Assembly: GCA_003553085.1 (NCBI GenBank)
Contig: PUPH01000155.1
Coordinates: forward strand, 1-56,563
DNA: 56,563 bases
Reading direction: 5' to 3'
DNA from: Thermoplasmata archaeon
Lineage (GTDB): Archaea > Thermoplasmatota > Thermoplasmata > Halarchaeoplasmatales > Halarchaeoplasmataceae
In this document: one piece after another, positions 1 to 56,563 of the stretch
Layout of the letters: each line of letters opens with the position of its first letter
How positions within the stretch are numbered: the first letter of the stretch is position 1
Made by a program: the position numbers and the translations under genes
Notes under the pieces: generated by a model
Database searches by the model: none
Told to the model about the DNA's origin: nothing
What the model saw: the letters and a program-made list of their open reading frames with translations, nothing else

Positions 1-72
1 CGTCTTTTTTCTACTGGGTTCCTCATCGGGATTGCCCATCACGTCTGGTCGAGATGCGATGTAGAACCTCAT
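1..72 (-). CDS. hypothetical protein, N-terminal fragment running off the window edge
   Basis: Minus-strand ATG at 72..70 opens MRFYIASRPDVMGNPDEEPSRKKT and runs to position 1. An alternative ATG lies at 39..37. An AT-rich box TTATTTAAATG sits at 85..95 just upstream. Too short to assign a family. Confidence 0.25.
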   Translation of the reverse strand, partial: MRFYIASRPDVMGNPDEEPSRKKT

Positions 73-116
73 TAAAGGGGTGGGTTATTTAAATGTAACG
101 GTCGAGAGCGGTGATA

Positions 117-1142
117 TCACCAATATGCGCTCAATATATCGTCCAGCTCCTCGATCGTCTTGCGCACGGCCCTGCTCGGTGGGTCTTCGGGGGATGAAAA
201 CACCTTATCATCGGGCGTTTCGATGCTTGGGTCGAATGCACCTTTGAGTATTGCCAGCCAACCCTCTATCACCCTTGGACCGTATCCGGACAGCAGCAGC
301 TCCACATGACCGGCGTTGTTTTCCTGGGCGAGTTTTTTCGACACCCGTCCTAGATATTCCAAACCGGTCATATCCAATCCAAGGTCCGTGAGTGTATCAC
401 TGTGGTGGGGATCCGAGCCTCCGTTACGGATGATAACGTGAGGGGCGAACTTTTTCACTATGGGTTCCACGACCTTGTCTATGCCGTATGCATGATCCGC
501 GGTATGGGCATCCCTAGGCATAGGTATGTTCACGGTGTAACCTTTACCGGCACCCTTACCGACCTCGTGAACGTATCCCCGTCCGGGATAGAGTGTCGCC
601 GGATCCTGGTGGATGGAGATGAAGAGCACTCTGGGGTCCTGGTAAAATACGTCCATGGTACCGTTACCCTGGTGAGCGTCGGTGTCGAAAACGCATACCT
701 TTTTCCCTTCATCGGCAAGCATCTGTGCACCCACCGCAACATCGTTGAACAGACAGAACCCCTCTCCATAATCCCTACCTGCATGATGCAGGCCACCCAA
801 GTTAACTGCACTCCCACTTTCAGCAGCATCCCTACAGGCTTGGATAGTACCTCCCACTATGTTCATGGCCGCTTTGGGAGCTCCTTTTTTAACCGGTGTA
901 TCGGGAGAAACACGACCACCGATCTTTTCCAGCTGTAATACCTTTTTGATATATGTCTCAGAGTGTACAAGGGAAAGATCGTCAAGAGAGGCTTCTACCG
1001 CCTTCCGTACTTCGAATACTTCTGTCATCGCTTCCGTGTCGTTCACCAACTCCACGAATCGGGGGAATCTCACAGGATCGAATGGATGCAGTGGGCCGAA
1101 GGAGTATTTTCGGTAATATTCATTATAGTATATAGGGATCAT
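117..1142 (-). CDS. histone deacetylase / acetoin-utilisation (AcuC) family deacetylase
   Basis: 341-aa ORF with HDAC-family signatures GGLHHAGRDYGEGFCLFNDVAVG and DTDAHQGNGT. Its ATG overlaps the stop of the upstream gene (ATGA at 1139..1142). Confidence 0.9.
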   Translation of the reverse strand: MIPIYYNEYYRKYSFGPLHPFDPVRFPRFVELVNDTEAMTEVFEVRKAVEASLDDLSLVHSETYIKKVLQLEKIGGRVSPDTPVKKGAPKAAMNIVGGTIQACRDAAESGSAVNLGGLHHAGRDYGEGFCLFNDVAVGAQMLADEGKKVCVFDTDAHQGNGTMDVFYQDPRVLFISIHQDPATLYPGRGYVHEVGKGAGKGYTVNIPMPRDAHTADHAYGIDKVVEPIVKKFAPHVIIRNGGSDPHHSDTLTDLGLDMTGLEYLGRVSKKLAQENNAGHVELLLSGYGPRVIEGWLAILKGAFDPSIETPDDKVFSSPEDPPSRAVRKTIEELDDILSAYW

Positions 1143-2101
1143 CTCTCATCACCTTTTCTTGCTTTCGTTGCCAATATGTGTGCTTGGCGGATGGGTTCCG
1201 GGATCTTGTATGTGCAGTTCTCTTTCACGATATCGATGGCCGTTTCATGAGATACTCTATGACCGGCAGAGATGTAGATGGGGTTCTTAGCCCGGGAAGA
1301 ACTGAGTAATGCGTATCCCTTCACATCGCCTTCAAGGATCACAGGTGACGATATGTTATCATGATCTATGGTCTCCTTCAAAGAACCTAACAGAAGACTC
1401 TTGGCCACCCCCATTGTGGGTATATCCATCACCACGCCCAGGTGAGAAGCCAATCCTAACCCCCTGGGATGAAGTGTACCGTTGCCGTCCACCATTACCA
1501 GATCCGGCTCACCATATTTTTTTATGAGCTTGACCAGCACCGGAAGTTCGCGATATGAAAGGTAAGACGGGATGTATGGGAACGTGATCTCGTCACAAAC
1601 CACCGATTCATGGATCTTCTCACCTTCATCCCATACCGTCATTGCACCGTAAGCTCTATCATCACCATAAGATACATCGACGCCACAGATGGTCTCTATC
1701 TCGCCGTGAGCATCCTTCGAGACCACGTCCCCTTTCAATTCTACCTGCTCCTCTCTGATATCGATCAGCGGTCGTGGTCCTTGGAATCCCTCAAATAATA
1801 TCTCCTCGAAGTCATCGACTACGCCATCATGGACATGGACTCCCTCATCCTCAAGTAGTTCTACTTTCTTATCTACACCCATGCCAAAACCGCCTATGCT
1901 TCCATCGGACATGACCACTCTATGGCACGGTACCTCGATGGGACGTGGGTTTTGATTCAACATCGTCCCTACAGCCCTGGCGGCTCGTATGTCTCCCAAT
2001 GCTCTTGCCAGAGCGCCATAGGAGGACACCCGCCCCCTCGGTATCTGCTGCACGAGGCGGTAAAAGTATTCTACGAAAGACCCTTGGATTTCCTTCATCA
2101 T
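1139..2101 (-). CDS. bifunctional O6-alkylguanine-DNA alkyltransferase domain / endonuclease V fusion protein
   Basis: 320-aa ORF. The N-terminal ~85 aa carry the alkyltransferase active-site/DNA-binding motif IEVPCHRVVMSDGSIGGF (Cys codon 1925..1927). The remainder carries endonuclease V motifs CGVDVSY, VMVDGNGTLHPRGLGLASHLGV and PTMGVAKS. Confidence 0.9.
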   Translation of the reverse strand: MMKEIQGSFVEYFYRLVQQIPRGRVSSYGALARALGDIRAARAVGTMLNQNPRPIEVPCHRVVMSDGSIGGFGMGVDKKVELLEDEGVHVHDGVVDDFEEILFEGFQGPRPLIDIREEQVELKGDVVSKDAHGEIETICGVDVSYGDDRAYGAMTVWDEGEKIHESVVCDEITFPYIPSYLSYRELPVLVKLIKKYGEPDLVMVDGNGTLHPRGLGLASHLGVVMDIPTMGVAKSLLLGSLKETIDHDNISSPVILEGDVKGYALLSSSRAKNPIYISAGHRVSHETAIDIVKENCTYKIPEPIRQAHILATKARKGDER

Positions 2102-2191
2102 CGATTCCTATGTAAATCGAAGCTTATACTTTTTTTGCAGTGTGCGGGTTCTGAGAAAACCTTTATTATCATTCTTCACTATCATGATCGG

Positions 2192-2965
2192 ATGCCGCAG
2201 AGTATATCGAAAGGTGACTGGATCATGCTCTACAGTCCCGGTAGGATAGAGATGGTGCTGGTGAGTGGTGATACAAAGAAGATACCGGGTCTCGGAGTGA
2301 TAAATACAGACAGATTCACAGAGAAAAGTTACGGAGATAAGATAAAACTGGGTAGGAACTCCTATTGCATCCTAAAACCTTCGTTAAGGCACGCGCCGGA
2401 GGGGATCAAAAGGGGACCCCAGATAGTTCAGCCGTTCATGTGCGAACTCATCGCCCATATGGCAGATATAAGCTGTGGCGATGCAGTGGTCGAAGGCGGT
2501 GCTGGCACAGGTATGTTGAGCGCTGCCCTTTTAAGAAGGGTGGGGGAAAACGGTAGATTATATACCTACGAACTGAGAGATGAGTTTCTGAATCTGGCAG
2601 AAAGTAACATCACCTCCCTGGGTCTGAGGGGGTCCTGGAGACCTAAGGTAGGTGATATCACCAAAGATGTTGAAGAGGGTAACATCAACGCTTTCATCGT
2701 AGATATACCTGATCCATGGGAAGCCATAGATATGGCTGTTGAGGCTCTGACAGGCGGTGGTGCGTTCGTTGCCTACGTACCAACGATGAACCAGCTGGAG
2801 TGTGTGTACAACGGATTGGAAGAGCACGTATTCACCGATATCAACTGTCGAGAGATACTGGATAGAGAGATGGTGGTCACACAGGGTGGAGTAAGACCGT
2901 CCTTCCAGGGGTTGGGGCATCACGGTTACGCCGTTAGGGGCACTAAATCGATAGATACGCTCTAA
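2192..2965 (+). CDS. trmI: tRNA (adenine-N1)-methyltransferase, TrmI/GCD14 family
   Basis: Track ORF 1922..2965 is trimmed to ATG 2192, because its upstream part is antisense to the alkyltransferase gene. SAM-binding motif VVEGGAGTGMLSAAL and motif AFIVDIPDPW are present. A TATA-like CTTTATTATC lies at 2161..2170. Confidence 0.85.
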   Translation: MPQSISKGDWIMLYSPGRIEMVLVSGDTKKIPGLGVINTDRFTEKSYGDKIKLGRNSYCILKPSLRHAPEGIKRGPQIVQPFMCELIAHMADISCGDAVVEGGAGTGMLSAALLRRVGENGRLYTYELRDEFLNLAESNITSLGLRGSWRPKVGDITKDVEEGNINAFIVDIPDPWEAIDMAVEALTGGGAFVAYVPTMNQLECVYNGLEEHVFTDINCREILDREMVVTQGGVRPSFQGLGHHGYAVRGTKSIDTL

Positions 2966-2989
2966 GCATGAGCTTTGTTCGTCCTGCTC

Positions 2990-3613
2990 TCAACTACCGA
3001 TCCGATTCGCCACCGCCGCGGAAGCGAACACCTTCAGAACGTCTCCGAGTAAGAAGGGGACCGCACCCATCATCAAAAGTCCCCACATGCTTAGGGTACT
3101 ACCTACAACGAAATGACTCCAGAGGTAAAGGTGCGCCAGACCGAATCCGTAGATCACCACGAAGGTGGCCACGGACATCAGGCTCAACATTTGTGAGAAG
3201 TTTTTGGATCGTGAGTGATTGTCCGTCATATAACCGATGAAGAAGGAAGCGGCCACGAACCCTAGGAGGTAACCACCGGTAGCTCCGGTCATTGTACCCA
3301 TACCTCCGGTCCATCCCGTGAACCAAGGTACGCCTGCGGCCCCTAATCCAACGTAAATGGATGTGCTGAGACCACCCCAGTTCTTTCCTAAAACGACGGC
3401 TCCTAAAAGCACAGCAAACGTTTGTCCGGTGATCGGTACAGGAGACCAGGGTATGTAAAACCTTATCTGAGCCGCCAATCCGATCAGACACGCGAAGATA
3501 GAAGAAAGTACCAACTTCTGGGTAAAGTCCAATCCGTGCCGCCATTCAATGAGCTTGGGCTTGTCGAATCCGTGTATGTTGATGTTCACTTCCATAGGGA
3601 TCATCCCTGACAT
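2990..3613 (-). CDS. bioY: BioY family biotin transporter (ECF S component)
   Basis: 207-aa polytopic membrane ORF with BioY-like motifs PVPITGQTFAVLLGAVVLG, TGGYLLGF and VPFLLGDVLK. Confidence 0.85.
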   Translation of the reverse strand: MSGMIPMEVNINIHGFDKPKLIEWRHGLDFTQKLVLSSIFACLIGLAAQIRFYIPWSPVPITGQTFAVLLGAVVLGKNWGGLSTSIYVGLGAAGVPWFTGWTGGMGTMTGATGGYLLGFVAASFFIGYMTDNHSRSKNFSQMLSLMSVATFVVIYGFGLAHLYLWSHFVVGSTLSMWGLLMMGAVPFLLGDVLKVFASAAVANRIGS

Positions 3614-3730
3614 GGGAGAAGGTGGAAGTAAAGGCTAGCGTTATAACATTATCGATTACCAAAGCATAATCGCAACACTTATAACCGTTCTTTTAAATCC
3701 GGCAATCAAAAGATACTTAGAGGTAATATC

Positions 3731-5359
3731 ATGAAAACCACCATAGGTCGATTACTGGAGGAAAAGGCTGATGAATATCCTGATAAGGACGCGGTCGTCT
3801 TCGAGGGGCGCCGTATATCATACAAGGAACTGAACGAAGAAGCGGACAGGTTGGCTCACTTCTTGATGTCGAGAGGTGTGGGCAAAGGGGATAAAGTTGC
3901 TATCTGGCTAACCAATCTCCCAGAATGGATCGTCGCCTGGTTCGCCATACCGAAGATCGGCGCCGTCGTGGTACCGACGGATCCGTGGTACAAGAGCAGT
4001 GAGATAGAGTACATGTTCGGAGATTCTGATACCAAAGCTGTGATCACAACGGAGAGGTCCGGTAAATACCGCTTCTTGAACATACTCGAAGAAGTAGCCC
4101 CTAAACTCGACGAACTCGATACTATCGTGTTATTGGAAGGAGAGAGTGACAAGATAGACACGATATCCTACCAGGAGGCCATCGATAAAGGAGAGGGTTG
4201 GGAAGAAAACGAGGAATATCTCGCTCGAAAGGATGACCTGGATCCTGATGATGTAACATTCATTTTATACACATCGGGCACCACCGGTAAACCGAAGGGC
4301 GTTATGCTGACCCATTACCAGATAGTGAAGAACGCCCACGATCAAGGCGAAATACTTCACACCTCTGACGAAGACAAACTGGTGATACCTGTTCCATTCA
4401 GCCATTGTTTCGGCAACGTGATGAGCATCACTTTGACCGTGGTGTTCGGTGGAACCATGTTGCCCCTCCTTGAGTTCCATCCTAAGAAAGCCCTGGAGCT
4501 GGTGGAAGAAGAAAAAGCCACCATGATCCATGGTGTTCCGACCATGTTCATAAGGGAACTAGAACTTGCCAAACAGGGTGATTACGACACCAGCAGTCTG
4601 AGGACCGGTATCATGGCCGGTTCGAGCTGCCCGGTGGAAACCATGAAGTCCGTGATCAACGACCTGGGATGCAACGTATCGATCACATACGGACTCACCG
4701 AAGCTTCTCCTGGAGTCACTATGACAAGGTTCGACGACAGCATAGAGGACAGGGTGGAGACCGTAGGACGTGTCATGCCAGATCAGGAGATCAAGGTGGT
4801 GGATGATGACGGTAATGAAGTCCCTCACGGAGAGACCGGAGAACTCATGGTCAAGGGATACAACGTGATGGTCGGTTATTACAAAAAACCCGAGGCAACG
4901 GCGGAGACCATCGAAGATGGCTGGCTACATTCAGGAGATTTGGCCATCATGGACGAAAGAGGATATGTTAGGATCGTCGGCAGGAAGAAAGACATGGTCA
5001 TCGTCGGCGGATTCAACGTTTATCCCAGAGAGATCGAAGAATACCTGATCGAACATCCTGAGATACAGGAAGTCGCCGTGGTGGGTGTTCCTGATGAGGA
5101 CCTAGGAGAGGTTGTCGCTGCTGCGGTAGTTCCTACACAGGATTCCGAACTGAGCGCACAGGATGTTGTTGATTCACTGTACGGAAAGGTGGCTAGTGCA
5201 AAGGTACCGAGATACGTTGTAGTGGATTTCGATATACCCGTCTCCGGCAGAGGTAAGGTACAGAAATTCAAACTGAGAGAGATGCTGGCAGAGAAGGTAG
5301 AAAAGGGCGAACTAGAGAAGATGGTGCCCACTGAGGTCAAGAAAAAAATGAAGAAGTGA
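3731..5359 (+). CDS. AMP-dependent acyl-CoA synthetase/ligase
   Basis: 542-aa ORF with AMP-binding motifs YTSGTTGKPKGV, YGLTE and GWLHSGDL, plus a C-terminal PRYV..P.S..GKV.K region. GAGGT lies 7 nt upstream of the ATG. Confidence 0.9.
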   Translation: MKTTIGRLLEEKADEYPDKDAVVFEGRRISYKELNEEADRLAHFLMSRGVGKGDKVAIWLTNLPEWIVAWFAIPKIGAVVVPTDPWYKSSEIEYMFGDSDTKAVITTERSGKYRFLNILEEVAPKLDELDTIVLLEGESDKIDTISYQEAIDKGEGWEENEEYLARKDDLDPDDVTFILYTSGTTGKPKGVMLTHYQIVKNAHDQGEILHTSDEDKLVIPVPFSHCFGNVMSITLTVVFGGTMLPLLEFHPKKALELVEEEKATMIHGVPTMFIRELELAKQGDYDTSSLRTGIMAGSSCPVETMKSVINDLGCNVSITYGLTEASPGVTMTRFDDSIEDRVETVGRVMPDQEIKVVDDDGNEVPHGETGELMVKGYNVMVGYYKKPEATAETIEDGWLHSGDLAIMDERGYVRIVGRKKDMVIVGGFNVYPREIEEYLIEHPEIQEVAVVGVPDEDLGEVVAAAVVPTQDSELSAQDVVDSLYGKVASAKVPRYVVVDFDIPVSGRGKVQKFKLREMLAEKVEKGELEKMVPTEVKKKMKK

Positions 5360-5364
5360 ATCTA

Positions 5365-6477
5365 TCACCTACGGCGGTAGGCATCCCACACCTTGTACCA
5401 TATGAAGCCCACCAAGAAGCCCATCCCTATGTTGGTCAGCAGGGATACTATCGCTGTTACCAGTGTCACAGACCACACATCGGTTTTACTACCGGCCAGA
5501 CCGAGCTCGAAGGCGATGAATACCAGTAGGGCACCGAGGATGGCCACAGGGAAGAAGGCAAGGGTATCGGGTGAGCCTGAGATCAAAGCCAATGCGATAT
5601 ACACACTGCCAAGTATAAGGTTCGATCCACCGGTGCGTGCACCGAACCTGTACTGTCCCGCAAGACCTCCGGAACCGTGACACATGGGTATTCCACCGAA
5701 CAGAGGTGATATAACGTTCATCGCACCGACTGACCTAGACAGATCATCCGGATCCACGTCCTGTTTCAACAAGTCGGAAAATAATAGTGATGTAGCTAGT
5801 ATAGAGTTTCCAGCGGTCAGGAAGAATTGTGGGAGCGATCCCTGGATCAATGAATCCATGAAAGAGTCGGGTATGGGTATGCCAAATGATGGCGTGGACA
5901 ACAAACCTATCTCCGGTGTACCGTGTACGTACAATCCATAAACGATCCCTATTCCGATCACGAGTAAAGCCGATATGTTCGGTACATTCCACCTTTTATT
6001 CAGTATCAGAAAGACCAGGACCACCGATATCCCCAATACGGCCAACCATGGTATGTCGCGTGAATAGTCAAAAGCGGACCGAAGGAATATCAACGCCAAC
6101 CCCATCTGGATACCTCTAACCACCGATGTAGGTACGGCCTTATTCAACCTCTTCATAAAACCTAGAAAACCGATGGTGAGGAAAACAAGTCCCAGTATGA
6201 ATCCCGCAAAGAGTATATCACCATAGGTCAGGGCCCCTGCGATGACCAATGCCGCAAGGGCCTTCATCGGTTCCACGGGCATGGGAAGACGATAGTAAAG
6301 TCCCGTAGCTATCTGGAATATGCCAAAAAATAGAAGCATGAGTCCTAGATTTGCCTCGGATACCAAGGCGATACCGACTATCAAAGGTATGACGGTGATC
6401 GAATCTCCGAAGGCACCGGAGAATTCCTCCAGCGTGAAGCGAAACCTTACACCTCTACTTTGATTCAACGGGATCAT
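5365..6477 (-). CDS. putative sulfate/molybdate transporter (MOT1-like membrane protein)
   Basis: 370-aa polytopic ORF. Its N-terminal EEFSGAFGDSITVIPL ... LPMPVEPMKALAALVIAG resembles the MOT1-type molybdate/sulfate transporter family. Confidence 0.6.
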   Translation of the reverse strand: MIPLNQSRGVRFRFTLEEFSGAFGDSITVIPLIVGIALVSEANLGLMLLFFGIFQIATGLYYRLPMPVEPMKALAALVIAGALTYGDILFAGFILGLVFLTIGFLGFMKRLNKAVPTSVVRGIQMGLALIFLRSAFDYSRDIPWLAVLGISVVLVFLILNKRWNVPNISALLVIGIGIVYGLYVHGTPEIGLLSTPSFGIPIPDSFMDSLIQGSLPQFFLTAGNSILATSLLFSDLLKQDVDPDDLSRSVGAMNVISPLFGGIPMCHGSGGLAGQYRFGARTGGSNLILGSVYIALALISGSPDTLAFFPVAILGALLVFIAFELGLAGSKTDVWSVTLVTAIVSLLTNIGMGFLVGFIWYKVWDAYRRR

Positions 6478-6676
6478 ACTAAAGTATCGAATGGAGGACC
6501 GGGATATATATTTAACCTACAGTATCTTATAACATCGTAAAAATTAATTATGTGTAGGAAATATCAGTATGAGCGATACAGAAAAAGAATAGGAGTGTGG
6601 AGAAATACTGGATGAAGGTACGGAACAAGGGAGAAGGTTCGTAGGTCGCGAAAAAGAACTGTCTATACTTAAAAGT

Positions 6677-8974
6677 GTGATGATGGAAGTCCTCTCCAAG
6701 GAAGGTAGATTGGTGCTTATCGAAGGGGAAACCGGCATCGGAAAAACTGCGTTGGCCCAGCGTTTCATGGAGGTATGTAAAAGGAACGGGTTTACGGTTT
6801 TGGCCGGTAGATGCAGGCACCACGGCTATTCTCCCTACCAGCCCTTCAAAGAGGCTCTAGAAGGGTTAGATGAGAAAGAAGTGGATGATATCTATAAAGG
6901 CGTAGCCGCTTCTTTTGGAAACTCCACTACAACCTCTCATTTCAAGGATTTCGACGTAGGGGATAAGAGAGGGGCATTGTTCCTGGAAATAACCGAGAGA
7001 TTGATAGGACTATCTAAAGATGAGCCGCTGTTGATATTCTTAGACGACCTACAATGGATAGACATCTCTTCAGCAAAACTACTTCATTTCCTTAAGAGAA
7101 ATCTTGGCCAAAACAGGATATTTGTCATAGGAGCTTACCGGCTGGAAGATGTATCGACCTTTGACGAAGAGATGCCAATCAAGGATCTCTTTAGATTGCT
7201 CGATAGGGAGAGAGACATGGAGATCATCAGTCTCGATAGATTAGGAAAGCAGGGTGTCAGGAACATCATCTGTAACATACTCGATCTCGATAACGTGCCT
7301 TCTTCTTTCGTTGATCTGATCTACAAAGAATCGGAAGGAAATCCGTATTATGTTCACGAGATCATGAACTCACTCTTAGATGAAGGACTCATCGACCTTT
7401 ATTCGTTCAGATGGGATCCAAACATAGATCTATCCAAGATGATCATCCCTAAATCCATAGAATCTATCACTCGCAGAAAGGTTGATCGGTTGGATAGACC
7501 GCATAAAACGGTGCTTTCAGCCGCGGCGGTCATGGGTGATGAGTTCGATTTCGAGGTCATCGAAAAAACCCTGGACATGGACATATTTGAACTACTGGAC
7601 ATCCTTGACCAATTGATAGATCGAGGTTTCATAACCGAAGTTTCAGAGGCAGACAAAGAGTTGTACCGGTTCAATCACATACAAACGCGCTCTATCATCT
7701 ACCGACAGATGGGAAAAACGAGGAGAAGGGTGCTGCATAGGAACATCGCTCGATCTATGGATGAGGTATATTCAAAAGATCCCGATGAACATTACGCTGA
7801 GCTCAGCCTTCACTTCTTCAAGGGAGGCTTATGGAAAAAAGCATATGAGTATTCCCTAAAGGCCTCTGACGAGGCCATTTCATCCTTGGCACTGGATGAA
7901 GCGATCATGTACTTGGAACGGGCTTCTGAAAGTCTGGATCAGATGAAAGAAAAGGTCGATCTGAACTATAAAAAAGAATTGTACGACAGATTGAGCACCC
8001 TTTACATAGATGTGGATCGCTGGGACGAGGCATTGGAAGTGCTGGATCGGATCAAAGAAATAGCCAGTGAAAAAGATCTCGAGATCAGAGCCGATGCCGA
8101 ATTCAAGATCGCAAGATGCATGAGAGAGATGCAGGATTTTCATACAGCTGAAGAAAAATACACGACTGCGCTGGAGATGTATGGCACCTTAGAAGACGAA
8201 GAGGGTATCGCCAGGTGTCATCGAGGATTGGGGCACATGATGTGGAGAAGGGGGAGATTCGGATCTGCGTTGAGTCATTTTCAGAAGGCTGAAGATAAAG
8301 CAAGATCTATGGGTAATAATAAGATCCTTGCAACAGTGTACATGGATATAGGTAATACTCTGTGTCAATCCGGGGCTAGTGATGAAGGACTGGATTACTA
8401 CAAACAAAGCATCTCTATCCTGGAAGATAGTAACCATCATGGCGAACTAGCTCGAGCGTATAACAACATGGGGGACGAATACATGGACCGGGGTGAGATA
8501 AAAGAAGCCATCGACCTATTCCAAAATACTATCACCATGGGAGAGAAGGCAGGTAGTTACTTGATCGTGGGATGGGGGAGTTTCAATCTTGGACTCGCTT
8601 TGGCAAAGGGAGGAGAAATCAAGAAGGCTCTAGATCGGGTCTCATACGCCGAGAATATCTTGACAAAATTGGACCACTCGGTGGGACTTTCCTCAGCACT
8701 CAGGACCAAGGCTACGATTTACAGACTCAATGGGGAGCATCAAAAAGCTCTAGGTTCAGTTGAAAAGGCCATGGAAATACTGGTGAAGATGGACATACCT
8801 TTCAATTTAGCTCTCTGCATGCTGGAGAAAGGAAAAATACAGATGGAGCTGGATGATACAAAAAAAGCTGAAGATCTGTTCCGGGAAGCTGAAGCGGTGT
8901 TTCGGGATCTGAACACCGTACCGTTGATCTCTGAAGTAGATCGTTTGCTCCAGCGCATCCAAGATGGATCTTGA
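6677..8974 (+). CDS. AAA_16/STAND-like ATPase with C-terminal TPR repeats (paralog 1); minimal coordinates
   Basis: Walker A GETGIGKT and Walker B LLIFLDDLQWID, followed by many TPR-like repeats. The conserved N-terminal motif RRFVGREKELSIL is encoded in frame upstream (6632..6676) of the first GTG/ATG. The frame is open back to TAG 6590..6592, and an in-frame ATG lies at 6569 (see findings). Confidence 0.85.
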   Translation: MMMEVLSKEGRLVLIEGETGIGKTALAQRFMEVCKRNGFTVLAGRCRHHGYSPYQPFKEALEGLDEKEVDDIYKGVAASFGNSTTTSHFKDFDVGDKRGALFLEITERLIGLSKDEPLLIFLDDLQWIDISSAKLLHFLKRNLGQNRIFVIGAYRLEDVSTFDEEMPIKDLFRLLDRERDMEIISLDRLGKQGVRNIICNILDLDNVPSSFVDLIYKESEGNPYYVHEIMNSLLDEGLIDLYSFRWDPNIDLSKMIIPKSIESITRRKVDRLDRPHKTVLSAAAVMGDEFDFEVIEKTLDMDIFELLDILDQLIDRGFITEVSEADKELYRFNHIQTRSIIYRQMGKTRRRVLHRNIARSMDEVYSKDPDEHYAELSLHFFKGGLWKKAYEYSLKASDEAISSLALDEAIMYLERASESLDQMKEKVDLNYKKELYDRLSTLYIDVDRWDEALEVLDRIKEIASEKDLEIRADAEFKIARCMREMQDFHTAEEKYTTALEMYGTLEDEEGIARCHRGLGHMMWRRGRFGSALSHFQKAEDKARSMGNNKILATVYMDIGNTLCQSGASDEGLDYYKQSISILEDSNHHGELARAYNNMGDEYMDRGEIKEAIDLFQNTITMGEKAGSYLIVGWGSFNLGLALAKGGEIKKALDRVSYAENILTKLDHSVGLSSALRTKATIYRLNGEHQKALGSVEKAMEILVKMDIPFNLALCMLEKGKIQMELDDTKKAEDLFREAEAVFRDLNTVPLISEVDRLLQRIQDGS

Positions 8975-9015
8975 TGAGGGAAAAGTGTTAATATACTTCT
9001 TACCAATCCGATAAT

Positions 9016-10266
9016 ATGAGATGTCCACGGTGTGGAAGTCTGGTAGATGGGGATGACTGTCCCTACTGCGGATACGGGCTGATATCTCGGTCCGATGGAT
9101 CGGATGAAGGTGTATCTGATCTTGGAAAGACCATCAGGTCTACATTGATGTGGTTCATGCTAGCTACGTTTATAATATACCTGATATTCACCGTTGCTCT
9201 GTTGTTGTCTTCTGCACCCTACGGTTTTTCTCATACTGAAACCGAAAGTGAGGTTTTTTTTATCGTGGTCCTATTCCCCATAGGGCTGATAGAGTTGAGT
9301 GGGCTCCCTCTTACCATCTACTTCGCTTTGTTGGTACTCGCCATCCTGATCTCGGTGGGATTTTTGTTCTATCGCAGTTTCGACCTATTTGTGGATGTAG
9401 TTGAAAATCTGAAAAGTAAAAAACGTGATGAAGGGGGGCTTCATGAAGATGTGATGGATCACCCTCTTACGAGGTTAGCTCTTTTGTTCAGCGTAATGGT
9501 GTTCGTGTCCTATCTCTATTTTATGGCACTCGAACTAGGGGGTGTGACACCAGAAGCACCTGCATTGGAAGAATATTCTTTCGGTCGTATCGTGTTCCTA
9601 CTGACACAAGCCAGTGTATGGGAGGAGATCGTCGTTAGATTCGCTTACTTCGGGATACCTATGATGATCTATGCATACTTTGAAAAAAGCAAGGGTGCGT
9701 GGAAGTATCTTTTCGGGGGTTTCGGTCTAGAGGAAAGACCTGTTGTACCCCTTATCTTGTTTACTTCCTTTATTTTTTCATCGGCCCACCTTGTAGGTTG
9801 GGATGTTTTCAAATTTCCCCAGGTGTTCGTAGGGGGTATAATATTCGGTTATCTTTTTGCTAAGGATGGACTGTACTCATGCATAATATTCCATTTTGCA
9901 TGGGATTATACCTCGGTTTTTACGAGGGTCTCACAAGAAGCTACGGTAACTTTGAGTATATTGATCCTAATATGGATGGGCATCGGAGTCTATTTTACAT
10001 ACTATTATTTAACAGAGATGGTAGGATGGTTCCGAAAACAGAAAAAGAAGGCAGATAAAAAGGAAGATATCCAAGAAGAAAAGGAGTTAAAATTTGGACA
10101 TGAAATCGGATTCCTTTGTTCTAATTGTAAGAGCTATAAAGCAGAATACGTAGAAGGAAGACTTAAATGTAAAACCTGTGGTAAAGAAACAGATCTTTCT
10201 TCGAATGAATCCTTTAGGAGGATAAAACCCATTGAAGCGAAACGTCAATGGCCGCCCATGGAATGA
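9016..10266 (+). CDS. CPBP-family intramembrane metalloprotease with N- and C-terminal zinc ribbons
   Basis: N-terminal CPRCG..CPYCG and C-terminal CSNCK..CKTCG zinc ribbons. Multiple TM helices. CPBP motifs WEEIVVRF (EExxxR), FSSAHL (FxxxH) and HFAWD (HxxxD). Confidence 0.75.
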   Translation: MRCPRCGSLVDGDDCPYCGYGLISRSDGSDEGVSDLGKTIRSTLMWFMLATFIIYLIFTVALLLSSAPYGFSHTETESEVFFIVVLFPIGLIELSGLPLTIYFALLVLAILISVGFLFYRSFDLFVDVVENLKSKKRDEGGLHEDVMDHPLTRLALLFSVMVFVSYLYFMALELGGVTPEAPALEEYSFGRIVFLLTQASVWEEIVVRFAYFGIPMMIYAYFEKSKGAWKYLFGGFGLEERPVVPLILFTSFIFSSAHLVGWDVFKFPQVFVGGIIFGYLFAKDGLYSCIIFHFAWDYTSVFTRVSQEATVTLSILILIWMGIGVYFTYYYLTEMVGWFRKQKKKADKKEDIQEEKELKFGHEIGFLCSNCKSYKAEYVEGRLKCKTCGKETDLSSNESFRRIKPIEAKRQWPPME

Positions 10267-10269
10267 GCC

Positions 10270-11121
10270 TTAGCCCACTTTTTTAACCTTTAGGATCAGA
10301 TCCTCAGAAGAGACTTCTTCAGTTCTAGGCCCTCTTCTCTGGGTGGCTGGGGTCTGATATCGAACTCTGACTTTTATATTGTGTGATCCGTCGAAAACAG
10401 GTTCCAATTTTACAGCAGATGTTCTTTGCTCATCGACCTGAAGGCTTGGTAGTAATAGCTGTTTTTTATCGGCGAACACGGTGGGAGGGGTGAAAATTTG
10501 GAAGTCGATGTTCTTAGCAACCGCCGTACCCTCATTTGATACGGTCACATACAGATGGACCGCCTCGGTCAACTCGATCTCAGATCCATCCAATGCGATG
10601 GACAAATCCAGTACTGGTATCCCGTCTATCCTAAAATTTACAGGGGATGTTTTCACTGACGATTCATCATCGTCCGATTTTTTATAGGTGACCTCAAAGG
10701 ACGGAATTGAATGGTTGCCGGTTTTTTTCGGGACAAAGTAATATTCCCTTTCAACTGTGCTCTTCGCCTCCAATTTTATATCTTCTTCTTTGATCTCCTT
10801 ACCACCGAGTGTTTCAGGCAATTCAAGATCATACTTGGCTATCGTTTTCGTGTTACCAACATTTCTCATGGCAATATTCAGAACCATCTCCCTTCCGGCT
10901 ATAAAATCCCCGGATAAGGTGGCTTTAGCCTGTACCTTCGGTTCCTTTGAAACAAAAGCACCGCATCTAAAACAGGTATCTTTCCCTGGGAAGACCGGTG
11001 CTCTACAGGTAGAACACCTTTCTATGAATTTATGACAATTTCGACACTGTGCCTCAGTGTCCCAAACGTTGCTTCCACAGTGGGGGCATGGTGAGTATTG
11101 TTGTTGATTCATCTTTGTCAC
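10270..11121 (-). CDS. double zinc-ribbon protein with two CARDB/Ig-like beta-sandwich modules
   Basis: N-terminus CPHCG..CRNCH..CSTCR..CFRCG. It is followed by two repeats of the type VLNIAMRNVGNT / LYVTVSNEGTAVAKN. No signal peptide or TM segment was seen. Confidence 0.6.
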   Translation of the reverse strand: MTKMNQQQYSPCPHCGSNVWDTEAQCRNCHKFIERCSTCRAPVFPGKDTCFRCGAFVSKEPKVQAKATLSGDFIAGREMVLNIAMRNVGNTKTIAKYDLELPETLGGKEIKEEDIKLEAKSTVEREYYFVPKKTGNHSIPSFEVTYKKSDDDESSVKTSPVNFRIDGIPVLDLSIALDGSEIELTEAVHLYVTVSNEGTAVAKNIDFQIFTPPTVFADKKQLLLPSLQVDEQRTSAVKLEPVFDGSHNIKVRVRYQTPATQRRGPRTEEVSSEDLILKVKKVG

Positions 11122-11201
11122 CTATATCTACCGTATATCCTTTAGGAGGTACTTGGATTTATCCCCTATCATTCAACCATGACTACAGGGGAAAAAGATA
11201 A

Positions 11202-11864
11202 ATGCCTGTGGTTGTTGTTTCCCATGATCATATGGCGGACAGACTCGAGGACGTTAAACCCACCAGGATGGATCTACTCAGGATACGCAAAAGAAAGGTC
11301 CTGGCGGAGAACGGACACGAGCTTCTTAGCGAGAAGAAAGATGCACTGATAAACGAGTTCTTTCAGGTGGTCGACAAAAGGAGATCTCTTCGTAAAGAGG
11401 TGAATACGCTGTTGAAGGACAGCTATAGATCGTTGATAGAAGCTCAGATGGTCATGGGTAAAGAGGAGATAAAAAGCATCTCCGATGGTGCCGTCCAGAT
11501 GGAAGGTATAAAGACAGACAAGGGAGCGGTCATGGGAGTAACAGTACCATCATTTAAGATCGATATACCAGAAGACAAATTCTATGGTTATGCTGAAACC
11601 TCGGTGAAACTTGATGAAGCCGTCGAAAACTTCCGTAGATCCTTGGAAAAGGCTTTGGAGCTAGCCGAAGTGGAAGGTAAACTCAGCCGGCTGGCAGATG
11701 AGATCGAAAAAGCTAAACGTCGTGTCAACGCTCTAGAATACATATACATACCCAAGCTGGAAGCCACCATCACATACATCGAGCGGCAGATCGAAGAAAG
11801 AGAGAGGGAAGACTTCTTCAGGCGTAAGAAGATCAAGGCCATAATGGAAAGAAGGGAAGGATGA
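11202..11864 (+). CDS. atpD: A-type (V-type) ATP synthase subunit D
   Basis: KPTRMDLLRIRKRKVLAENGHELLSEKKDALINEF and the C-terminal RRVNALEYIYIPKLE are typical of AtpD/NtpD. An alternative start ATG lies at 11232. Confidence 0.9.
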   Translation: MPVVVVSHDHMADRLEDVKPTRMDLLRIRKRKVLAENGHELLSEKKDALINEFFQVVDKRRSLRKEVNTLLKDSYRSLIEAQMVMGKEEIKSISDGAVQMEGIKTDKGAVMGVTVPSFKIDIPEDKFYGYAETSVKLDEAVENFRRSLEKALELAEVEGKLSRLADEIEKAKRRVNALEYIYIPKLEATITYIERQIEEREREDFFRRKKIKAIMERREG

Positions 11865-11867
11865 ATC

Positions 11868-12029
11868 TTGAAAGAACTGTTGAAACGGTACTTCGATACA
11901 CCGGATAAGAAGGCTAAACTGTACTTGATAATTACTCTCGCACAGATCTGGGCGATAATAGCCATGGTCATAGGATTCATCGTTTTTTTGTACTACCTAT
12001 TAAAAGGATTGAACGTACTGGTGATCTGA
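11868..12029 (+). CDS. possible 53-aa single-TM small protein (TTG start)
   Basis: Not in the ORF track because it is under 60 aa. It reads LKELLKRYFDTPDKKAKLYLIITLAQIWAIIAMVIGFIVFLYYLLKGLNVLVI. It starts 4 nt after the atpD stop, and its TGA shares one base with the hutI ATG (TGATG at 12027..12031). Confidence 0.3.
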   Translation: MKELLKRYFDTPDKKAKLYLIITLAQIWAIIAMVIGFIVFLYYLLKGLNVLVI

Positions 12030-13261
12030 TGAAAGCTGATATGTTGGTAATAAATTGTAACGAACTGCACACGCTGAATGGAAATAAGGTTCCACGGGTG
12101 GGCCAAGAGATGATGGAGACCGGCTGCATAGAGGATGGAGCTTTGGTGGTGAAAGATGGGATCGTCATCGATTTCGGCAAAACCGAGGATATGGAAAAAG
12201 ATTACAACGCCTTGAAGGTGATAGATGCTTCGGGAAAAACCGTCATCCCGGGGTTCGTGGATCCTCATACGCACCTTGCATTTTCTGGATCAAGGGAGGA
12301 CGAGCTGGTGATGAAGATCCAGGGTAAAACATATATGGAGATACTCAACGCAGGAGGTGGGATCCTGCGTACGGTTAAACTCACTCGTGAAGCCTCTAAA
12401 GAACAGTTGAAAAAAGAGATGAAAAAAAGGATGGACGTGATGCTTTCTCATGGTACTACCACGGCGGAGGCCAAGAGTGGGTACGGCCTAGATATTAAAA
12501 CAGAGGTGAAGTGTCTAGAGGCTATAAAAGAGATGGACGAGGAACACCCTATGGACCTAGTACCAACTTATCTAGGTGCACACTCCAAGCCGCCGGAATT
12601 CAAAGATACCGGTGAATACATAGATCACTGCTGTGACGAAGTTCTTCCACGGATAGCCGATAGATCACTAGCAGACTTCTGTGACGTTTTCTGTGAGGAG
12701 GGGGTATTCGATGCTGAAGATAGTAGAAGACTGTTGATCAGAGCGGCTGAATTGGGTTTGGGCATAAAGGTTCATGCTGATGAGATAAAAAATATCGGAT
12801 GCAGTACGATGGCTGCTGAACTCGGGGCGGTTTCATGTGAACATCTGGTGAAGAGCAGTGATGTTGATATCGAAGTTATGGCGAAGAAAGGGGTCATCGG
12901 TATCCTATTACCGGGAACCCCTTTCATGCTGATGGAAGACGAGTATTCACCTGCAAGGAAGATGATAGATGAAGAGATGCCTGTAGCACTCGCTACAGAC
13001 CTCAACCCCAACTGTTATACGGAGTCCATGCAGATGATCAATACCCTTGCTTGCCTCCAGATGAAGATGCATCCATTGGAAGCCTTGACCGCATCGACAG
13101 TGAACGCCGCAGCAGCGATAAGGAGAGATGTGGGCACTTTGGATAAAGGTAAAAAGGCTGATTTTCTGATCCTGGATATACCAAACATCATGCATCTTCC
13201 ATACCATTTCGGAGTCAACCTTGTGGATGAAGTTTACAAAGGTGGAGAGAGGGTCTGCTGA
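12029..13261 (+). CDS. hutI: imidazolonepropionase-type amidohydrolase
   Basis: 410-aa ORF with motifs VIPGFVDPHTHLAFSG, GGGILRTV, IKVHADE and ATDLNP, typical of HutI. Confidence 0.85.
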   Translation: MKADMLVINCNELHTLNGNKVPRVGQEMMETGCIEDGALVVKDGIVIDFGKTEDMEKDYNALKVIDASGKTVIPGFVDPHTHLAFSGSREDELVMKIQGKTYMEILNAGGGILRTVKLTREASKEQLKKEMKKRMDVMLSHGTTTAEAKSGYGLDIKTEVKCLEAIKEMDEEHPMDLVPTYLGAHSKPPEFKDTGEYIDHCCDEVLPRIADRSLADFCDVFCEEGVFDAEDSRRLLIRAAELGLGIKVHADEIKNIGCSTMAAELGAVSCEHLVKSSDVDIEVMAKKGVIGILLPGTPFMLMEDEYSPARKMIDEEMPVALATDLNPNCYTESMQMINTLACLQMKMHPLEALTASTVNAAAAIRRDVGTLDKGKKADFLILDIPNIMHLPYHFGVNLVDEVYKGGERVC

Positions 13262-13300
13262 GGAAAACTTTATTATCAATGGTATTATTACATATAAATT

Positions 13301-14023
13301 ATGAGATACAAAATCATAGGCAACAACCTACAGGTTGCTGCGTTGGAGATCAGTGGAAATGAGGTCGTATATGGGGAAGCTGGGGCCATGGTTTACATGA
13401 CAGGTAATATCAATATGACTACGAGGGCTAGAGGTGGATTCATGAAGGGGTTAAAAAGGAAGATGATGGGTGAATCTTTTTTCCTGACCGAATTTACCAC
13501 CGCCGGAGGTAATGGTGTTGTCGCCTTTGGAGGTAACTGTCCTGGAACCATCCGGCCATTGGTTATTACACCGGAAAAATCATATAACGTCATCAGGGAC
13601 GGGTTCTTGTGTGCGGAAAATACCGTAGAATTCGATATGGCCACTCAAAGAAAATTGGGGACGGGCATTTTCGGAGGAGAGGGGTTCATCCTACAGAAGA
13701 TGACAGGTAATGGAACCGTTTTCATCCATGCTCCCGGTGACTTCATAGAGAAAAAACTGGCCCCCGGTCAATCTTTGAAAGTATCGACGGGGCATGCCGT
13801 GGCTTGGGAGGATACGGTGTCTTTTGACATACAACGTTCGGGGAATGTGAAAAGTGCCATGTTTTCAGGTGAGGGGATCTTTGTAACCACATTGACCGGT
13901 CCAGGAACGGTGATCCTACAGAGTATGACTCTGGGACAACTAGCAAGGAGTCTAACACCCTATCTACCAAGGTCGCAGCAGAGCTCAGGAAGTAGCGGAG
14001 TTAATATCAAACTCGGGCGGTAG
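13301..14023 (+). CDS. AIM24 / TIGR00266 (DUF124) family protein
   Basis: The N-terminus MRYKIIGNNLQVAALEISGNEVVYGEAGAMVYM and the overall beta-rich repeats are characteristic of the family. A TATA-like CTTTATTATC lies at 13268..13277. Confidence 0.8.
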   Translation: MRYKIIGNNLQVAALEISGNEVVYGEAGAMVYMTGNINMTTRARGGFMKGLKRKMMGESFFLTEFTTAGGNGVVAFGGNCPGTIRPLVITPEKSYNVIRDGFLCAENTVEFDMATQRKLGTGIFGGEGFILQKMTGNGTVFIHAPGDFIEKKLAPGQSLKVSTGHAVAWEDTVSFDIQRSGNVKSAMFSGEGIFVTTLTGPGTVILQSMTLGQLARSLTPYLPRSQQSSGSSGVNIKLGR

Positions 14024-14025
14024 AA

Positions 14026-14271
14026 TTGAGACGTCTGGAAACGATAATGTTGACCATATTCGTACTAGGACTAGTTGCAGTGTTGATACTGAACTATCCC
14101 GACCTGATATCAACGGTGTTGGATAATTTCTATATACTGATGATAATTATTATAATGGGAGTCATCATAATTCCCATATTACTTATCATCTTCGGCATGG
14201 GGTATTACAGCGTCACGAAGAAAACGAAGGTCGAAGAGAACACGAGCTATGACCTAGACGATTTCGAGTAA
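14026..14271 (+). CDS. small membrane protein (2 TM)
   Basis: 81-aa ORF with a TTG start; an alternative ATG lies at 14047. It has two hydrophobic helices and an acidic tail, and begins 2 nt after the AIM24 stop. Confidence 0.5.
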   Translation: MRRLETIMLTIFVLGLVAVLILNYPDLISTVLDNFYILMIIIIMGVIIIPILLIIFGMGYYSVTKKTKVEENTSYDLDDFE

Positions 14272-14294
14272 CTATTTAATACCACTACCCTTAA

Positions 14295-15233
14295 TTGACG
14301 ATAGAAATTGTCATGAACGATAAAAAGGGGTTTTGGAAAAAGATCGAGGAGCTCAGAGATAAACCGTATGCTGTACCGGTCTATGCTCTGACCGTAGTCG
14401 GAGTGTCGCTCCCACTCATATTCAGCCACATGGATATCTGTTTGATGAACATCATAGTGGCCATCGTCGCTATAGTGGTGCCTTACCATCTATACAAAGA
14501 TAAAGACGTGAAAAAAGTCGTTTATGCAGGCGTGATCGCACTCTTGTTGATAGCCATCATCGGCACGTTGTACCACGTTCACATCTTTTACTCCCAGGAA
14601 CCGGTCGAATTGGAATCGGAAAATCTAAGTGAGGGTCTCCTAGAACCGATGTACGGAGACAGTGAAACATCCTTCGATGCGTCTGTACGAGTCAGAGACC
14701 TGAACATAAACCAGGTCCTAGTTAATTTTACTTTTCAGGGGATAGAAGACCCTATGCTTATGGACGAAATCAGTTATGAGCTTGAAGGACAAGACGGTGT
14801 CTACAGTAACAACAGTATAGTGCTTGGAGAGGAAAGGGTCTATAACCATCACTTTTCACTCAACTATACGGAGGGTAACGTGACCGTGTGGGAGGAGACT
14901 GACAGTGCCTTCGGACCACTGACGATATCCAGAGGGAACCTTGCTTTTTCCATAATGCTGCTTAGAACGGTGGCACCGTTCATCACGTTCTTCCTGGTAG
15001 TTGGTCTGATATGGTGGATGAACAGGATGAAGACCAGCAGATCCGTTGGTAAAGATGAATTTGAGAAAAAAGAAGCCGACCTTGATGATTACTGTGAGAA
15101 ATGTGGAAATTTCCTCGATGAAGATGGTGAATGTCCAGACTGCGGCGGTAAGGTAAGAACATGTTCTGAATGCGGTGTCGATGTTCCAGAAGATGCCGAT
15201 ATCTGTCAAAATTGTGATTCAAGTGTCGAATGA
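14295..15233 (+). CDS. membrane protein with C-terminal double zinc ribbon
   Basis: Three N-terminal TM helices, a beta-rich middle part and one further TM helix. These are followed by CEKCG..CPDCG..CSECG..CQNCD. ATG 14313 is the likely start; the track uses TTG 14295. Confidence 0.6.
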   Translation: MTIEIVMNDKKGFWKKIEELRDKPYAVPVYALTVVGVSLPLIFSHMDICLMNIIVAIVAIVVPYHLYKDKDVKKVVYAGVIALLLIAIIGTLYHVHIFYSQEPVELESENLSEGLLEPMYGDSETSFDASVRVRDLNINQVLVNFTFQGIEDPMLMDEISYELEGQDGVYSNNSIVLGEERVYNHHFSLNYTEGNVTVWEETDSAFGPLTISRGNLAFSIMLLRTVAPFITFFLVVGLIWWMNRMKTSRSVGKDEFEKKEADLDDYCEKCGNFLDEDGECPDCGGKVRTCSECGVDVPEDADICQNCDSSVE

Positions 15234-15630
15234 AGAGCTTTTTGTAAGCAGACTAAACAGGTTCAAGGTATATCTACTGGCATTGATACTGTACACAGCG
15301 TTCATTTCTTATATGTCACTAACGCCAAGACCGCCTGGTACCGATGTAGGTCGGGAAACCGTACCTTATTTTACCTACCTATCACATCTACTCATGTATC
15401 TTTTCCTTTCTATCGGAATATATCTAACCTCAAAAGAAAAGATCGGTCACATGAGTTCACTTCCGATGTTCAGTGCCGTAGGATCTTTCATCTATGGTTT
15501 CATGATCGAAGTCTTCCAATTTTTCATCCCTGGAAGATCTTTTTCGACCTTGGATCTATTTTTTAATGGACTGGGGTGTTTATTATTTCTGATTCTACTG
15601 AACATTTTTGGTAAAAAATTGAATATTTAG
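15175..15630 (+). CDS. VanZ-like family membrane protein
   Basis: HLLMYLFLS, GFMIEVFQFFIPGRSFSTLDLFFNGLGCLLF (VanZ E..Q..PGR..D...N.G pattern). The start is uncertain; GTG codons at about 15210-15219 would reduce the overlap with the upstream gene. Confidence 0.65.
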   Translation: MSMFQKMPISVKIVIQVSNEELFVSRLNRFKVYLLALILYTAFISYMSLTPRPPGTDVGRETVPYFTYLSHLLMYLFLSIGIYLTSKEKIGHMSSLPMFSAVGSFIYGFMIEVFQFFIPGRSFSTLDLFFNGLGCLLFLILLNIFGKKLNI

Positions 15631-15866
15631 GCATATACCTTCTTCAGACATATGTGAAAACAGTTTCCTCCGATATCCGAGTGTTCAACTCTGAGCTTAG
15701 CACGGTTTTGATCCGCGATCTGATTTATCATGTAGTATCTTGCACCTCCTAAACTGGAAGTGGATCCATCATACATCTCTCCGGTCAGTACCCTCTTTAT
15801 CGGTTTAGACCACATCCAACGTAGTTTTTTATGATTATCCAAGCTTCCCTTCGTTTTCTTCCACAT
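15627..15866 (-). CDS. hypothetical protein
   Basis: 79-aa ORF with no recognisable motif. It lies 20 nt downstream of the receiver-domain remnant and may itself be residue of a decayed gene. Confidence 0.3.
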   Translation of the reverse strand: MWKKTKGSLDNHKKLRWMWSKPIKRVLTGEMYDGSTSSLGGARYYMINQIADQNRAKLRVEHSDIGGNCFHICLKKVYA

Positions 15867-15886
15867 ATATCTATATACTATTACGA

Positions 15887-16003
15887 TTATAGATGATCGG
15901 CTTGATGAGGATCAAAACTATCGTCATCTCTTTTCAAAAAATTAGTCGCTTGTTCTAGTAGCTGAGGCTCATCGTCCACGAACAATATCTTGATCTCATT
16001 CAT
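15887..16003 (-). pseudogene. truncated response-regulator receiver domain remnant (38 codons)
   Basis: Minus strand reads MNEIKILFVDDEPQLLEQATNFLKRDDDSFDPHQADHL then stop. It matches the N-terminus of the adjacent kinase (MEGINILFVDDEPGLLDQSKVFLEREDDDF). The two share the 16-nt DNA string TCATCGTCCACGAACA. Confidence 0.55.
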
Positions 16004-16059
16004 CTCGACCAATCCGGTAAGGAAAAACATCTATAATGATATAACTAGTTTGAGGTAGT

Positions 16060-19000
16060 TTACTTATTTCTTGAACCATCATCTCTCATCAATCTTACAT
16101 CGAACCGAGCCCCACCCATCTCGGAATCTCTTATCTCTATACTACCCCCATATTTCTCGATCACCTTTTCAGCTAAAAACAACCCTAGACCGCTGCCTTT
16201 ACCACTATCCGTGGTGTAACCCTTGTTAAATATCCTCCCTTTCTTGCTGTCGGGTATCCCCTTGCCGTCGTCCTCTATCCGACAAACCATCCCGTCATCT
16301 ACCTTTTCGACGGATATCTGGATCCGGTTACACCCCGAATGCTGGATCGAGTTGTTTATTATGTTCGTCAACACTTCATGAAGAAGAGGTCCTCCTATCA
16401 CATATATATCGTCATCGACATATCTCAATCTTAGATCGATCCCCTCTCGATCCACATGGTCAGTTATAGAATCAACGACCGTCGCTACGATGGGAGTTAT
16501 CTTAACCGGTCTGATCTCTTCGATCTGGGCTCTCCTGAGCATGCCTACCTTATCGATCAGTTCGATACTGCCCTCCACACCTTTTTCAGCATTCTGAACA
16601 AAATATTCCATCTCTTCAGATAGTTCGGAAGTTTCTTCGAGCAGCTGCAGGTATCCCTGTATCACCTGTATCTTATTCTTCACATCGTGTCTGAGTAAAG
16701 TATGTAGGAATTCCTCTCGCTTCTCCGCCTCTTTCTTGTCGCTTATGTCTTCTGCCAAACATATGAACCTATCTTCTGTAATTCTTGTGGCAGAGATGCT
16801 CCAATACCCGGAGGATGCATCCTTTCTGATGAAGGGCAGTTCAACATGGATCTCTCCCTTCTCCACTAACCGAGATAAATATTTTAATACTTTATCATAG
16901 GCATCCAGTTCTACCATATCTACCATGTTCATCGATAGAAGTTCTTCGTCCGAATAACCGGTTATCTTGACCGCCGCTTCGTTGACTTCCAAAAAACTAC
17001 CTTCACTATCCATCACCAAAACACCATGTGGTGCATTGTGTATGTAGCTGCCTAATCTTTCTTCACTCTTTTTTAGTTCTTCCCGAACCCTCAATCGAGT
17101 GATGGCTTCTGAGATCATGGCTATGAACAGCTCGGCTAGTTCAAGATCAGTCTCGCTGTAATAAGCTGGAGTATAAGATAGAGCTTGGAAAACACCATGC
17201 TCCTTGATGGGGATGCTCATGGCGGACCTGAAGCGTTCATCCGTGGGCTTCGCCCTTTCAACGCCCTTTAAATCTTTCATAAGATAAGATTCCTGGGATT
17301 GATAAGTCATGCCAGCTACGCCTTCATCATCCATCATACCATGCACGTCTACAAGGTCCTCTTCGGAACTTGCCCTGATCATCAAATAATCCTCTTCATG
17401 GATGATAACACTGCATACATCAAAACCAAGGATCTCCCGTGCCTCTTCAACTGTCAGCTCGTAGAGTTCTCTTAACGTGTTCACCTGCTCGATACGGGGG
17501 GCAGCAGCATACAATCTACGTATCTTATCTTCACCCTCACGAAGTTTTTTTTCGGAGAAGAACTTGTCTCTAGCAAAACTAAGATCTCCACAGACTTCTT
17601 TTAAAAGGTCCTCTTCCTCCTCGGTTATCTCTCTATCACTCGGTAAACAAATCATCATTAGCCCTTTGATATCGTCTCCTTTGATAAAAGGTACTAAAAC
17701 AGAACTATGATCCTCTTCATGCATACATAGATCACAATCTCCACACTGTTCGTAAACACTTTCTATCGTCAGTGATTCGTTTGAATCCATGACCTCTTTC
17801 ATGCATGAAGAGATTTCTTCATACACCGATGCTCGATCAAAAAGTTTGTTTTTATGACCGCCACTGTGAGCGACCGGCCGCAGGTTTCCACGATCATCCA
17901 TTACAAAAATGGATACATCTTGGTAACCCCTTGATTCCGATAAAGTATCACAGGTTTTTTGCATCACTTCATCCAGGTCAGATCCTTTAACTATTATCTG
18001 ATTTACATCACGGATGGCATCCCTCAGAGAACGCATCTCTTCAGCACGCTCTTCCGCCTTCTTTCTATCGGATATGTCCTTCACAAATGCAAATTCGAGT
18101 TCTCTACCGTGGTGGACGATATGATTACTTATGATCTCTACAGGGAATATTTCACCATCCTTACGTTGATTCACCGATTCTTTCTTGATAGAACCTTCCA
18201 TTTTAAGATCATCCCAGAACCCCTCTCTTTCGTCAGGAAAGAATTCGGGATCTATATCCCAAATATGCATCCGTTGAAGTTCGTTCTGAGTGTAACCGAG
18301 CATCTCCGTTACCGCTTCGTTGGTATAGACAAAACGTCCTTCGGGATCCACCCAGAAAACACCTATCGATGCATTATCGACTGAATGTTTGGTGAGTTCC
18401 AATTCCCTTTCTATCTTTCTTTTACCTAGTAGTACTGAGATCTGTTGAACCATAGTTTCTATTGTATGTTTATTTTCGATCTCACTTCCATCGATGGTAA
18501 TAATATAGATACCGCCGTACAATCGGTCGTCGTTTGAAATATCGATAAAAAACACTTTGTCGATATCCGATCCTCCCATTTGATCACATATCTTCTCATT
18601 GAATATCCCGCTGACCACCTGAGAGAAATTCCCCTCGATCTCGACTAGTTCGCTGTCGAGCGAATGCCTTCGCAGGACGATCTTGAGATCTTGTAATCCT
18701 TCCTCAACGCTGGACGTTGGTTCTCCGAATCCGGCTATGCCCTTTATCTTCACCGTGTGTGGACCGTCATCCGACAACGATACTATCACTGGATTTTTTC
18801 CGTTGATCTCGTATATTTTATCTGCTAGATATTGGCAGATTTCACCACGTTCGTCAAGTTTGCCTACAGTAAATATCGCCTCATTTATATGTTTTAATTC
18901 GTCTATGCCCCTTTCTTTCCTCTCTTCTTCCCTCCTCTTATCCGTGATATCCCGTGAGATCCCAAAAACATCCTGTATCTCCCCTCTCCTCCCTCTCAAT

Positions 19001-19689
19001 GGAAAGATCACGTTCTCGATAGTCCTTACCTCTCCGTCTCCACGCTCTATTTCCACTTCTATTTCTCCATTTATCAAGTCGTCTAGGGCTATACCTTTCA
19101 ATCTTTTTCTGAATTCCTCTGTCAACAGTTCACGTGAGTCCGAGCCGATCAAATCATCCCTGGTGTATCCATGGATATCTGCAAAGGCCTGATTTACATA
19201 CTTTATCCCTCCAGAGGTATCTCTTATGTAGAAACCCTCTTGAGATCTCTCAAATATCTGTATCAACAGTTTGTTTTTCCTACTGAGTGACTTCTCCGCA
19301 TTATACCGTTCGAATTCCTGTCTGATCTCACTTGCTAAGACACCATACTGTGATCGCGGATCCCCACCTTTTTGGATGTAACGATCCGCTCCCAGGTTCA
19401 GTGCTTCCATAGCGACTTCTTCCCTACCCCTACCTGTGAATATGATAAAGGGGATGTCCTCTCTACGCTGCTTTCTTAGGATCTTTAAGAACTCCAGCCC
19501 GGTCATTTCAGGCATCTGATAGTCTGAAACGATCACGTCGAAATCATCATTTTCCAACAACTCTAAAGCATCCTTGACGTTAGTGGTTGTAACTACTCTG
19601 AAATCGTCATCCTCTCTCTCCAAGAATACCTTTGATTGGTCGAGAAGACCGGGTTCATCGTCCACGAACAGAATATTTATTCCTTCCAT
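16060..19689 (-). CDS. hybrid multisensor histidine kinase (REC-PAS-GAF-PAS-GAF-PAS-HisKA-HATPase)
   Basis: 1209 aa. REC N-terminus ILFVDDEP..DVIVSDYQMPEMTG. Several PAS modules (SRDITDKRREEE, VKDISDRKKAEE, AEDISDKKEAEK junctions) and GAF modules. H-box LLRHDVKNKIQVIQGYLQLL. ATP-binding motifs NIINNSIQHS, DDGKGIP and GSGLGLFLAEKVIEKYGG. Confidence 0.9.
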   Translation of the reverse strand: MEGINILFVDDEPGLLDQSKVFLEREDDDFRVVTTTNVKDALELLENDDFDVIVSDYQMPEMTGLEFLKILRKQRREDIPFIIFTGRGREEVAMEALNLGADRYIQKGGDPRSQYGVLASEIRQEFERYNAEKSLSRKNKLLIQIFERSQEGFYIRDTSGGIKYVNQAFADIHGYTRDDLIGSDSRELLTEEFRKRLKGIALDDLINGEIEVEIERGDGEVRTIENVIFPLRGRRGEIQDVFGISRDITDKRREEERKERGIDELKHINEAIFTVGKLDERGEICQYLADKIYEINGKNPVIVSLSDDGPHTVKIKGIAGFGEPTSSVEEGLQDLKIVLRRHSLDSELVEIEGNFSQVVSGIFNEKICDQMGGSDIDKVFFIDISNDDRLYGGIYIITIDGSEIENKHTIETMVQQISVLLGKRKIERELELTKHSVDNASIGVFWVDPEGRFVYTNEAVTEMLGYTQNELQRMHIWDIDPEFFPDEREGFWDDLKMEGSIKKESVNQRKDGEIFPVEIISNHIVHHGRELEFAFVKDISDRKKAEERAEEMRSLRDAIRDVNQIIVKGSDLDEVMQKTCDTLSESRGYQDVSIFVMDDRGNLRPVAHSGGHKNKLFDRASVYEEISSCMKEVMDSNESLTIESVYEQCGDCDLCMHEEDHSSVLVPFIKGDDIKGLMMICLPSDREITEEEEDLLKEVCGDLSFARDKFFSEKKLREGEDKIRRLYAAAPRIEQVNTLRELYELTVEEAREILGFDVCSVIIHEEDYLMIRASSEEDLVDVHGMMDDEGVAGMTYQSQESYLMKDLKGVERAKPTDERFRSAMSIPIKEHGVFQALSYTPAYYSETDLELAELFIAMISEAITRLRVREELKKSEERLGSYIHNAPHGVLVMDSEGSFLEVNEAAVKITGYSDEELLSMNMVDMVELDAYDKVLKYLSRLVEKGEIHVELPFIRKDASSGYWSISATRITEDRFICLAEDISDKKEAEKREEFLHTLLRHDVKNKIQVIQGYLQLLEETSELSEEMEYFVQNAEKGVEGSIELIDKVGMLRRAQIEEIRPVKITPIVATVVDSITDHVDREGIDLRLRYVDDDIYVIGGPLLHEVLTNIINNSIQHSGCNRIQISVEKVDDGMVCRIEDDGKGIPDSKKGRIFNKGYTTDSGKGSGLGLFLAEKVIEKYGGSIEIRDSEMGGARFDVRLMRDDGSRNK

Positions 19690-19754
19690 GACCGCCCAAC
19701 TTGGTTACTCAGTGGAAGATAGTGATTAATAGTTTTGGTCTATTTATCTACAGC

Positions 19755-20534
19755 TCATGGTCGTAGAGTGCCGAAGAATACCTGCCATGCTAGTGCTGAT
19801 TTCGCAACCAGGCTGAGGACTACATACATCCTCTCTCCGTAAAGATAGTCCTTCCACTTCCCGATTTTTTTGTATTGAAGGTACATGTTCACTGCGAACA
19901 GATTGAAGAATACCAATAATGAGAAATAGATCGCTATAACAAAGTTAGGTACATCCCCCGCCCCTGCTATTATAGAGCCTCCAAAGTATATACCTATCAC
20001 GACCCATGGAGCAGCTCCGGCTATACAGCCGATCACGTAAGAGGTCCAATCCGTCTCATCGGTGAGCTGATTGTGTTTCTCCATCAAAAGCCCAGTCAGG
20101 TTCATCACGGCTACCAAAACGAACAATGCGATCAAGAGTGCGATATCGTAGATCCCAGTCAACATGGCGATGATCACTATCATCACAGACGCACTTATCG
20201 AATACTCATACCAGCGATACGGGTTGATGTGCTTTTTAAGGTGATTTTTGTACCTCTCAAAGAGAACTGTGGATATAAGAAAATGCGCCGCTGCGGAGAT
20301 GAATAAAAACAAGGCGACCAAAGGTGCCAATTGGATCTCGACGAGAGTTTCCGTAACCGGTACGAGTTCTCGTGCCACTTCATCGAACTCCAACCATCTA
20401 GCTTCTATAGTCCATGGAGCATCTCTACTCAGAGCTACCATCAGTAGAGCTTGTAGAAAGTGTAAAACACCCATGGCTAAGTTGAACGACTTCAATCTAC
20501 CATAAACATCCTTATCTGCGGCCACCATATTCAC
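19755..20534 (-). CDS. heliorhodopsin
   Basis: 259-aa 7-TM ORF matching the heliorhodopsin family end to end by eye. Motifs: FNLAMGVLHFLQ, AAAHFLIS, YRWYEYSISASVMIVIIA, GCIAGAAPW, YLQYKKIGKW and GERMYVVLSLVAKSALAWQ. The retinal Lys codon is at 19800..19802. Confidence 0.9.
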   Translation of the reverse strand: MNMVAADKDVYGRLKSFNLAMGVLHFLQALLMVALSRDAPWTIEARWLEFDEVARELVPVTETLVEIQLAPLVALFLFISAAAHFLISTVLFERYKNHLKKHINPYRWYEYSISASVMIVIIAMLTGIYDIALLIALFVLVAVMNLTGLLMEKHNQLTDETDWTSYVIGCIAGAAPWVVIGIYFGGSIIAGAGDVPNFVIAIYFSLLVFFNLFAVNMYLQYKKIGKWKDYLYGERMYVVLSLVAKSALAWQVFFGTLRP

Positions 20535-20583
20535 CTAGATTGTATATGTCTCAGGTAGGATATATATCTTTCTAGATGAAGAT

Positions 20584-20985
20584 TCAGCGGAGGCGGTCGA
20601 GTCTTCTTCGACTCTCGTAGGGTTTGATAAAACACCTGTGATCCTCTTCTGGCATGGGGTCGAAGTCATCACGATCTACCATGCGACTTTCCAATTTGTC
20701 ACATATGTATTCGTCGCATCGTGCACAGTTATCATAACCTTTTTTCAATACACAAATCCTTACTGGGCATGTATCATCTATCAACCGGGGTTCTTCCTCT
20801 TCAGGAGTCAAACAACCGTCACAACATATATCTTCAGGAGGTATCCTAAAACCAAAGTACTTGAACCAGCCATCGCTTATCTTTATTCTATCCTCGTTAC
20901 TATTGATATTCTCCTTATAAGCGAGGCACAGGTCGCATCGGTATCCACATCGGGTTAATATTGCCTCCTTACCAGATCCGCTCAT
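20584..20985 (-). CDS. Cys-rich DUF3795-like protein
   Basis: 133 aa with RCGYRCDLCLAY, CCDGCL, CPVRIC and CARCDEYIC, the cysteine pattern typical of DUF3795. Confidence 0.65.
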   Translation of the reverse strand: MSGSGKEAILTRCGYRCDLCLAYKENINSNEDRIKISDGWFKYFGFRIPPEDICCDGCLTPEEEEPRLIDDTCPVRICVLKKGYDNCARCDEYICDKLESRMVDRDDFDPMPEEDHRCFIKPYESRRRLDRLR

Positions 20986-21024
20986 GGAGGTAAATGCACG
21001 GTTTGGTATTTAAAAATACTATGA

Positions 21025-21504
21025 TCAAGCGAATCGCTTATCCGATCTTTTATCGACAACGTTTTTCGATCTACCATCGAGCCATCCTATCTCACAATCA
21101 TCCCTTTTATCGAACTCGGGAACATAGGGCTTTATATCCAGCAGGGGCGTTCCGTCCAATACATCCACATCCTGGATATAGATCGTGTTCTCACGCACCT
21201 CGATAACCCGCACTATTGATAGGCCGATGGAGTTCGGTCTTTTCGGAGCACGGGTCGAAAACAGACCTCTCGTTTCATCATCCAGAAATGGCTTAACCGA
21301 GAGAGAATAACCTTCGGATCGATGAAAATGATAGAGTAAAATGATATAGGAGAAGCCGTCAAGGTCCTTCAAACCCTCTTTGAACTCGGGATCAACCTCG
21401 ATACTTCCCTTAACACCTCTAGCACCTGTCGGCTGTATAGGCATACCTTCCAGGTCTTTAAAGGGCGAGCGTATAGTTCCTATCTGATGGTATTCGATGC
21501 TCAT
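21025..21504 (-). CDS. trmO: tRNA (t6A37-N6)-methyltransferase TrmO / TsaA family
   Basis: IGTIRSPF, MPIQP, RAPKRPNSIGLSIVRV and DGTPLLDIKPYVPEFD. Confidence 0.85.
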   Translation of the reverse strand: MSIEYHQIGTIRSPFKDLEGMPIQPTGARGVKGSIEVDPEFKEGLKDLDGFSYIILLYHFHRSEGYSLSVKPFLDDETRGLFSTRAPKRPNSIGLSIVRVIEVRENTIYIQDVDVLDGTPLLDIKPYVPEFDKRDDCEIGWLDGRSKNVVDKRSDKRFA

Positions 21505-21604
21505 CAGATACCGTAGTGTGTGATGATATAAAAAAGGTTAGATTAGGATCGGACTGCGGTGAATATCAGTAAAGGTTTTTAATGTTGATTTCATAGTATA
21601 AAAC

Positions 21605-22087
21605 ATGGAACTCAAAAGTGTGAAGGTAGAGAAGGACGAGGAGATGAACGTGATACTGGGACAGAGTCACTTCATCAAGACCGTTGAGGACGTTTACGAA
21701 GTGCTGGTTTCCACCGTACCGGGTATAAAGTTCGGAATAGCTTTCTGCGAGGCTTCCGGTGACAGACTCGTTAGATATGACGGGACGGACGAGAGGTGTG
21801 AAGAGTTGGCGGTGAAAAATGCCAGAAAGATCAATGCCGGACATTTCTTCATCATCATCCTGGATGGTACATTTCCCATACACGTGCTTCCCCGCTTAAA
21901 AGATGTGCAGGAGATATGCCGAATATACTGTGCAACTGCCAATCCTCTAGATGTGATCATCGCTGAGAACGACTCCGGTAGAGGTATATTGGGCGTCATA
22001 GATGGCAGCCCCACTGTCGGTGTTGAAGAAGAAAAAGATAAAGAATGGAGAAGAAAGTTCCTCAGAGATATCGGCTATAAACGTTAA
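21605..22087 (+). CDS. adenosine-specific kinase family protein
   Basis: 160 aa. NVILGQSHFIKTVEDVYEVLVSTVPGIKFGIAFCEASGDRLVRYDG resembles the archaeal adenosine-specific kinase family. Confidence 0.7.
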   Translation: MELKSVKVEKDEEMNVILGQSHFIKTVEDVYEVLVSTVPGIKFGIAFCEASGDRLVRYDGTDERCEELAVKNARKINAGHFFIIILDGTFPIHVLPRLKDVQEICRIYCATANPLDVIIAENDSGRGILGVIDGSPTVGVEEEKDKEWRRKFLRDIGYKR

Positions 22088-23304
22088 GCTCCGAACTTTT
22101 CCGCCTTCTTGGCAAGATCGAGAAGAACGTTCAACAGATCGGTCCCCTTTATCCTACCCAATCCACCTTTGGCGCATGAGCGTTCGCCGTAGGAATCAAC
22201 ATCATCGACCCTGACCTCTTCGCCGCATATGGTCAACGGTAGAGGATCACCGCTGTGGTTCTTGACGGTAACAGGGGTGGAATGATCTCCCGTGATGGCA
22301 ATATAAGTGTCATCTATCTGGTCCAGTATTGGTAAAGCTCCGTCGATCCGTTGGATGAAATCGATTTTCTGTTGATGGTCCCCATCATGTCCGGGTAGAT
22401 CAGGTCCCTTTATGTTGACCAACATGAGATCGTGATCATCGATGTTATCGATTATCGCTTCCATTATCGCTCCTATATCCGTGTCCAGACCGCCTGTAGC
22501 ACCTTCTACCTGGATAACCTCCATCTCTGCCAGTTCACAAACACCCCGCACGAGGGGGATACCGGCGATAGCGGCACTGTTGATACCCTTGAGCTCCTTC
22601 AAAGGTTTCAGATCGGGGACGGAGCCCGCACCCCTTGGAAGGATGATGTTTGCAGGAGGTAGACCGTTTTCCTCCCGCTTTGAATTGACGGGATGTTCTG
22701 AAAGTACATCTACGCTCATCTCGGCGAACTTGTTAATCAGCCCAGCGGTCCTTTGGCTGGCTTCATCTCCTTCAACAGCTTCGGATCTCAGGATCGGAAG
22801 ACCCTCTTCATGGGGATCTACATCGGATACATAAGGTCCTAAAGTTGGGTCCTTCAGTAGAAGAACAGCTCTGTGCTCTACACTCTCTATGAATTCAAAA
22901 TCAACGTCGAACTCCATACCTCTTATGGCATCGGCTAGTTCATCTGTACCCTGCTTTATCCTCCCAGCTCTCCTGTCGACCACCTTACCATCTTTTAATG
23001 TAGCGAAGTTGCACCTGAAAGCCACCTCACCCGGTCGCAGTTCCATACCTATACCGGCGGCCTCAAAGGGACCTCTGCCGGTGTAAACCTCATAAGGATC
23101 ATAACCCAGTAACGCCAGATGTCCCGTATCACTCCCCGGTATGACACCAGGCTTGATTGTATCCATGATACCGTTGACACCTTTCTTTGCTAAACTGTCT
23201 AAATTCGGTGTTCTTGCAGCCTCCAATGGAGTTCTGCCATGGAGTTCGACCACCGGCCTATCGCCTATCCCGTCTAATATCAACATCACTATCCTATCAG
23301 CCAT
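22084..23304 (-). CDS. apgM: 2,3-bisphosphoglycerate-independent phosphoglycerate mutase, archaeal type
   Basis: [46 protein letters not shown] and ITGDHSTP. Confidence 0.9.
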
Positions 23305-24062
23305 ATCAATACACCACTCAGTATCACAGTCAAAGATATAGATATTATGTTAACAGCGGACTTGCCTATTATCTTTTTCCGTTCCAATGTTGCACCTAAT
23401 ATGCTGTCGAATTGACAGCTAACAAATCCGAGTACTATCCCTAAAACAAGCCACGTGGTGGGAAATATCTGTCCCTCGAATAAGTAAAAAAGAACATAAG
23501 CCACGACGAACGTATAAAACGATCCCCCTAAAGCCCACAGTTGGCCGTAGGCCGATACACCCCCGTCGGTACCTGGAGTTACCCTTTTCATGTTTGTTAT
23601 CAGATAAGCCTTTTTTGAAAGAACGCCCATCTCGGAGGCGAGTGTGTCCGAGGCGGCGCTGGCCACCGCGGTGACGAATAAAAATACAGCCACCGACCTA
23701 CCGAGTACACCGATCCCAAGTAAACCGAATGATTGTTCCGCACCGTGCATCAGTGCAACGATGGTGGGGACGAGGCCGTTGGCCAGTACGTTCAAGACCC
23801 CTCTTTCGCCCTTTTTACCCTCCTGCAGCCCCCTTTCTTTCTTGTATTTGAATTTGTATTTTGTAGCTAAAAAAGAACTCGCTAGGAATATCAAAAGTAA
23901 TAATATCCAGAGAATACCTCCCTGGAAACCCAATATCATACTCACCACCAAAGCCATGGCTGAACCTCCGAGGTTAAGAAGGCCGAAGATATAGGCCACA
24001 GAGGAAAGTATAATACATATTACCATTATCAAAACCAATTCTAGAAACCACATTTTCACCAA
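23289..24062 (-). CDS. DUF92 (TMEM19-like) membrane protein
   Basis: 257-aa polytopic ORF with GERGVLNVLANGLVPTIVA and DTLASEMG motifs. It overlaps the apgM start by 16 nt. Confidence 0.7.
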   Translation of the reverse strand: MVKMWFLELVLIMVICIILSSVAYIFGLLNLGGSAMALVVSMILGFQGGILWILLLLIFLASSFLATKYKFKYKKERGLQEGKKGERGVLNVLANGLVPTIVALMHGAEQSFGLLGIGVLGRSVAVFLFVTAVASAASDTLASEMGVLSKKAYLITNMKRVTPGTDGGVSAYGQLWALGGSFYTFVVAYVLFYLFEGQIFPTTWLVLGIVLGFVSCQFDSILGATLERKKIIGKSAVNIISISLTVILSGVLIWLIG

Positions 24063-24107
24063 CAGTCGATGCGGAGAATATAAATTTTATCCCTGCGATT
24101 ACACCCT

Positions 24108-24722
24108 ATGAAAGATAGTCATCCAGTCGGGGACCTTTTCGACTCCATCGCTGAACACTTCGATAGAACTAGAAATTACCCTTGGAAAGAGGTCGTGGAA
24201 TTCGTATCAGGACTGGAGGGGAAAGCGCTGGACCTTGGCTGTGGTAACGGAAGACACTGTGTGGTTATGGTCGAACGGGAAATGGACGTTATCGGGCTGG
24301 ATGCATCGATGGAGTTGCTGAAGATAGCGAGGGAGAATTGCCCGGATGGGAGATTCGTCAGGGCAGATGTTAGAAAACTCCCATTCCGGGAGGACCGCTT
24401 CGACGTTATAACGTACATCGCCTCCATCCACCATCTAAAAAAAGGGCGTGTGGAGAGTTTGAGGGAGTGTAAAAGGGTTTTGAAGGAAGGGGGTGAACTA
24501 TTGGTTTCGAGCTGGTCTAGAGAATCGGATAGGTGGGATCTTCCAGATAAGCAGAGAGATGTTATGGTCCCATGGACTAGAGATGATGGTAAGGTATTCC
24601 AAAGGTACTACCATCTTTACACACTGGAAGAGCTGGAGTATGATGTAAAAAAGGCTGGTATGAAGGTTGAAGACCGCTTTTTATCCAATGATAACAACTA
24701 CGTCCGAGCTGTAAAGATATGA
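24108..24722 (+). CDS. class I SAM-dependent methyltransferase, Trm9-like
   Basis: ALDLGCGNGRH, ASIHHL, RVLKEGGELLVSSW and QRYYHLYTLEEL. A TATA-like AATATAAATTTTA lies at 24078..24090. Confidence 0.8.
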   Translation: MKDSHPVGDLFDSIAEHFDRTRNYPWKEVVEFVSGLEGKALDLGCGNGRHCVVMVEREMDVIGLDASMELLKIARENCPDGRFVRADVRKLPFREDRFDVITYIASIHHLKKGRVESLRECKRVLKEGGELLVSSWSRESDRWDLPDKQRDVMVPWTRDDGKVFQRYYHLYTLEELEYDVKKAGMKVEDRFLSNDNNYVRAVKI

Positions 24723-24741
24723 CCGGACGAAGGGATAAAAC

Positions 24742-24750
24742 CTTATATAC
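24742..24750 (+). promoter_or_regulatory. TATA box for the SRP RNA gene
   Basis: CTTATATAC lies about 25 nt upstream of the predicted SRP RNA 5' end. Confidence 0.5.
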
Positions 24751-24770
24751 CCTCTCGGGTTAGGTTCTCC

Positions 24771-25075
24771 GCCGGGTCTAACCGGGGCGTTCGGCGTGCC
24801 CTTATACACCGAAAGCGTCGATATGCGGGGGTGACCGCCGGGGACGGCGTAATCATCCCGTTCATGAGCCAAAACCTAACTATGAGACCTCGTCCTTCGG
24901 GATCGGAGGTGTTATCGGGGACAACCGGAGGGTTGTTTCCCTTTAGCTTCACCACGGATAACGGGCCAGGTCCGGAAGGGAGCAGTCCTACCGTGGACTA
25001 CCGATGCTCGATGGGTAGCGGGGTCGAGAAGGGTTTTGGGGTCCTCATGAGCGTGATGAGCGCCAACCTCGGTGA
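24771..25075 (+). ncRNA. archaeal signal recognition particle RNA (7S)
   Basis: The 5' GCCGGGTC (24771..24778) pairs perfectly with the 3' GACCCGGC (25064..25071). The conserved helix-8 motif GGCCAGGTCCGGAAGGGAGCAG lies at 24964..24985. The region is GC-rich, about 300 nt long, and ends in a T6 run. All ORFs predicted across it look spurious. Confidence 0.85.
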
Positions 25076-25077
25076 CC
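25072..25077 (+). terminator. oligo-T terminator after SRP RNA
   Basis: TTTTTT immediately follows the closing helix. Confidence 0.55.
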
Positions 25078-25086
25078 CGGCTTTTT

Positions 25087-25962
25087 TCAATCACTTCTTG
25101 AGCAGATCAACACACCAGCCAACGTGATGGCTGCACCGACAACCGTCATGTATGGGGGTACCTCGTTCAGGATTATGAAGGCCAGTAGTGTTGCTCCCAC
25201 GGGTTCGGCCAATAGGCTTACCGAAACCATGCGTGCTCGGACGAACTTTAGAGCCCAATTATAAAGTGTATGACCGAATATAGTGGGGACCACTGCCAGT
25301 GACAGAAAAAGCAGGTATTCTCTACGAGGGTGGATCGTTATCCCATCACCGAAAAATATCATCAAAACACCTAGAACCAAAGAAGCTATACCGTAAACCA
25401 CGAAAGAGTATGTGGCTGTGGACATCGTCCTCCGCATCTGTCGTCCCCGGATGATATAGCCCGCAAAGGCGAGCATGCCCACTATCGCTAGTAGGTCACC
25501 GAAAAGCGACCAACGCTCGACTCGATAATTTGAAAGAGCCATGACAGCGATACCGAATATAGAAAGTAGGATCGCTAGATATGCTTTTTTATCTGACTTC
25601 TCACCTAGATACCATCCTGACACCCAAGTCACTACTAGTGGATGTGATGTCACCAGAACTACAGAGGATACTACGGAGGTATAAAATAACGATGAGATCC
25701 ATGATGCAAAATGTACTGCTAGGAATATGCCCGTGAAGATCAATACACCCCACTCATAACGGGTGATAGTTCTGATCTCCTCGGAATTAAAGTAGATAAA
25801 TGGTGATAGTATCAAAGTGGCGAAGAACATACGATAAAAAGCAATGGTGAAGGGATGCGAACCGGAAAGCCGAATAAGAACCGCTGCGAAAGACACCGCG
25901 ATCATCGCTACGGGTATAGCGGCTTTAGAAGCTTTTTGAACCGTGTATTTTATGGAAGACAT
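25087..25962 (-). CDS. EamA/DMT family transporter
   Basis: 291 aa, about 10 TM helices, with the two-fold EamA-like repeat architecture. Confidence 0.8.
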   Translation of the reverse strand: MSSIKYTVQKASKAAIPVAMIAVSFAAVLIRLSGSHPFTIAFYRMFFATLILSPFIYFNSEEIRTITRYEWGVLIFTGIFLAVHFASWISSLFYTSVVSSVVLVTSHPLVVTWVSGWYLGEKSDKKAYLAILLSIFGIAVMALSNYRVERWSLFGDLLAIVGMLAFAGYIIRGRQMRRTMSTATYSFVVYGIASLVLGVLMIFFGDGITIHPRREYLLFLSLAVVPTIFGHTLYNWALKFVRARMVSVSLLAEPVGATLLAFIILNEVPPYMTVVGAAITLAGVLICSRSD

Positions 25963-26213
25963 CCAAGGGTAGATTGAACATACCTAGATGAATATTTTCC
26001 TCGCTAAAACTACAAAATGTTAAAATACGATGTTCGAGTTATATTTACCATTGAGGACCCGATTGCCGTAAGGGGTATATAGGATTCAGGTATAAGGGAT
26101 GATAACACCTTGATTCGTTGTATCATATACGAAGAAGTGATAAAAATGATATATGTCGTACTCTCACCGCCAAAAAACCAGTACAAAATAGTCCAAAATG
26201 GAGGTTTATATCG

Positions 26214-29200
26214 ATGACAGATAAGGTAAAGATCATGATCGTTGACGATAATCCAGACGATCGCTCTCTTGCGATAAGAGAACTGCGAAGAAATTTCAGG
26301 GACATAGAGATCATAGAGATCATCGATGCCGATGAGTTGGACGAAGCAATGGATGAGGGTGAATTCGATATAGTGATCACAGATTACCATATAAGATGGA
26401 CCGATGGATTGAAGGTTTTAAGAAGGGTTAAAGAACGTAAACCTGACTGCCCTGTGATCATGTTCACGGGCACAGGGAACGAAGAGGTGGCTGTTCAGGC
26501 GATGAAATCCGGCCTTGAAGACTACGTAGTCAAATCCCCCAAGCATTTCGTGAGACTTTCGGCATCAGTACACTCCGCACTTCAGGATATCAAAGAGCGA
26601 AGGGCGAAGAAAGAATTGGAGGATCTATACACCCGTCTTTTCGAAAGAGTTCCACTTGCGTTATATTCGGTCGATACTCATGGAAGGATACTCGCTGCAA
26701 ACACTGCGATGTTAGACCTCCTAGGGATTGATTCGAAGGATGAATTGAACGAATACAGGGCACAGGATTTTCATATAAAGGATGAAAAAAGGGATGAAGA
26801 AATATCTATATTGGATGAAAGGGGTTTGTTGAAAGGTTATGAGCTTCATCTAAAAAGAGTAGATGGAGAGGATATATGGGTGAAGGATTATGCCTATGTG
26901 ATCAGAGATGAAAAAGGTGAGATCAAATACATAGAAGGTAGCTTGGAAGATATCACAGCTATAAAAAAAGCACATCTAGAATTGAAGGAACAGAGGGATA
27001 AGATCGAACGACTTCATGAAGTGGCTCTGAAGATCTTGGACTGTACGGAGAAGCAGGAGGTCTATGAAACAACCATAGAAGCGGCTAAGAACATACTTGG
27101 ATTCAGCGCCTGTACCATACATGAGGTCGAAGACGACGAATTCGTGGTCAGGGCTACCCAAGACGGAGCTTTGGAGATAGGTAGTAGAAATCCCATCGAG
27201 GGTGTAGCTGGAAAAAGTTACAGGGAGCAGCGTTCGATATTGTTGAAAGATATATCTGAAGTTGACGATGCAAAGCCCGCCGATAAAGAATACCGTTCTG
27301 GGATATCTATACCTATCGGGGAAAAAGGTGTTTTCTTGAACATATCTACGGAAGCTGACGAATTCGACGAAGACGATCTGAAGATGGGAGAGATACTCGT
27401 TTCACACATGACCGACGCTTTGAGACGCATAGACTTCACCGATAGGATGAAGGAGAACGAAGAAAAACTTGAACAGCTGCATCGTGCAGCATCGAAGATG
27501 GAGACGATCATGTACGAAGATGAACTATACGACATCAGCTTAGAGCTAGCTTCAGATGTGCTTGACTTCCAATGGTGCACCATACACATCATCGAAGACG
27601 GGGATCTTATAGTTAAAGCTACCACACACCTTGGAACCGAAGTCGGAACTCATCTATCATTGGACGAAGGGATATACGGTAAAACATGCATGGAGAAGCG
27701 AACATTCATAGTAGATGACGTTACACAACACGAAGACGCAAAACCGTCCAGTCCGGAATTGAGATCGGTAATAAGTGTACCTCTAGGTGAGTTCGGTGAT
27801 CTTCAAGTACTATCGGATGAGGCGGGTCATTTCAATGAAACCGATAAAAAATTCGCCGAGTTACTCGCCAACCACATAACAGAGGCACTCCAGAGGATCA
27901 AGAAAAATAAGCAATTAAAGAAGAGCGAGGAAAGGTATCGCCTTATAACTGAAAATTCATACGACCTTATCGCCATGGTAGGATACGACGGGAAGTTAAC
28001 TTACGCGAATAAGGCATTTCAACGTGTTCTAGGGTATGATAATGAAGAGTTGATCGGTGAATACATTTTTGATATGCTTCACCCTGAAGATAAAGAAGGG
28101 GTTGAGGATATATTCTACCAAACCCTCGAGAAAGGGATACCACACGGGGTGGCACAATTCAAACTTAAAGATGACGATGGAAATTACCGATGGTTCGAAG
28201 CCGTGGGAAGAGGTGTAGAGGGCGAAGATCTGGTGATGGTGGTTTCCAGAGATATCGATAAAAGAAAGAAGGCTGAAATCAAAGCGATGGAAGGAAAGAA
28301 GGTGATAGAAAAACTGCATGAAACCGCTTCGAAGATGATGAACTCTAGCAATGAAGACGATATCTACAAACTCACCATAGAAGCAGCATCCAATATCCTT
28401 GATTTTGATGTTTGTACGATAGCCATCGAAGAGGATGATCACCTATTGATAAAGGAAACAACTGGCGAGGTCTATAGAGAGGGGATCATTTTAGATAAGG
28501 GTGTAGGGATTATCGGAAAGACCTACAACCAAAAAAAGGCCTTCATCATAGATAGAGTAGATGAGCTAGACGAAGCGAGACCGTATAATGAGGAATACAG
28601 ATCTGCATTGAGTGTACCATTTGGGGATATAGGGGTTTTCCAGTCCATCTCTTACACGGAGTCCGATTTCGACGAACACGATCTTGAGAGAGCCGAGATC
28701 CTGATCACACACGCATATGATGTGATCAAACGTATCCGCTATGAAAAAGAACTTGGAGAAAATCAAAAAAGATACAAGAGTATCTTTGAAAATACGGGCA
28801 CCGCTATGGTGATACTCGATCCGGAAATGGAAATCAAGATGTGTAATTTAGAGGCGCAGAATCTATTGGGGTATGATCCGGAGGAGATGACGGATAAAAA
28901 TCTAGCAGATTTTGTATTGGATAAGAAAGAATTGGAAGATCTGTTTGAGATACTCTTCGATGCAGAATATAACGGACAACATAGAGGGTTCTTAAGCATA
29001 TGTAATCGTTATGATGATGTGAAAGATATATTTCTGGTGTCTTCAGTATTACCGGACTATGACAGAATACTAGTATCTATGCTGGATGTGACTCAACAGG
29101 TCGATAACATGAAAAACCTAGAACAATCTCAAGAGTTATTTAGAGTGGCGTTCGAGGGGGCTCCGATCAGTATGCTGCTTGTGGATGAAGGGGGTATCAT

Positions 29201-29456
29201 ATTGGAAGCGAACGAGGCCATGTTGGAATTGGTCGGTATTCCTGAAGACGAGTTATTATCGATGAACCTAGAGGATTTGATCTCAAGCGGTGAAAGTATC
29301 AAAGAGATGCTATTAGATGAAGGGAAGGAAAAGATATCAAAAAAGATCTCGTTGAAGAACAAGGATGACGAAGAGATAATATGCTCGCTCACGGCGATGA
29401 CTGTTAAGCAGGAAGGGCAGGTAGACTGTATGCTAATCTATCTAAAAGAAAGTTAG
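26214..29456 (+). CDS. response-regulator receiver fused to PAS/GAF multisensor array, no recognisable output domain
   Basis: Track ORF trimmed to ATG 26214, with GGAGGT 8 nt upstream. REC motifs IMIVDDNPDD..DIVITDYHIRWTDG. Then PAS-GAF-GAF-PAS-GAF-PAS-PAS. The protein ends inside a PAS module (..DCMLIYLKES) with no HisKA/HATPase, HTH, GGDEF or HD domain seen. Confidence 0.9.
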   Translation: MTDKVKIMIVDDNPDDRSLAIRELRRNFRDIEIIEIIDADELDEAMDEGEFDIVITDYHIRWTDGLKVLRRVKERKPDCPVIMFTGTGNEEVAVQAMKSGLEDYVVKSPKHFVRLSASVHSALQDIKERRAKKELEDLYTRLFERVPLALYSVDTHGRILAANTAMLDLLGIDSKDELNEYRAQDFHIKDEKRDEEISILDERGLLKGYELHLKRVDGEDIWVKDYAYVIRDEKGEIKYIEGSLEDITAIKKAHLELKEQRDKIERLHEVALKILDCTEKQEVYETTIEAAKNILGFSACTIHEVEDDEFVVRATQDGALEIGSRNPIEGVAGKSYREQRSILLKDISEVDDAKPADKEYRSGISIPIGEKGVFLNISTEADEFDEDDLKMGEILVSHMTDALRRIDFTDRMKENEEKLEQLHRAASKMETIMYEDELYDISLELASDVLDFQWCTIHIIEDGDLIVKATTHLGTEVGTHLSLDEGIYGKTCMEKRTFIVDDVTQHEDAKPSSPELRSVISVPLGEFGDLQVLSDEAGHFNETDKKFAELLANHITEALQRIKKNKQLKKSEERYRLITENSYDLIAMVGYDGKLTYANKAFQRVLGYDNEELIGEYIFDMLHPEDKEGVEDIFYQTLEKGIPHGVAQFKLKDDDGNYRWFEAVGRGVEGEDLVMVVSRDIDKRKKAEIKAMEGKKVIEKLHETASKMMNSSNEDDIYKLTIEAASNILDFDVCTIAIEEDDHLLIKETTGEVYREGIILDKGVGIIGKTYNQKKAFIIDRVDELDEARPYNEEYRSALSVPFGDIGVFQSISYTESDFDEHDLERAEILITHAYDVIKRIRYEKELGENQKRYKSIFENTGTAMVILDPEMEIKMCNLEAQNLLGYDPEEMTDKNLADFVLDKKELEDLFEILFDAEYNGQHRGFLSICNRYDDVKDIFLVSSVLPDYDRILVSMLDVTQQVDNMKNLEQSQELFRVAFEGAPISMLLVDEGGIILEANEAMLELVGIPEDELLSMNLEDLISSGESIKEMLLDEGKEKISKKISLKNKDDEEIICSLTAMTVKQEGQVDCMLIYLKES

Positions 29457-29470
29457 GAGTTTGAGAACCG

Positions 29471-30952
29471 ATGGATGAAGAGGGATTCATAGATAGAAAT
29501 GAGGAATGTCGGATCCTCGAAAACATGGTGGAAGAGCTTGATAAAGGCAAGGGGGGTGCCGTGGTTATAACCGGAGAGGCGGGCATGGGTAAATCAACTT
29601 TGATCGAGTGGGTGATCGATAAAGCGGGAGAAAGAGGATACGATTCTTTTCAAGGCTCTTGTATCTCAAGGAACGGACTGGAGTATTATGCGTTCAAAGA
29701 GGCTTTTGAGGATATCGCATCACCAAACGAATCCATACCATCACTACCTCTTGGGATATCCATATTCTCAGACGGTAGGTCCGAGGAGGAGATCCCTTTG
29801 TTCGACTCGGAGAGGCAAAACACATTGAGAGAATCTTTCGAAGCGATCTCCAGCATGGCTTTGGAAACACCCATGATCATCATAATCGAGGAGTTGCATT
29901 GGGCGGATAAATCTACACTTTTGGCATTTAGATACCTATCGGAGCACTCTAGAGATCATCCTATCATGCTGATAGCCTCGTATAGATCCGACGAAGCCGT
30001 AGGCTATCATCTTTTGGATGAAACTATCCACCATCTAAAGCAGAAAGGGATATGTAAAGAAATAGATCTGACTTCCTTCGATGTAGATGATACAAAAGAT
30101 GCGTTGCATAGTTTGCTCGGGGAGGAGCCACCATATTGGTTCGCCCGAGGATTACAATCTAAAACCGATGGGAACCCTCTATTTATAACAGAGACCATAA
30201 AATCTATGCGATCCAAGGGAATACTGATACCTGAAGAGGGGGTTTATCCGGACATAGGATCATATCTCGATTGGCCGTCCACTGTTAAGTATATCGTGGA
30301 AAGGAAAATGGTCAAGCTGGATAAGAAAACAAAAAATCTACTAAAATACGCTAGCATACTCGGACCGTCCTTCCCATACAATCTATTGTCGGACTTCGTA
30401 GATATGGATGAGATGGAGATGTTGGATTACCTCGATACAGCGATCGAACATGGGATATTAGAGGAGATGATCAGTACGGAGGGATATCGTTTTACCCAAC
30501 AGGCAGTAAGAGACGTTCTCTACGAATCTCAATTCAAAGGAAAGAAAAGACTGCTTCATAAAAGAGCGGCAGAGTCCATCGAGAACATATACTATGGGGA
30601 TGAGACACCTTATGGTCGACTTGGTGAACATTACGAGAACGCAAAGATTTACGATAGATCATATGAGAATTACGTCAAAGCTGCGGAAACCGCTGAAGAT
30701 AACGATGAAAAAATAAGATTTTACAAAGCAGCTTTGAATGTTTCAAATAATACATCTATGGATGCTGAGGAGGTAAAAGAAGAATTTGGTAACCTGCTAC
30801 TTGAACATGGTGAAAAGTTGATCGAAGAAGGGAGTGAAGGGGATCTATTTTTAGAGGATGCGAAAGTTATCTTCAAGGATCTCGGTGACGAAGAGCGTCA
30901 TAAAAAAGCCTGCAGATTATTGGGTGAGGAGCAGGACAATATTTATAAATAA
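29471..30952 (+). CDS. AAA_16/STAND-like ATPase with short helical-repeat tail (paralog 2)
   Basis: FIDRNEECRILENMV, Walker A GEAGMGKST and Walker B MIIIIEELHWADKST. It starts 14 nt after the sensor stop, with TAGGAG 12 nt upstream of the ATG. Confidence 0.85.
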   Translation: MDEEGFIDRNEECRILENMVEELDKGKGGAVVITGEAGMGKSTLIEWVIDKAGERGYDSFQGSCISRNGLEYYAFKEAFEDIASPNESIPSLPLGISIFSDGRSEEEIPLFDSERQNTLRESFEAISSMALETPMIIIIEELHWADKSTLLAFRYLSEHSRDHPIMLIASYRSDEAVGYHLLDETIHHLKQKGICKEIDLTSFDVDDTKDALHSLLGEEPPYWFARGLQSKTDGNPLFITETIKSMRSKGILIPEEGVYPDIGSYLDWPSTVKYIVERKMVKLDKKTKNLLKYASILGPSFPYNLLSDFVDMDEMEMLDYLDTAIEHGILEEMISTEGYRFTQQAVRDVLYESQFKGKKRLLHKRAAESIENIYYGDETPYGRLGEHYENAKIYDRSYENYVKAAETAEDNDEKIRFYKAALNVSNNTSMDAEEVKEEFGNLLLEHGEKLIEEGSEGDLFLEDAKVIFKDLGDEERHKKACRLLGEEQDNIYK

Positions 30953-31005
30953 TATCATCTTCTACCATCACTACACCACATGGATGATATGAGTAAAACA
31001 CATAT

Positions 31006-31078
31006 GCGGGTGTGGTGTAGCCTGGTATCACTTAAGCTTGCCAAGCTTGGAACTCGGGTTCAAATCCCGGCACCCGCA
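31006..31078 (+). tRNA. tRNA-Gly (GCC)
   Basis: Cloverleaf folded by hand. Acceptor GCGGGTG/CACCCGC, anticodon arm TAAGC-TTGCCAA-GCTTG, T arm TCGGG-TTCAAAT-CCCGG, discriminator A. No encoded CCA. Confidence 0.9.
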
Positions 31079-31138
31079 TCCATCTTATCTTCTGAAAAAG
31101 TAATCGTATTATAGTTCACGTAATCCATAACACCAAGG

Positions 31139-31504
31139 CTAATCCATTGAAGCAACCTGTTCAAGTATAGAAATCTCTACAGGGGTTAAATCCTTTTTGA
31201 AAATATGTAGGAGTACTTTTTTATGAGCATGTTCATTACCTATAGTAACTCTCCCGTTAGATAATGCTCTGGAAACTCCTTTATCCTCGCCTTTGATTTT
31301 ACATATCAGATATAGTGAATAATCCTTCCTAGGCTTGGCCTCCAATTCGATCCTAGGTTCAACAGTCCATAAGGTATATGCTCCTGAAAATTCATCCCCA
31401 AGGAACACCCTACCGTCTATGCTAGCGACTTCCTCTTTTATCTCAATTTTCCAGGGGGCCGGTAGTTCGATCTTGTAAAACTCATCTTTTTCGATGTCGT
31501 TCAT
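31139..31504 (-). CDS. hypothetical cytoplasmic protein (last gene of island operon)
   Basis: 121-aa ORF with no TM segment and no recognisable motif. Same strand as the five upstream genes. Confidence 0.5.
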   Translation of the reverse strand: MNDIEKDEFYKIELPAPWKIEIKEEVASIDGRVFLGDEFSGAYTLWTVEPRIELEAKPRKDYSLYLICKIKGEDKGVSRALSNGRVTIGNEHAHKKVLLHIFKKDLTPVEISILEQVASMD

Positions 31505-31635
31505 ATATACAACTCGGAAGAATGAAGGGAGTTAGAGAATATATAGCCGTTTTGGAGTTATATCAATATAATAGTTTTACATGGCGAAATTTAGATAGCT
31601 TAAGTGATTTCAAGAAAAAATTGTGCCTCGATAAA

Positions 31636-32607
31636 TCATAAACGCTCTTTTTTGCGCACCCATATCATGAGCGCCACCACGGGAGCTAATACTATCGAAA
31701 GGGCCAATGCGGCGGCTAGTATTGGGTGTATACCTTTGTCTTTTATCTCAATAGTTAAGGTGGCGTTGACCTGCCGGACCTCATCATCGAAGGTCGACAG
31801 GACCAAAAACGGTTCATTTGCAATTGCTTCATTATAGCCCCTCCCGGCCACCAGCTCTTTTACTTTTGTCCTTTCTTCATCGTGACCATCTTTTTCTTCG
31901 AAATAATCAGCAACAACGAAATAATTCGGCCGGCCAAAGACATAAGCTCTTATGGGCACGTCAGATTCAACCCTCAATAAAACGTAATTATCATTCTGAT
32001 CGTATCCCCTAAGCATATCCGTCGGTGTCGTCATACCCCATAAACCAAGTCCATGTCCCCGGCCTTCAAAGCTGATATCTATAGGTCTACCTATCATGTG
32101 TCCTTCATCAAGGTGGTAGTAAAATATCATCTTGATAGAACCCTCGGTTTTCAACGTTAATTCGTTAACCCCCCTCAGGTCTATTCCCGATTTACCCTCT
32201 TCAACCGTAAAGGATTCTCCTCGATTATCAAAGTATCTTATGAGATTTTCATCTTGATCCCAAAAAGACACGTTTCCGTATTTCTGAGGCACCTCACCTC
32301 GATAATCCTCAGACCAGGTAAAACGATAATCAAGTCTCATCTCTTTATAAAATGCAGGGACCTCAAAAGTATACTCGTTTTTACCTGAGAAATATCTAGG
32401 GAAGAATAGATCCTCAAAATGTTCAGGACACTCCTCTTCATGATAGTACTCGAAAGGAAATTCTTTCTCATCTATCTCCCTGCTCTTTAGATAACGGTTG
32501 GATGCCACGGCGACCACCAACAGCATCAGGACCACCAAACATACTTTGATCTTAGGTTTCATGGATCCATGCCTCATATTTTTGTACCTTAACGATAATA
32601 TCACCAC
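31636..32607 (-). CDS. bitopic surface protein, paralog B (N-terminal signal/anchor, C-terminal TM anchor)
   Basis: Likely start at MKPKIKVCLVVLMLLVV (ATG 32562). C-terminal anchor LAAALALSIVLAPVVALMIWVRKKERL. Clear paralog of 34930..35877, sharing HFEDLFFPRYF.G.NEY.F.VP.F, LKT.GS, ISFEGRG, LWGM, AYVFG and QVNAT. Confidence 0.7.
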   Translation of the reverse strand: MVILSLRYKNMRHGSMKPKIKVCLVVLMLLVVAVASNRYLKSREIDEKEFPFEYYHEEECPEHFEDLFFPRYFSGKNEYTFEVPAFYKEMRLDYRFTWSEDYRGEVPQKYGNVSFWDQDENLIRYFDNRGESFTVEEGKSGIDLRGVNELTLKTEGSIKMIFYYHLDEGHMIGRPIDISFEGRGHGLGLWGMTTPTDMLRGYDQNDNYVLLRVESDVPIRAYVFGRPNYFVVADYFEEKDGHDEERTKVKELVAGRGYNEAIANEPFLVLSTFDDEVRQVNATLTIEIKDKGIHPILAAALALSIVLAPVVALMIWVRKKERL

Positions 32608-33299
32608 TCTTTAACCTTATAAACAGCGTATAATAACGATGTTGAGACTAAAATCGGAAAAATGATAAATCCATATGAGTAATAAAAGGTAGTTGGTCTT
32701 TCAGCTTTTATATATACCGAATCTCTAAGGCGTATCCATCGGTCATAACCAGTAGGGTTAACCAAAACATATAAGAAATAATCGCCACCGCGTTCTACGC
32801 TAAAAGAATATGATATGTTATTTTCTATGTCGTTTTCTGTCACTACTATCTCATCGTATTCCAATGTATACACATTTGAAGTACCTTTTTCTATTTTTCT
32901 ATACCAGTCATCATAAAATTCGATACTATCACGGCTCATGTGACCATGATGTCGGTCATAAAAAAGTTCTTCAGCTTCGGGTATCCAGTCTGATCGCAAT
33001 AGAAGCAACTTAACTCTGAACTCCTTTTCAGGTCTATTTATTATATTTACCGTTCCCGTGGCAGTTTCCCCTTCTTCCAGTTCGTACCTTTCATCTAGTC
33101 CATGATCGTCGTAGTTAACCCGTAACTCTAAATTCTGGTACAAAAGATGATACAACTTCATCTCAGGGTCATCATCAAAATCCGAATACATGTTTTCATC
33201 GGGTCTAGTTTCAAGTGGTTCACCAGCCCCTCGTAAGGTAGGGGGAGTACTAACTATAGATATCACCATCAGTATAGCCATTAGATAGGTCCATTTCAT
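32601..33299 (-). CDS. bitopic surface protein (signal peptide plus C-terminal TM anchor)
   Basis: 232 aa. N-terminus MKWTYLMAILMVISIVS and C-terminus FIIFPILVSTSLLYAVYKVKEW. The middle part is acidic and beta-rich. No family recognised. Confidence 0.6.
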   Translation of the reverse strand: MKWTYLMAILMVISIVSTPPTLRGAGEPLETRPDENMYSDFDDDPEMKLYHLLYQNLELRVNYDDHGLDERYELEEGETATGTVNIINRPEKEFRVKLLLLRSDWIPEAEELFYDRHHGHMSRDSIEFYDDWYRKIEKGTSNVYTLEYDEIVVTENDIENNISYSFSVERGGDYFLYVLVNPTGYDRWIRLRDSVYIKAERPTTFYYSYGFIIFPILVSTSLLYAVYKVKEW

Positions 33300-33333
33300 A
33301 CACTCACTTCCCTGATAGATAGATAGGATACAA

Positions 33334-34083
33334 TTATAAAAAAAAAGTCAGAAAGATTGGAAATACCAGCAATAGATTATACATCTCTCCTAAGTATTGA
33401 TGATACATATCCGCATAAAAGAATATCGCATATGGGAAAAGTATGGACACTATATATCTAAGGTTGTCCTCGACCAACGGACGGGGGATCGCGGTCATAG
33501 AAAAAAATGACACGACAGCATATATCGATGTCGCTAGCATTGGAAGGGTCTTCTTTTTAGAAACGATCGATATGAATATCGATAAAGAGAAAACAAAAAG
33601 GCAAACGATGAAACCTAGGAGAACATAGTTTGATATCCACATTATCTTGTACCATGATACCTTTCCCCAATAGTGATAGAGGATTATAGATTGTCCAAGT
33701 ATTATTAGATTGATAAACGCGATCAAAAATATCCCAGCCAGTATCTTACCGATGAAAGTCACCTTTTTTCCATCATTAAGCATGAACAGATTTTGGATCG
33801 TTTTGGCTTCGAATTCGCTTCCGAACAATTTCGATCCAAGATACCCACTGTATATCATCAATATCATATATGAAAAAATGAACCCTATAAATATCGCAAA
33901 GAAATCTCCTTTTGTGAACAGGTCAAAAACATCACCGCATGCTATGCTGATTCCAAATATGATGAGCACAAGTAAAAACAGACTGTGATCTTGAACTTCA
34001 TCTTTTATAGCTTGTTTGAATATGAAATAAATTCTCAGAAAATTATCATTCATGTCCGAAGAACCCCCTGTACGTTTTATCAA
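33334..34083 (-). CDS. ABC-2 type transporter permease
   Basis: About 6 TM helices directly downstream of the ABC ATPase. Likely start is ATG 34053, which would overlap the ATPase stop by 8 nt. Confidence 0.65.
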   Translation of the reverse strand: MIKRTGGSSDMNDNFLRIYFIFKQAIKDEVQDHSLFLLVLIIFGISIACGDVFDLFTKGDFFAIFIGFIFSYMILMIYSGYLGSKLFGSEFEAKTIQNLFMLNDGKKVTFIGKILAGIFLIAFINLIILGQSIILYHYWGKVSWYKIMWISNYVLLGFIVCLFVFSLSIFISIVSKKKTLPMLATSIYAVVSFFSMTAIPRPLVEDNLRYIVSILFPYAIFFYADMYHQYLGEMYNLLLVFPIFLTFFL

Positions 34084-34963
34084 GTGAATTATTTGCCGTG
34101 GAAAATTCTATTTCTTCCTTCAACAACCATTTGAATATATCTTTTTCCACATGAGGGATATTAGTGTCTAAAACTAATTTAACAGAAGTATCATCAACCT
34201 CTATGTCCAACACTCCTTCTATACTCTTCATCTCATGGACTCGATCAATGTCGGATATGTTTACCACGATCTCCTTAGAACGTCGAACCACGTCCATAGC
34301 ACCTATCGGAGACCCGTTATAAGCAACCTCCCCTTCCTTCAAAACGATTAGCCAGTTACATACATCTTCAATATCTCTCAACTGATGTGTTGATATCAAA
34401 ACTGACCTTTTTCCCTTCGATATGTTCGATATCAGACTCATCAAGTCTTGTTTTATTATCGGATCTAGCCCCGCTAACGGTTCATCTAGAATGAGCAAAC
34501 TCGGATCTGTCAGTAAGCATCTCGCTATGCCCAATCTCTTCCTCATACCGTTAGAATAGTTTTTTATTTTTTCCGACCTTTTATTGTAAAGACCAACGGT
34601 TTTCAATTTTTGATCTATCTTATCTTTTTTATTATCAAGCAGATACAATTCGCTGAAATAACGGAGATATTGTTCCCCAGTCGATTGTAAATAATAGCCT
34701 TCATCTTCTCCTAGGTATCCTATCATCGATGTATCACTGCCTTCAACATCGCCTTCCAAAATCTCTAGCTCACCCTGGTACTTCAGAAGCCCTGCCACGC
34801 ACTTTATCAATGTTGTCTTACCCGCACAATTTGGTCCCACTAAGCCTGCGACTTTGCCTCTCGGGATGTACAGAGATACATCTTTCAAAGCATGCAGACT
34901 TCCATAATATTTATTGAGATTTTCGACCCTCAATGCCGTTTTTTCTTTTCTTTGTTTATCCAT
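34046..34963 (-). CDS. ABC transporter ATP-binding protein
   Basis: Walker A GPNCAGKTT, signature YSNGMRKRLGIA, Walker B LLILDEP, H-loop STHQL. Its start overlaps the upstream gene by 34 nt. Confidence 0.9.
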   Translation of the reverse strand: MDKQRKEKTALRVENLNKYYGSLHALKDVSLYIPRGKVAGLVGPNCAGKTTLIKCVAGLLKYQGELEILEGDVEGSDTSMIGYLGEDEGYYLQSTGEQYLRYFSELYLLDNKKDKIDQKLKTVGLYNKRSEKIKNYSNGMRKRLGIARCLLTDPSLLILDEPLAGLDPIIKQDLMSLISNISKGKRSVLISTHQLRDIEDVCNWLIVLKEGEVAYNGSPIGAMDVVRRSKEIVVNISDIDRVHEMKSIEGVLDIEVDDTSVKLVLDTNIPHVEKDIFKWLLKEEIEFSTANNSLDKTYRGFFGHE

Positions 34964-35877
34964 ATCATCATCCCTGCTACAGGTACCAACACTGATGAGA
35001 GAGCTACCACTGTTATCCAGTTAGGATAAGTTTCCTGCTCAATTATCTCAAGTGATACTGTTGCATTTACCTGTTCGATATCATCCCCAAAGGTAGATAA
35101 CACAAGATAAGGCTGGTTCACTATAGATAACTTTCTAACTTCTAGTTCCTTTTCTTTCGATCCCGCTTCATCGTAACTACCTTCTTCGAAGTGATCACGG
35201 AAATGAGAAGGAGAGCCAAATACATATGCTTTGAGAGGATTCTCAGATCTGACCTCGAATACCAAGTAGTGTTTATCTGGATCATAATTCTCGATTCCGT
35301 CCCCCAATCCCATACCCCACAAACAATAACCTATTCCTCTTCCTTCAAAACTGATTTCCACTGAGGATGTGAGTATATGCGTCACGTCTAGATCGATACT
35401 GAATATAGTTCTAAATGAACCCCGTGTCTTTAGAGTCATTGAGGTGACATCATCTAAATTGATCCCTTCGTATCCTCCGCCACCTATGTTTATCTTTCGA
35501 TTATCTGTGGAAAATAAAATATTTCCATTTTGGTCCATTAAAGTGATATTTGCATAGTTCACCGGATCATCCTCTAAACCTTGATCTGGAGGTGATTGAT
35601 ATCCCTGATACTCTTCGTCCCAGGTAAGGTCCCAACTCAAATTTTTATCCTGAAAGAAGGGTGGTACATCAAAGGAGTATTCGTTGATTCCTGTAAAATA
35701 CCTAGGAAAGAACAGGTCCTCAAAATGCTGCAAAGGAGCTTGTTCGTCATAGTGATCAAAGGGAGATTCTTTTTCATCATATATCCCCCGGCCAAAACGC
35801 ATCAGATGACTAGTGGTGAAACATGCCATAAGCATCATCACAATTATCAAGCAACATCTTAATTTCATATCGAACAT
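34930..35877 (-). CDS. bitopic surface protein, paralog A
   Basis: 315 aa. N-terminal hydrophobic CCLIIVMMLMACF and C-terminal anchor WITVVALSSVLVPVAGMMIWINKEKKKRH. Paralog of 31636..32607. Confidence 0.7.
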   Translation of the reverse strand: MFDMKLRCCLIIVMMLMACFTTSHLMRFGRGIYDEKESPFDHYDEQAPLQHFEDLFFPRYFTGINEYSFDVPPFFQDKNLSWDLTWDEEYQGYQSPPDQGLEDDPVNYANITLMDQNGNILFSTDNRKINIGGGGYEGINLDDVTSMTLKTRGSFRTIFSIDLDVTHILTSSVEISFEGRGIGYCLWGMGLGDGIENYDPDKHYLVFEVRSENPLKAYVFGSPSHFRDHFEEGSYDEAGSKEKELEVRKLSIVNQPYLVLSTFGDDIEQVNATVSLEIIEQETYPNWITVVALSSVLVPVAGMMIWINKEKKKRH

Positions 35878-36008
35878 GGTAAATTACACCATTCTATTTA
35901 TAACTTATTATCAGTATAGGTAAAAGCAGAGATGTTGATAGATTTATCAAATCAAAGGATATCATCTTGCCCACAATGTTTTTAAGTGTGGCATCGGATT
36001 CAGCCGAT

Positions 36009-36611
36009 ATGGAACCTTCACATGAGGACATCAAGGAAAAAGAGGGAAACAGATTCAACGCAACGAGCCTGATAGGTGATGTAAAAGTGGGTGAGATGTC
36101 GTACATATGGCCCGGTAGTTTGGTCAGGGGTACGATATCGGGTGTCAAAATAGGTGATGAAGTCACGATATTAGACAACGTGATCATATCAGATTCCCAT
36201 GGAAAAAAGACCGAGATAGACGAAGGAGTCTTCATCTCCCCTGGCTCCGTATTGAAAGGATGTAACATAGGTAAGAACTCTTTCATCGGTATGGACAGTG
36301 TCGTGATGAAAGGTGCAGAGATAGGAGAAGGGGCTGTGATATCCAACGGCAGCATAGTTCCCACCGATATGAAAGTGCCAGAGGGTAAGGTAGTAGCGGG
36401 ATCGCCCGCCGAGGTCGTAGGAGATGTGTCTGAAAGGGACCTTAAGCGGATAAGAAAAATCAGAGAACACGTTAACTGGAGGAGAGAAGAGTATTTCACC
36501 ATGAGGGAAAGAGGGGAGAGATACGGAGTGGACCGGGCTCCATCACGACCGGACGAGATAAGAGCGCTGTTGCTCGATGATGAAGAAAATGGTGGGGCCG
36601 CCGAAATTTGA
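36009..36611 (+). CDS. left-handed beta-helix (hexapeptide repeat) protein, gamma-carbonic-anhydrase-like
   Basis: GDVKVGEMSYIWPGSLVRGTISGVKIGDEVTILDNVII and further hexapeptide repeats. The usual GH...HG metal-ligand stretch reads SPGSVLKG, so it is probably non-catalytic. Track start TTG 35967; ATG 36009 preferred. Confidence 0.75.
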   Translation: MEPSHEDIKEKEGNRFNATSLIGDVKVGEMSYIWPGSLVRGTISGVKIGDEVTILDNVIISDSHGKKTEIDEGVFISPGSVLKGCNIGKNSFIGMDSVVMKGAEIGEGAVISNGSIVPTDMKVPEGKVVAGSPAEVVGDVSERDLKRIRKIREHVNWRREEYFTMRERGERYGVDRAPSRPDEIRALLLDDEENGGAAEI

Positions 36612-36667
36612 ATTCGGGTACCAGGCTCCCAAAGCCCGAAGGATGGACCAAGCTACCCCACGGCCCC
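36593..36667 (-). tRNA. tRNA-Pro (UGG)
   Basis: Minus strand GGGGCCG..CGGCCCCA. Anticodon arm CGGGC-TTTGGGA-GCCTG, T arm CCGAA-TTCAAAT-TTCGG, discriminator A. 75 nt. Confidence 0.9.
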
Positions 36668-36695
36668 ATAGGATACAGCTACCAAAAGGAATTTG

Positions 36696-36704
36696 TAATA
36701 TATA
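36696..36704 (-). promoter_or_regulatory. TATA box for tRNA-Pro
   Basis: Minus-strand GTATATATTAC lies about 30 nt upstream of the tRNA 5' end. Confidence 0.4.
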
Positions 36705-36783
36705 CTTTCTCCTCGATGCATCCGGTACTTATTTTCCAAGAAAGCGTAAAAATGTTTATTAAAAAGGTCCGCTTTTCGGGTGG

Positions 36784-37617
36784 TTGGAGATACACTTGAA
36801 AAGAGAAGACATAAAGGTCGCCGTGGTAAGGATCGAAGGTACCAACTGTGAAGAGGAATCGTACCTAGCGTTCAAAAGATTGGGTGCCGATGCAGAAAAG
36901 GTGCATCTTAAACAGTTCACAGGGGAGGACGTCAGTTCACAGGAAAAAAGGGAGTTGGAAGACTACGATATATTGATGATCCCGGGTGGATTCTCTTCAG
37001 GAGATTACATTCGAGCAGGGGTCATCTTTGGTGCAAGATTTAAAAGTGCTCTAAAAAACGAGTTGATAGACTTTGCAGGTTCCGGTAAACCCATCTTAGG
37101 TGTATGCAACGGATTCCAGGTCCTGGTGGAGATGGGGGTTCTTCCAGCGGTTGACGGAGAGATCACCGACGTTCCACAGGCGGTCCTGGCAACCAACGAC
37201 AGCAGTAAGTTCGAATGCAGACCCAGTTTGCTCAAGGTTGAAGATGACTCAAAATGTGTGTTCACCAGAGAGTACGAAAAAGGAGAAACTGTTGTCTTCC
37301 CGAGTGCACATGCGGAAGGTAAATTCCTTGTAAGGGACGATGAAACACTCAGAAAGCTGAAGAAGAACGGTCAGATCGTCTTTAAATACACATCTCCTGA
37401 TGGAGAACCCTTAGATTATCCATGGAATCCGAACGGATCTATAGAGGATATAGCAGGTATATGTAATCCAACTGGCAACGTTCTTGGATTGATGCCTCAC
37501 CCGGAGAGGGTCTTTTATGATCATACCAATCCAGACTGGACAAGAGGAAAAAGGGGTAGAGGCGACGGAAAACCGCTGTTCGAATCGGTTTTGAACTACG
37601 TGGAGAACGAATTCTGA
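36784..37617 (+). CDS. purQ: phosphoribosylformylglycinamidine synthase I (glutaminase subunit)
   Basis: KVAVVRIEGTNCEEE, PGGFSSGDY, GVCNGFQVL and MPHPER. The start is TTG 36784 or TTG 36796. Confidence 0.9.
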   Translation: MEIHLKREDIKVAVVRIEGTNCEEESYLAFKRLGADAEKVHLKQFTGEDVSSQEKRELEDYDILMIPGGFSSGDYIRAGVIFGARFKSALKNELIDFAGSGKPILGVCNGFQVLVEMGVLPAVDGEITDVPQAVLATNDSSKFECRPSLLKVEDDSKCVFTREYEKGETVVFPSAHAEGKFLVRDDETLRKLKKNGQIVFKYTSPDGEPLDYPWNPNGSIEDIAGICNPTGNVLGLMPHPERVFYDHTNPDWTRGKRGRGDGKPLFESVLNYVENEF

Positions 37618-38000
37618 ATCATGAGTTCAACGAGGTGACCGTCTTGAAGTCCCAGTTCATCCCTTAAATTTTTATCAGATATGATCTCGGCGACATCATG
37701 GTATGAACTCTTCTCAGGTATGACTAGATAACATCGAACGTCTTCTATATTTGCTGGAAACACTCGTACACGACCATATTCTTTACCTTGCTCTATGAAT
37801 GGTTCTAAAATAACACAGTCGTTGGATCTAGTTAACTCTTGATATCGCTTTGCACTCTCTTCGTCCAACTCTATGTTCATGGTCCCCTCTACCGGCTCGA
37901 TATCCAACTTGCTCTTGAATTGTTCTTTGTATCCAAATAGAGATAGGAAGAAACTCCCTCTACCCAATCCAGATACTACCTTACCTTTAAGCAACATCAA
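37596..38000 (-). CDS. ribK: CTP-dependent riboflavin kinase (archaeal)
   Basis: LKGKVVSGLGRGSFFLSL..YKEQF...L.IEPVEGTMNIEL matches the archaeal RibK N-terminus. Its 3' end overlaps the purQ 3' end by 22 nt (convergent). Confidence 0.85.
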   Translation of the reverse strand: MMLLKGKVVSGLGRGSFFLSLFGYKEQFKSKLDIEPVEGTMNIELDEESAKRYQELTRSNDCVILEPFIEQGKEYGRVRVFPANIEDVRCYLVIPEKSSYHDVAEIISDKNLRDELGLQDGHLVELMIQNSFST

Positions 38001-38347
38001 TACTCACCATCTACCTCCAGATAAGCTTTCTCTCGGAGGTACGCCACGGGTATATCTTCATCCCTGGCCCGACTTCGTAACTCCGCATCGTTCGTTATGA
38101 GTACGGCTTTCAGCTCTAGAGCGGCCTGTAGTACGCCTTCGTCCCGTTCCTTATCGACCTCGTATATTTCGTACTTGTCCGCTAACATCAAAGCGTCCTT
38201 CCTCTTCAACGTTCTTAGCTCCTTAATAACGGATGAAGGGACATATACTTCAGGATCACCGAACAGCCTTGTGATCTCGAAATCTATGTTTATGTTGAAC
38301 TGAAAGGGCATCATCAATGCGTTGGTGTCGAGCACTACTGAATTCAT
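37997..38347 (-). CDS. PIN-domain protein (Fcf1/Utp24-like archaeal family)
   Basis: VVLDTNALMMPFQF, VPSSVIKEL and LITNDAEL. It has 4-nt ATGA-type overlaps with both cysC (upstream) and ribK (downstream). Confidence 0.75.
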   Translation of the reverse strand: MNSVVLDTNALMMPFQFNINIDFEITRLFGDPEVYVPSSVIKELRTLKRKDALMLADKYEIYEVDKERDEGVLQAALELKAVLITNDAELRSRARDEDIPVAYLREKAYLEVDGEY

Positions 38348-38925
38348 GATATGTATCCTTCTTTTACTAGGTAGTCGATCACGTTCTGAACGCTTTCTTC
38401 TATGTTTTCCTTATGGGTTTCCAGCACTATCTCCGGCTCTTCCGGCTCCTCGTAGGGATCGGAAATACCTGTGAAATTTTTGATCTCTCCGTTCCTAGCC
38501 TTCTCGTACAGCCCCTTGACATCTCTTTCCTCACATACTTCCACCGGACACTTCACGAAAACTTCGATGAAGTTAGTCACCATATCTCGTGTTTTCCCCC
38601 TTCGTTCCCGATAGGGTGATATGAAGGAGGCTAAAACCGCGACACCGTTCCTGGAGAGTAACTTTGCAACGAAACTGACCCTTTCTATGTTCATATCACG
38701 GTCCTCTTTGGTAAAACCGAGGTCGGATGTTAGATGCTGTCTGACTATGTCCCCATCAAGGCGTTCCACCGATTCACCGAATTCATCTTCCAGTCTAATA
38801 GCCACCCGTTCGGCCACCGCCGACTTACCGGAACCCGACAGTCCGGTGAACCAAAGTGTGTAGCCATCCTTGATATTCTTCTTATCCCAATGCTGTTCGT
38901 TTGCAATTATGTTTTCATTAACCAT
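38344..38925 (-). CDS. cysC: adenylyl-sulfate (APS) kinase
   Basis: LWFTGLSGSGKSAVA, LDGDIVRQHLTSDLGFTKEDRDMNIERV and SFISPYR. Confidence 0.9.
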   Translation of the reverse strand: MVNENIIANEQHWDKKNIKDGYTLWFTGLSGSGKSAVAERVAIRLEDEFGESVERLDGDIVRQHLTSDLGFTKEDRDMNIERVSFVAKLLSRNGVAVLASFISPYRERRGKTRDMVTNFIEVFVKCPVEVCEERDVKGLYEKARNGEIKNFTGISDPYEEPEEPEIVLETHKENIEESVQNVIDYLVKEGYIS

Positions 38926-38944
38926 CTTATCATACCTCTCACGA

Positions 38945-39934
38945 TCACAACTTCTTGATCACTTCATCCAGTATCTCATCTTCCTGCTCGGTGGGGATCA
39001 CCATCCCCACCACATCCTCCTTACCACCTGCGGAGTGACCTTTGTTTCGAACGTATTCGATGATCTCTTTGGAGTTCGGTATAGCACCTCTGATGTACAC
39101 CTGTGTTTCCCCTGGATGAAAGGAAGGGTTCGTTACCATGACGATATCGTCGTCCGATCTGCTCCATGAGATCTTTCTTGTCACAGTAGAGATGATGTTG
39201 TATGGTGTTTTCAACCTCAGCCTGTATAGGTTCTCTTTCGATCTGGTCAGCTCTCTTTTCGACAACCGCTCGATGGTCTCTTCAAGCTTCTCAAGGTTCT
39301 CTTTCAGATCTTTTCTAGACAAGATCTCGTTGGGGTGTGTAACGTCCATCAGGAACCAGGGGAACTCCCTGATCGATTTTCTATCACCCAATTTATGAAG
39401 GGTGTCCATCATGTGAACGCATCTCAGCATGTCGTCGAATCCTACCTTAAAAGAATCCATCAATGGCTGTATAACATTCATTGCTCTTTCGTTCTCTTTC
39501 AGCTTGGTCTCTCTATCACCGAAGGCTCCTAGTATGGTAAGGATATCCGGTTCTAGCTCTAAGTATTCAGTAACCACCCAGGAACAGCTCGGATATTCTT
39601 TAGGAGTTTTTCCGGATATTATCGGGTTATGATGCATTTCTACATCGTGCCTTTCCTGTATATGGTGATCGAATATGTGGACTCCGCCGAATCCTTTCAA
39701 GAATTCGATAGAGTCCTTCGGTAAAGCCATGTCGGCAACGATGGTGTGATCCGGGTCCAACTTCCGGATCTCTTCTTTGTCTTCCTCGTTCAAGAGGTAG
39801 TTACCGATGGTTGGGGTAAAAGTTTCGTAAGTGCCTTCTAAACACCTAAGCAATATCGCTGCAGAAGACATACCATCGGCATCCCAGTGATGTAGGAGCA
39901 AACCAGGTTCCTCAGTTTCGTTCTCTTTGGCCAT
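38945..39934 (-). CDS. DHH-family phosphoesterase (candidate pAp phosphatase/nanoRNase)
   Basis: LLHHWDADGMSSAAIL (DHH motifs I-II) and HIFDHH (motif III). It sits between sat and cysC. Confidence 0.75.
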   Translation of the reverse strand: MAKENETEEPGLLLHHWDADGMSSAAILLRCLEGTYETFTPTIGNYLLNEEDKEEIRKLDPDHTIVADMALPKDSIEFLKGFGGVHIFDHHIQERHDVEMHHNPIISGKTPKEYPSCSWVVTEYLELEPDILTILGAFGDRETKLKENERAMNVIQPLMDSFKVGFDDMLRCVHMMDTLHKLGDRKSIREFPWFLMDVTHPNEILSRKDLKENLEKLEETIERLSKRELTRSKENLYRLRLKTPYNIISTVTRKISWSRSDDDIVMVTNPSFHPGETQVYIRGAIPNSKEIIEYVRNKGHSAGGKEDVVGMVIPTEQEDEILDEVIKKL

Positions 39935-39944
39935 AGTGGTTCAC

Positions 39945-41102
39945 CTACTCGACGAACTTCGGGTCCGCATCTATCACTATCCGAGCCACTTCCGGCCTCA
40001 TCATATGTTCGGGAGGTATCTTACCCTCCATAAGTATCTTCCTCATCTTGGTCCCGCTGAAGTTCTCCCGATGCTCTTCTCCATGGGGGCAAATGAAACC
40101 ATCGACGGCACCGCCGCATTTCTCGCAGTATGTGAATGATTTGAAGAAAACGGGCGTGATATCCAGGTCTGGGAACCGGTCAAATATATCCTGGGCGGCA
40201 TAGGGGCCATAGTGATCGCCTACACCTGCATGATCCCTACCCACGATGAAATGGGTGCATCCGAAGTTCTTTCGCAGGATCGCATGGAAGATGGCTTCCT
40301 TGGGCCCGGCGTATCTCATCTCGGCTTGCAATATACTCATCACCGCTCGGTTCTTTAGATAGTAGTTATCCATGAGTGTTTGATAGGAGTCCAATATCAC
40401 CTCGTCCAGGTAATCACCAGTTTTCTTCTCACCTATGATCGGGTTGATGAATATTCCGTCAACGAAGGTGAGAGCGGTCTTCTGCACGTATTCATGCCCT
40501 AGATGGGGTACGTTTCTCGTCTGAAAACCTACCACCGTTCTCCATCCCTTCTCTTTGAAGAGGACTCTTGTCTCTATCGGCCGTAGGTTGTAATTTTGAA
40601 AGCCGGAATCGGTCTCGTTTATCTGTGTTATCTCTCCACCGATGAGGAAGTCATCCATGTTTCTGACCTTTTGTACTCCAGGATGAGCCTCGTTCGTTGT
40701 ACCGTAAACGCTCTCAGCCATGTGATCCTTATCGTATCCGTAGATCTCTTCGATGGACATCATGGCGAAACTGGCACCCGTTTCGGTCTGTAGTATGATC
40801 TCCTCTTCCCGCTTCAGTTCATCAGCGGTTGCTTTGTCCACATCAAGAGTTATCGGGATGGTCCAAGGGATGTCGCTTGACAACCTATCGTGATGAAGTA
40901 CGTTCTCGAAGTCATCCCTGCAAAGGAATCCTTCTAATGGACTGTAAACACCGGAGGCGATGTTCTCTACATCCTTTCTCAATCCACCGTTCAGTTTAAG
41001 GGTGGTCATACTCTCCGCTTCTTCCAGAAGACGTTCCTTCTTACTGCTGGAAACGATCCTATTTATCAGCGTTCCGCCGTGGGGTTTTGGCATCTTGAAC
41101 AC
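39945..41102 (-). CDS. sat: sulfate adenylyltransferase (ATP sulfurylase)
   Basis: PHGGTLINR, VGFQTRNVPHLGHEY and HFIVGRDHAGVG. Confidence 0.9.
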   Translation of the reverse strand: MFKMPKPHGGTLINRIVSSSKKERLLEEAESMTTLKLNGGLRKDVENIASGVYSPLEGFLCRDDFENVLHHDRLSSDIPWTIPITLDVDKATADELKREEEIILQTETGASFAMMSIEEIYGYDKDHMAESVYGTTNEAHPGVQKVRNMDDFLIGGEITQINETDSGFQNYNLRPIETRVLFKEKGWRTVVGFQTRNVPHLGHEYVQKTALTFVDGIFINPIIGEKKTGDYLDEVILDSYQTLMDNYYLKNRAVMSILQAEMRYAGPKEAIFHAILRKNFGCTHFIVGRDHAGVGDHYGPYAAQDIFDRFPDLDITPVFFKSFTYCEKCGGAVDGFICPHGEEHRENFSGTKMRKILMEGKIPPEHMMRPEVARIVIDADPKFVE

Positions 41103-41109
41103 CTGTGAT

Positions 41110-41334
41110 CTAATCTAGATATCCCAGAGCTCGCAGACGTTCTTTTACCTTCTCCTCGTCCTCTTTGGAGAAGCCTTCCTGCTGCTCTTCCTCTTCGATG
41201 CTGGATATCACCTGACGCAGTACGTAGGTGACGTAGCTGGAGATGGACGTGAAGCCCGTGCCTTCCATCCTTTTCTTGATCTTCTTTGCCAATGGGATCG
41301 GTATCGAAACCGTCGTGTATTTCTTTTCTGTCAT
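41110..41334 (-). CDS. ribbon-helix-helix (CopG-like) DNA-binding protein
   Basis: 74 aa. The N-terminal TTVSIPIPLAKKIKKRMEGTGFTSISSYVTYVLRQV fits a beta-alpha-alpha RHH fold and is followed by an acidic tail. It is the first gene of the sat cluster. Confidence 0.7.
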   Translation of the reverse strand: MTEKKYTTVSIPIPLAKKIKKRMEGTGFTSISSYVTYVLRQVISSIEEEEQQEGFSKEDEEKVKERLRALGYLD

Positions 41335-41347
41335 GATATATCACCAT

Positions 41348-41366
41348 ATTTAATTAGATTTAATTA
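41348..41366. promoter_or_regulatory. tandem ATTTAATTA direct repeat (10-bp phase) upstream of the RHH gene
   Basis: ATTTAATTA at 41348..41356 and again at 41358..41366, which is 14-32 nt upstream of ATG 41334. Candidate TATA box and/or RHH operator. Confidence 0.4.
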
Positions 41367-41459
41367 ACTATCATTAAGATGTTTTATTTATAGTTTTTGT
41401 TCAGCCCTATGTTATCTGCACATACATTTTATTACTATCCACCACACTTGTATATCACG

Positions 41460-44400
41460 ATGGTTCTACACACGGAGCATGAACTCCCCTTGGTTGGTAG
41501 GGAGGAGGAAACATCCCTATTCTCAAAACAGATCCAAAGAACTTTAGAAGGATGCGGTGGAACCCTCTCTGTCTCCGGTGAGGCAGGGATCGGTAAAACC
41601 CGTCTGGTACGGGAGTTCGTACGACAGGCTGTGGATAACGGTTTCAAGGTGGTTGATGGTGCGGCGGATAAGCACTCGTTCAAGCCGTTTCAAATGTTAG
41701 TCAACGCCCTCCAAGAAGAAAGTTCCGAGCCGATCCTACGGGAGGAGGAAAGCACTTCCTTCTCTGAAATATTTGCAGTCAATGATGCCGGGATGCTTTT
41801 GGCCACTGCACGGCCGGAAGATGAGGATGAGATCGATGGAGACATATTCGCCGGTATGTTGTCCGCCATACAGAACTTCGTCAAGGATTCTTTCGATCGC
41901 TCGGGAGAATCGAAGGCGGGATTGGGAAGGTTAGAGTACGGAGATATGAAGATACTCATCGAACACGGTAAAAGTATCTACGTTGCAGCGGTCATAAAGG
42001 GGAAGGAACATCCGGAGATGAAACATACACTCGGCCGAACGGTGAAACAGATAGAGAGGGAGTACGCCGAGATGCTGGAAGATTGGAGCGGTGATATGGA
42101 GGAGATGGCCTGTGTGCAGGATAAGATATCTTCCCTATCCATGATCAAGTACTCCGTCCGTAAGGACTTCGAAGGTGTAAAGCTGGAGAACGAACGTCTG
42201 CGGATAGCCGATGATGTATTAGAACTCTTGAAAGATATGAGCAGGGAACGTCCGCTCATGCTGCTGCTCGAAGACCTGCACTGGGCGGATGAGTCATCCC
42301 TGTTCGTCATGGACTATATATCTAGGAACATAGGCGACCACGGTGTTCTCACCGTATGTACCCGGCGTCCAGAGGAAGGAGAGGCTGCGGAACGGACGGT
42401 AAAAGGTCTAGATGAGGACGGGTTGATCACACTGATGAAGTTACAGAAACTGACCGCCGATGATCTGAAGTTACTGGTGGATGAACTATATACACCTAAC
42501 GATTTCCCTGAAGACCTCATCGAGAGGCTCTCGAAAGAATGCCAGGGTAACCCGTTCTTCGTCATAGAGATGTTGAAGCAGATGGAACAGGAGGGGCACA
42601 TGGGCATTATCGATGGTACCTATAAGATGGTGACAGAAACCTTCACCATTCCATCCAGCGTAGAAGAAGTTGTCTATCGTCGTTTGGAGCTGTTGGACCC
42701 GGAGTCCATCGAGCTGGTCGAGTACGCATCCTGCGAGGGAGGGGTGATCGATAGGAGGATACCAAAGTGGTTCGATAGGGTTTCAGACATAAACTACACG
42801 ATGCAGAACCTCATGGATTCAGGGATATTGGTCCAAGATGCTGACCGATACGCATTCAGTCACGCCATCTTCAGAGATGTTATATATACCAGCCTTTCCC
42901 GGTGGTGGAAAAACAACTATCACCGTTCCCTGGGAGCCTTCTACGAGACAAACTACCACGATGATCTCTCAGAAGTGTATTATGAACTGGCTAGACATTT
43001 TTCTAACACCAACCAGCACGAAAAGGCACACGATTATTCATATAAAGCCGGTGAGAAAGCCGAATCAACGCTTGCGGCGGAGCAGGCCATCGACTTCTAC
43101 CAGATAGCGTACGACGTTTTAGAACATCTGCATCTACCCGAGGGAAAGAAAGAACGTAGATGCGATCTACTCGATAGGATAGGCGATATGAAAGGGCTGT
43201 TGGGAGATTACAAAGAGGCGAAAGGGTACTACCTCCATGGGTTGGAGCTTTCTCCCCCGGATACCACCAAGGCCCTCCTTCACCGTAAGCTGGGCAACGT
43301 TTTCATGGTCATAGGAGAGTACGACAGAGGGATCCAAGAATGTGACACCGCTTTAGCTCTACTGGAGTCGGACGATCCCGAGGTAATGAGGGTAAACCGG
43401 GTCAAGGGAAGGACGTACATGAGAAAGGGCGATTACGACGACGCCAAGCATCTGTTAGAAGAGGGTCTGAGCCTGGCGAAGGACATGGGAGATGATGGGG
43501 AGATCGCTGAGATCAAGCACAACATGGGCACCGTGGAATGGTACAAAGGTAACTACGACGACGCACTGACACATCTGGAAGAGGCTCTGGAAATAAGAAA
43601 GGAGATCCAAGACCATCGCGGAATGGCCCGGACTTCCACTAACATCGGTATCGTCCATTACTCCAAAGGTGAGCTGAACAAGTCCATAGAATACTACCGG
43701 GACGCACTCACATCCTTCGAGAAGATCGGAGATCGATTGAACACCGCTTCTGCCTTTGGGAACATAGGTATGGCCTTTCTAAAACTCGGCAGACTGGACG
43801 AGTCGCTGGAATACTTCAACCACTGTAAAGATACCTTTGAGATGGTCGGAGATAAAGGCAGCGCTGCTACAGCACTCAATAATATAGCATTGGTTTACGA
43901 GAAAAAAGGCGATATCGAGAATGCACTAATATTCCACAAAAAGGCCTATAGTAACCGGGAAAAGATAGGAGACAAGATGGGGATGGCGATGTCTTTGGTT
44001 AATATCGGGGGTGCACAGGGCGATTATGGGGATGTCGATATGGCTATTGACAACCTTAACAAATCTATAGATATGTATATCAACATAGGTGATAAAGAAG
44101 GAGTTTTATCACCGATGAATAACCTCGGGAGCATATTTAGAAAGGAGGGAAATATTGACAAAGCACTCGAGTATCACAAAGAAGCTGCAGATATCGCTGA
44201 ATCGGTCGGTTCGATAGATCGTGCGTGTGAGATCTATTTCGAGCTCGTTCAGGATGAGATATATACCCAAGATGTCGAAAAAGCGATGGTATATGCACAC
44301 AGAGTGTTTGAACATGCAGAAAAGACAGGTTCGGATAAGCTCCTTGGATATGGTCATCAGGCCTTGGGCATGGTCTATCGAGAAATGGAAAAATGGGATG

Positions 44401-44627
44401 AGGCGAAAGAGGAATTCGAAGCCGCGAGATCGATGTTGAGGGCGGCGGGCGATGATGTCGATCTGAGCAGGTTGTTATACGAATACGGTGTTCTCTGGAT
44501 GAGACAAGGTGAAAAGGTAGAGGCGTCAAGGTATCTTGAAGAGGCTTTGGAGATACAACAGAAGATGGGATTGAAGAGTGATGCTGAGAAGACGAAAGGG
44601 GCTATCTCGGATCTCGACGAGATATAA
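41460..44627 (+). CDS. AAA_16/STAND-like ATPase with inserted roadblock/longin-like module and long TPR array (paralog 3)
   Basis: Track ORF trimmed to ATG 41460 (MVLHTEHELPLVGREEE). Walker A GEAGIGKT and Walker B LMLLLEDLHWADES are separated by about 220 aa, versus about 95 aa in paralogs 1 and 2. At least 12 TPR-like repeats follow in the C-terminal half. Confidence 0.85.
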   Translation: MVLHTEHELPLVGREEETSLFSKQIQRTLEGCGGTLSVSGEAGIGKTRLVREFVRQAVDNGFKVVDGAADKHSFKPFQMLVNALQEESSEPILREEESTSFSEIFAVNDAGMLLATARPEDEDEIDGDIFAGMLSAIQNFVKDSFDRSGESKAGLGRLEYGDMKILIEHGKSIYVAAVIKGKEHPEMKHTLGRTVKQIEREYAEMLEDWSGDMEEMACVQDKISSLSMIKYSVRKDFEGVKLENERLRIADDVLELLKDMSRERPLMLLLEDLHWADESSLFVMDYISRNIGDHGVLTVCTRRPEEGEAAERTVKGLDEDGLITLMKLQKLTADDLKLLVDELYTPNDFPEDLIERLSKECQGNPFFVIEMLKQMEQEGHMGIIDGTYKMVTETFTIPSSVEEVVYRRLELLDPESIELVEYASCEGGVIDRRIPKWFDRVSDINYTMQNLMDSGILVQDADRYAFSHAIFRDVIYTSLSRWWKNNYHRSLGAFYETNYHDDLSEVYYELARHFSNTNQHEKAHDYSYKAGEKAESTLAAEQAIDFYQIAYDVLEHLHLPEGKKERRCDLLDRIGDMKGLLGDYKEAKGYYLHGLELSPPDTTKALLHRKLGNVFMVIGEYDRGIQECDTALALLESDDPEVMRVNRVKGRTYMRKGDYDDAKHLLEEGLSLAKDMGDDGEIAEIKHNMGTVEWYKGNYDDALTHLEEALEIRKEIQDHRGMARTSTNIGIVHYSKGELNKSIEYYRDALTSFEKIGDRLNTASAFGNIGMAFLKLGRLDESLEYFNHCKDTFEMVGDKGSAATALNNIALVYEKKGDIENALIFHKKAYSNREKIGDKMGMAMSLVNIGGAQGDYGDVDMAIDNLNKSIDMYINIGDKEGVLSPMNNLGSIFRKEGNIDKALEYHKEAADIAESVGSIDRACEIYFELVQDEIYTQDVEKAMVYAHRVFEHAEKTGSDKLLGYGHQALGMVYREMEKWDEAKEEFEAARSMLRAAGDDVDLSRLLYEYGVLWMRQGEKVEASRYLEEALEIQQKMGLKSDAEKTKGAISDLDEI

Positions 44628-44829
44628 TCTAAAAAATAAAAGAAGAGGTTTCAGTCGATAGATGTATAGCCATTTGAGCGAAATAAACACTCTTTGAGTA
44701 AGAAGAAAAACACTTCTCCATCATCGCATGTTGGGAATATGCTTATCGGTTTAATTTCCGCACCCAATGAGCCCATGTTTACCATCAGGATAGTGGGATA
44801 TCTGTACCACCGTCATCGGAGTGTAGTAT

Positions 44830-47823
44830 TTAGTACTGGATCAACCAATCCACCGAATATCCTTCTTCGTTGAACAACCAGTAGGCGTTACCGGGTTCGA
44901 ATTCATGATCACCGGTTGAATAGATGTATTCTACGTTGTAGTCTTCGCTATCATTGAAAACGCCGATGATGGCGACTTCGGAGGGTAGTCCGTTGTTACC
45001 GGTGATCAAACTGGGATAGCCCACCATGTTCCAACCAGGGTTCAATGTGATGCTGGTTGTAGTCGGTTCGACACCGACTATCGTGAGTACGTCGTTACCC
45101 GTCATGCGTATCCAGACACCCATGGTTTCGTCCCATTCAGTGAGCGTGTTAAAATGAGAGGCTCGCCCGGGTACGTAGCTCTTCCACGTATCACTGGTAG
45201 AGTCGAAATACATCACTCTGTCGTAGCTACCGCTTATACCGTAAGTGGGATCGTTGAGTATGGTCTCCATGTCGTTATCCTCCGGTATCAAGAGTGGGGA
45301 TATAAAGGACCAGCCGTTGGATGAAGGTGAGTACGATAACGGTATGTCGTAAGTTGTGTAGGAAGCCGCAGATGCCTGATCACTATACGGACCGAACCCT
45401 ACACTGTTCCTGGCTCTGACTTGGTAAGAGTAGTCCACACCACTGTCCACGGTATCATCGATATAAGATGTGATCGGAGCTACTACATGGCCATGATAGG
45501 AACCTTCTCTATAGATCCAGTACTCGGTTATGGGCGAGCCTCCGTCGTTGATCGGCGGGTCCCATTCGAGTTCGATGTGGTCTTCTCCGCCCTGTGCCTC
45601 CAGGTTCAGAGGGGCGGTAGGAGTCCCCAAGGGTACCGCTGAAGCGGTGTTACTGTTGGGTCCTTCACCTACCATATTCACGGCGGTGACGTGGTATTTA
45701 TACTCAACACCGGCGGCGACATCGATATCGCTGTAGTCGGTATCCGGTGCCGTGACCGTATCGTAGTGTTCGTACGTTCCATACGTCGTGTTACGGTATA
45801 TCTTGTAGTTGGTAACGGGTGAACCACCGTCGAATGAGGGAGGTATCCATTCCAGGTACACCTCGTCTGTGTCTCCGGTGGCTGTGAGTTCCCGGGGCTC
45901 GGACGGTGGGTACGCATCTCCTGTAGGGAATACACCCCCTTTCCTGCTTCCAAAAGGTGTAATCGTTCCACCACCCAATCCAAGGATATCATCGTTGAAG
46001 GGGTTAATTCCTTTTTCTTCTTTCTCTTGGCCCCCACCTTCGTACCCCCAACCCCACACCTTACCGTGGACCGGTTCGTCCAGGGTGCGGAAGTTCACTC
46101 TGACCTTGAACTCGTATCCGGTTTTTGGCTCCAGACCATCAGCTAGGAAGTAGTGGGAGCCGGTGTTGATCTCGCCCGGGTCCGTCTGATCGTCGATGGG
46201 TAGTATAGGTGGATCTAATCCCTCCGAGTTCTTCGGATCCACCTGAGAGTTCCCTAGATACGTCCACTCTTTTTTTCCTTCCTGTCGTATGAAGACGGCA
46301 TAACTGTGCAGCAGGTCGTAGGTTCCTCTTTCCGTTGGTTCACCTTCGATGGTGCTGCTGGTGTACTTGAAATTAGGTATGGAGATGTTGATCCAAGAGG
46401 GACCGACTGCATCCCCATCTGAGTAGGGGTTGACCACCGGTTCGGGGATGGGTTCGTACTTCACAACGTGTTCCCCGATGTTCGGAGGTGTAGACTCACT
46501 CTCGGCTTTATAGTTCGATACCCAGGTATAATTGATGTATTCATCGTATTTTTCATCGTAATACTGATACTCGGCCAGGAACATGATATTTTGGCCGAAC
46601 TCAGGCGATGAAAACCATTGATGCGGTGCGTCGCCGGGCGTGGCATCCCAGAAAAATGTGTCCTTACCTTCGTTCACCGTTCCATCGTTGATGGCGTCAT
46701 CGGCACCCCTGGGGGTCTTGTCGGGGTTGTTGATATTTATAGCCGTGATGTTACCAGAGAATCCATATTGTTCATCGTACCATCCGGCATTCCCGTCATA
46801 GCTATCCCTGGGATCACCTTGTAGATATGTGGCCAAATTTTCTTGTACAGAAGAAGTGGGGATCGTGGATACCTCTCCACCTGCGAAGGTGGTTACACTA
46901 CCGCCTTGGGGCTTTAACAGATCACCGTATTTCATCTCTTCGTCACCGAGTCCACCCTGGTAACCCCACACGGGTTCGACCGGACCTTCCAGTGTACGGA
47001 AGTTCACCCGGACCTTGAACTCGTAATACATGGACGGCTTCAGATCCTCGACGAGGAAGTAGTGGGAGCCGGTGTTGATTTTTGAAGGGTCTGTTACATG
47101 ATCGGCAGCGGGTAAGGGGTCATCCAGATATTTTTTATTGTTGGGATCCACCTCTGAGTTACCCAGGTATCTCCATCCCTCGAATTCATCCTTGATGAAT
47201 ACCGCATAGCTCTGCAGTAGATCATAAGTCCCTCTATCTGTGGGTTTCCCCTCGATCGTACTACTGGTGTACTTAAAATTAGGTATGGATATGTTGACCC
47301 AGGTGAGACCCCTGGCCTCATCAGTATAAGGGTTAAGAACCGGCCTGGGGATGGGCTCGTACCTTACAGCGTGCTCTTTGATATCAGGGGGAGTTCCCTT
47401 TTCCTCAGCGATATAGTTAGATGCCCATGTATAATTCATAAATTCTTCATGATATTTATCGTGATGCTGATACTCGCCCAAGAAGATTATGTTGTTACCT
47501 GGCTCAGGGGCATATTTGTACCACCGATGCGCCTCTTCCCCCGGAGCTGCATCCCACCAAAATTGGTTCTCATCCCCTTGGTTCACCGATCCGTCGTTTA
47601 TTGCATCATTTGCACCGCGGGGGCTGATACCGGGTTGATTTACATCTATAGCAGTGATGTTCCCTGAATAGATGCTATGACGATTCCATACAGCGTTTCC
47701 GTCATAACTGTCATAGGCGTGACCTTTTAGATATATGGCTGCGGGTTCCCCCTCCACAAATTCATTCGGAATGACCACTAATACCAGTAGTATCACAACT
47801 ACCAACGAAGCTAGTTTTTTCAT
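44830..47823 (-). CDS. secreted surface protein: 2 x ~300-aa novel repeat, 2 x fibronectin type III, C-terminal domain
   Basis: Signal peptide MKKLASLVVVILLVLVVIP. Internal duplication at aa 29-330 and aa 331-632. Two FN3 modules (LEWIPPSFDGGSPVTNYKIYR..., LEWDPPINDGGSPITEYWIYR...). A 175-aa C-terminal module carries GWSFISP / GWNMVGYP motifs. No C-terminal TM anchor. Confidence 0.85.
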   Translation of the reverse strand: MKKLASLVVVILLVLVVIPNEFVEGEPAAIYLKGHAYDSYDGNAVWNRHSIYSGNITAIDVNQPGISPRGANDAINDGSVNQGDENQFWWDAAPGEEAHRWYKYAPEPGNNIIFLGEYQHHDKYHEEFMNYTWASNYIAEEKGTPPDIKEHAVRYEPIPRPVLNPYTDEARGLTWVNISIPNFKYTSSTIEGKPTDRGTYDLLQSYAVFIKDEFEGWRYLGNSEVDPNNKKYLDDPLPAADHVTDPSKINTGSHYFLVEDLKPSMYYEFKVRVNFRTLEGPVEPVWGYQGGLGDEEMKYGDLLKPQGGSVTTFAGGEVSTIPTSSVQENLATYLQGDPRDSYDGNAGWYDEQYGFSGNITAININNPDKTPRGADDAINDGTVNEGKDTFFWDATPGDAPHQWFSSPEFGQNIMFLAEYQYYDEKYDEYINYTWVSNYKAESESTPPNIGEHVVKYEPIPEPVVNPYSDGDAVGPSWINISIPNFKYTSSTIEGEPTERGTYDLLHSYAVFIRQEGKKEWTYLGNSQVDPKNSEGLDPPILPIDDQTDPGEINTGSHYFLADGLEPKTGYEFKVRVNFRTLDEPVHGKVWGWGYEGGGQEKEEKGINPFNDDILGLGGGTITPFGSRKGGVFPTGDAYPPSEPRELTATGDTDEVYLEWIPPSFDGGSPVTNYKIYRNTTYGTYEHYDTVTAPDTDYSDIDVAAGVEYKYHVTAVNMVGEGPNSNTASAVPLGTPTAPLNLEAQGGEDHIELEWDPPINDGGSPITEYWIYREGSYHGHVVAPITSYIDDTVDSGVDYSYQVRARNSVGFGPYSDQASAASYTTYDIPLSYSPSSNGWSFISPLLIPEDNDMETILNDPTYGISGSYDRVMYFDSTSDTWKSYVPGRASHFNTLTEWDETMGVWIRMTGNDVLTIVGVEPTTTSITLNPGWNMVGYPSLITGNNGLPSEVAIIGVFNDSEDYNVEYIYSTGDHEFEPGNAYWLFNEEGYSVDWLIQY
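45928..46833 (-). repeat. intragenic tandem repeat unit 2
   Basis: Encodes aa 331-632. See unit 1. The offset between equivalent motifs is 302 codons. Confidence 0.8.
46834..47739 (-). repeat. intragenic tandem repeat unit 1 (about 906 nt)
   Basis: Encodes aa 29-330. Shares motifs DSYDGNA.W, SGNITAI, PRGA.DAINDG.VN, NISIPNFKYTSSTIEG.PT.RGTYDLL.SYAVFI, INTGSHYFL and YEFKVRVNFRTL with unit 2. The DNA string AAGTAGTGGGAGCCGGTGTTGAT is present in both units. Confidence 0.8.
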
Positions 47824-47957
47824 ACCTACTCATATCTACAATGTATCAATAGTATTTAATAATTACGCGTATATAACATATTTAACATGGACTATTTAAT
47901 TATCTAAATGATCGGGCTGCACCATAAACATAATAATCCCTGCATCTATGCTCTACC

Positions 47958-48764
47958 ATGAATCTATCCGATGAACAGATGGACGAATACATAACGATCA
48001 TCAGGGAGTTCATCAAAGATAAAGTAGAGAAGACCGGTACCAATGGAGTAGTTCTCGGGTTAAGCGGGGGACTCGACTCCGCCACCGTGCTGAAGTTGAG
48101 TGTCGATGCTTTAGGATCAGATAAGGTCCACTGTCTAATAATGCCTGAGAGTACGTCACCGGAGGAAGATATGAAGGATGCTAAGTATCTTGCCGACCTG
48201 TGGGACGTACCAGTGGACGTGATCGAAATGGACGGGATATTAGGGTCCTTCCCGGTAGATGATCGTGAAAGATTGCCCTACGCTAATTTGAAGGCAAGAG
48301 TGAGGATGTGCTTGTGGTATTATTACGCCAATCTAGAAGGAAAGCTGGTCGTTGGCACATCGAACAAGAGCGAGCTGCTAATCGGATACACTACCAAGTA
48401 CGGAGACAATGCTGCAGATTTCTTGCCCATGGGAGACATATACAAAAGCGAAGTGAAATTGCTAGCCAAAAAGATCGGTGTTCCGGACCGTATCGTTAAA
48501 AAAATACCCCGGGCTGGCCTTTGGGAAGGACAGACCGATGAAAAGGAGCTGGGATTTACATACGATGTCCTGGACCACGTACTTCAAGGTATCGAAAACT
48601 TGGAGAACATCGATAAGATCGCTGAAAAGAATGGTATATCAAAAGATACGGTGGAAGAGATCAAAGGGATGGTGGAACGCAGTGCACATAAGAGGAAGAT
48701 ACCCACCATCATAAAGCTAAGAAACAGGACCATCGGACTCGATTGGAGAGAGTACAGCTATTGA
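47958..48764 (+). CDS. nadE: NH3-dependent NAD+ synthetase
   Basis: VVLGLSGGLDSA, GTSNKSELLIGYTTKYGD and KRKIP. Confidence 0.9.
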   Translation: MNLSDEQMDEYITIIREFIKDKVEKTGTNGVVLGLSGGLDSATVLKLSVDALGSDKVHCLIMPESTSPEEDMKDAKYLADLWDVPVDVIEMDGILGSFPVDDRERLPYANLKARVRMCLWYYYANLEGKLVVGTSNKSELLIGYTTKYGDNAADFLPMGDIYKSEVKLLAKKIGVPDRIVKKIPRAGLWEGQTDEKELGFTYDVLDHVLQGIENLENIDKIAEKNGISKDTVEEIKGMVERSAHKRKIPTIIKLRNRTIGLDWREYSY

Positions 48765-48797
48765 GGTGATCATATCAGCACTATCCTTGTTACCGGT

Positions 48798-49304
48798 ATG
48801 CCCGGTAGTGGAAAAGAAGAGTTCATCAGGGTCGCTAAAGAAAAAGGATACTCTGTTGTTCGTATGGGTGATGTAGTCAGAGAGTGGGTAAAAAAAAAAG
48901 AACTCGATATGGATGACGGTAGTGTGGGTGGATTCGCACACTCCGAGAGGGAGAAACACCATTACGGCATCTGGGCGGAGAGGACTTTAAAGAAGATACA
49001 GGTACAAAAAACGATCATCGACGGTTTGAGGGGTGATGAGGAACTCGAGATATTCCGGAAAAAACTCGGTCACGATCTAGTGGTTGTAGCCGTTTATGCT
49101 TCACCAAAAACCAGATACAACAGATTGGTGGCTAGAGCGAGACAGGACGCCCCAGGCTCTTACACCGAGTTCAAAGAAAGAGATAGGAGAGAATTAAGAT
49201 GGGGACTAGGTGAGGTCATAGCTCTGGCAGATCATACAATAGTCAACGAAGGGAGTCTAGAGGAATTTAGGGTCAAGGCAGATAGGCTGCTGGAAGACCT
49301 ATGA
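48798..49304 (+). CDS. P-loop nucleotide kinase-like protein (UPF0200 / dephospho-CoA-kinase-like)
   Basis: MPGSGKEEFIRVAKEKGYSVVRMGDVVRE. The expected beta-1 strand (ISTILVTG) is encoded in frame upstream of the ATG, but without any ATG/GTG/TTG (see findings). Confidence 0.7.
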   Translation: MPGSGKEEFIRVAKEKGYSVVRMGDVVREWVKKKELDMDDGSVGGFAHSEREKHHYGIWAERTLKKIQVQKTIIDGLRGDEELEIFRKKLGHDLVVVAVYASPKTRYNRLVARARQDAPGSYTEFKERDRRELRWGLGEVIALADHTIVNEGSLEEFRVKADRLLEDL

Positions 49305-49317
49305 TCCTGATAAGAAA

Positions 49318-49327
49318 CTTTATTAAC
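49318..49327 (+). promoter_or_regulatory. TATA-like box CTTTATTAAC
   Basis: Lies 35 nt upstream of ATG 49353. The same CTTTATTA core occurs at 2161 and 13268. Confidence 0.4.
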
Positions 49328-49352
49328 ACGTTCTTGAGATGAGGTTTTCACG

Positions 49353-50048
49353 ATGGCCAAAAGAAGAAAGAAAGATGAGGAAGAGGAAGACTACGACTTC
49401 GAATTCCCAGAGTTCGATAGAGTAGAGTACATGAAGAAAGAGATCAACAAAGGGAAAACCGTGATAGTAGCCATCGCCATCGCACCGATCTTCTCTCTAC
49501 TTTCGATAGAAGTATTCAAACTTACAGACGATTGGTTCTACGGATTCCTCATCGGTGTCTTCGGTTTGCTATTGACCATAAAAGTATACGAGTATCTGCC
49601 TATAGACATATCCGATTTTGGAAAAAAAGAGTGGGCGATGAACGGAGCCATGTTCTTTCTTACATGGCTGGGCGTATGGATACTCTTGATGAATCCACCT
49701 TTCAACGATTTCACTGACCCCGTCTTGAATAGGGTTGAAATTTATGTGGAAACCGATGGCAACTGGACCGCATTGGAAGAGGCTAACCTAACTCATGGAG
49801 AAGAGTACGATATCAGAGTTGTAGCCAAGATCACCGATAACGTTGCTGTTGATGAAGATAGTGTTACTTTACGGGTGATCGAATTCGGTGATAATCCTTT
49901 AGATATGGAGTCAATAGGTGATCATAAGTACGAGTACACATTTGAAGATCAAACCTTAGACCAGAGACAGTTGGAATTAGTTTTTAACATGAAAGATGTC
50001 AACGGCAATACAAACAGTGAGACGGAAATAGTTTCCATAAATATTTAA
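49353..50048 (+). CDS. membrane protein with C-terminal beta-sandwich-like domain
   Basis: 231 aa with an acidic/basic N-terminus, about three TM helices, then a beta-rich region (RVEIYVETDGNW..., DIRVVAKITDN...). No family recognised. Confidence 0.55.
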   Translation: MAKRRKKDEEEEDYDFEFPEFDRVEYMKKEINKGKTVIVAIAIAPIFSLLSIEVFKLTDDWFYGFLIGVFGLLLTIKVYEYLPIDISDFGKKEWAMNGAMFFLTWLGVWILLMNPPFNDFTDPVLNRVEIYVETDGNWTALEEANLTHGEEYDIRVVAKITDNVAVDEDSVTLRVIEFGDNPLDMESIGDHKYEYTFEDQTLDQRQLELVFNMKDVNGNTNSETEIVSINI

Positions 50049-50081
50049 TAATCCATCGTGATGTGAAGTTCGGCGAAACTG

Positions 50082-52286
50082 ATGTCTGATAAGGTAATTT
50101 TAACAGTCAAAGAGGCTCCACAGGAGGACGTGGGACGAAATCGAGCTAGATTAGGACCGAGTACAAGGATGTCACTGGGTGTGGAGGTCGGAGACGTTAT
50201 CAAGATCAAAGGTGAGAGAGAGACCGTTGCGAAGGTTTTCAGATTATCATCAGATGATGAAGGGCACAATATAATCCGTATAGATGGTCTTGTAAGAAAG
50301 AACGCCAGGATCTCTGTAGGTGACCGTGTAAAGGTTGTAAAGGCACAGGTAAAACCGGCGAAAAAGGTCGTTATCGCACCGGTCATCGAAAAAGGAAACA
50401 CCCTACGATTTGGGGATGAAATAGAGGCCTTTGTAAAGAAGAGGCTATCGAAAAGACCCATAATAGCTGGTGATGCCATAGTGATACCGGGAATATCGTT
50501 GATGGGGGGTAACGTACCATTCCTCGTAACCACCACTAACCCTTTGGAACCTGTTGAAGTCACCGACGATACAGAAGTGACCGTTAGGGAGGATCCGGTC
50601 AGTGAAGGTGAGATGGTAGGCACCACCACCGTCACCTACGAGGATGTGGGAGGACTGAGAGAACAGCTGAAGCGGGTCAGAGAGATGATCGAATTACCAC
50701 TGAAACATCCCGATCTTTTCGACAGACTTGGTATCGAACCACCGAAGGGGGTTCTGCTCCACGGGCCACCGGGAACTGGAAAAACCTGGATAGCCAGAGC
50801 CGTGGCAAACGAATCCGGAGCCAGCTTTTTCTCGGTACAGGGACCTGAGATAATGTCTAAATACTACGGGCAGAGCGAAGGTAAATTGAGAGAGAAGTTC
50901 GAAGAGGCAAAAGAGCAGTCACCTTCGATCATATTCATAGATGAGCTGGATTCTATCGCACCGAAGAGGGACGATGTTAAAGGGGAGGTGGAACGGAGGG
51001 TTGTTGCCCAGCTTCTAACCCTGATGGACGGTCTGAGCCAAAGAGGGGAGATAATCGTGATCGCCGCTACAAACAGGGTAGATGCCATCGATCCAGCCTT
51101 GAGAAGGCCTGGAAGATTCGACAGAGAGATAGAGATAGGGCTTCCCGACCGAGACGGTAGGATGGAGATAATTCAGATCCATACAAGAGGTATGCCGATC
51201 TCATCTAAAGTGGACTTACATGAATTGGCAAGACTCACCCACGGTTTCGCCGGAGCGGACCTCGAATCCCTGGCGAAGGAAGCCGCTATGAGAGCTTTGA
51301 GAAGGTATATACCTGAATTCGATCTTGACGAACCTTTACCAAGAGAGGTATTGGAAAGGATGGAGGTAAAGGAAGAAGATTTCATGAACGCTCTTAGAGA
51401 GACGGAGCCCAGCAGCATGAGAGAGATAATGGTGGAGATCCCTGAGGTGTCGTGGGATCAAGTGGGTGGTTTAGACGACATAAAAGAAAAACTGATGGAC
51501 AGCGTCCAGAGACCTCTTGCTGAACCCGAATCCTTCGAACGTATGGGTATATCTCCACCCAAAGGCGTACTTCTTTACGGACCACCGGGGACTGGAAAAA
51601 CACTTTTAGGTAAAGCGGTGGCCAACGAGTGCGATGCGAACTTCATATCCGTAAAAGGACCGGAACTGCTCTCCAAATGGGTGGGAGAAAGTGAGAAGGC
51701 GGTGAGAGAGATCTTCAAAAAAGCCCGTCAGACAGCACCCTCGATAATATTCCTGGATGAGATCGATGCATTGGCGCCAGAAAGAGGGCTGGGGGAGCAG
51801 AATGTGGTAACGGATAGAGTGGTCAACCAGCTGCTCACCAGTTTGGACGGTGTTGAAAAAAGCAGCGGTATCATGGTCCTCGCCGCTACGAACCGTCCGG
51901 ATCGTGTGGACTCTGCTCTTCTCAGAGCTGGAAGGTTCGACCAGAAACTTCTTGTGTCGATCCCAGATGAGGACGCTAGAAAAGAGATATTTAAGATCCA
52001 CACAAAGCATATGCCACTGGCTGTGGATGTTGATATAGATAAACTTGCTGTAGATACGGGATCATTCGTAGGAGCGGATATAGAAGCGGTCTGCAGGGAA
52101 GCCGGCCTCTGCGCAATGAAGAGGGGAGAGGATATGGTGAAGATGTCGGACTTCCAAGATGTTTTACAGAAGGTTCATCCCTCCGTCGATGAAGAGATAC
52201 TAGAGATGTATGAGGACATGGAATCCGAGATGGAAAAGACGTTCCGTAAGAAGAAAGATTATAATGGAGTTGGGTTATACAGGTAG
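50082..52286 (+). CDS. cdc48: CDC48/VCP-type AAA+ ATPase
   Basis: N-domain LTVKEA...GRNRARL. Two AAA modules each carry GPPGTGKT plus IIF(I/L)DE(L/I)D, and the second-region-of-homology motifs are present. Confidence 0.95.
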
Positions 52287-52320
52287 TAAATCCATCTATC
52301 AAATATAGGAGGACAACAAA

Positions 52321-52569
52321 ATGAAGATGTTCGTGACCGAAATGCGTGGTAAAACGGTAATGACAAACGATGGGCAGATATTAGGCATGATCGATAATTT
52401 CGTGGTCGACACCAAAACAGGTGATATGATGCATGTACTAGTGACCCCTGCAGAAGAGATCGAGCCTAGGCTTTTCGATACCGATGCAGAGGGAAGACTG
52501 GTACTTCCATTCGAGGGTATGAAAGCAGTTCGCGATGTCGTGGTCATGGAGAATATCAGTATAGACTGA
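52321..52569 (+). CDS. PRC-barrel domain protein
   Basis: 82 aa. GKTVMTNDGQILGMIDNFVVDTKTGDMMHVLV. GGAGG lies 8 nt upstream of the ATG. Confidence 0.7.
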   Translation: MKMFVTEMRGKTVMTNDGQILGMIDNFVVDTKTGDMMHVLVTPAEEIEPRLFDTDAEGRLVLPFEGMKAVRDVVVMENISID

Positions 52570-52600
52570 TACAACACCACTCGGCAAAGCATGGTTTGAC

Positions 52601-53398
52601 ATGACCAATGGAGTTAAAGAGAGGTTGAAAGAGCTCGGGCTGAAACCCTCTAAAAGATTGGGGCAGCATTTTTTAGTGAACAGTAGCATAGCTGCTAGAC
52701 AGGTCGATGAGGCATCGATCACATCCGATGATGTGGTTTTGGAGATCGGCCCCGGTCTGGGTATATTGACCGAAGAGATAGTCCAGAGGGCAAAGAAAAC
52801 CATCGTCGTGGAGAAGGAGAGAGCTTTCAAAGGATATCTCGAAGGGCGGTTCAAGGAATTTGATTTTCGGGTGATCCAAGGTGATTTCCTAGAAGTCGAT
52901 GTACCCAAATTTGATAAAGTCGTTTCTAACATTCCATTCAACATATCATCCCCTTTAACGTTCAAATTACTCGATCAGAATTTTAAAACAGGAGTGTTGA
53001 TGTATCAAAAGGAGTTCGCTGATCGGATGGTCGCAGAGGTCGGTGGATCGGATTATTCTCGCCTATCAGTGATGGTGTCCACAAAGGCTCGTGTAAAAAA
53101 GCTATTCGACGTATCTAGGAACAATTTTTTCCCACCCCCAAGAGTGGATGCCTCCGTGGTCTATATCGAACCTGGTAGATCAGAATACGATATCACATAC
53201 GAAGATATTTACTCAGATGTCGTGCGTGAGCTCTTCAATTACAGAAGAAAAACTATCAAAAATGCTCTGAAGTACGGTTTTGGATTAGATATAAAAACCG
53301 ATTTTCCCTTCAGAAATCAACGTGTAGAAAAACTATCACCGGTGGAAATAAATAGACTAGTAGAAACACTAGTTGATGATGGATATTTAGGAACCTGA
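52601..53398 (+). CDS. rsmA: 16S rRNA (adenine1518/1519-N6)-dimethyltransferase
   Basis: LGQHFLVN, VLEIGPGLGILT, VVSNIPFNISSP and FFPPPRVDASVV. Confidence 0.9.
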   Translation: MTNGVKERLKELGLKPSKRLGQHFLVNSSIAARQVDEASITSDDVVLEIGPGLGILTEEIVQRAKKTIVVEKERAFKGYLEGRFKEFDFRVIQGDFLEVDVPKFDKVVSNIPFNISSPLTFKLLDQNFKTGVLMYQKEFADRMVAEVGGSDYSRLSVMVSTKARVKKLFDVSRNNFFPPPRVDASVVYIEPGRSEYDITYEDIYSDVVRELFNYRRKTIKNALKYGFGLDIKTDFPFRNQRVEKLSPVEINRLVETLVDDGYLGT

Positions 53399-53399
53399 T

Positions 53400-54371
53400 T
53401 CACTCTAATTCTACACCACAACTCGGACAAAATTTCGTATCTTCATCTACTTCGGTCTCGCACTCGGGACATTCAAAGACTGTTGGGACCAATTCTTCAC
53501 CGCATCCTGAGCAGAAATTAAACTCCGGTTCAACCTTGCCACCACAATTTGGACATCTTGTTGAAAAATCTAGCTTTGCACCGCATCTATTACAGAATTT
53601 ATCATCCGTGCTAACTTTGTTGCCACACTCGTCGCATCGGTGATCACTTTCCTTTTTCTCCTCTGGTGTAGATAGATTTTTTACCGAGATCTCTGTTTTT
53701 TTCTCCTCTACAGGTTCTCTCTTACCGATCCTTTGACCCGCCAATAATCCTGCACTATCTTCGTCGATCCATTTTTTACACCTTACTGCATAACTTAGAG
53801 CTTGTGTGTAATCGCCGGCCGAGTAACTCTCTTCCGCCATATCTAGAAGTCTACGTGCCTCAGTATCACCGTCCTCTTCGACCATATCCCTGGCTACATC
53901 TATCTCAAACTTAGACTCCATGTAATTATCGGGTAGATTTTGTATCTTTTCTTTAGCTTTCTCGAACTCCTTGACCGCTTCGCTTTTAGGTTCTTTAGGA
54001 GGAGTAGAATCAAGTATCTCAGCCGGTGTTGTTTTACCTCTTTCCTTCGCCTGTTCTATCTTATTTTTTGCTTCCTCGGCTAGCTGGATGGCTTTCTGAT
54101 TATCATCGGACTGTAGAGCGAGTTCGGCCCGTTCTAGTATTATCTCAGCACTGCTGACGTCGTGACCACTATTTTTCAGCACCCTGCAGATGCTCTTACC
54201 GGTCATCACAGCATTATAAGCCTCATCCTCTGGATCGATAGACGATTCTTTCTTCACCCTTTTCAATCGTTCGGGTTTTGATTTCTCAAAATACAACCAC
54301 ACACCATATATTACCCCTGAGAACCCGAGGAGTACCGCTATCATCAACAGCAAGAAGGTCGTAGGCTCCAT
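53400..54371 (-). CDS. membrane-anchored helical protein with C-terminal triple zinc ribbon
   Basis: N-terminal TM FLLLMIAVLLGFSGVIYGVWLYF and an alpha-helical acidic middle part. C-terminus CDECG..CNRCG, CPNCG..CSGCG and CPECE..CPSCG. Confidence 0.65.
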   Translation of the reverse strand: MEPTTFLLLMIAVLLGFSGVIYGVWLYFEKSKPERLKRVKKESSIDPEDEAYNAVMTGKSICRVLKNSGHDVSSAEIILERAELALQSDDNQKAIQLAEEAKNKIEQAKERGKTTPAEILDSTPPKEPKSEAVKEFEKAKEKIQNLPDNYMESKFEIDVARDMVEEDGDTEARRLLDMAEESYSAGDYTQALSYAVRCKKWIDEDSAGLLAGQRIGKREPVEEKKTEISVKNLSTPEEKKESDHRCDECGNKVSTDDKFCNRCGAKLDFSTRCPNCGGKVEPEFNFCSGCGEELVPTVFECPECETEVDEDTKFCPSCGVELE

Positions 54372-54418
54372 AACCGGTCTAAATATAGGGGTGGAATTAA
54401 TTTAACGTTTTCGGAAGA

Positions 54419-55978
54419 TCAAACCTGCTTTACGAATTTGACCCTCGGATGGTCGTCCCTTTCGACCGTGATGTTGTAGATCTCTGTATTCGGTTTCTCA
54501 CCATACACAAATAAAGAATTATAATAAGTGAACATCTTCAGATGTATGTCAGAGACATACCGAGCATTGTCTGAATAAAAGAATCCAGGTCCCATAACAC
54601 CGATGGTGAGACCACTGTTTTTCTTCATAAGTTCGAGCAGTTCTTTTGCTGCTTTACTTCGGTCTATCTCACCTATCTCTGCATCCCCTATGGAATGTTC
54701 GATGGTGACCCAATCACAGATGGTGAGTATAGGCTCATTCGCCTTGAACTTGAGCTCTTTGTAGGCTTCATGGAAAGAATGTTTAAAATCGCCTTTTTTA
54801 TGCCTCTTGAGTTCCTTGGAGTCTATCACTTTTAGATTATCCTCCATATCCTCACTAAAAATACTACTGCTTTCACCGAATATATTTTTATCCCTACTAG
54901 ATGGCACCAACAGAACGCCACGTTCTTGTGACAAAAAGTTCTCAAGTACCGGTCCGAAGAGTTTCATCTGCCCTGCCAAAGGTACATCGTGACTAACTTC
55001 GATGAGAACCAGACTGCCATGAGGGTAGCCACCTCCCAAGATATCATCAAATTCCTTAGATCCGCTGGAAAACAGATCCCTATCCCAGTATGATGTTCCC
55101 TCACCATCTAGGATCGGGTCGTGTTCTTTCTGGAAAAGAGGTATGTTTTGACTAAATGAAGGAGAGTATCTGAACTTTCCACCATCCAAGGTAAACAAAT
55201 ACATCGGTCTATCGATCCTGATACCCCTGAGCTTGTTCAAGGACATCAGTCTAACTCGTCGACCACTTTGTTCATCTACGCTCAATGTGACGACGCCGTC
55301 CACCAGATAATCCCATGTGGTCGCCTCTTCAGCTTCGAGAACTATTATCAGCTTGGTTCCCGACATCTCGACCAGATCTCTCTGGAGAACCTTTATCAAT
55401 GATGTAGCGTCGACCGCATACCTCTCGATCAGCGACTCAAGACTGTCGATGATGACGATCGAGGGGGAAGGAAGACGAGAATCTACACGATCGTAGATAT
55501 CTTCTAGTGCTGTGATATCTGAATCGGCCATAAGTGTCATCAAACAACTGCGAGAAACTTCCTCCGGAGGGGTGAACTCTTCAGGAGGTTTATCTCCCAT
55601 TACATCTATAACTCTGCGAGCATGTTCGATCTTCTCAAATTTTTCGTCCCCACTGGCGAATGCTTTTGTTTTAGTGAGTTTTGATGTTTTATCTTTATAC
55701 AACGAGCGTAAGAAATCCATACTCGAGTCCACGAGGTTTTCTCGCATGTCTTTCTCCTTCAACCATTGAAACTGGCTATAAAGGGATTTGTTGGATACCC
55801 TTGTTGAAAAATAGAATGAGTTTTCTATATCCGCTATCTCCTCTAACAAGGTCAGACTCAATATCGTTTTTCCAGTTCCTGCGTGTCCTTTGACGATCAA
55901 AGATCGTCCGACATCACTGCTGAAGAAATCGTATATCTCCCTCGGCAGTACTTTGTTCACCATACCACCCCGTCCCAA
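54419..55978 (-). CDS. RecA-superfamily ATPase, GvpD/KaiC-like, with degenerate second domain
   Basis: LPREIYDFFSSDVGRSLIVKGHAGTGKTILSLTLLEE (GvpD-like N-terminus with Walker A) and Walker B SIVIIDSLESL. The second domain begins EFDDILGGGYPHGSLVLIEVSHDVPLA and has no P-loop. An alternative start ATG lies at 55963. Confidence 0.7.
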   Translation of the reverse strand: MGRGGMVNKVLPREIYDFFSSDVGRSLIVKGHAGTGKTILSLTLLEEIADIENSFYFSTRVSNKSLYSQFQWLKEKDMRENLVDSSMDFLRSLYKDKTSKLTKTKAFASGDEKFEKIEHARRVIDVMGDKPPEEFTPPEEVSRSCLMTLMADSDITALEDIYDRVDSRLPSPSIVIIDSLESLIERYAVDATSLIKVLQRDLVEMSGTKLIIVLEAEEATTWDYLVDGVVTLSVDEQSGRRVRLMSLNKLRGIRIDRPMYLFTLDGGKFRYSPSFSQNIPLFQKEHDPILDGEGTSYWDRDLFSSGSKEFDDILGGGYPHGSLVLIEVSHDVPLAGQMKLFGPVLENFLSQERGVLLVPSSRDKNIFGESSSIFSEDMEDNLKVIDSKELKRHKKGDFKHSFHEAYKELKFKANEPILTICDWVTIEHSIGDAEIGEIDRSKAAKELLELMKKNSGLTIGVMGPGFFYSDNARYVSDIHLKMFTYYNSLFVYGEKPNTEIYNITVERDDHPRVKFVKQV

Positions 55979-56334
55979 TGCTCGAGAAGATGATCTACAG
56001 TTTCATCCATAGAGCCCAAAACACTGACGAAGTTATTACGTGTGTGGGTTCTAAGTATCAATATATGTTGACCATCGACCTTCTTTATTACCGTATCACC
56101 ATCGCTAGCTCTCATAACTATGCGGTTCGGACGCTGCTTATTCAGATGTTCGTTAGCAGTGTTCGCTGCACCATAGATGGTAGCCGCCATTATTCCAAAT
56201 GTTTCGATGCTCAAAGATCCTACATCACCTACACTGGCTACGATATCCCCATTCTTACGGGTGAGTAGACAAAGTTCTATTTCGGGTTTAGATTCCAGTT
56301 TTTTTAACGAATCCAGTACGACTCTCATGGACAT
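55957..56334 (-). CDS. Roadblock/LC7 (MglB-like) domain protein
   Basis: 125 aa. IELCLLTRKNGDIVASVGDV...ETFGIMAATIYGAANTA...RIVMRASDGDTVIKKVDGQHILILRT fits the Roadblock/LC7 pattern. It overlaps the start of the downstream ATPase. Confidence 0.8.
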   Translation of the reverse strand: MSMRVVLDSLKKLESKPEIELCLLTRKNGDIVASVGDVGSLSIETFGIMAATIYGAANTANEHLNKQRPNRIVMRASDGDTVIKKVDGQHILILRTHTRNNFVSVLGSMDETVDHLLEHWDGVVW

Positions 56335-56414
56335 GTAATTACCACCACTAGTGAAGACCTATATAACTCACAAGCTAAAATAATTTTTCTTTTTTGGAGC
56401 CTGTCAAAACTTTA

Positions 56415-56440
56415 GTGATTTTCAGGTTTTTGAAAATCAC
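56415..56440. promoter_or_regulatory. perfect 10-bp-arm palindrome in divergent intergenic region
   Basis: GTGATTTTCA-GGTTTT-TGAAAATCAC. It lies 81 nt upstream of the Roadblock start and 50 nt upstream of the plus-strand ATG at 56490. Confidence 0.45.
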
Positions 56441-56489
56441 AAGGAAAAATGGAAATAAGCTTTAAATAGCCAGACATTATTATCTAACC

Positions 56490-56563
56490 ATGCCTAAAGA
56501 ATTAAAAAAGCAGATAAAGGAAGTGTCGATGACACTTGATGATTACAATGAAGGCATAACCAC
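56490..56563 (+). CDS. hypothetical protein, N-terminal fragment running off the window
   Basis: ATG 56490 opens MPKELKKQIKEVSMTLDDYNEGIT. A TATA-like TTTAAATAG lies about 25 nt upstream. Confidence 0.3.
   Translation, partial: MPKELKKQIKEVSMTLDDYNEGIT

Follow-up and report, generated by a model that had tools for sequence, protein, structure and literature searches.

Heliorhodopsins (HeRs) are photoreceptors of wide distribution, and little has been worked out of how they signal onwards; we know of no case in which a direct link from a HeR to a histidine kinase, as proposed from gene neighbourhoods, has been shown. A HeR gene in the DNA analysed here (a 56.5-kb stretch from a soda-lake Thermoplasmata species, hereafter the window) is followed on the same strand by a gene for a soluble multisensor histidine kinase and preceded by one for a cysteine-rich DUF3795 protein, raising the question of whether this trio is a light-sensing unit or a coincidence of gene order. 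A first-pass annotation had suggested that the kinase, and possibly the cysteine-rich protein, could be a light-signalling output. We consider it probable that the HeR-kinase juxtaposition is a lineage-specific accident of gene order within a local cluster of signalling genes rather than a dedicated phototransduction module, whilst a real functional link between the two has an appreciably smaller chance of being correct.

The heliorhodopsin and the products of its neighbours

The open reading frame at 19755..20534 (-) is, by agreement of profile and structure alignments, a full-length genuine heliorhodopsin of the TaHeR type. It had been recognised from sequence motifs with the advice to run a profile-HMM search, and scores were far over the cutoffs for both the Pfam family PF18761, matched end to end (335.6 bits against a cutoff of 26.7, E 2e-100, profile positions 1-242 of 242), and the NCBIfam equivalog NF038020 'HeR' (357.4 bits against 100, positions 1-244 of 244). 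The protein aligned over its full length with TaHeR (6IS6; E 8e-93, ~70% identity) and with 48C12 (6SU3; E 2e-55). TaHeR is the crystallised heliorhodopsin of Thermoplasmatales archaeon SG8-52-1 (PDB 6IS6, 7U55, 7CLJ). All four motifs quoted for the initial call were present, and the codon of the Schiff-base lysine K245 (within SLVAKSALAWQ) lies exactly where it had been placed, at 19800..19802 (-); this residue aligns to the TM7 lysine of 6IS6 and 6SU3 and equals K241 of 48C12. Alignment likewise equated the TM3 counterion glutamate E110 (20205..20207 (-)) with 48C12 E107, and the conserved His25 (20460..20462 (-)) and His84 (20283..20285 (-)) with H23 and H80, the glutamate and histidine pair being invariant in our HeR alignment A1 (E108, H23 and H82 when numbered from the ATG start). 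The end-to-end alignment to TaHeR at ~70% identity predicts seven transmembrane helices in inverted topology, with the N-terminus in the cytoplasm. Alongside the shared Schiff-base lysine, TM3 glutamate and two histidines, intracellular loops ICL1 and ICL3 are near-identical to those of TaHeR, whereas the present protein carries a five-residue insertion in the TM5-TM6 loop (GGSIIAGAG region), belongs to a haloalkaline lineage and is encoded in another gene neighbourhood.

The boundaries of all three reading frames stand as first given, but the GTG start of the HeR gene at 20534 is probably to be replaced by ATG 20528, at which public gene calls begin the gene (257 aa). Exactly this product has been deposited, in contrast to the GTG-start version, and the GTG is part of an AGGTGA motif that resembles a Shine-Dalgarno sequence and lies 2 nt before the ATG. 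No N-terminal zinc-ribbon extension was found on the 257-259 aa protein, which is thus not a Znf-HeR.

The downstream gene, 16060..19689 (-), encodes a 1209-aa protein whose order of domains (REC-PAS-PAS-GAF-GAF-PAS and a kinase core) agrees with its initial description as a REC-PAS-GAF kinase. Pfam matches on this strand placed REC at aa 6-111 (19357..19674; Response_reg, 85.4 bits), a first PAS at aa 144-248 (18946..19260), separated by an unassigned region from a second at aa 443-541 (18067..18363), two GAF domains at aa 571-706 (17572..17979) and aa 738-863 (17101..17478), a third PAS at aa 884-989 (16723..17040), a SPOB_a/HisKA-type DHp domain at aa 986-1048 (16546..16734; SPOB_a 30.4 bits against a cutoff of 28.1, HisKA sub-threshold at 18.9 bits) and HATPase_c at aa 1102-1200 (16090..16386; 80.1 bits). 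With its REC, DHp and HATPase_c domains, an H-box (LLRHDVKNK) and a complete REC acidic pocket (D10, D11, D55, T85, K106), the protein is a predicted hybrid two-component sensor with an N-terminal REC, and C649xxC652xxC655 in the first GAF hints at sensing of redox state, a metal or a small molecule. The archaeal soluble multisensor kinases MsmS and RdmS of Methanosarcina acetivorans similarly combine PAS-GAF repeats, dimerisation domains of the SpoOB_a/H_kinase_dim type and HATPase_c. The resemblance extends to cysteines in a GAF and to the SPOB_a-type DHp, and the N-terminal REC sets the present kinase apart.

No transmembrane segment was found in the kinase (maximum 19-residue Kyte-Doolittle mean 1.33). 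In the SRI/SRII-Htr modules of haloarchaea, a photosensory rhodopsin gene adjoins that of its signalling partner and feeds a histidine-kinase pathway; the Htr transducers sit in the membrane, where their transmembrane helices contact the rhodopsin, and recruit CheA. Unlike these transducers, the present kinase is soluble and therefore could make no within-membrane contact of that kind, and the HeR topology is inverted.

Upstream of the HeR gene, 20584..20985 (-) encodes a 133-aa protein with 12 cysteines and a match to PF12675 (56.5 bits against a cutoff of 22.6, profile 2-82 of 83), in accordance with its earlier reading as a cysteine-rich DUF3795-like gene.

Transcription signals and signalling genes around the locus

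The gaps within the trio have the sizes first reported, 65 nt between HeR and kinase (19690..19754 (-)) and 49 nt between DUF3795 and the HeR GTG (20535..20583 (-)), or 55 nt to the ATG. TATA-like boxes in these gaps had been raised as a caveat against co-transcription; they exist, but as 6/8 matches at best in either gap (at about -42 in the HeR-kinase gap), and the longest T-run in each is 2, making the caveat weaker than feared. Outside the trio, a perfect archaeal TATA-like octamer, TTTAAATA (21007..21014 (-)), begins 29 nt before the ATG of DUF3795 and overlaps a T5 run just past the TrmO stop (21012..21016 (-)), so that the combined element 21007..21016 is a candidate promoter of the trio as well as a candidate TrmO terminator. 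A second T5 tract, 33-37 nt past the kinase stop (16023..16027 (-)), is a candidate archaeal terminator closing the trio. Because a strong TATA and oligo-T tracts bracket the three genes and are absent from both inner gaps, co-transcription is plausible; however, promoter and terminator signals are both missing as well from 9 of the 19 co-directional gaps of the genome, and the operon call is therefore weak.

This arrangement bears on a species-specific operon in which photoactivation would alter the conformation of the cytoplasmic loops of HeR, and these would dock onto the REC or first PAS of the kinase, modulate its autophosphorylation and couple light to a phosphorelay, a reading we regard as doubtful. 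It draws on the shared strand, the short gaps and the position of the boundary signals, and on a kinase with its H-box, ATP-binding domain and REC pocket all intact, but has against it the comparable signal-free gaps elsewhere and the finding that no cognate output regulator is encoded near the kinase. A REC-domain gene relic of 38 codons (MNEIKILFVDDEPQLLEQATNFLKRDDDSF...; 15887..16003 (-)), annotated as a 38-aa gene in public gene calls and sharing 63% identity with the N-terminal 30 residues of the kinase, adjoins the kinase gene. A second member of the REC-PAS-GAF family, with REC, four PAS and three GAF matches and no kinase domain found, lies 6.4 kb from the kinase at 26118..29456 (+), and relic and second member together indicate local turnover of the family. 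Related Thermoplasmata loci totalling 423 kb held no member of this family, versus two and the relic in the window. Given this sparseness, the chance of adjacency to HeR within this single genome is a few percent only, which speaks for the operon.

Neighbourhoods of related heliorhodopsins

The trio was found only on contigs of one Thermoplasmata population, which come from sediment samples of Kulunda soda lakes and from three MAGs and encode HeR proteins that are 100% identical. The exact ATG-start HeR product occurs on 12 public contigs from several samples, and this recurrence, together with an intact gene and conserved hallmark residues, makes it very improbable that the HeR is a silent passenger, deprived of retinal, never forming holoprotein and set in a neighbourhood of no functional meaning. 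Such a passenger would fit the sediment source and the absence of carotenoid and retinal-biosynthesis families among the genes of the window, on which the first-pass annotation was correct; yet the window covers little of the genome, so that genes for retinal may be located outside it, and retinal can be scavenged.

Across 59 archaeal-type HeR loci at 57-83% identity, neither a kinase nor a DUF3795 gene adjoined HeR. The closest of these HeRs (76-83% identity) have another set of neighbours in common, namely CN_hydrolase (-), HeR (+), a small hypothetical gene (-) and then an ECF transporter or pyrBI, and other sub-clades have the housekeeping neighbours topoisomerase I, purE and guaA, topoisomerase I being the gene that follows HeR in the sampled TaHeR-like sub-clade. 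A full-length orthologue of the kinase was not found either, its best non-self match being 57% identical over 22% of the length (767 bits versus 2670 for self). A tabulation of this kind had been proposed at the outset, with non-conservation of the kinase beside HeR in related genomes named first among the outcomes that would argue against a functional link; this is the outcome we obtained, and comparative support for either neighbour as a light-signalling output is lacking. No neighbour of the HeR locus was syntenic in the nearest relatives, and non-conservation of the kinase is consequently a weak test.

Further evidence against a dedicated pairing comes from the wider family and from the protein surface. 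Direct HeR-kinase adjacency accounted for ~2% of 167 distinct loci (two with the same layout, and a third with a kinase domain ~700 nt upstream), which is near chance since this gene class makes up 1-2% of genes. In its cytoplasmic loops ICL1-3 the protein hardly differs from sister HeRs without the kinase, its cytoplasmic surface being essentially unchanged.

Precedents and candidate partners

HeR signalling through histidine kinases has been proposed before, by Bulzu et al. 2021 (mSphere, PMC8612252), who named Thermoplasmatota among the phyla concerned, and reported statistical enrichment of two-component domains within 10 kb of HeRs in 240 MAGs, with interaction not demonstrated. The present locus shares with those neighbourhoods a PAS/GAF/HisKA/HATPase_c kinase close to HeR and the same inference from sensory rhodopsin to two-component system, but differs in that the kinase gene follows HeR directly on the same strand, an arrangement limited to one species and not conserved. 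A second precedent favouring the operon is that HeR can bind a soluble protein encoded by a neighbouring gene, with basic intracellular loops as the proposed site of contact (PMC9529153). Experimentally confirmed partners have been products of adjacent genes, such as glutamine synthetase (GS), for which binding to AbHeR was measured (Kd 6 uM) and contact proposed via positively charged intracellular loops, and HeRs whose neighbour is a GS gene form a group in the HeR phylogeny (Cho et al. 2022, PLoS Biol, PMC9529153). Our locus likewise encodes HeR and a soluble cytoplasmic protein side by side on one strand, whereas here the two genes are neighbours in one species rather than across a clade. 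Partners other than GS have also been reported for HeRs.

The partner might instead be the DUF3795 protein, acting as a HeR-linked metal- or Fe-S-binding cytoplasmic protein that stands in for the zinc ribbon fused to the N-terminus of HeRs in Thermoplasmatales, for which a role has been proposed (PMC8612252). We find this improbable. In its favour, DUF3795 is the putative unit's first gene after the promoter, with 55 nt between it and the HeR ATG, and is rich in cysteine; Znf-HeRs with N-terminal CxxC...CxxC extensions occur among close relatives of the present HeR (PMC8612252); and one further locus, L177, has a DUF3795 gene downstream of its HeR. Similarity between the DUF3795 protein and the extensions of four Znf-HeRs (P0171, P0174, P0204 and P0219) was not detected, the extensions themselves giving sub-threshold zinc-ribbon matches only. 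DUF3795 sits beside HeR at no other locus, and the copy at L177 (HeR 71% identical), the sole related case among the 59 loci, is a distant paralogue, just 27% identical, that lies 3.4 kb downstream and does not adjoin HeR. A broader version, in which one haloalkaliphilic Thermoplasmata lineage newly wired HeR to a soluble REC-PAS-GAF kinase, perhaps with DUF3795 as a cofactor protein, in a tricistronic light-sensing operon, also appears unlikely.

Under the accident of gene order that we favour, a genome rearrangement in one soda-lake species would have left an intact HeR gene with DUF3795 on one side and a rapidly evolving soluble kinase on the other, and a single transcript from the promoter before DUF3795 may well cover all three. 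The HeR would most likely be a retinal-binding, slow-photocycle, non-pumping light sensor, as is thought for its close relatives, with conserved basic cytoplasmic loops acting on a soluble, clade-common partner encoded elsewhere, while the kinase would most likely combine cytoplasmic inputs received by its PAS and GAF modules and by the REC at its own N-terminus.

On present evidence, the locus adds one more lineage-specific HeR neighbourhood, illustrating that HeR adjacencies without conservation should not be taken as function, and the HeR-kinase pair is at best a species-specific candidate for the published idea. If the link were true, it would be the first concrete HeR-to-two-component pathway in archaea, and would show a photoreceptor gaining a partner de novo while its cytoplasmic surface stayed unchanged. 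If functional, this immediate and plausibly co-transcribed pair would also offer a compact construct for testing the HeR-kinase hypothesis in vitro.

Identity and gene start of the heliorhodopsin

The three open reading frames of interest (a DUF3795 gene, a heliorhodopsin and a histidine kinase) have exactly the coordinates and strand described in the first-pass annotation. The middle frame, 19755..20534 (-), matched the heliorhodopsin (HeR) profile PF18761 from end to end (E 2e-100; 335.6 bits, cutoff 26.7) and the NCBIfam equivalog model 'heliorhodopsin HeR' at 357 bits (cutoff 100). Alignment to characterized heliorhodopsins returned TaHeR from Thermoplasmatales archaeon SG8-52-1 (6IS6) as the best solved structure (E 8e-93), aligning at ~70% identity across residues 11-259; 48C12 (6SU3) came second (E 2e-55). 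All hallmark motifs quoted previously were present, and the structure-hit alignment equated H25 (codon 20460-20462), H84 (20283-20285), E110 (20205-20207) and K245 (19800-19802), all on the (-) strand, with H23, H80, E107 and K241 of 48C12, respectively. The frame encodes a genuine heliorhodopsin, which adds a new member to the TaHeR-like group.

The frame itself was retained but its proposed start was not, as the product of GTG 20534 was absent from public records, whereas the product of ATG 20528, the start used in public gene calls, was encoded on 12 contigs. A Shine-Dalgarno-like AGGTGA lies 2 nt upstream of ATG 20528 and contains the GTG (20528..20540, -). Because this motif precedes the ATG and only the ATG-start product is on record, the gene probably begins at 20528. 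The 12 contigs carrying the exact protein derive from Kulunda soda-lake sediment metagenomes (including SL_*KL_010_SED, SRR490134 and SRR490150) and three MAGs (GCA_019594325.1, GCA_019594345.1 and GCA_019594275.1), and the order TrmO-DUF3795-HeR-kinase was the same on every sufficiently long contig among them. Since the protein is 100% identical on all 12, they represent one population rather than independent evidence. The nearest distinct heliorhodopsins (76-83% identity, hereafter sisters) are encoded by Thermoplasmata MAGs of saline and soda habitats, among them 'Candidatus Haladaptatiplasma halalkaliphilum'.

The kinase and its signalling-gene surroundings

The downstream kinase (16060..19689, -) has the architecture REC(6-111)-PAS(144-248)-unassigned-PAS(443-541)-GAF(571-706)-GAF(738-863)-PAS(884-989)-DHp(986-1048)-HATPase_c(1102-1200), with the DHp region matching SPOB_a over cutoff and HisKA under cutoff in the profile search. 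A search for hydrophobic segments found none (highest 19-residue Kyte-Doolittle mean, 1.33), and both the H-box LLRHDVKNK and the REC acidic pocket are intact. The first GAF domain carries C649xxC652xxC655 (CGDCDLC; 17725..17745, -) followed by HEEDH, a possible site for metal binding, an Fe-S cluster or redox sensing, which we take to recall the Cys-dependent GAF sensors of archaeal kinases such as MsmS. Upstream of the heliorhodopsin, the DUF3795 gene (20584..20985, -; 56.5 bits) encodes 12 Cys in 133 residues, and is preceded by TrmO, an adenosine-specific kinase homologue and phosphoglycerate mutase, while a VanZ-like gene, a zinc-ribbon membrane protein and AIM24 lie downstream of the kinase. 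Retinal and carotenoid-biosynthesis families were absent from the precomputed Pfam annotation of the window, as first reported.

The intergenic distances were likewise as measured before, with 49 nt from the DUF3795 stop to the heliorhodopsin GTG and 65 nt from the heliorhodopsin stop to the kinase ATG. As the organism is archaeal, a sigma-70 promoter and terminator scanner was set aside for a crude ad hoc tally of TATA-like octamers beginning 20-45 nt upstream of the start codons of called genes, and of oligo-T runs in co-directional gaps, across the window genome. In the TrmO-DUF3795 gap, a T5 run overlaps a perfect TTTAAATA located at -29 (21007..21014), and the gap after the kinase contains a 7/8 TATA match and a T5 run (16023..16027). 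In both gaps within the trio, TATA matches reach 6/8 at best, with T-runs of no more than 2, and the earlier caution over internal TATA-like boxes is accordingly weaker than stated. This pattern would fit a leaderless DUF3795-HeR-kinase transcript with a Shine-Dalgarno-like motif before the heliorhodopsin, and the heliorhodopsin and kinase are possibly operonic, a call limited by the 9 of 19 comparable co-directional gaps that also lack TATA and T-run signals. An Rfam search for structured RNAs in or near the heliorhodopsin gaps found none, its only matches in the window being an archaeal SRP RNA (24770..25082, +; 201 bits), which confirms the domain of life, and a tRNA (31006..31078, +).

Among 5.8 billion proteins, the kinase had domain-level paralogues and no orthologue; the top non-self match scored 767 bits against 2670 bits for self, and the best local alignment to a non-self protein covered 22% of the query at 57% identity. 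Orthologue gene contexts were consequently unusable as evidence, paralogues being all that was available. The matches form a large REC-PAS-GAF set of haloalkaliphilic Thermoplasmatota (Saliniplasma, Natronoplasma) and Methanonatronarchaeum, frequently with several members per contig. Within the window, a second REC-PAS-GAF protein (26118..29456, +) has four PAS and three GAF matches but lacks a kinase or any other output domain, and a 38-codon frame directly after the kinase stop (15887..16003, -) encodes a truncated REC N-terminus (MNEIKILFVDDEPQLLEQATNFLKRDDDSF...) that is 63% identical to kinase residues 1-30 and looks like a relic, the remainder of a signalling gene that was duplicated or recombined. 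This second member and the relic indicate that signalling genes have duplicated and decayed locally.

The window has an unusual density of large signalling or scaffold proteins for 56 kb. Three AAA_16 (STAND-like) NTPase genes are present (6677..8974, 29471..30952 and 41397..44627, all +), with long TPR arrays fused to two of them, and that at 29471..30952 directly follows the second REC-PAS-GAF gene. A sulfate-activation cluster (38344..41102, -) encodes ATP sulfurylase, a DHH-family phosphoesterase and APS kinase.

Gene neighbourhoods of related heliorhodopsins

Twelve proteins encoded around the heliorhodopsin were used as tblastn queries against 167 heliorhodopsin loci, 80 of them in species-representative genomes, a further 80 in metagenomes and the remaining 7 on contigs of the nearest heliorhodopsins. 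The recurrence of the kinase or DUF3795 that a functional link had led the first-pass annotation to look for was not found, and no relative of these or of the other window neighbours lay beside a heliorhodopsin in any of the 167 loci outside the window's own population. Shared genes were limited to a single locus (L177; heliorhodopsin 71% identical), with TrmO 6 kb upstream at 53% identity and, 3.4 kb downstream, a DUF3795 paralogue at 27%. TrmO also failed as a guide to the ancestral locus, being 60-69% identical across phyla with its best matches in unrelated contexts.

Sister heliorhodopsins share a mutually conserved context unlike that of the window, with pyruvate:ferredoxin oxidoreductase genes, undecaprenyl-diphosphate synthase and a divergent CN-hydrolase upstream and, downstream, a convergent small hypothetical protein at 10-57 nt and then an ECF-type transporter or pyrBI. 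This small protein (~165-175 aa, or 275 aa as called in L004; no Pfam match) was found in seven loci (L001:937-1428, L002:929-1438, L004:10796-11623, L005:10793-11320, L171:862-1359 and L172/L173) whose heliorhodopsins are 78-83% identical to that of the window, and is the sole conserved immediate neighbour in the sister clade; it is absent from the window. Clustering of all ORFs within 4 kb of the heliorhodopsin in 59 archaeal-type loci (heliorhodopsin ≥57% identical) showed sub-clades each with their own housekeeping neighbours and no recurring signalling gene. In eight loci of a TaHeR-like sub-clade (L006, L007, L019, L102, L108, L109, L112 and L129), the same-strand gene 117-131 nt downstream encodes topoisomerase I (~673 aa), and purE, guaA and a GATase gene lie upstream; this conserved co-directional pair probably reflects vertical synteny.

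Kinases directly beside a bacterial heliorhodopsin were confined to a Saccharibacteria MAG (L038:8262-9919) and a metagenome contig of the same layout (L161:202-1859), where REC and HATPase-type kinase sequences end ~80 nt upstream on the same strand; this adjacency, the clearest bacterial case in the sample, was not common to other Saccharibacteria loci. Elsewhere in bacteria, a kinase domain lay ~700 nt upstream (L164) and PAS-GAF kinases 2.7-5 kb away (L139 and L141). Genes of this class make up ~1-2% of prokaryotic genes, so immediate adjacency in ~2% of the 167 loci is about what chance predicts. The further argument that the kinase family is dense everywhere, rendering adjacency trivial, was partly upheld: the window holds two members and the relic, whereas no family member and just one isolated REC match turned up in ~423 kb of related Thermoplasmata loci. 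Given this sparsity, the a priori chance of adjacency within the window genome is only a few percent, and the argument from chance therefore rests mainly on the many heliorhodopsin genomes surveyed (look-elsewhere). As the nearest relatives share no gene of the window neighbourhood in synteny and the window lineage is without a sequenced close relative, non-conservation shows that the heliorhodopsin clade has no need of the kinase; it does not show that the kinase is unused by the window species.

Cytoplasmic surface and candidate partners

When the window heliorhodopsin was aligned with nine relatives, its cytoplasmic loops (ICL1, FERYKNHLKKHINPYRWYEYS; ICL2, MEKHNQLTDETDW; ICL3, LQYKKIGKWKDYLYGER) proved nearly unchanged from those of sisters without the kinase, with ICL3 identical to that of four of the five closest sisters and differing from the fifth by a single I/V change. 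The alignment held no sign of loop co-adaptation to a new partner. Such near-constancy argues for a partner or function common to the clade.

Partnership with neighbouring gene products has precedent. An actinobacterial heliorhodopsin uses basic intracellular loops to bind glutamine synthetase, which is encoded by the gene next to its own, and heliorhodopsins with a neighbouring glutamine synthetase gene cluster in the heliorhodopsin tree (Cho et al. 2022, PMC9529153). HisKA, PAS, GAF and HATPase_c genes have been described ≤10 kb from heliorhodopsins in several phyla including Thermoplasmatota, as have Thermoplasmatales heliorhodopsins with an N-terminal zinc ribbon (Znf-HeRs) (Bulzu et al., PMC8612252). 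The Znf extensions of four such proteins (P0171, P0174, P0204 and P0219) gave sub-threshold zinc-ribbon matches only, and DUF3795 bears no similarity to them, ruling it out as a detached Znf domain; that DUF3795 is the relevant partner appears improbable.

The proposal that the kinase could serve as the heliorhodopsin's output has adjacency and a possible operon in its favour, but neither conservation, kinase orthologues nor loop change. The heliorhodopsin does lie immediately before a soluble multisensor kinase gene, an arrangement confined to one species. A genuine heliorhodopsin-to-kinase signalling unit seems unlikely given this restriction, a kinase without orthologues, a locally unstable signalling cluster and an unchanged cytoplasmic face, and we give hardly any credence to a silent heliorhodopsin. 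We lean towards an incidental, lineage-specific juxtaposition, in which the heliorhodopsin would act like its relatives, on a partner whose gene lies elsewhere. The heliorhodopsin-kinase hypothesis is already published and its novelty here is accordingly low; the locus is mainly of use as a compact candidate for biochemical testing.

Follow-up and report, generated by a model that had tools for sequence, protein, structure and literature searches.

How does a response regulator composed solely of receiver and sensor domains pass its signal on? The question is raised by a gene pair in a 56,563-nucleotide stretch of Thermoplasmata archaeon DNA (contig PUPH01000155.1; hereafter the window), in which a large regulator of this kind is followed on the same strand by an ATPase gene, and for which an earlier note, made from the sequence alone, had proposed that the ATPase is the regulator's output or oligomerising switch. 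The missing output domain is in itself not unusual: among archaeal response regulators, REC-(PAS/GAF)n proteins without an output form a known and common class (Galperin 2018, PMC5847659). Galperin et al. predicted that output-less REC-PAS regulators act through dimerisation and protein contacts with unidentified partners, and wrote of the output-less REC-PAS/GAF class that "their interacting partners remain unknown"; in 11 Thermoplasmata genomes their census found no more than 4 response regulators (PMC5847659).

Architecture of the regulator and the adjoining ATPase

The regulator comprises 1080 aa, read from an ATG at 26214 to a TAG stop at 29454-29456 (Table 1). Its mechanical open reading frame reaches further upstream, to a TTG at 26118; GGAGG precedes the ATG, and every orthologue aligns from that methionine. 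Pfam searches with the whole protein and with eight segments returned the order REC(7-108)-PAS-GAF-GAF-PAS-GAF-PAS-PAS, as had been read from the sequence before. Pfam and NCBIfam scans of the whole protein and its segments gave no match to HisKA, HATPase_c, HTH, GGDEF, EAL or HD, bearing out the earlier description of a sensor devoid of kinase, DNA-binding or cyclase output; only REC, PAS and GAF domains were found. The orthologues likewise consist of REC and PAS/GAF modules without an output domain, and domain scans detected HisKA/DHp and HATPase_c in none of them. The final 120 aa are PAS domain, and the last PAS is essentially complete, with an end point that the orthologues share, so the protein does not break off inside a PAS module as had been thought.

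The receiver scores 65.3 bits against PF00072 in the whole protein and 69.7 bits as a segment, where the curated cut-off is 30.2 bits. Residues D11, D12, D57 (in DIVITDY), T85 (MFTGTG) and K107 (VVKSPK) are invariant in six orthologues, with the phospho-acceptor, acidic pocket, Thr/Ser and Lys assigned by motif position rather than by structural superposition. REC is the most conserved part of the regulator (mean pairwise identity 69%), and many bacterial REC-PAS(-HD/HisKA) proteins match the REC-PAS1 cassette at 45-52% identity. The middle modules vary: alignment A1 and per-domain coverage show them missing wholly or in part from orthologues of 494-786 aa, and the regulator at locus L095 has no GAF whatsoever. 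Regulator lengths accordingly run from 494 to 1096 aa across loci, around a constant REC and terminal PAS tandem.

Table 1. Features of the regulator-ATPase locus, in window coordinates
Feature	Position	Strand	Evidence or remark
Response-regulator gene	26214..29456	+	ORF and translation, Pfam/NCBIfam scans, segment-wise Pfam, orthologue alignment A1
REC receiver, aa 7-108	26232..26537	+	PF00072, alignment A1
PAS1, ~aa 139-249	26628..26960	+	segment Pfam
Variable middle: GAF1 279-403, GAF2 435-561, PAS2 573-685, GAF3 712-837	27048..28724	+	Pfam segments, A1 indels
C-terminal PAS tandem: PAS3 ~aa 853-960, PAS4 ~974-1073	28770..29432	+	Pfam, 12-sequence alignment
GGAG Shine-Dalgarno-like element, overlapping the TAG stop	29456..29459	+	11 nt before ATPase ATG
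Minimal STAND NTPase gene (AAA_16, 493 aa)	29471..30952	+	Pfam, AF2 model, Foldseek, architecture census
Walker A/P-loop GEAGMGKST, aa 35-43	29573..29599	+	sequence
Conserved SLPLGISIFS motif in 32-residue NBD loop, aa 77-108	29741..29770	+	alignment A2
Walker B and following signature IIIIEELHWADKS, aa 136-148	29876..29914	+	sequence
GxP motif GNPLF, aa 234-238, helical domain	30170..30184	+	invariant G234-N-P-L-F238
Winged-helix domain, ~aa 263-355	30257..30535	+	model secondary structure
C-terminal helical region, aa 356-493, ~seven helices	30536..30949	+	model

The downstream gene product matches AAA_16 strongly (E 1.2e-15) and contains both the Walker A and the Walker B motif (IIIIEELHWADKS) recognised previously. 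The STAND motifs GEAGMGKST, IIIIEELHWAD and GNPLF are all present and invariant; among the ATPase orthologues this includes G35, G38, G40 and K41 of Walker A, and E140, L142, H143, D146 and K147 of the Walker B region. The GxP motif is a STAND hallmark whose role has been described (PMC6468293). With catalytic and phospho-acceptor motifs intact, the machinery of both proteins looks functional. The AF2 model of the ATPase (pLDDT 81.9, pTM 0.74) has the tripartite NOD fold of NBD, HD and WHD, and Foldseek confirmed it with matches to Avs3, PH0952, Apaf-1, CED-4 and MalT at E values of 1e-10 to 1e-9 and probability 1.00; the low TM-scores (0.3-0.45) are what one expects when multi-domain proteins are compared in differing conformations. 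The winged-helix domain is the ATPase's most conserved part (mean pairwise identity 58%). The NBD loop at aa 77-108 is modelled with pLDDT below 50, and its SLPLGISIFS motif is retained across alignment A2 as well as in P0136/P0137. Relatives show a similar motif there, [LM][AG]F[MIL]G, or else carry an inserted domain; SLPLGISIFS may be a docking element.

No effector domain was detected in the ATPase by Pfam or in the model, and its Walker A motif already starts at residue 35; Pfam gave no Sigma54_activat (PF00158) match either. The C-terminal 138 aa have no Pfam TPR match even at E 0.1 and match designed consensus TPRs weakly (E 0.003), so the TPR label given earlier to this protein has to be dropped. 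In the model, this helical region, which invites comparison with the arm of PH0952, built of three helical hairpins (PMC6468293), is arm-like or TPR-like and not a full sensor array. The protein is a minimal STAND, NBD-HD-WHD plus a short helical arm, lacking both an N-terminal effector domain and a TPR sensor array.

The signals between the two genes are as first described: the ATPase ATG (29471) follows the regulator stop after a 14-nt gap on the same strand, and the TAGGAG Shine-Dalgarno-like element ahead of it is present. A purine-rich element of this kind precedes the ATPase ATG in all seven loci inspected (window, L001, L002, L004, L006, L007 and L101). The gap measures -11 to +25 nt in ten orthologous loci; translational coupling is therefore not universal, since it widens to +79 nt in L100 and to 99 nt in the more distant L101. 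The final 220 nt of the regulator gene contain no TATA-like element. From these signals the two genes would form a conserved operon, probably co-translated and presumably co-transcribed.

Distribution of the minimal ATPase and of the gene pair

The minimal build is rare among the ATPase's relatives. An architecture census of the 147 closest family representatives found it in nine, five of them additional orthologues. A C-terminal extension of more than 250 aa is present in 121, and proved to be a TPR array in every long relative scanned (P0142, P0143, P0147 and P0150), while 93 have an N-terminal extension of at least 40 aa, such as a PadR-like wHTH (P0147) or a REC domain (P0150). Among the long relatives, those nearest to the window ATPase have a wHTH-NOD-TPR build, and relatives at more distant metagenomic loci carry N-terminal Trans_reg_C, protein kinase or kinase-plus-cyclase (Guanylate_cyc) domains. 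The window itself holds two AAA_16 paralogues, at 6677..8974 and 41460..44627, both with strong TPR arrays, as had been noted. Because neither has a sensor partner beside it, coupling to a regulator appears specific to the minimal form.

That the pairing would recur in relatives, on which the earlier proposal depended, was borne out. A regulator lies directly upstream of the ATPase, on the same strand, in 11 of 11 orthologous Thermoplasmata/Thermoplasmatota loci (window, L001, L002, L004/L005, L006, L007, L095, L097, L098, L099 and L100), whose ATPases are 33-57% identical to that of the window and 484-510 aa long. Much of the neighbourhood (PGM, DUF92, methyltransferase and EamA genes) is also syntenic at these loci, so that the conserved adjacency could be mere vertical inheritance. 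One distant pair provides an independent context. P0214, a minimal NOD of 492 aa, aligns collinearly with the window ATPase at 28% identity. Its surroundings in L101/L102 are unrelated, and here too a regulator precedes it, of the form REC-PAS-PAS, with a same-strand histidine kinase on either side. Between the PAS tandem of this regulator and the C-terminal tandems of the other regulators identity is 27-43%, with motifs in common; the L101 regulator matches the C-terminal PAS tandem of the window regulator best (E 7e-25). This is the only further independent context found, the check having covered P0214 among the minimal NODs P0214, P0237, P0252 and P0259.

What all 12 loci have in common is the regulator's C-terminal PAS tandem together with the minimal ATPase, while the REC type and the GAF and PAS modules upstream of the tandem differ. 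The 12-sequence alignment of the tandem shares the motifs RYRxIFENxGTA, NR[YF]xDxRD, SxxDIT and ESQExFR. In L007 a PAS-HisKA-HATPase_c kinase and a stand-alone REC lie directly upstream of the pair; the only kinase in the window is a hybrid at 16060..19689, which does have HisKA/DHp and HATPase_c. REC genes are not enriched beside generic AAA_16 genes (3 of 80 loci). A mirror-tree comparison gave r of 0.88-0.93 between parts of the regulator and the ATPase, and 0.89 between the control gene EamA and the ATPase. The pair has so far been found only in about a dozen uncultured Thermoplasmata/Thermoplasmatota-type genomes. Since no related archaeal genome was found in which a regulator does not adjoin it, the ATPase can be put to the test as a candidate partner for this common class of regulators.

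A possible split switch and its alternatives

On balance, and with modest confidence, we favour the reading that the pair is a conserved operon for a split STAND switch, with the regulator acting as the sensor in trans. The first gene would encode a response regulator with a predicted phospho-accepting REC, in which REC, PAS1 and the variable GAF/PAS modules integrate phosphorylation and, probably, small-molecule or redox cues, and whose invariant C-terminal PAS-PAS tandem would contact the ATPase. The second would supply a STAND NTPase cut down to its nucleotide-switch core, NBD-HD-WHD and a short arm. A change in the regulator's conformation or dimer state may then hold or free the closed, ADP-bound state of the ATPase; release from that state would govern ATP-dependent oligomerisation, and the assembly would signal onward to a target via protein-protein contacts. 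We infer the physical interaction, the direction of signal flow, the oligomerisation and the final output; the domain make-up, the intact motifs, the STAND fold, the rarity of the minimal build and the strict conservation of the pair in two genomic contexts are observed. There is precedent for such control: MalT, a STAND protein, is under the control of trans-acting proteins (MalK), and in PH0952 the contacts between sensor and NBD have an autoinhibitory effect (PMC6468293). Within the ATPase's family, P0150 counts in favour, having a REC fused directly N-terminal to the NOD, and the rarity of REC/PAS-NOD fusions (1 of 147 relatives) counts against. Of the two roles previously offered for the ATPase, the oligomerising switch is the better half; with no TPR array, no effector domain and a Walker A motif starting at residue 35, it cannot be called the output. 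As neither protein has an effector domain, the split-switch model names no final output.

All the evidence from conservation of the pair would fit equally well if the signal ran the other way, with the ATPase acting on the regulator. Driven by ATP, it would serve as a scaffold or remodeller controlling the dimeric or oligomeric state of the regulator, or how kinases and phosphatases reach it, and the regulator would contact downstream targets. The regulator is the larger protein, with multiple surfaces, and its class is held to work by forming dimers and binding partners (PMC5847659); an effector domain is lacking from the ATPase, and the pair sits within kinase clusters in L007 and L101. STAND NTPases, however, are known as ligand-gated switches and not as remodelling motors (PMC6468293), and what this one is missing is precisely a sensor module, for which the regulator could stand in. 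The regulator as sensor is the more economical reading, and we regard the reverse direction as unlikely.

We rank next, as also rather improbable, the view that the genes are neighbours without a direct functional link, kept together by inherited synteny in one Thermoplasmata lineage, the ATPase being one of many AAA_16 proteins. The conserved flanking EamA, methyltransferase, DUF92 and PGM genes at most orthologous loci, the two partnerless AAA_16 proteins of the window and a mirror-tree signal no better than the EamA control all agree with it. Yet the pair recurs in L101/L102 with wholly different flanks and kinases on both sides, the -11 to +25 nt spacing and the Shine-Dalgarno-like element are kept while downstream genes differ, and the rare minimal architecture coincides with the presence of the regulator.

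An antiviral role, with the ATPase as an Avs-like or BREX-associated STAND and the pair as a defence module, is very improbable. Avs3 is the top Foldseek match (E 9e-11), one source labels an orthologue "BREX system ATP-binding domain-containing protein", and PF10923 matches the P-loop region weakly. The matches to Apaf-1, CED-4, MalT and PH0952 are as strong as that to Avs3, however, and therefore reflect the shared NOD fold; PADLOC matches are confined to the P-loop and span 38-40 residues, the best of them (38 residues) at E 2e-4. The ATPase has no long target-binding repeat array and no effector domain such as a nuclease or protease, and the locus is fixed and syntenic amid housekeeping genes rather than in a variable island.

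Least credible of all is decay, in which the regulator would be a hybrid histidine kinase deprived of its kinase end and the ATPase an AAA_16-TPR protein without its former TPR array. The window does contain a full REC-PAS-GAF-...-HATPase_c hybrid kinase (16060..19689), to which the regulator is 25-34% identical over PAS/GAF modules, and two full AAA_16-TPR proteins. But orthologues share their end positions, ATPase length holds at 484-510 aa over an identity range of 33-57%, neither the catalytic nor the phospho-acceptor motifs vary, and frameshifts and internal stops are absent. This contradicts the idea of remnants; the architectures are stable, not recently truncated.

Relation to known systems and significance

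The window regulator fits the description of the archaeal output-less REC-(PAS)n/REC-PAS-GAF class exactly, and differs in having a specific conserved neighbour and a particular conserved PAS tandem. Like MalT of E. coli and PH0952 of Pyrococcus horikoshii (PDB 6MFV), the ATPase has a NOD core, Walker A and B motifs, a GxP motif and a helical arm, with Foldseek matches at E 2e-10 (6MFV) and 1.6e-9 (MalT, 8BOB); unlike them, it has neither a DNA-binding effector domain nor a TPR/SUPR sensor array. Where their sensor clamps the NBD in cis, a separate protein is proposed for that role here. NtrC-family regulators (REC-AAA+-HTH) are alike in principle, since phosphorylation of their receiver governs how a P-loop ATPase oligomerises, but this is analogy and not membership: the window ATPase belongs to a different clade, the system comprises two polypeptides with PAS domains between REC and ATPase, and there is no HTH. 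Archaea are not known to have sigma-54. Archaeal receivers joined to P-loop ATPases, iKaiC-REC and REC-DUF835, have been described, as have REC-PAS-TPR fusions (Table 2 of PMC5847659). These are single-protein fusions whose ATPases are RecA/KaiC-type and often inactivated, whereas the window ATPase is a STAND NOD with intact motifs. The Avs antiviral STANDs (Avs3, PDB 8DGC) have the NOD fold in common with it and give the top Foldseek match, but the window ATPase has no effector, long sensor array, PADLOC model match or defence-island context. We tentatively suggest that the pair may be an undescribed archaeal signalling unit, in which a REC-PAS protein, itself regulated by phosphorylation and by ligands, senses via a dedicated PAS tandem in trans for a NOD lacking sensor and effector.

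Most archaeal response regulators lack a DNA-binding output, and according to the 2018 census no REC-PAS/GAF regulator had been studied experimentally (PMC5847659). A conserved, operon-linked partner offers a concrete protein pair for co-expression and testing, and a natural NOD-plus-arm core free of cis sensor and effector offers a simple system for nucleotide-switch gating in trans. If the proposal is true, the split STAND would link two-component phosphorelays to STAND oligomerisation, and the ATPase would be the first identified partner for a large orphan class, the output-less archaeal REC-PAS/GAF regulators.

Response regulator and gene spacing

The sensor and ATPase genes are separated by 14 nt, TAGGAGTTTGAGAACCG, before the ATPase ATG. 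A GGAG element 11 nt before the ATPase start overlaps the sensor stop, bearing out the earlier note, which had placed the ATPase 14 nt past the sensor stop with a Shine-Dalgarno-like element before it; a purine-rich element of this kind precedes the ATPase ATG in six of six inspected loci. A simple scan, as weak evidence, placed every TATA-box candidate upstream of the sensor, with none within its last 220 nt; a promoter and terminator scan of 25900..31200 gave counts at or below shuffle expectation under a bacterial model that does not apply to archaea. We infer that the two genes are co-transcribed. The mechanical sensor ORF begins at TTG 26118; the start was set at ATG 26214, which has a GGAGG before it and encodes the methionine from which all orthologues align.

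Features of the window discussed in the text, with positions, strand and product
Feature	Position	Strand	Product or protein coordinates
AAA_16-TPR paralogue	6677..8974		765 aa
Rce1-like CAAX-protease-family membrane protein	9016..10266		416 aa
Hybrid REC-PAS-GAF-HATPase_c kinase	16060..19689	-	1209 aa
Heliorhodopsin	19755..20534	-	
Archaeal SRP RNA	24770-25082		
Sensor (response regulator) ORF	26214 (ATG) to TAG stop 29454-29456	+	1080 aa
REC+PAS1 cassette	26214..27026		aa 1-271
Sensor GAF cysteine codons	27111..27113, 27576..27578, 28413..28415		C300, C455, C734
ATPase ORF	29471..30952	+	493 aa
ATPase ACRLLGEE	30908..30931		aa 480-487
tRNA-Gly(GCC)	31005-31082		
Low-GC gene block	31139..36502	-	
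Block ORFs with a stretch in common	31636..32607, 34930..35877		
ABC-2 transporter pair	33334..34963		
tRNA-Pro(UGG)	36590-36667		
AAA_16-TPR paralogue	41460..44627		

The sensor is a response regulator. Scanned in full against Pfam and NCBIfam, and in eight separate segments against Pfam, it shows the order REC(7-108)-PAS-GAF-GAF-PAS-GAF-PAS-PAS and yields no HisKA, HATPase_c, HTH, GGDEF, EAL or HD domain, in agreement with the output-less architecture first read from the DNA. That reading had the protein ending inside a PAS module; its final 120 residues are instead a PAS domain (Pfam), and the protein ends just past this complete domain. REC is the best-conserved part (mean pairwise identity 69%), with D11, D12, D57, T85 and K107 kept in all six aligned orthologues. 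A truncated kinase was considered and rejected, given that the window's hybrid kinase is only 25-34% identical to the sensor and that the orthologues' ends coincide. Galperin et al. (PMC5847659) list >750 REC-PAS-type and >450 REC-GAF-type proteins, which by their account lack obvious output domains, have not been the subject of experiments and interact with partners still unknown. The sensor is a member of this output-less REC-(PAS/GAF)n class, and since proteins built of REC and PAS/GAF only are a described and abundant archaeal class, its lack of an output is true yet not unusual.

Regulator orthologues measure 494, 652, 660, 663, 783, 786, 1080, 1092 and 1096 aa. The shorter ones lack some or all of the GAF1-GAF2-PAS2-GAF3 middle, and the regulator of the orthologous locus L095 is without any GAF; REC, PAS1 and both C-terminal PAS domains are never missing. 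Taken alone, the REC+PAS1 cassette shares 45-52% identity with many bacterial proteins from Chloroflexi, Verrucomicrobia, Nitrospirae and Methylomirabilota, with REC-PAS, REC-PAS-HD(-GYP-like), REC-PAS-HisKA and REC-PAS-GerE architectures. As a query it retrieved bacterial REC-PAS proteins and not the sensor orthologues, which speaks to modularity, not to pairing. Judged by these matches, REC+PAS1 points to a portable, widely exchanged input module that possibly moved between domains of life.

Each of the three GAFs carries a cysteine in a CTI[HA]xxED motif, the first of which (C300) is invariant among orthologues. In the Methanosarcina sensor kinase MsmS, a GAF-domain cysteine covalently binds haem.

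The hybrid kinase is the window's only histidine kinase and lies ~6.5 kb from the regulator-ATPase pair; that it feeds the regulator is pure speculation. Its gene is found 66 nt downstream of the heliorhodopsin gene (PF18761, E 2e-100) on the same strand, and heliorhodopsin-kinase linkage is already published, Thermoplasmatota included (PMC8612252).

A STAND ATPase of minimal build

The window ATPase is a STAND protein reduced to its nucleotide-switch core, the NBD-HD-WHD unit or NOD, with neither sensor nor effector and with intact catalytic motifs. It matches AAA_16 (Pfam, E 1.2e-15) and contains the two motifs previously reported for it, Walker A (GEAGMGKST, aa 35-43) and Walker B (IIIIEELHWADKS, aa 136-148). 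Its former designation as an AAA_16/TPR protein does not hold, as Pfam detects no TPR array. Because Walker A begins at residue 35, there is no N-terminal effector domain. The C-terminal 138 aa match nothing in Pfam at thresholds up to E 0.1 and resemble designed consensus TPRs only weakly in sequence; in size, this region is like the "arm" of three hairpins found after the PH0952 NOD and unlike a sensor array (PMC6468293). An AlphaFold2 model built with six orthologues as input (pLDDT 81.9, pTM 0.74) comprises a P-loop NBD, a helical domain with an invariant GNPLF (GxP), a winged-helix domain (WHD) and about seven C-terminal helices, and Foldseek against the PDB matched it to the STAND proteins Avs3, PH0952 (6MFV), Apaf-1, CED-4, PAB2304 and MalT (E 1e-10 to 1e-9). 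By motifs and fold the ATPase thus belongs to the STAND/AAA_16 superfamily, whose usual sensor array and effector domain it lacks. The WHD is its most conserved domain (58% identity), and an NBD loop (aa 77-108, 32 residues of low model confidence) carries a conserved SLPLGISIFS motif. A cysteine within ACRLLGEE, ~10-15 residues before the C-terminus and in the context Cxx[LS][LIF], is present in 11 of 11 orthologues.

Word-indexed protein searches with the ATPase recovered six orthologues only; the other orthologues came from an exhaustive profile search, and the architectures of its 147 closest representatives were compared. An N-terminal extension of 120-200 aa combined with a C-terminal one of >250 aa was found in 55, among which the one member scanned, P0147, gave a weak PadR-like wHTH match and TPR repeats and so resembles the PH0952 type. 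A further 38 have a C-terminal extension of >250 aa and no N-terminal one (NOD-TPR in build), and 28 join an N-terminal extension of >200 aa to a long C-terminus. The minimal build, core plus short arm only, occurs in just 9 of the 147, and 5 of these 9 are further orthologues of the window ATPase. In more distant relatives from metagenomes, the N-terminus is Trans_reg_C, protein kinase or kinase+cyclase. The sole REC fusion (1/147) is P0150, a bacterial-looking protein of 2277 aa from a JGI metagenome, in which an N-terminal REC is joined directly to a NOD of the ATPase family; TPRs and then a further NOD-TPR unit come after it.

Five relatives of 1720-1750 aa (P0143, P0145, P0146, P0152 and P0154) contain two NOD-TPR units each. 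In these giants, one NOD holds a ~150-aa insert with the motif ...EE[VI]F[LV]...RRLRP[DE]MDSD...F...V..F...SF where the window ATPase has its flexible loop, and Pfam names no domain in the P0143 insert at E 1e-4. The loop seems to be a favoured site for the addition of modules.

Conservation of the pair

In all 11 orthologous loci examined (the window, L001, L002, L004/L005, L006, L007, L095, L097, L098, L099 and L100), the regulator gene lies directly upstream of the ATPase gene on the same strand, with gaps of 14, 6, -11, -8, 6, 25, 14, 19, 6, 11 and 79 nt, respectively. The ATPases of these loci are 33-57% identical to that of the window, and the relatives with organism names in their records are Thermoplasmata/Thermoplasmatota MAGs; identical copies of the ATPase and flanking genes also occur on contig PWEC01000010.1 (assembly GCA_003553355.1). 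The SRP RNA at 24770-25082 marks the window itself as archaeal. Inserted immediately before the pair at L007, on its strand, are a PAS-HisKA-HATPase_c kinase and a stand-alone REC, forming a four-gene two-component cluster.

The pairing that had been proposed from the window thus recurs throughout the orthologous group, and it is found again at a distant locus, L101/L102, in a completely different neighbourhood. Here P0214, a minimal NOD of 492 aa that is 28% identical to the window ATPase and collinear with it over 491 residues, is preceded by a 370-aa REC-PAS-PAS regulator, with a histidine kinase on either side of the pair and all four genes on one strand. The best match of this regulator is not the window REC but the window C-terminal PAS tandem (aa 849-1055, E 7e-25). 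Alignment of 12 sequences gave identities of 27-43% between the L101 tandem and the rest, with which it shares the motifs RYRxIFENxGTA, NR[YF]xDxRD, SxxDIT and ESQExFR. The conserved unit is therefore the C-terminal PAS tandem of a response regulator together with a minimal NOD; ahead of the tandem, the input modules are interchangeable.

No REC or PAS neighbour was found beside the nearest non-minimal relatives (P0133 and P0008) or beside the two AAA_16-TPR paralogues in the window, which, as the earlier note had recognized, are AAA_16 proteins with strong TPR arrays. A metagenome scan with the ATPase alignment returned generic AAA_16 proteins only, at 22-29% identity, mostly of 900-1490 aa and with kinase, cyclase or wHTH N-termini; home-made, narrow HMMs of limited sensitivity placed a REC near 3 of 80 such loci and found no PAS/GAF neighbours.

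One of the paralogues (6677..8974) is followed 42 nt on, on the same strand, by the CAAX-protease-family gene. Downstream of the ATPase, a ~5.5-kb minus-strand gene block of 38-39% GC (~45% for the window) lies between tRNA-Gly and tRNA-Pro and contains an ABC-2 transporter pair. Five of its ORFs have no Pfam or PHROG match, and two of these five have an 80-nt stretch in common (73% identical). Since the two tRNA genes are only ~700 nt apart at L002, the block is an insertion or a variable region; searches within it for att-like repeats, phage families and an integrase found none.

A proposed split STAND switch and alternative readings

The two genes probably make up some sort of functional unit. 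Canonical STAND proteins use a sensor domain in cis to keep the NBD in its closed ADP form; ligand binding frees it and allows ATP-dependent multimerisation, and trans-acting proteins such as MalK can also act on the NOD of MalT (PMC6468293). The window ATPase has lost its sensor or never had one, and the regulator's dedicated PAS tandem always accompanies it, so the economical reading is that the regulator may serve as the sensor in trans. We lean slightly towards this split STAND model, in which the regulator gates the NOD. Phosphorylation of D57, together with ligand or redox inputs at the PAS and GAF domains, would shift the conformation or dimer state of the regulator; in response, the PAS tandem would restrain the NOD or let it go, and the NOD oligomer would be the signalling state. 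The arm and the conserved motif of the flexible NBD loop are candidate contact sites. An effector domain is absent from both proteins, and the oligomer might recruit a third protein or make use of the well-conserved WHD. Control of ATPase oligomerisation by a receiver is reminiscent of NtrC by analogy, and the window pair is not an NtrC-family member. Our literature search turned up no report of a minimal STAND protein paired with a REC-PAS regulator, nor of any REC/PAS pairing with AAA_16/STAND.

These genomic data also fit the reverse arrangement, with the ATPase organising the regulator, which we regard as unlikely. A shade less probable still is mere synteny of the two genes. EamA, methyltransferase, DUF92 and PGM genes lie upstream in most orthologous loci, so that adjacency within this group alone could be inherited synteny. 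Downstream genes vary by locus. Regulator-ATPase correlations in a mirror-tree test were high, but the control gene EamA correlated equally well; partial r values were 0.56-0.67, from 28 non-independent pairs. Mere synteny is weakened by L101, and for pairing we give more weight to L007 and L101/L102 than to the shared adjacency of the orthologous group. A defence role is very improbable and was rejected: scanned with PADLOC, the ATPase, sensor and both paralogues yielded P-loop or TPR-level matches only, with none beyond the P-loop for the pair, which has no effector and occupies a fixed locus among housekeeping genes. Gene decay is scarcely credible, and recent truncation or pseudogene status was rejected, as lengths and ends are conserved and motifs invariant.

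Set against these alternatives, the split STAND model remains our preferred reading. Known to date from only a dozen uncultured genomes, the pair provides a concrete, testable partner for an orphan class of response regulators.

Follow-up and report, generated by a model that had tools for sequence, protein, structure and literature searches.

A candidate four-component ABC-2 exporter of restricted distribution in halophilic Thermoplasmata

What does a compact cluster of six genes between two tRNA genes do for its archaeal host, and how did it come to lie there? We addressed these questions for a stretch of 56,563 nucleotides, called the window below, from the metagenome-assembled genome (MAG) of a halophilic member of the Thermoplasmata; all genomes compared were uncultured MAGs. 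In the explanation that we favor, to which we assign a probability of roughly one half, the cluster would encode a four-component, lineage-restricted ABC-2 (type V) exporter with A and G4 subunits, an ancestral locus, and a protective role that, taken by itself, we rate lower.

Gene layout and the conserved unit

ORF calling confirmed six minus-strand genes at the coordinates previously given for them (Table 1). When maximal ORFs are used, three junctions overlap (by 34, 38, and 7 nt) and two are gapped (34 and 131 nt), exactly as the initial annotation had described. The ATG codons at 34053 for g3 and at 32562 for g5 are the more likely starts; with them, the g2/g3 overlap becomes 8 nt and the g4-g5 gap approximately 38 nt. 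Upstream of g1 we found a TATA-box-like element, TTATAAATA, whose center precedes the first g1 ATG by 22 nt and the second by 31 nt. Given its match to the known archaeal promoter consensus, this element is the putative operon promoter. The tRNA-Gly(GCC) gene reported beside the cluster is indeed present, 56 nt past the g6 stop.

Table 1. Positions of the cluster genes and neighboring features in the window.
Feature	Positions	Strand	Description
g1	34930..35877	-	Family-A protein, 315 aa; first gene of the operon (ORF, hydropathy)
g2	34046..34963	-	ABC ATPase, 305 aa; overlaps g1 by 34 nt (PF00005)
g3	33334..34053	-	ABC-2 permease, T9 form, 239 aa; maximal ORF 33334..34083
Homopolymer at permease 3' end	33338..33346	.	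A9 on + strand, T9 in gene sense
g4	32601..33299	-	Family-G4 protein, 232 aa (ORF, alignment with 8 orthologs from the corresponding position)
g5	31636..32562	-	Second family-A paralog, 308 aa; maximal ORF from GTG at 32607
g6	31139..31504	-	Orphan cytoplasmic protein, 121 aa
Putative operon promoter, TATA-box-like TTATAAATA	35895..35903	-	Upstream of g1 (sequence reading)
tRNA-Gly(GCC)	31005..31082	+	Convergent with the cluster; conserved boundary (ARAGORN, Rfam)
tRNA-Pro(TGG)	36590..36667	-	Other conserved boundary, together with the hexapeptide-repeat gene (ARAGORN)
Hexapeptide-repeat gene	35967-36611		Boundary on the tRNA-Pro side

Upon comparison with related loci, we found that a four-gene unit, A-ATPase-permease-G4, recurs with identical content and order in at least 10 distinct loci. 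The family-A gene holds the first position in all of them and the G4 gene always lies immediately 3' of the permease gene, with 4-nt overlaps at the ATPase/permease and permease/G4 junctions in nearly all loci (11 nt at ATPase/permease in L010). Linkage of both accessory families to an ABC-2 transporter is strict across all loci recovered. The module is rare and probably lineage-restricted, with family A counting 13 representatives in total among 1.84 billion proteins. Toxin-antitoxin genes (AbiEii, PemK, and PIN) adjoin some module copies.

In most loci an A gene is also adjoined by the gene for a fast-diverging secreted protein, S. This was the case in Ca. Haladaptatiplasma halalkaliphilum HAP24 (L004), L005, HAP25 (L006), L007, L008 (twice), L010, L013, and L015. 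S comprises 220-250 aa, has an inconsistent charge among loci (pI 4.1 to 8.5), and has no detectable relative among toxins, halocins, or other known families. Since it carries a Sec-type signal peptide, the pump is not needed for its export. Within L008 the S-A unit is tandemly duplicated, the S copies being 58% and the A copies 82% identical. Searches of the 56-kb window by tblastn found no S.

The last gene, g6, forms a singleton cluster present solely in assemblies of the window's organism; no family or PDB entry matches it, and the related loci do not conserve it. An oligo-T run (31612-31620) follows the g5 stop, and the stretch between g5 and g6 has TATA-like elements at 31538-31546 and 31560-31572, consistent with g6 probably being a separate transcription unit with its own promoter, outside the conserved module. 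Of the six-gene operon initially proposed, the six ORFs are real, but the conserved unit is g1-g4 and g6 is probably transcribed separately.

Transporter core and surface proteins

Pfam confirmed the assignment of g2 and g3 as an ABC ATPase and an ABC-2 permease. The g2 product matches PF00005 (E=4e-27), and its translation contains intact Walker A (GPNCAGKT), signature (SNGMRKR), Walker B (LLILDEP), and H-loop (STHQ) motifs. It reaches no NCBIfam family cut-off, as all best matches fall short; the top match, GldA, scores 156 bits where 402 are required. The best matches to PDB sequences are the nucleotide-binding domains (NBDs) of ABCA1/3/4/7 (1e-33 to 1e-38), with ABCA7/3/1 in the range 1e-36 to 1e-38, and NosF (1e-36). 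TIGR03740, PmtA/PmtC, and 6xjh were matched as well. These similarities place g2 in the DrrA/GldA/NosF/ABCA-like class, the exporter class of ABCA, NosF, PmtCD, and Rv1218c. The g3 product lies only just above the cut-offs of ABC2_membrane_2 (PF12679; 28.6 versus 27.2 bits) and ABC2_membrane_4 (27.3 versus 27 bits), and five out of five orthologs tested match PF12679, which we take to be the Pfam family that includes NosY.

Comparison with orthologs and frame analysis showed that the 239-aa permease is cut off inside its last TM helix. One extra T would carry g3 to 33296 and restore a 4-nt overlap with the g4 ATG; the 34-nt g3/g4 gap stems from a frameshift in the poly-T tract. Because the T9 form truncates the permease, the window copy of the pump may be partly inactive. 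Tract length differs among near-identical assemblies: the window shares T9 with L002 and L003, T10 in L017 gives a full-length permease of 252 aa, and T8 in L018 gives an in-frame permease-G4 fusion of 483 aa with compatible topology. Such a fusion is a Rosetta-stone hint of physical association.

Hydropathy confirmed the earlier observation that g1, g4, and g5 each encode an N-terminal hydrophobic signal/anchor and a C-terminal TM segment, the latter followed by a short basic tail. In the g1 protein, the signal peptide is followed by two beta-sandwich domains, then the C-terminal TM helix and the basic tail; g4 has one Ig-like beta-sandwich ectodomain between its signal peptide and its C-terminal TM helix. 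Once the signal peptide is removed, A and G4 are probably type I proteins with one anchor. Their N-X-S/T sequons characterize them as glycosylation-type surface proteins. As the initial annotation had noted, they belong to no recognizable family: neither A nor G4, nor S, has a match in Pfam, NCBIfam, PHROG, PADLOC, or PDB sequences. Alignments of the three families contain no invariant or near-invariant Cys, His, or Met column. The g1 and g5 proteins are paralogous (43% identity, E=1e-77). With 44% identity to the HAP24 B copy versus 23% to the A copy, g5 is by sequence the ortholog of the former. Family-A members, otherwise 19-45% identical to g5, keep an IW...K/R pattern in the C-terminal helix.

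AlphaFold2 (AF2) models built on just 3-5 sequences gave two beta-sandwich domains between N- and C-terminal helices for g5 (pLDDT 71.8, pTM 0.70) and a low-confidence model for g4 (pLDDT 56.8). Foldseek returned generic tandem jelly-roll/CUB-like matches alone for g5 (TM<=0.29) and no match at E<=1e-3 for g4, whose low-confidence model has a weak top match to a Wzm/Wzt chain (E=2e-3). Since all these matches are to generic beta-sandwiches, the ectodomains offer no functional clue, and this structural check likewise points to no well-characterized family.

Origin of the locus

A full sliding-window scan of GC and tetranucleotide usage bore out the compositional deviation first noticed for this region. 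Nowhere in the window is AT content higher than at positions 31079-35966 (GC 0.386 versus a mean of 0.451; SD of 5-kb windows 0.026), which also have the largest tetranucleotide L1 distance among 104 sliding windows and the lowest GC-normalized tetranucleotide correlation (0.81 versus a mean of 0.88). The GC3 of the cluster genes is 0.34-0.44, compared to mostly 0.42-0.60 elsewhere in the window. The immediate flanks have 42-48% GC, not the 48-53% originally estimated. L004 and L005 likewise have a module richer in AT than its flanks, and module GC follows host GC, hence low GC may be a property of these genes and not a donor signature.

This deviation and the adjoining tRNA-Gly gene, with tRNA-Pro on the opposite side, are what would favor recent integration of a genomic island at tRNA-Gly, the horizontal acquisition put forward in the initial annotation. 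We consider such an island very improbable. In HAP24 the module lies between both flanks of the window, namely hexapeptide gene/tRNA-Pro/PurQ and tRNA-Gly/AAA_16/response-regulator, and HAP25 has the hexapeptide/tRNA-Pro/PurQ flank on a contig that stops before the other side. The module is thus syntenic in HAP24 and part-syntenic in HAP25, which at least partly matches the conservation that, according to the initial annotation, would mark a core locus. No integrase gene lies between tRNA-Gly and tRNA-Pro, the cluster is not bounded by direct repeats of tRNA fragments, IMG/VR viral contigs contain no family-A relative, and the GC dip recurs in other hosts, scaled to their GC. With the flanks shared among relatives and neither integrase nor tRNA-fragment repeats at hand, insertion at tRNA-Gly is not supported; the locus instead appears ancestral in this group of halophilic Thermoplasmata.

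The locus turns over quickly: the four-gene block has been inverted, S has been lost, the A paralogs have changed, and the entire cassette may have been exchanged. In-place replacement (xenologous displacement), whereby g1-g4 were swapped in from a distant, lower-GC donor, is a possibility that we rate somewhat below an even chance; the window copy would then not be a vertical ortholog of the HAP24/HAP25 copy. This reading bears on origin alone and is compatible with our functional model. The window ATPase is 46% identical to its syntenic counterpart in HAP24 and 43-49% identical to non-syntenic copies, while the flanking genes are far nearer to HAP24 (PurQ 65%, APS kinase 76%, ATP sulfurylase 69%), so an exchange stays plausible. 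HAP24 and HAP25 have conserved the module no less than PurQ (ATPase 94%, A 92%, PurQ 82%); an ATPase more conserved than PurQ fits poorly with simple fast drift. The inversion of the block relative to HAP24, the higher identity of g1 with the B type (35.5%) than with the A type (23.6%), and the compositional extreme of the region also argue for replacement. Against it, no donor was found, the window copy being an outlier to every known copy, neither mobility genes nor repeats were found, surface-related modules may evolve fast, and the AT-richness is shared by L004 and L005.

Proposed function and alternatives

In the mechanism that we propose, the g2 ATPase and the six-helix permease g3 would be made together with two single-pass membrane proteins, A, with two beta-sandwich domains outside the cell, and G4, with one Ig-like sandwich. 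We infer a role for A and G4 as fixed extracytoplasmic subunits, which would dock on the permease via their conserved C-terminal helices and supply in trans the ectodomain that ABCA-type exporters carry in cis. In most genomes S is paired with the module as a rapidly diverging secreted partner; the window is a variant in which S is missing within 56 kb, g5 follows G4, and the unrelated orphan g6 has been added. The constant gene order, the T8 fusion, the C-terminal pattern of family A, the exporter class of g2, the S-A pairing with its duplication in L008, the toxin-antitoxin neighbors of some copies, and the flanks shared with HAP24 and HAP25 speak for our explanation; the generic ectodomain models, the lack of similarity between S and known toxins, its inconsistent charge and Sec-type export, its absence within 56 kb, and the truncated permease speak against it. 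The earlier proposal of an undescribed type of envelope or export module is supported, as the accessory proteins have no known family and are strictly ABC-2-linked.

What such a pump would move can be approached through the systems it resembles. It may be an envelope-biogenesis exporter that carries a lipid-linked glycan, lipid, or other surface component outward, with A and G4 guiding cargo to the surface as in Wzm/Wzt, TagGH, and GldAFG, and with S as client or structural partner. The ABC-2 architecture, the GldA and ABCA matches of g2, the weak Wzm/Wzt match of the low-confidence G4 model, and the sequon-bearing accessory proteins are consistent with this. Like the module, GldA/GldF/GldG of Bacteroidota gliding joins an ABC-2 ATPase and permease to an auxiliary protein that is anchored in the membrane and has a large external domain, and ABCA lipid exporters have type V folds with large extracellular domains atop the transmembrane domains. 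However, g2 misses the GldA cut-off, g3 has no GldF-type match, and neither A nor G4 matches ABC_transp_aux, the GldG-type family; both are probably anchored once, whereas GldG is anchored at both ends; the module's host is, moreover, an archaeon. Similarity to ABCA is limited to the NBD, and ABCA ectodomains are loops of one giant polypeptide, while those of the module are separate single-pass proteins with unrelated folds. The module is also very rare, its duplication and variability within genomes are unusual for core envelope machinery, and none of the loci, at least 10 in number, has linked glycosyltransferase or lipid-synthesis genes. We therefore regard an envelope exporter as doubtful.

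Even less probable, and quite remote in our estimation, is a NosDFY-like machine in which pump and ectodomain partners deliver a metal or cofactor to S as secreted client. The copper-delivery system NosDFY(L) (7o0y and related) likewise consists of a separate ATPase, a six-helix ABC-2 permease, and an extracytoplasmic beta-rich partner; NosF is among the solved ATPases closest to g2, g3 matches PF12679, and a secreted partner is encoded alongside the module. Yet A and G4 are membrane-anchored beta-sandwich proteins with no match to NosD (PF05048), a beta-helix, or any other family; conserved metal ligands are lacking in A, G4, and S, the recovered loci contain neither NosL nor NosZ, and the module has two different accessory proteins in addition to S. 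The initial analogy to GldAFG and NosDFY consequently stands at the level of an ABC-2 transporter with accessory proteins, but fails at the level of the GldA, GldG, and NosD families.

We tentatively prefer, as possible though short of probable, a protective or handling pump, in which A at the cell surface would bind S or a comparable membrane-active factor from outside and the ABC-2/G4 core would spend ATP expelling the bound factor from the membrane, presumably outward. The self-protection pumps LanFEG with LanI/LanH and PmtABCD belong to the same ATPase class as g2 and share the logic of a pump and surface-anchored binding protein(s) beside a secreted, fast-evolving product. They differ in having two permease genes instead of one, and all profile scores for these families fall under the cut-offs. 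Unlike lantibiotics, S is a Sec-secreted protein of 220-250 aa resembling no known bacteriocin or halocin, and its toxicity is putative. Module copies that lack S resemble orphan immunity sets. If the protective-pump reading is true, the S-less version in the window would be such an "orphan immunity" set.

Operon core and partner families

We consider it probable (about 0.8) that the module described here encodes a type V ABC exporter of four subunits, with a family-A protein and a G4-type protein as obligate extracytoplasmic partners of its ABC-2 permease, because the gene order is invariant, the genes are translationally coupled, the anchor helices are conserved and a fusion variant exists. 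In the window, the six minus-strand open reading frames (g1-g6) listed in the initial annotation were all found at their reported positions, and the tRNA-Gly(GCC) gene said to lie beside them was confirmed. The ABC ATPase assignment of g2 held, with a PF00005 match spanning profile positions 1-137 (E = 4e-27), as in the nucleotide-binding subunit of an ABC-2/type V exporter, and intact Walker A (GPNCAGKT), signature (SNGMRKR), Walker B (LLILDEP) and H-loop (STHQ) motifs in its translation. This subunit groups with DrrA, GldA, lantibiotic-protection, Pmt, NosF and ABCA-type exporters and reaches no equivalog cut-off. The claim that g3 is an ABC-2 permease was borne out by matches to ABC2_membrane_2 and ABC2_membrane_4, both marginal (PF12679, 28.6 bits against a cut-off of 27.2; PF12730, 27.3 bits against 27). 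PF12679 was also matched by all five permease orthologs tested, and the full-length form shows six to seven hydrophobic peaks, in line with an ABC-2 permease of ~250 aa with ~six TM helices. A PDB sequence search with the permease returned nothing significant.

The remaining genes encode proteins of no recognizable family, as had been reported for the three surface proteins. g1, g4 and g5 each carry the N-terminal hydrophobic signal and C-terminal TM segment previously noted, with a basic tail at the C-terminal end, and none belongs to a Pfam or NCBIfam family. Scans of these proteins and g6 with Pfam, NCBIfam, PHROGs and PADLOC gave no family, the only matches being generic ABC ATPase ones. 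g1 and g5 are paralogs (43% identity), and g4 is unrelated to either. All-against-all BLAST of the accessory proteins resolved three families, A (g1/g5), G4 and S, and left g6 alone. When 1.84 billion representative proteins were searched exhaustively with HMMER, 13 members of family A were recovered; word-indexed searches found 2-4. Profile-profile comparison among the three families aligned only signal-peptide or TM segments, and PDB sequence and profile searches with A, G4, S and g6 yielded nothing significant.

Wherever a full-length family-A member could be traced (the window and the related loci L004, L006, L005, L007/L008, L010, L011, L012, L013/L014 and L015/L016), its gene was followed by those for the ABC ATPase, the ABC-2 permease and a G4-type protein, so that the co-occurrence of the surface proteins with ABC-2 transporters was seen at every locus. 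Each module locus has only one permease gene. The ATPase/permease and permease/G4 junctions overlap by 4 nt in nearly all loci (11 nt at ATPase/permease in L010), and the A/ATPase overlap is usually 22-34 nt. The third family, S, comprises secreted proteins of 219-253 aa with a signal peptide, no anchor and a conserved SPYP-DGG-GY motif, for which Pfam and PHROGs scans found no family. Its gene directly adjoins that of A in L004, L005, L006, L007, L008 (twice), L010, L013 and L015. L008 carries the S-A pair as a tandem duplication that takes in a 5′ ATPase fragment of about 40-60 codons, and the copies are 58% (S) and 82% (A) identical. A tblastn search of the window found no S homolog or remnant. 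The toxin-antitoxin-type genes (AbiEii, PemK, AF2212-like and PIN) beside the module copies of L012 and L015 suggest that such copies sit in variable or defense-rich regions.

Structure prediction placed the surface proteins g4 and g5 in no well-characterized family. The AF2 model of g5, built from 5 sequences (pLDDT 71.8, pTM 0.70), has two beta-sandwich domains between an N-terminal helix and a C-terminal TM helix; the alignments were shallow because the word-indexed homolog search gave very few proteins. Upon Foldseek comparison with PDB and BFVD, this model found generic tandem jelly-roll, CUB and collagen-binding-type matches at TM ≤ 0.36, among them ectodomains of SIDT1/2, cubilin and ColG with TM-scores no higher than 0.29, and matches in the viral library were equally generic. 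We did not accept homology to these ectodomains, as such low TM-scores speak to fold class only. The g4 model, of low confidence (pLDDT 56.8), is an Ig-like sandwich into which helices are inserted, and it had no Foldseek match at E ≤ 1e-3. Alignments of A, G4 and S contain no invariant or near-invariant Cys, His or Met columns, which speaks against a catalytic or metal-binding site. Nearly all A members keep an IW...K/R pattern in the C-terminal helix, which may serve in docking and not simply as an anchor.

Features in the window and in related loci
Feature	Position	Strand	Remarks
Cluster g1-g6	31139-35877	-	
g1	34930-35877	-	Family A, heads the operon
g5	31636-32562	-	Family A
TATA-like element TTATAAATA	18-26 nt upstream of g1 ATG		
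T9 run in g3	33338-33346	-	A9 on + strand
tRNA-Gly(GCC)	31005-31082	+	Convergent with cluster; Rfam match
tRNA-Pro(TGG)	36590-36667		Beyond hexapeptide-repeat gene
Response-regulator and AAA_16 genes	26118-30952	+	
ATP sulfurylase to riboflavin kinase genes	37596-41102	-	
A10 homopolymer	48890-48899		Second long homopolymer in window
L008, S-A duplication	706-4362		
L012, neighborhood of module copy	9437-11529		Beside toxin-antitoxin-type genes
L015, neighborhood of module copy	10294-10920		Beside toxin-antitoxin-type genes

A poly-T tract in the permease gene

In the window, g3 is 13 residues shorter than its orthologs and ends within the last TM helix, its stop codon lying just past the T9 run. 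One extra T gives the C-terminus FIIVSYLSIREVSV, which aligns without gaps with the L005 ortholog (…LSYLMIREVNV), and also restores the ATGA overlap of g3 with g4. Three tract lengths occur among public assemblies of this organism that are more than 99.9% identical. T9, in the window and in L002 and L003, yields the truncated permease of 239 aa; T10, in L017 (GCA_964632835.1), yields the full-length permease of 252 aa with the ATGA overlap; and T8, in L018 (GCA_003553355.1), yields an in-frame permease-G4 fusion of 483 aa. The topology of the fusion is compatible, TM6 being followed by a short loop and the G4 signal helix as a seventh TM segment. The difference in length could stem from misassembly of the homopolymer or be genuine, as population or phase variation. 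No homopolymer occurs at the same permease position in the other loci; the tract is peculiar to this organism. If true within populations, the variation would be a clear example of archaeal homopolymer phase variation. One other long homopolymer, an A10 run, is present in the window.

Arrangement and origin of the locus

Contigs of three MAGs (GCA_019594345.1, GCA_003553355.1 and GCA_964632835.1) and a Logan assembly of SRR490150 match the window at 99.9-100% identity. The locus has relatives in Ca. Haladaptatiplasma halalkaliphilum HAP24, Thermoplasmata archaeon HAP25 and one more uncultured Thermoplasmata MAG. Haladaptatiplasma is assigned to the halophilic order 'Ca. Halarchaeoplasmatales', for which MAGs are the sole source (review, PMC11332174). 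In HAP24 (L004), the module lies between hexapeptide gene/tRNA-Pro/PurQ and tRNA-Gly/AAA_16 ATPase/PAS-GAF response regulator, as in the window; the HAP25 contig (L006) shares the hexapeptide/tRNA-Pro/PurQ flank and stops before the other side. The response-regulator side consists, in the window, of a 1112-aa response-regulator/PAS/GAF multidomain protein and then a 493-aa AAA_16 (STAND-like) ATPase with a partial match to the TOMM kinase/cyclase fusion profile, and HAP24 has the pair conserved beside tRNA-Gly, if at only about 37% identity. Also syntenic in HAP24 and HAP25 is a block encoding ATP sulfurylase, DHH phosphoesterase, APS kinase, a PIN-domain protein and CTP-dependent riboflavin kinase, in which the sulfate-activation genes adjoin the PIN nuclease.

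The arrangement in the window relative to that of HAP24 can be explained, from sequence comparison, by an inversion of the A-ATPase-permease-G4 block together with loss of S, which would leave the 'B' paralog, g5, beside tRNA-Gly. g5 is 44% (43.9%) identical to HAP24 'B' and 22.9% to the operon-heading 'A', hence closer to 'B'. The operon-leading g1 is 35.5% identical to 'B' and 23.6% to 'A', and appears to be a B-type replacement. g6 is a singleton seen in this organism alone; it has TATA-like elements ahead of it, and there is an oligo-T run after the g5 stop. The conserved operon thus probably comprises g1-g4, perhaps with g5, with g6 separate.

The initial annotation took the cluster for a horizontally acquired module beside tRNA-Gly, partly on composition. 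Its low GC was upheld by a full scan (0.386 against a window mean of 0.451), with the correction that adjoining genes have 42-48% GC and not 48-53%. Of 104 sliding windows, the module region has the largest tetranucleotide distance and the lowest GC-normalized tetranucleotide correlation, and is thus the most deviant; GC3 is 0.34-0.44 in the cluster genes and mostly 0.42-0.60 in the others. However, a recent tRNA-targeted island is very unlikely. The module occupies the same site in HAP24, with one flank also common to HAP25, and in L004 and L005, too, its AT content exceeds that of its flanks, in scale with host GC (not so in L006). We found no ORFs with integrase features between the two tRNAs, no tRNA-derived direct (att-like) repeats in 30800-36800, nothing other than tRNA-Gly in an Rfam scan of 30500-37000 at E ≤ 0.1, and no family-A relatives in viral contigs. 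That the cassette was replaced at a conserved locus is a serious possibility, if somewhat short of an even chance, since the module is conserved between HAP24 and HAP25 at least as well as housekeeping genes (94% identity for ATPase and 92% for A, against 82% for PurQ), whereas between the window and HAP24 it is conserved much less than its flanks (46% for ATPase, against 65% for PurQ, 69% for ATP sulfurylase and 76% for APS kinase). The window ATPase is 43-49% identical to all other copies. Unusually fast divergence is the alternative to such a replacement.

Known systems and possible role

ABC-2 exporters with accessory ectodomain proteins are already known, for example Nos and Gld. The module resembles NosDFY, GldAFG, LanFEG with LanI/H and, in cis, ABCA in combining the two, and to that extent the Gld/Nos analogy drawn in the initial annotation stands; it belongs to none of these systems by their diagnostic features. 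Against the GldA equivalog TIGR03522, g2 scores 156.3 bits with a cut-off of 402.6. The GldG-type ABC_transp_aux family is absent: g1 and g5 have no Pfam match at E ≤ 1, g4 has one sub-threshold SNaCT6 match only, and none of 12 family-A members matches ABC_transp_aux. Unlike LanFEG, the module has a single permease gene rather than two, and g2 reaches 147.6 bits against the TIGR03740 cut-off of 309.75. With respect to NosDFYL, NosD (PF05048) has no match in g1, g4 or g5, the models of g4 and g5 are beta-sandwiches and not beta-helices, and NosL/NosZ genes were not found in the window neighborhood or the recovered loci; NosDFY-like cofactor loading is a very unlikely role. We also set aside a NatAB-type sodium pump and plain drug efflux, since both leave the pair of obligate ectodomain partners and the link with S unexplained.

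We tentatively favor, as one possible role, a protective or handling pump tied to secreted S. In such a scheme A would capture S, or some similar factor from outside, on the cell surface for the ABC-2/G4 core to remove from the membrane, and the S-less version with two A proteins in the window would be an orphan protective set. Such a pump is suggested by the close linkage of S with A, the duplication of the two together, the faster divergence of S and its presence or absence between genomes, the compositional and allelic turnover, and the toxin-antitoxin neighbors at some loci. Export of an envelope component is a somewhat less likely role. A bolder extension of the protective pump, and an unlikely one, would make S-A a new archaeal secreted-toxin/cognate-receptor (immunity) system with a dedicated ABC-2/G4 pump, here a poly-T-slippage contingency locus with T10, T9 and T8 forms; the slippage, if true, would amount to an archaeal case of phase variation in an envelope system.

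The core of the module is ordinary, and its three partner families and five-part arrangement are undescribed. A, G4 and S lack annotation or a solved structure and have so far been traced, by record title, to Thermoplasmata MAGs only. To our knowledge, the cell envelopes and conflict systems of these uncultured halophilic archaea are essentially unstudied. We regard the module as a well-defined orphan system of moderate interest with a putative role, and its strict co-occurrence makes it a testable five-part system in these organisms. If neither an S effector nor phase variation holds, it would still be a useful family definition, if not a surprising one. Should S turn out to act as an archaeocin-like effector, archaeal antagonism and immunity would gain a new class.

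Follow-up and report, generated by a model that had tools for sequence, protein, structure and literature searches.

The window, a 56,563-nucleotide stretch of DNA, carries a gene of archaeal (Thermoplasmata) origin that combines a STAND-type (AAA_16) ATPase, a folded domain lying within its nucleotide-binding core, and a C-terminal TPR array. The open reading frame spans 41397-44627 (+), its most likely start is the ATG at 41460, and an exact look-up of the 1055-aa product found no record. The features needed below, in order along the window, are as follows.

6677..8974, +, insert-less AAA_16-TPR paralog 1, with 101 residues between Walker A and Walker B (alignment, Pfam)
29471..30952, +, insert-less AAA_16 paralog 2, with 100 residues between Walker A and Walker B (alignment, Pfam)
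41460..44627, +, whole target gene, AAA_16 (STAND) ATPase with longin-like insert and C-terminal TPR array (ORF, translation, Pfam)
41577..41600, +, Walker A/P-loop GEAGIGKT, residues 40-47 (motif read in the translation)
41745..41756, +, predicted short strand into the insert, residues 96-99 (DSSP of the 440-aa AF2 model)
41754..42137, +, insert domain with predicted longin fold, residues 99-226, 128 aa (profile envelope of 180.9 bits, AF2, Foldseek)
42150..42161, +, predicted short strand out of the insert, residues 231-234, YSVR (DSSP of the 440-aa AF2 model)
42177..42275, +, helix 240-260, Walker B strand MLLLED (267-272), and LHWAD (motifs, alignment, AF2 DSSP)
42276..42779, +, rest of the NTPase module and helical/winged-helix region, residues 273-440 (AF2 model, Foldseek)
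43272..44597, +, TPR sensor-type repeat array, residues ~605-1046 (TPR_12, TPR_1/2/8/10, TPR_MalT)
55957..56334, minus strand, stand-alone Roadblock-like gene

The target shows each of the sequence hallmarks of the AAA_16/STAND class, namely the profile match (80.6 bits against a Pfam gathering cut-off of 32.6, E 2.4e-22, in two stretches), Walker A and Walker B with HW.D, and a C-terminal repeat array, for which Pfam returned TPR_12 at E 4.9e-66 and TPR_MalT at E 2.4e-14. In a 21-sequence family alignment, G40, G43, G45, and K46 are invariant and D272, W275, and R303 nearly so; because the catalytic residues are conserved, the ATPase is probably active. The Walker B motif MLLLED (residues 267-272; window 42258-42275) runs directly into LHWAD (MLLLEDLHWAD, 267-277), the stretch 42177..42275 marking the return of the sequence to the canonical AAA_16 core, and alignment of the three paralogs in the window shows R246, E255, W275, and D277 to be invariant among them. 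In the 440-aa AF2 model, residues 273-440 have a pLDDT mostly of 85-96, with a helical and hairpin region at residues 333-437, and the Foldseek matches of this model are AAA+ modules of RuvBL, RFC, Cdc6/ORC, and HslU. Only ~10 residues precede the NTPase module, an N-terminal effector domain being absent, and neither the translation nor Pfam revealed a DNA-binding, kinase, cyclase, or nuclease effector domain. PADLOC defense-system models returned generic TPR models only, with no match to Avs or other anti-phage STAND proteins. The target shares AAA_16, Walker A, hhhhED-LHWAD, and a TPR_MalT-like array with the TPR-bearing AAA_16 STAND ATPases (MalT-, AfsR-, and GutR-like proteins and effector-less archaeal ones), and it differs from ordinary members in having a 128-aa folded domain in the strand 2-strand 3 region.

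A sequence-only reading of the window had put the spacing of the Walker motifs at ~220 aa in the target versus ~95 aa in the paralogs, which agrees with the measured spacing: the Walker A lysine and the Walker B aspartate lie 226 residues apart in the target, and the corresponding figures for the insert-less proteins are 101 and 100. The three-way paralog alignment places a single contiguous extra block of ~125 aa in the target, and Pfam AAA_16 matches each insert-less paralog in one end-to-end stretch. Since that match is split in the target and unbroken in the paralogs, the segment is, at the level of sequence comparison, an insertion relative to the AAA_16 family consensus, and a search for the same segment in ordinary AAA_16 proteins, using the paralog alignment and the Pfam consensus, found it absent. 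Loss from the paralogs, instead of gain by the target, was rejected, as the AAA_16 consensus itself lacks the segment. An assembly chimera or a frameshift as the source of the insert was also excluded, because 91 ORFs in 79 independent Thermoplasmata loci share the insert position. The insert peptide quoted in the earlier reading is present as written, and the span assigned to it, 41748-42161, corresponds to residues 97-234, that is, to the domain proper (99-226) plus the two short strands that flank it in the model. The insert occupies the loop that connects core strands two and three, and thus lies between Walker A and Walker B. The strands predicted at 96-99 and 231-234 are possibly the two halves of a putative two-stranded stalk; V233, in the latter, is nearly invariant across the 21-sequence alignment.

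The AF2 model of the insert (pLDDT 89.6, pTM 0.83) has the element order b1-b2-a1-b3-b4-b5-a2-a3 (E3-10, E15-19, H29-48, E59-62, E65-71, E75-82, H89-109, H115-126). The b-b-a-b-b-b pattern read earlier from the letters is therefore present, followed by two helices, and the model supports an alpha/beta fold of the longin/Roadblock class for the segment; a check for disorder or a simple helical linker found neither. A Foldseek search of the PDB with the insert returned 39 matches at E ≤ 1e-3, all of those listed being longin or Roadblock proteins. The longins (AP-1/2 sigma and mu N-terminal domains, zeta-COP, Sec22b/VAMP7/Ykt6, TRAPP Bet5/Trs23, and Mon1/Fuzzy LD1) resemble the insert in element order and approximate size, with full-length alignments of 121-131 columns (TM 0.55-0.66, E 2e-5 to 1e-3), AP sigma and mu-N, Sec22b, zeta-COP, and Bet5/Trs23 among them; AP2 sigma reached E 2.4e-5, AP1 sigma TM 0.62, and the Sec22b longin TM 0.66 over 131 columns. 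Roadblock/LC7 proteins (MglB, LAMTOR2-5, the Rag C-terminal domains, and dynein LC7) have the same sandwich architecture (E 4e-4 to 1e-3), and MglB, LAMTOR, and the Rag C-terminal domains aligned over the shorter span of 104-112 columns. Further, the Roadblock order (PF03259) is a-b-b-a-b-b-b, with an N-terminal helix, whereas in the insert two strands come first and two helices last. The structural models thus uphold the Roadblock/longin class proposed from sequence, with element order and alignment length indicating that longin suits the insert better than Roadblock, and we hold this assignment of fold and family with high confidence.

In sequence searches, the insert matched nothing significant in Pfam, NCBIfam, or the PDB sequences (0 Pfam families at E ≤ 1), and no PDB longin was found from it. 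Profile comparison gave no membership in the curated longin families (Longin, Clat_adaptor_s, Sybindin, Sedlin_N, and Fuz_longin_1); Fuz_longin_1 was touched by only 1 of 44 domain members, at E 0.084, and Robl_LC7 (PF03259) drew sub-threshold matches from six of the 44 (best E 0.012) and none from the target insert. Weak sequence matches to CopM, MotA, and a de novo protein involved helices only and were judged spurious. A viral structure library held no match at E ≤ 1e-3. With profiles reaching no curated family, the structural relation of the insert to longin and Roadblock proteins may be one of homology or of fold convergence. The stand-alone Roadblock gene to which the sequence-only reading had drawn attention does exist as a Roadblock-like gene, on the minus strand, but the insert profile has no detectable sequence relation to it (hhalign probability 0.6%).

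The domain itself is widespread. An exhaustive representative search with the insert profile recovered 4772 protein clusters at E ≤ 1e-3 and 2837 at ≤ 1e-10, where a word-indexed homolog search gave only 5-6 fragments. This is a large domain family without a Pfam or NCBIfam model, and the cluster names of its members are only “tetratricopeptide repeat protein” and “hypothetical protein”. All genomic matches examined were from Thermoplasmatota, in which the architecture, far from rare, belongs to a large expanded family of the Thermoplasmata. Walker A lies upstream of the domain in 88 of the 91 ORFs that share the insert position (the remaining 3 are cut by contig ends), and in ~1000-aa representatives the domain follows Walker A by ~59 aa and Walker B comes ~40 aa past the domain end. 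Judging from its sequence distribution, the domain is also a mobile module, present outside ATPases. Specifically, of 51 non-ATPase proteins, 26 carry a transmembrane helix upstream of it, at a median distance of 11 aa, and it is repeated in giant soluble proteins that have CARDB repeats but lack transmembrane segments. It also forms tandem pairs (P0074, P0084, P0099, P0113, and P0143), an arrangement to be expected of a dimerizing module. In a quick neighbor-joining tree, 79 ATPase-borne copies form one pure clade and 61 other copies another, a grouping that fits a single ancient capture by the ATPase, followed by expansion to many paralogs per genome.

Clustering of the neighborhoods of the 79 ATPase loci revealed no conserved operon partner, the only recurrent neighbor families being peptidases and transporters. 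A secreted protein class with a common C-terminal domain also recurs beside these loci, possibly by chance, as both families are abundant. The 79 ATPase loci have no membrane-type copy of the domain within ~6 kb, nor was one found near three membrane-type or other loci inspected, and nothing informative came from the surroundings of two non-ATPase members.

Known systems offer partial parallels to this arrangement. Rag GTPases fuse a P-loop NTPase and a Roadblock-class domain in one chain, with the domain appended to the NTPase, whereas in the target it lies inside the NTPase fold. RuvBL1/RuvBL2 (Rvb1/2, Pontin/Reptin), through domain II, and HslU, through its I-domain, do place a whole domain between Walker A and Walker B, as in the target. 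The top PDB matches for the 440-aa model are also RuvBL1/2 (E 2.6e-8), at a TM of ~0.3, so that the likeness is one of insert location and not of overall shape. RuvBL domain II, a ~170-aa insertion, binds partners and is connected to the core through a two-strand linker (PMC3510503); in the target, the predicted strands 96-99 and 231-234 flank the insert. The inserted fold, in turn, is OB-like in RuvBL, helical in HslU, and, by the model, longin in the target, and RuvBL and HslU are classical ring-forming AAA+ proteins, whereas the target is a STAND (AAA_16) protein with neither an OB-fold domain II nor a RuvB-like ring core. The relation is thus one of analogy and not of membership. These precedents qualify the earlier suggestion of an undescribed architecture, which holds for the pairing of a longin with a STAND protein: full-text searches for longin or Roadblock domains together with STAND NTPases, archaeal signaling, or Thermoplasmata returned nothing relevant. 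The insert family also differs from known longins in its hosts (Thermoplasmata, as opposed to eukaryotes and Asgard archaea), in its contexts (ATPase insert, juxtamembrane, and CARDB repeats), and in having no known SNARE, coat, or GTPase partner.

The best overall explanation, to which we give roughly even credence, is that of a STAND ATPase that has captured a longin-fold insert as an interaction or output module. The mechanism that we tentatively propose, as a working hypothesis, casts the insert as a protein-protein interaction module (for dimerization or as an adaptor) that would provide an ATPase lacking another effector domain with its output or partner-docking surface. It would leave and re-enter the core through the two short predicted strands, at the insert site of RuvBL1/2 and HslU, and, being tied to the core at such a site, the modules would be reoriented and clustered upon ATP-driven closure and oligomerization of the NTPase module. 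Once clustered, they could engage a partner, which may be a further copy of the domain itself. The absence of any other effector argues only weakly for an output role, because the two insert-less paralogs also lack an effector domain.

Alternatively, the insert could act on its own protein. The sequence-only reading had suggested, from position only, that it gates nucleotide binding or oligomerization, and such an intramolecular gate would have the longin module pack on the nucleotide-binding or oligomerization face of its own NTPase, holding the ATPase off until a ligand of the TPR array or a partner displaces it. This idea is in line with the position of the insert between the two Walker motifs, where two short conserved segments connect it to the core, with the classical autoinhibition of STAND ATPases (MalT- and Apaf-1-type) in the ADP state, and with the SNAREs Ykt6 and VAMP7, whose longin domains work by folding back onto a different region of the same chain. 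However, the same domain occurs in proteins without any ATPase, so that a primary role tied to an NTPase pocket is unlikely; further, the insert-less paralogs presumably regulate themselves without it. We consider the gate possible, although on balance unlikely.

Two other roles would look outward, to a GTPase or a metabolite. That the structural neighbors of the insert are mostly binders of Arf, Rab, Rag, or MglA GTPases might suggest a platform that binds or regulates a Ras-superfamily GTPase in the manner of MglB, Ragulator, TRAPP, or Mon1-Ccz1, tying it to the STAND switch. Yet small GTPase genes were found neither beside the target nor recurrently at the 79 loci, and the insert has no sequence-level membership in those GTPase-binding families, which makes this role quite improbable. 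A PAS/GAF/profilin-like pocket passing a metabolite signal to the ATPase seems more improbable still, to the point that we give it very little credence: the literature sometimes compares longin with GAF/PAS folds, and viral PAS sensor kinases gave weak Foldseek matches to the insert (E 0.03-0.09), but no PAS or GAF domain is among the best 50 PDB matches, and most near-invariant residues are glycines or lie in the hydrophobic core, with no obvious pocket.

An extension of the preferred reading, the captured interaction module, is that longin modules constitute a homotypic interaction code in the Thermoplasmata, in which copies that surface proteins anchor right beneath the membrane, giant-scaffold copies, and STAND-displayed copies pair with one another. 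We regard this as rather unlikely; with no membrane-type copies near the ATPase loci, genomic linkage gives no support to pairing between receptor and ATPase. If true, it would amount to a receptor-to-ATPase network with a logic like that of the death-fold or TIR adaptors of eukaryotic NLR/STAND proteins, and longin-type platforms would have diversified in archaea well beyond Asgard.

In eukaryotes, longin and Roadblock platforms have central roles in membrane traffic and nutrient signaling; in Asgard archaea, longins usually rank among the eukaryotic signature proteins. An unannotated longin-fold family of thousands of clusters in the Thermoplasmata would thus either shift the known range of such platforms or represent a clear case of fold convergence. 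For the STAND class, it would be a new switch design, in which a folded module sits within the nucleotide-binding core and not at a terminus, and a new domain model is justified for members that now carry only the two generic labels given above. The family is abundant in sediment archaea that degrade proteins, and some copies adjoin genes for secreted peptidases or adhesin-like proteins; given this abundance and these neighbors, the family may be relevant to environmental sensing in these uncultured organisms.

An additional domain interrupts the ATPase core of one AAA_16-TPR protein encoded in the window, the target of this analysis, and is lacking from its two paralogs there:
41397-44627, + strand: target open reading frame, likely start ATG 41460, 1055 aa
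residues 40-47 of the target, + strand: Walker A motif, GEAGIGKT
residues 267-277 of the target, + strand: Walker B motif, MLLLED followed by LHWAD
6677-8974 and 29471-30952, + strand: two further AAA_16 genes, the insert-less paralogs 1 and 2
The start was placed at ATG 41460 because of the N-terminal alignment with relatives. By every testable criterion, the target is a member of the AAA_16/STAND class; the Pfam AAA_16 model scores 80.6 bits, against a cut-off of 32.6, and Pfam also identifies a strong TPR array. The P-loop lysine and the aspartate of Walker B lie 226 residues apart in the target, versus 101 and 100 in paralogs 1 and 2, and a three-way alignment resolves the difference into a single contiguous extra block confined to the target. 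Likewise, the AAA_16 model matches each paralog in one end-to-end stretch and is split into two in the target alone. The insertion that the sequence-only reading had drawn at 41748-42161 (residues 97-234) from the enlarged Walker A-Walker B spacing is confirmed as described. Within the window, the longin-like domain occurs only here.

Its position in the core was read from a 440-residue model (pLDDT 85.1, pTM 0.70), built from 21 sequences of the same architecture, in which the elements follow one another thus:
residues 34-39: core strand 1
residues 46-59: P-loop helix
residues 63-68: core strand 2
residues 78-87: short helix
residues 96-99: strand leading into the first longin strand
between strands 96-99 and 231-234: longin domain
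residues 231-234: strand after the longin domain
residues 240-260: helix
residues 266-271: Walker B strand
From this order, the modeled insert falls within a variable loop, the one joining the two helices found between strands 2 and 3 of ordinary AAA_16 proteins. RuvBL1/2 chains were the best PDB matches of the model (E 2.6e-8), and HslU, RFC, and Cdc6/ORC were also among them. In RuvBL, domain II (~170 aa) is inserted after Walker A and before Walker B, and its linker of two strands leaves it free to move (PMC3510503). Overall TM-scores between RuvBL and the model are low (~0.3); the likeness is one of the site and manner of domain splicing, not of shape.

Sequence searches of Pfam, NCBIfam, and the PDB sequence set returned no match to the insert. 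An AlphaFold2 model from a 44-sequence domain alignment, covering ATPase and non-ATPase contexts, was confident (pLDDT 89.6, pTM 0.83), with loop 52-56 its sole poorly defined part, and comprises strands 3-10 and 15-19, helix 29-48, strands 59-62, 65-71, and 75-82, and helices 89-109 and 115-126. Since this longin-fold model rules out both a disordered segment and a helical linker, the first objection foreseen by the sequence-only reading falls away. The order of elements, b-b-a-b-b-b-a-a, is that of longin domains, while Roadblock domains start with a helix. Foldseek returned 39 PDB matches at E <= 1e-3, including longins (AP-2/AP-1 sigma, mu N-terminal domains, zeta-COP, TRAPP Bet5/Trs23, and Sec22b), whose alignments span 121-131 columns and reach a TM of 0.66, and Roadblock proteins (MglB, LAMTOR subunits, and Rag C-terminal domains), aligned over 104-112 columns. 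Sequence-level support for a link to curated families is faint; Robl_LC7 was sub-threshold in 6 of the 44 domain members (best E 0.012), and Fuz_longin_1 was touched by one of them (E 0.084). By modeled structure, the insert qualifies as a longin domain, although not by sequence profile, and by neither does it qualify as a Roadblock domain. We thus assign it the longin fold, within the structural class that longin and Roadblock domains share, its kinship with curated families being unproven.

A word-indexed homolog search recovered five insert-bearing fragments (41-58% identity), and a profile built from these sequences, searched exhaustively against 1.84 billion cluster representatives, returned 4772 matches at E <= 1e-3 and 2837 at E <= 1e-10. 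A one-genome-per-species scan gave 138 confirmed matches to the insert domain, the best 80 of which all belong to Thermoplasmata, Methanomassiliicoccales, or Thermoplasmatota MAGs; among these 80, the domain is present in many copies per genome, with isolate SF.bin11 supplying at least nine loci. Insert-bearing AAA_16-TPR genes occur as adjoining copies (loci L014 and L024) and also as numerous paralogs scattered across one and the same Thermoplasmata genome; several such genomes (e.g., SF.bin11, SF.bin51, and CSMAG_1135) hold several loci; these neighboring and dispersed paralogs indicate a lineage-specific expansion. Across the 79 ATPase loci from these best matches, 88 of the 91 domain-bearing ORFs have a Walker A at most 90 residues upstream, and the remaining three are cut by contig ends. 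In the ~1000-aa proteins among the best 150 representatives, the domain always begins ~59 residues past Walker A, with Walker B ~40 residues past the domain. Public annotation calls family members "tetratricopeptide repeat protein" or "hypothetical protein".

The module also functions in proteins without the ATPase. A hydrophobic helix precedes it in 26 of 51 non-ATPase proteins (median gap 11 residues), some of which carry PKD, Big_9, or CARDB domains across that helix, and five of the best 150 representatives hold back-to-back double copies. In some 20 giant proteins (1300-2400 aa) with no predicted transmembrane segment, a unit of CARDB plus longin recurs, and several of these proteins end in DUF5915; outside the window, this unit is repeated two or three times in the representatives P0006, P0072, P0082-P0089, P0101, and P0111. 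In a quick neighbor-joining tree with 92 ATPase-borne copies (93 with the N-terminally truncated P0088), 79 of the 92 form a pure clade and 61 non-ATPase copies a second, with 13 ATPase-borne copies, P0088, and three non-ATPase copies in between. The tree, which is crude, agrees with one ancient capture of the domain by the ATPase and a subsequent expansion.

The catalytic residues of the ATPase are conserved in the family alignment, and the TPR array of the target is of the sensor type; its translation and Pfam matches reveal no N- or C-terminal effector domain. Domains of the longin/Roadblock class are usually dimerization platforms, a role with which the tandem longin-domain pairs agree, and in other AAA+-type proteins the strand 2-3 site bears partner-engaging inserts that move with nucleotide state. 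Because the class usually dimerizes and inserts at this site engage partners elsewhere, we favor as plausible, by analogy, an insert that would serve as a displayed docking or output module, with oligomerization of the STAND core clustering the longin inserts. The insert-less paralogs of the window likewise lack effector domains, which weakens the argument for the insert as effector, and the proposal of the sequence-only reading, that the insert gates nucleotide binding or oligomerization of its own ATPase, is a serious alternative. A small-GTPase platform and a small-molecule sensor both find little support. No membrane-type copy was found within ~6 kb of any of the 79 ATPase loci, nor near the non-ATPase members inspected, which counts against a simple homotypic receptor-ATPase pairing.

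Further genes in the window touch on the target, its paralogs, or the Roadblock question:
38344-38925, - strand: P-loop protein, candidate APS kinase, upstream of and divergent from the target
38945-39934, - strand: DHH-family protein, upstream and divergent
39945-41102, - strand: ATP sulfurylase, directly upstream and divergent
44830-47823, - strand: 997-aa protein, convergent with the target
26118-30952, + strand: receiver-PAS-GAF multi-sensor protein (1112 aa) and paralog 2
54419-55978, - strand: GvpD/KaiC-like P-loop ATPase, 519 aa
55957-56334, - strand: stand-alone Roadblock-like gene, 125 aa, Robl_LC7 E 1.1e-3, under the Pfam cut-off
In loci L001 and L007, two genes (387/394 and 335/339 aa) occupy the matching upstream position, the likeness being one of length and order only. 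The 997-aa protein has a signal peptide, a ~300-aa internal duplication, two fn3 domains, and a ~160-aa C-terminal domain. The ten loci closest to it (L001-L010) preserve its pairing with the target despite differing upstream genes, and its C-terminal domain is also found on Peptidase_C25 (gingipain-like) proteins beside more distant paralogs (protein or domain in L001-L010, L014, L024, L043, L065, L076, and L077); both families are abundant, and the association may be due to chance. The multi-sensor gene ends 15 nt before paralog 2 (29471-30952), which suggests that the two form an operon, coupling a sensor of the two-component type with a STAND ATPase. At the start of paralog 1 (region 6569-6680), an ATG at 6569 is followed by seven codons and an in-frame TAG (6590-6592), after which sits the conserved N-terminal FVGREKEL family motif; the first canonical start past the TAG, GTG 6677, would remove this motif. 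Of 43 large ORFs in the window, 7 end in TAG, so this codon serves as a normal stop, and paralog 1 may reflect a pseudogene, a sequencing error, read-through, or a non-canonical start. The Roadblock-like gene lies directly upstream of the GvpD/KaiC-like ATPase, overlapping it by up to 22 nt, and the two look like a pair; no sequence kinship was found between this gene and the insert.

PADLOC defense models gave only generic TPR matches for the target. Full-text searches found no paper joining longins with STAND NTPases and no description of longin-type domains in Thermoplasmata; longins have been discussed as traits of Asgard archaea and eukaryotes (bioRxiv 10.1101/2020.10.19.343400). The fold, the ATPase class, and the type of splice site are known, whereas the combination of all three, and its occurrence in this lineage, are undescribed in the literature searched. 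The chief value of the finding lies in an unannotated domain family and in the unusual site that it occupies within a STAND core.
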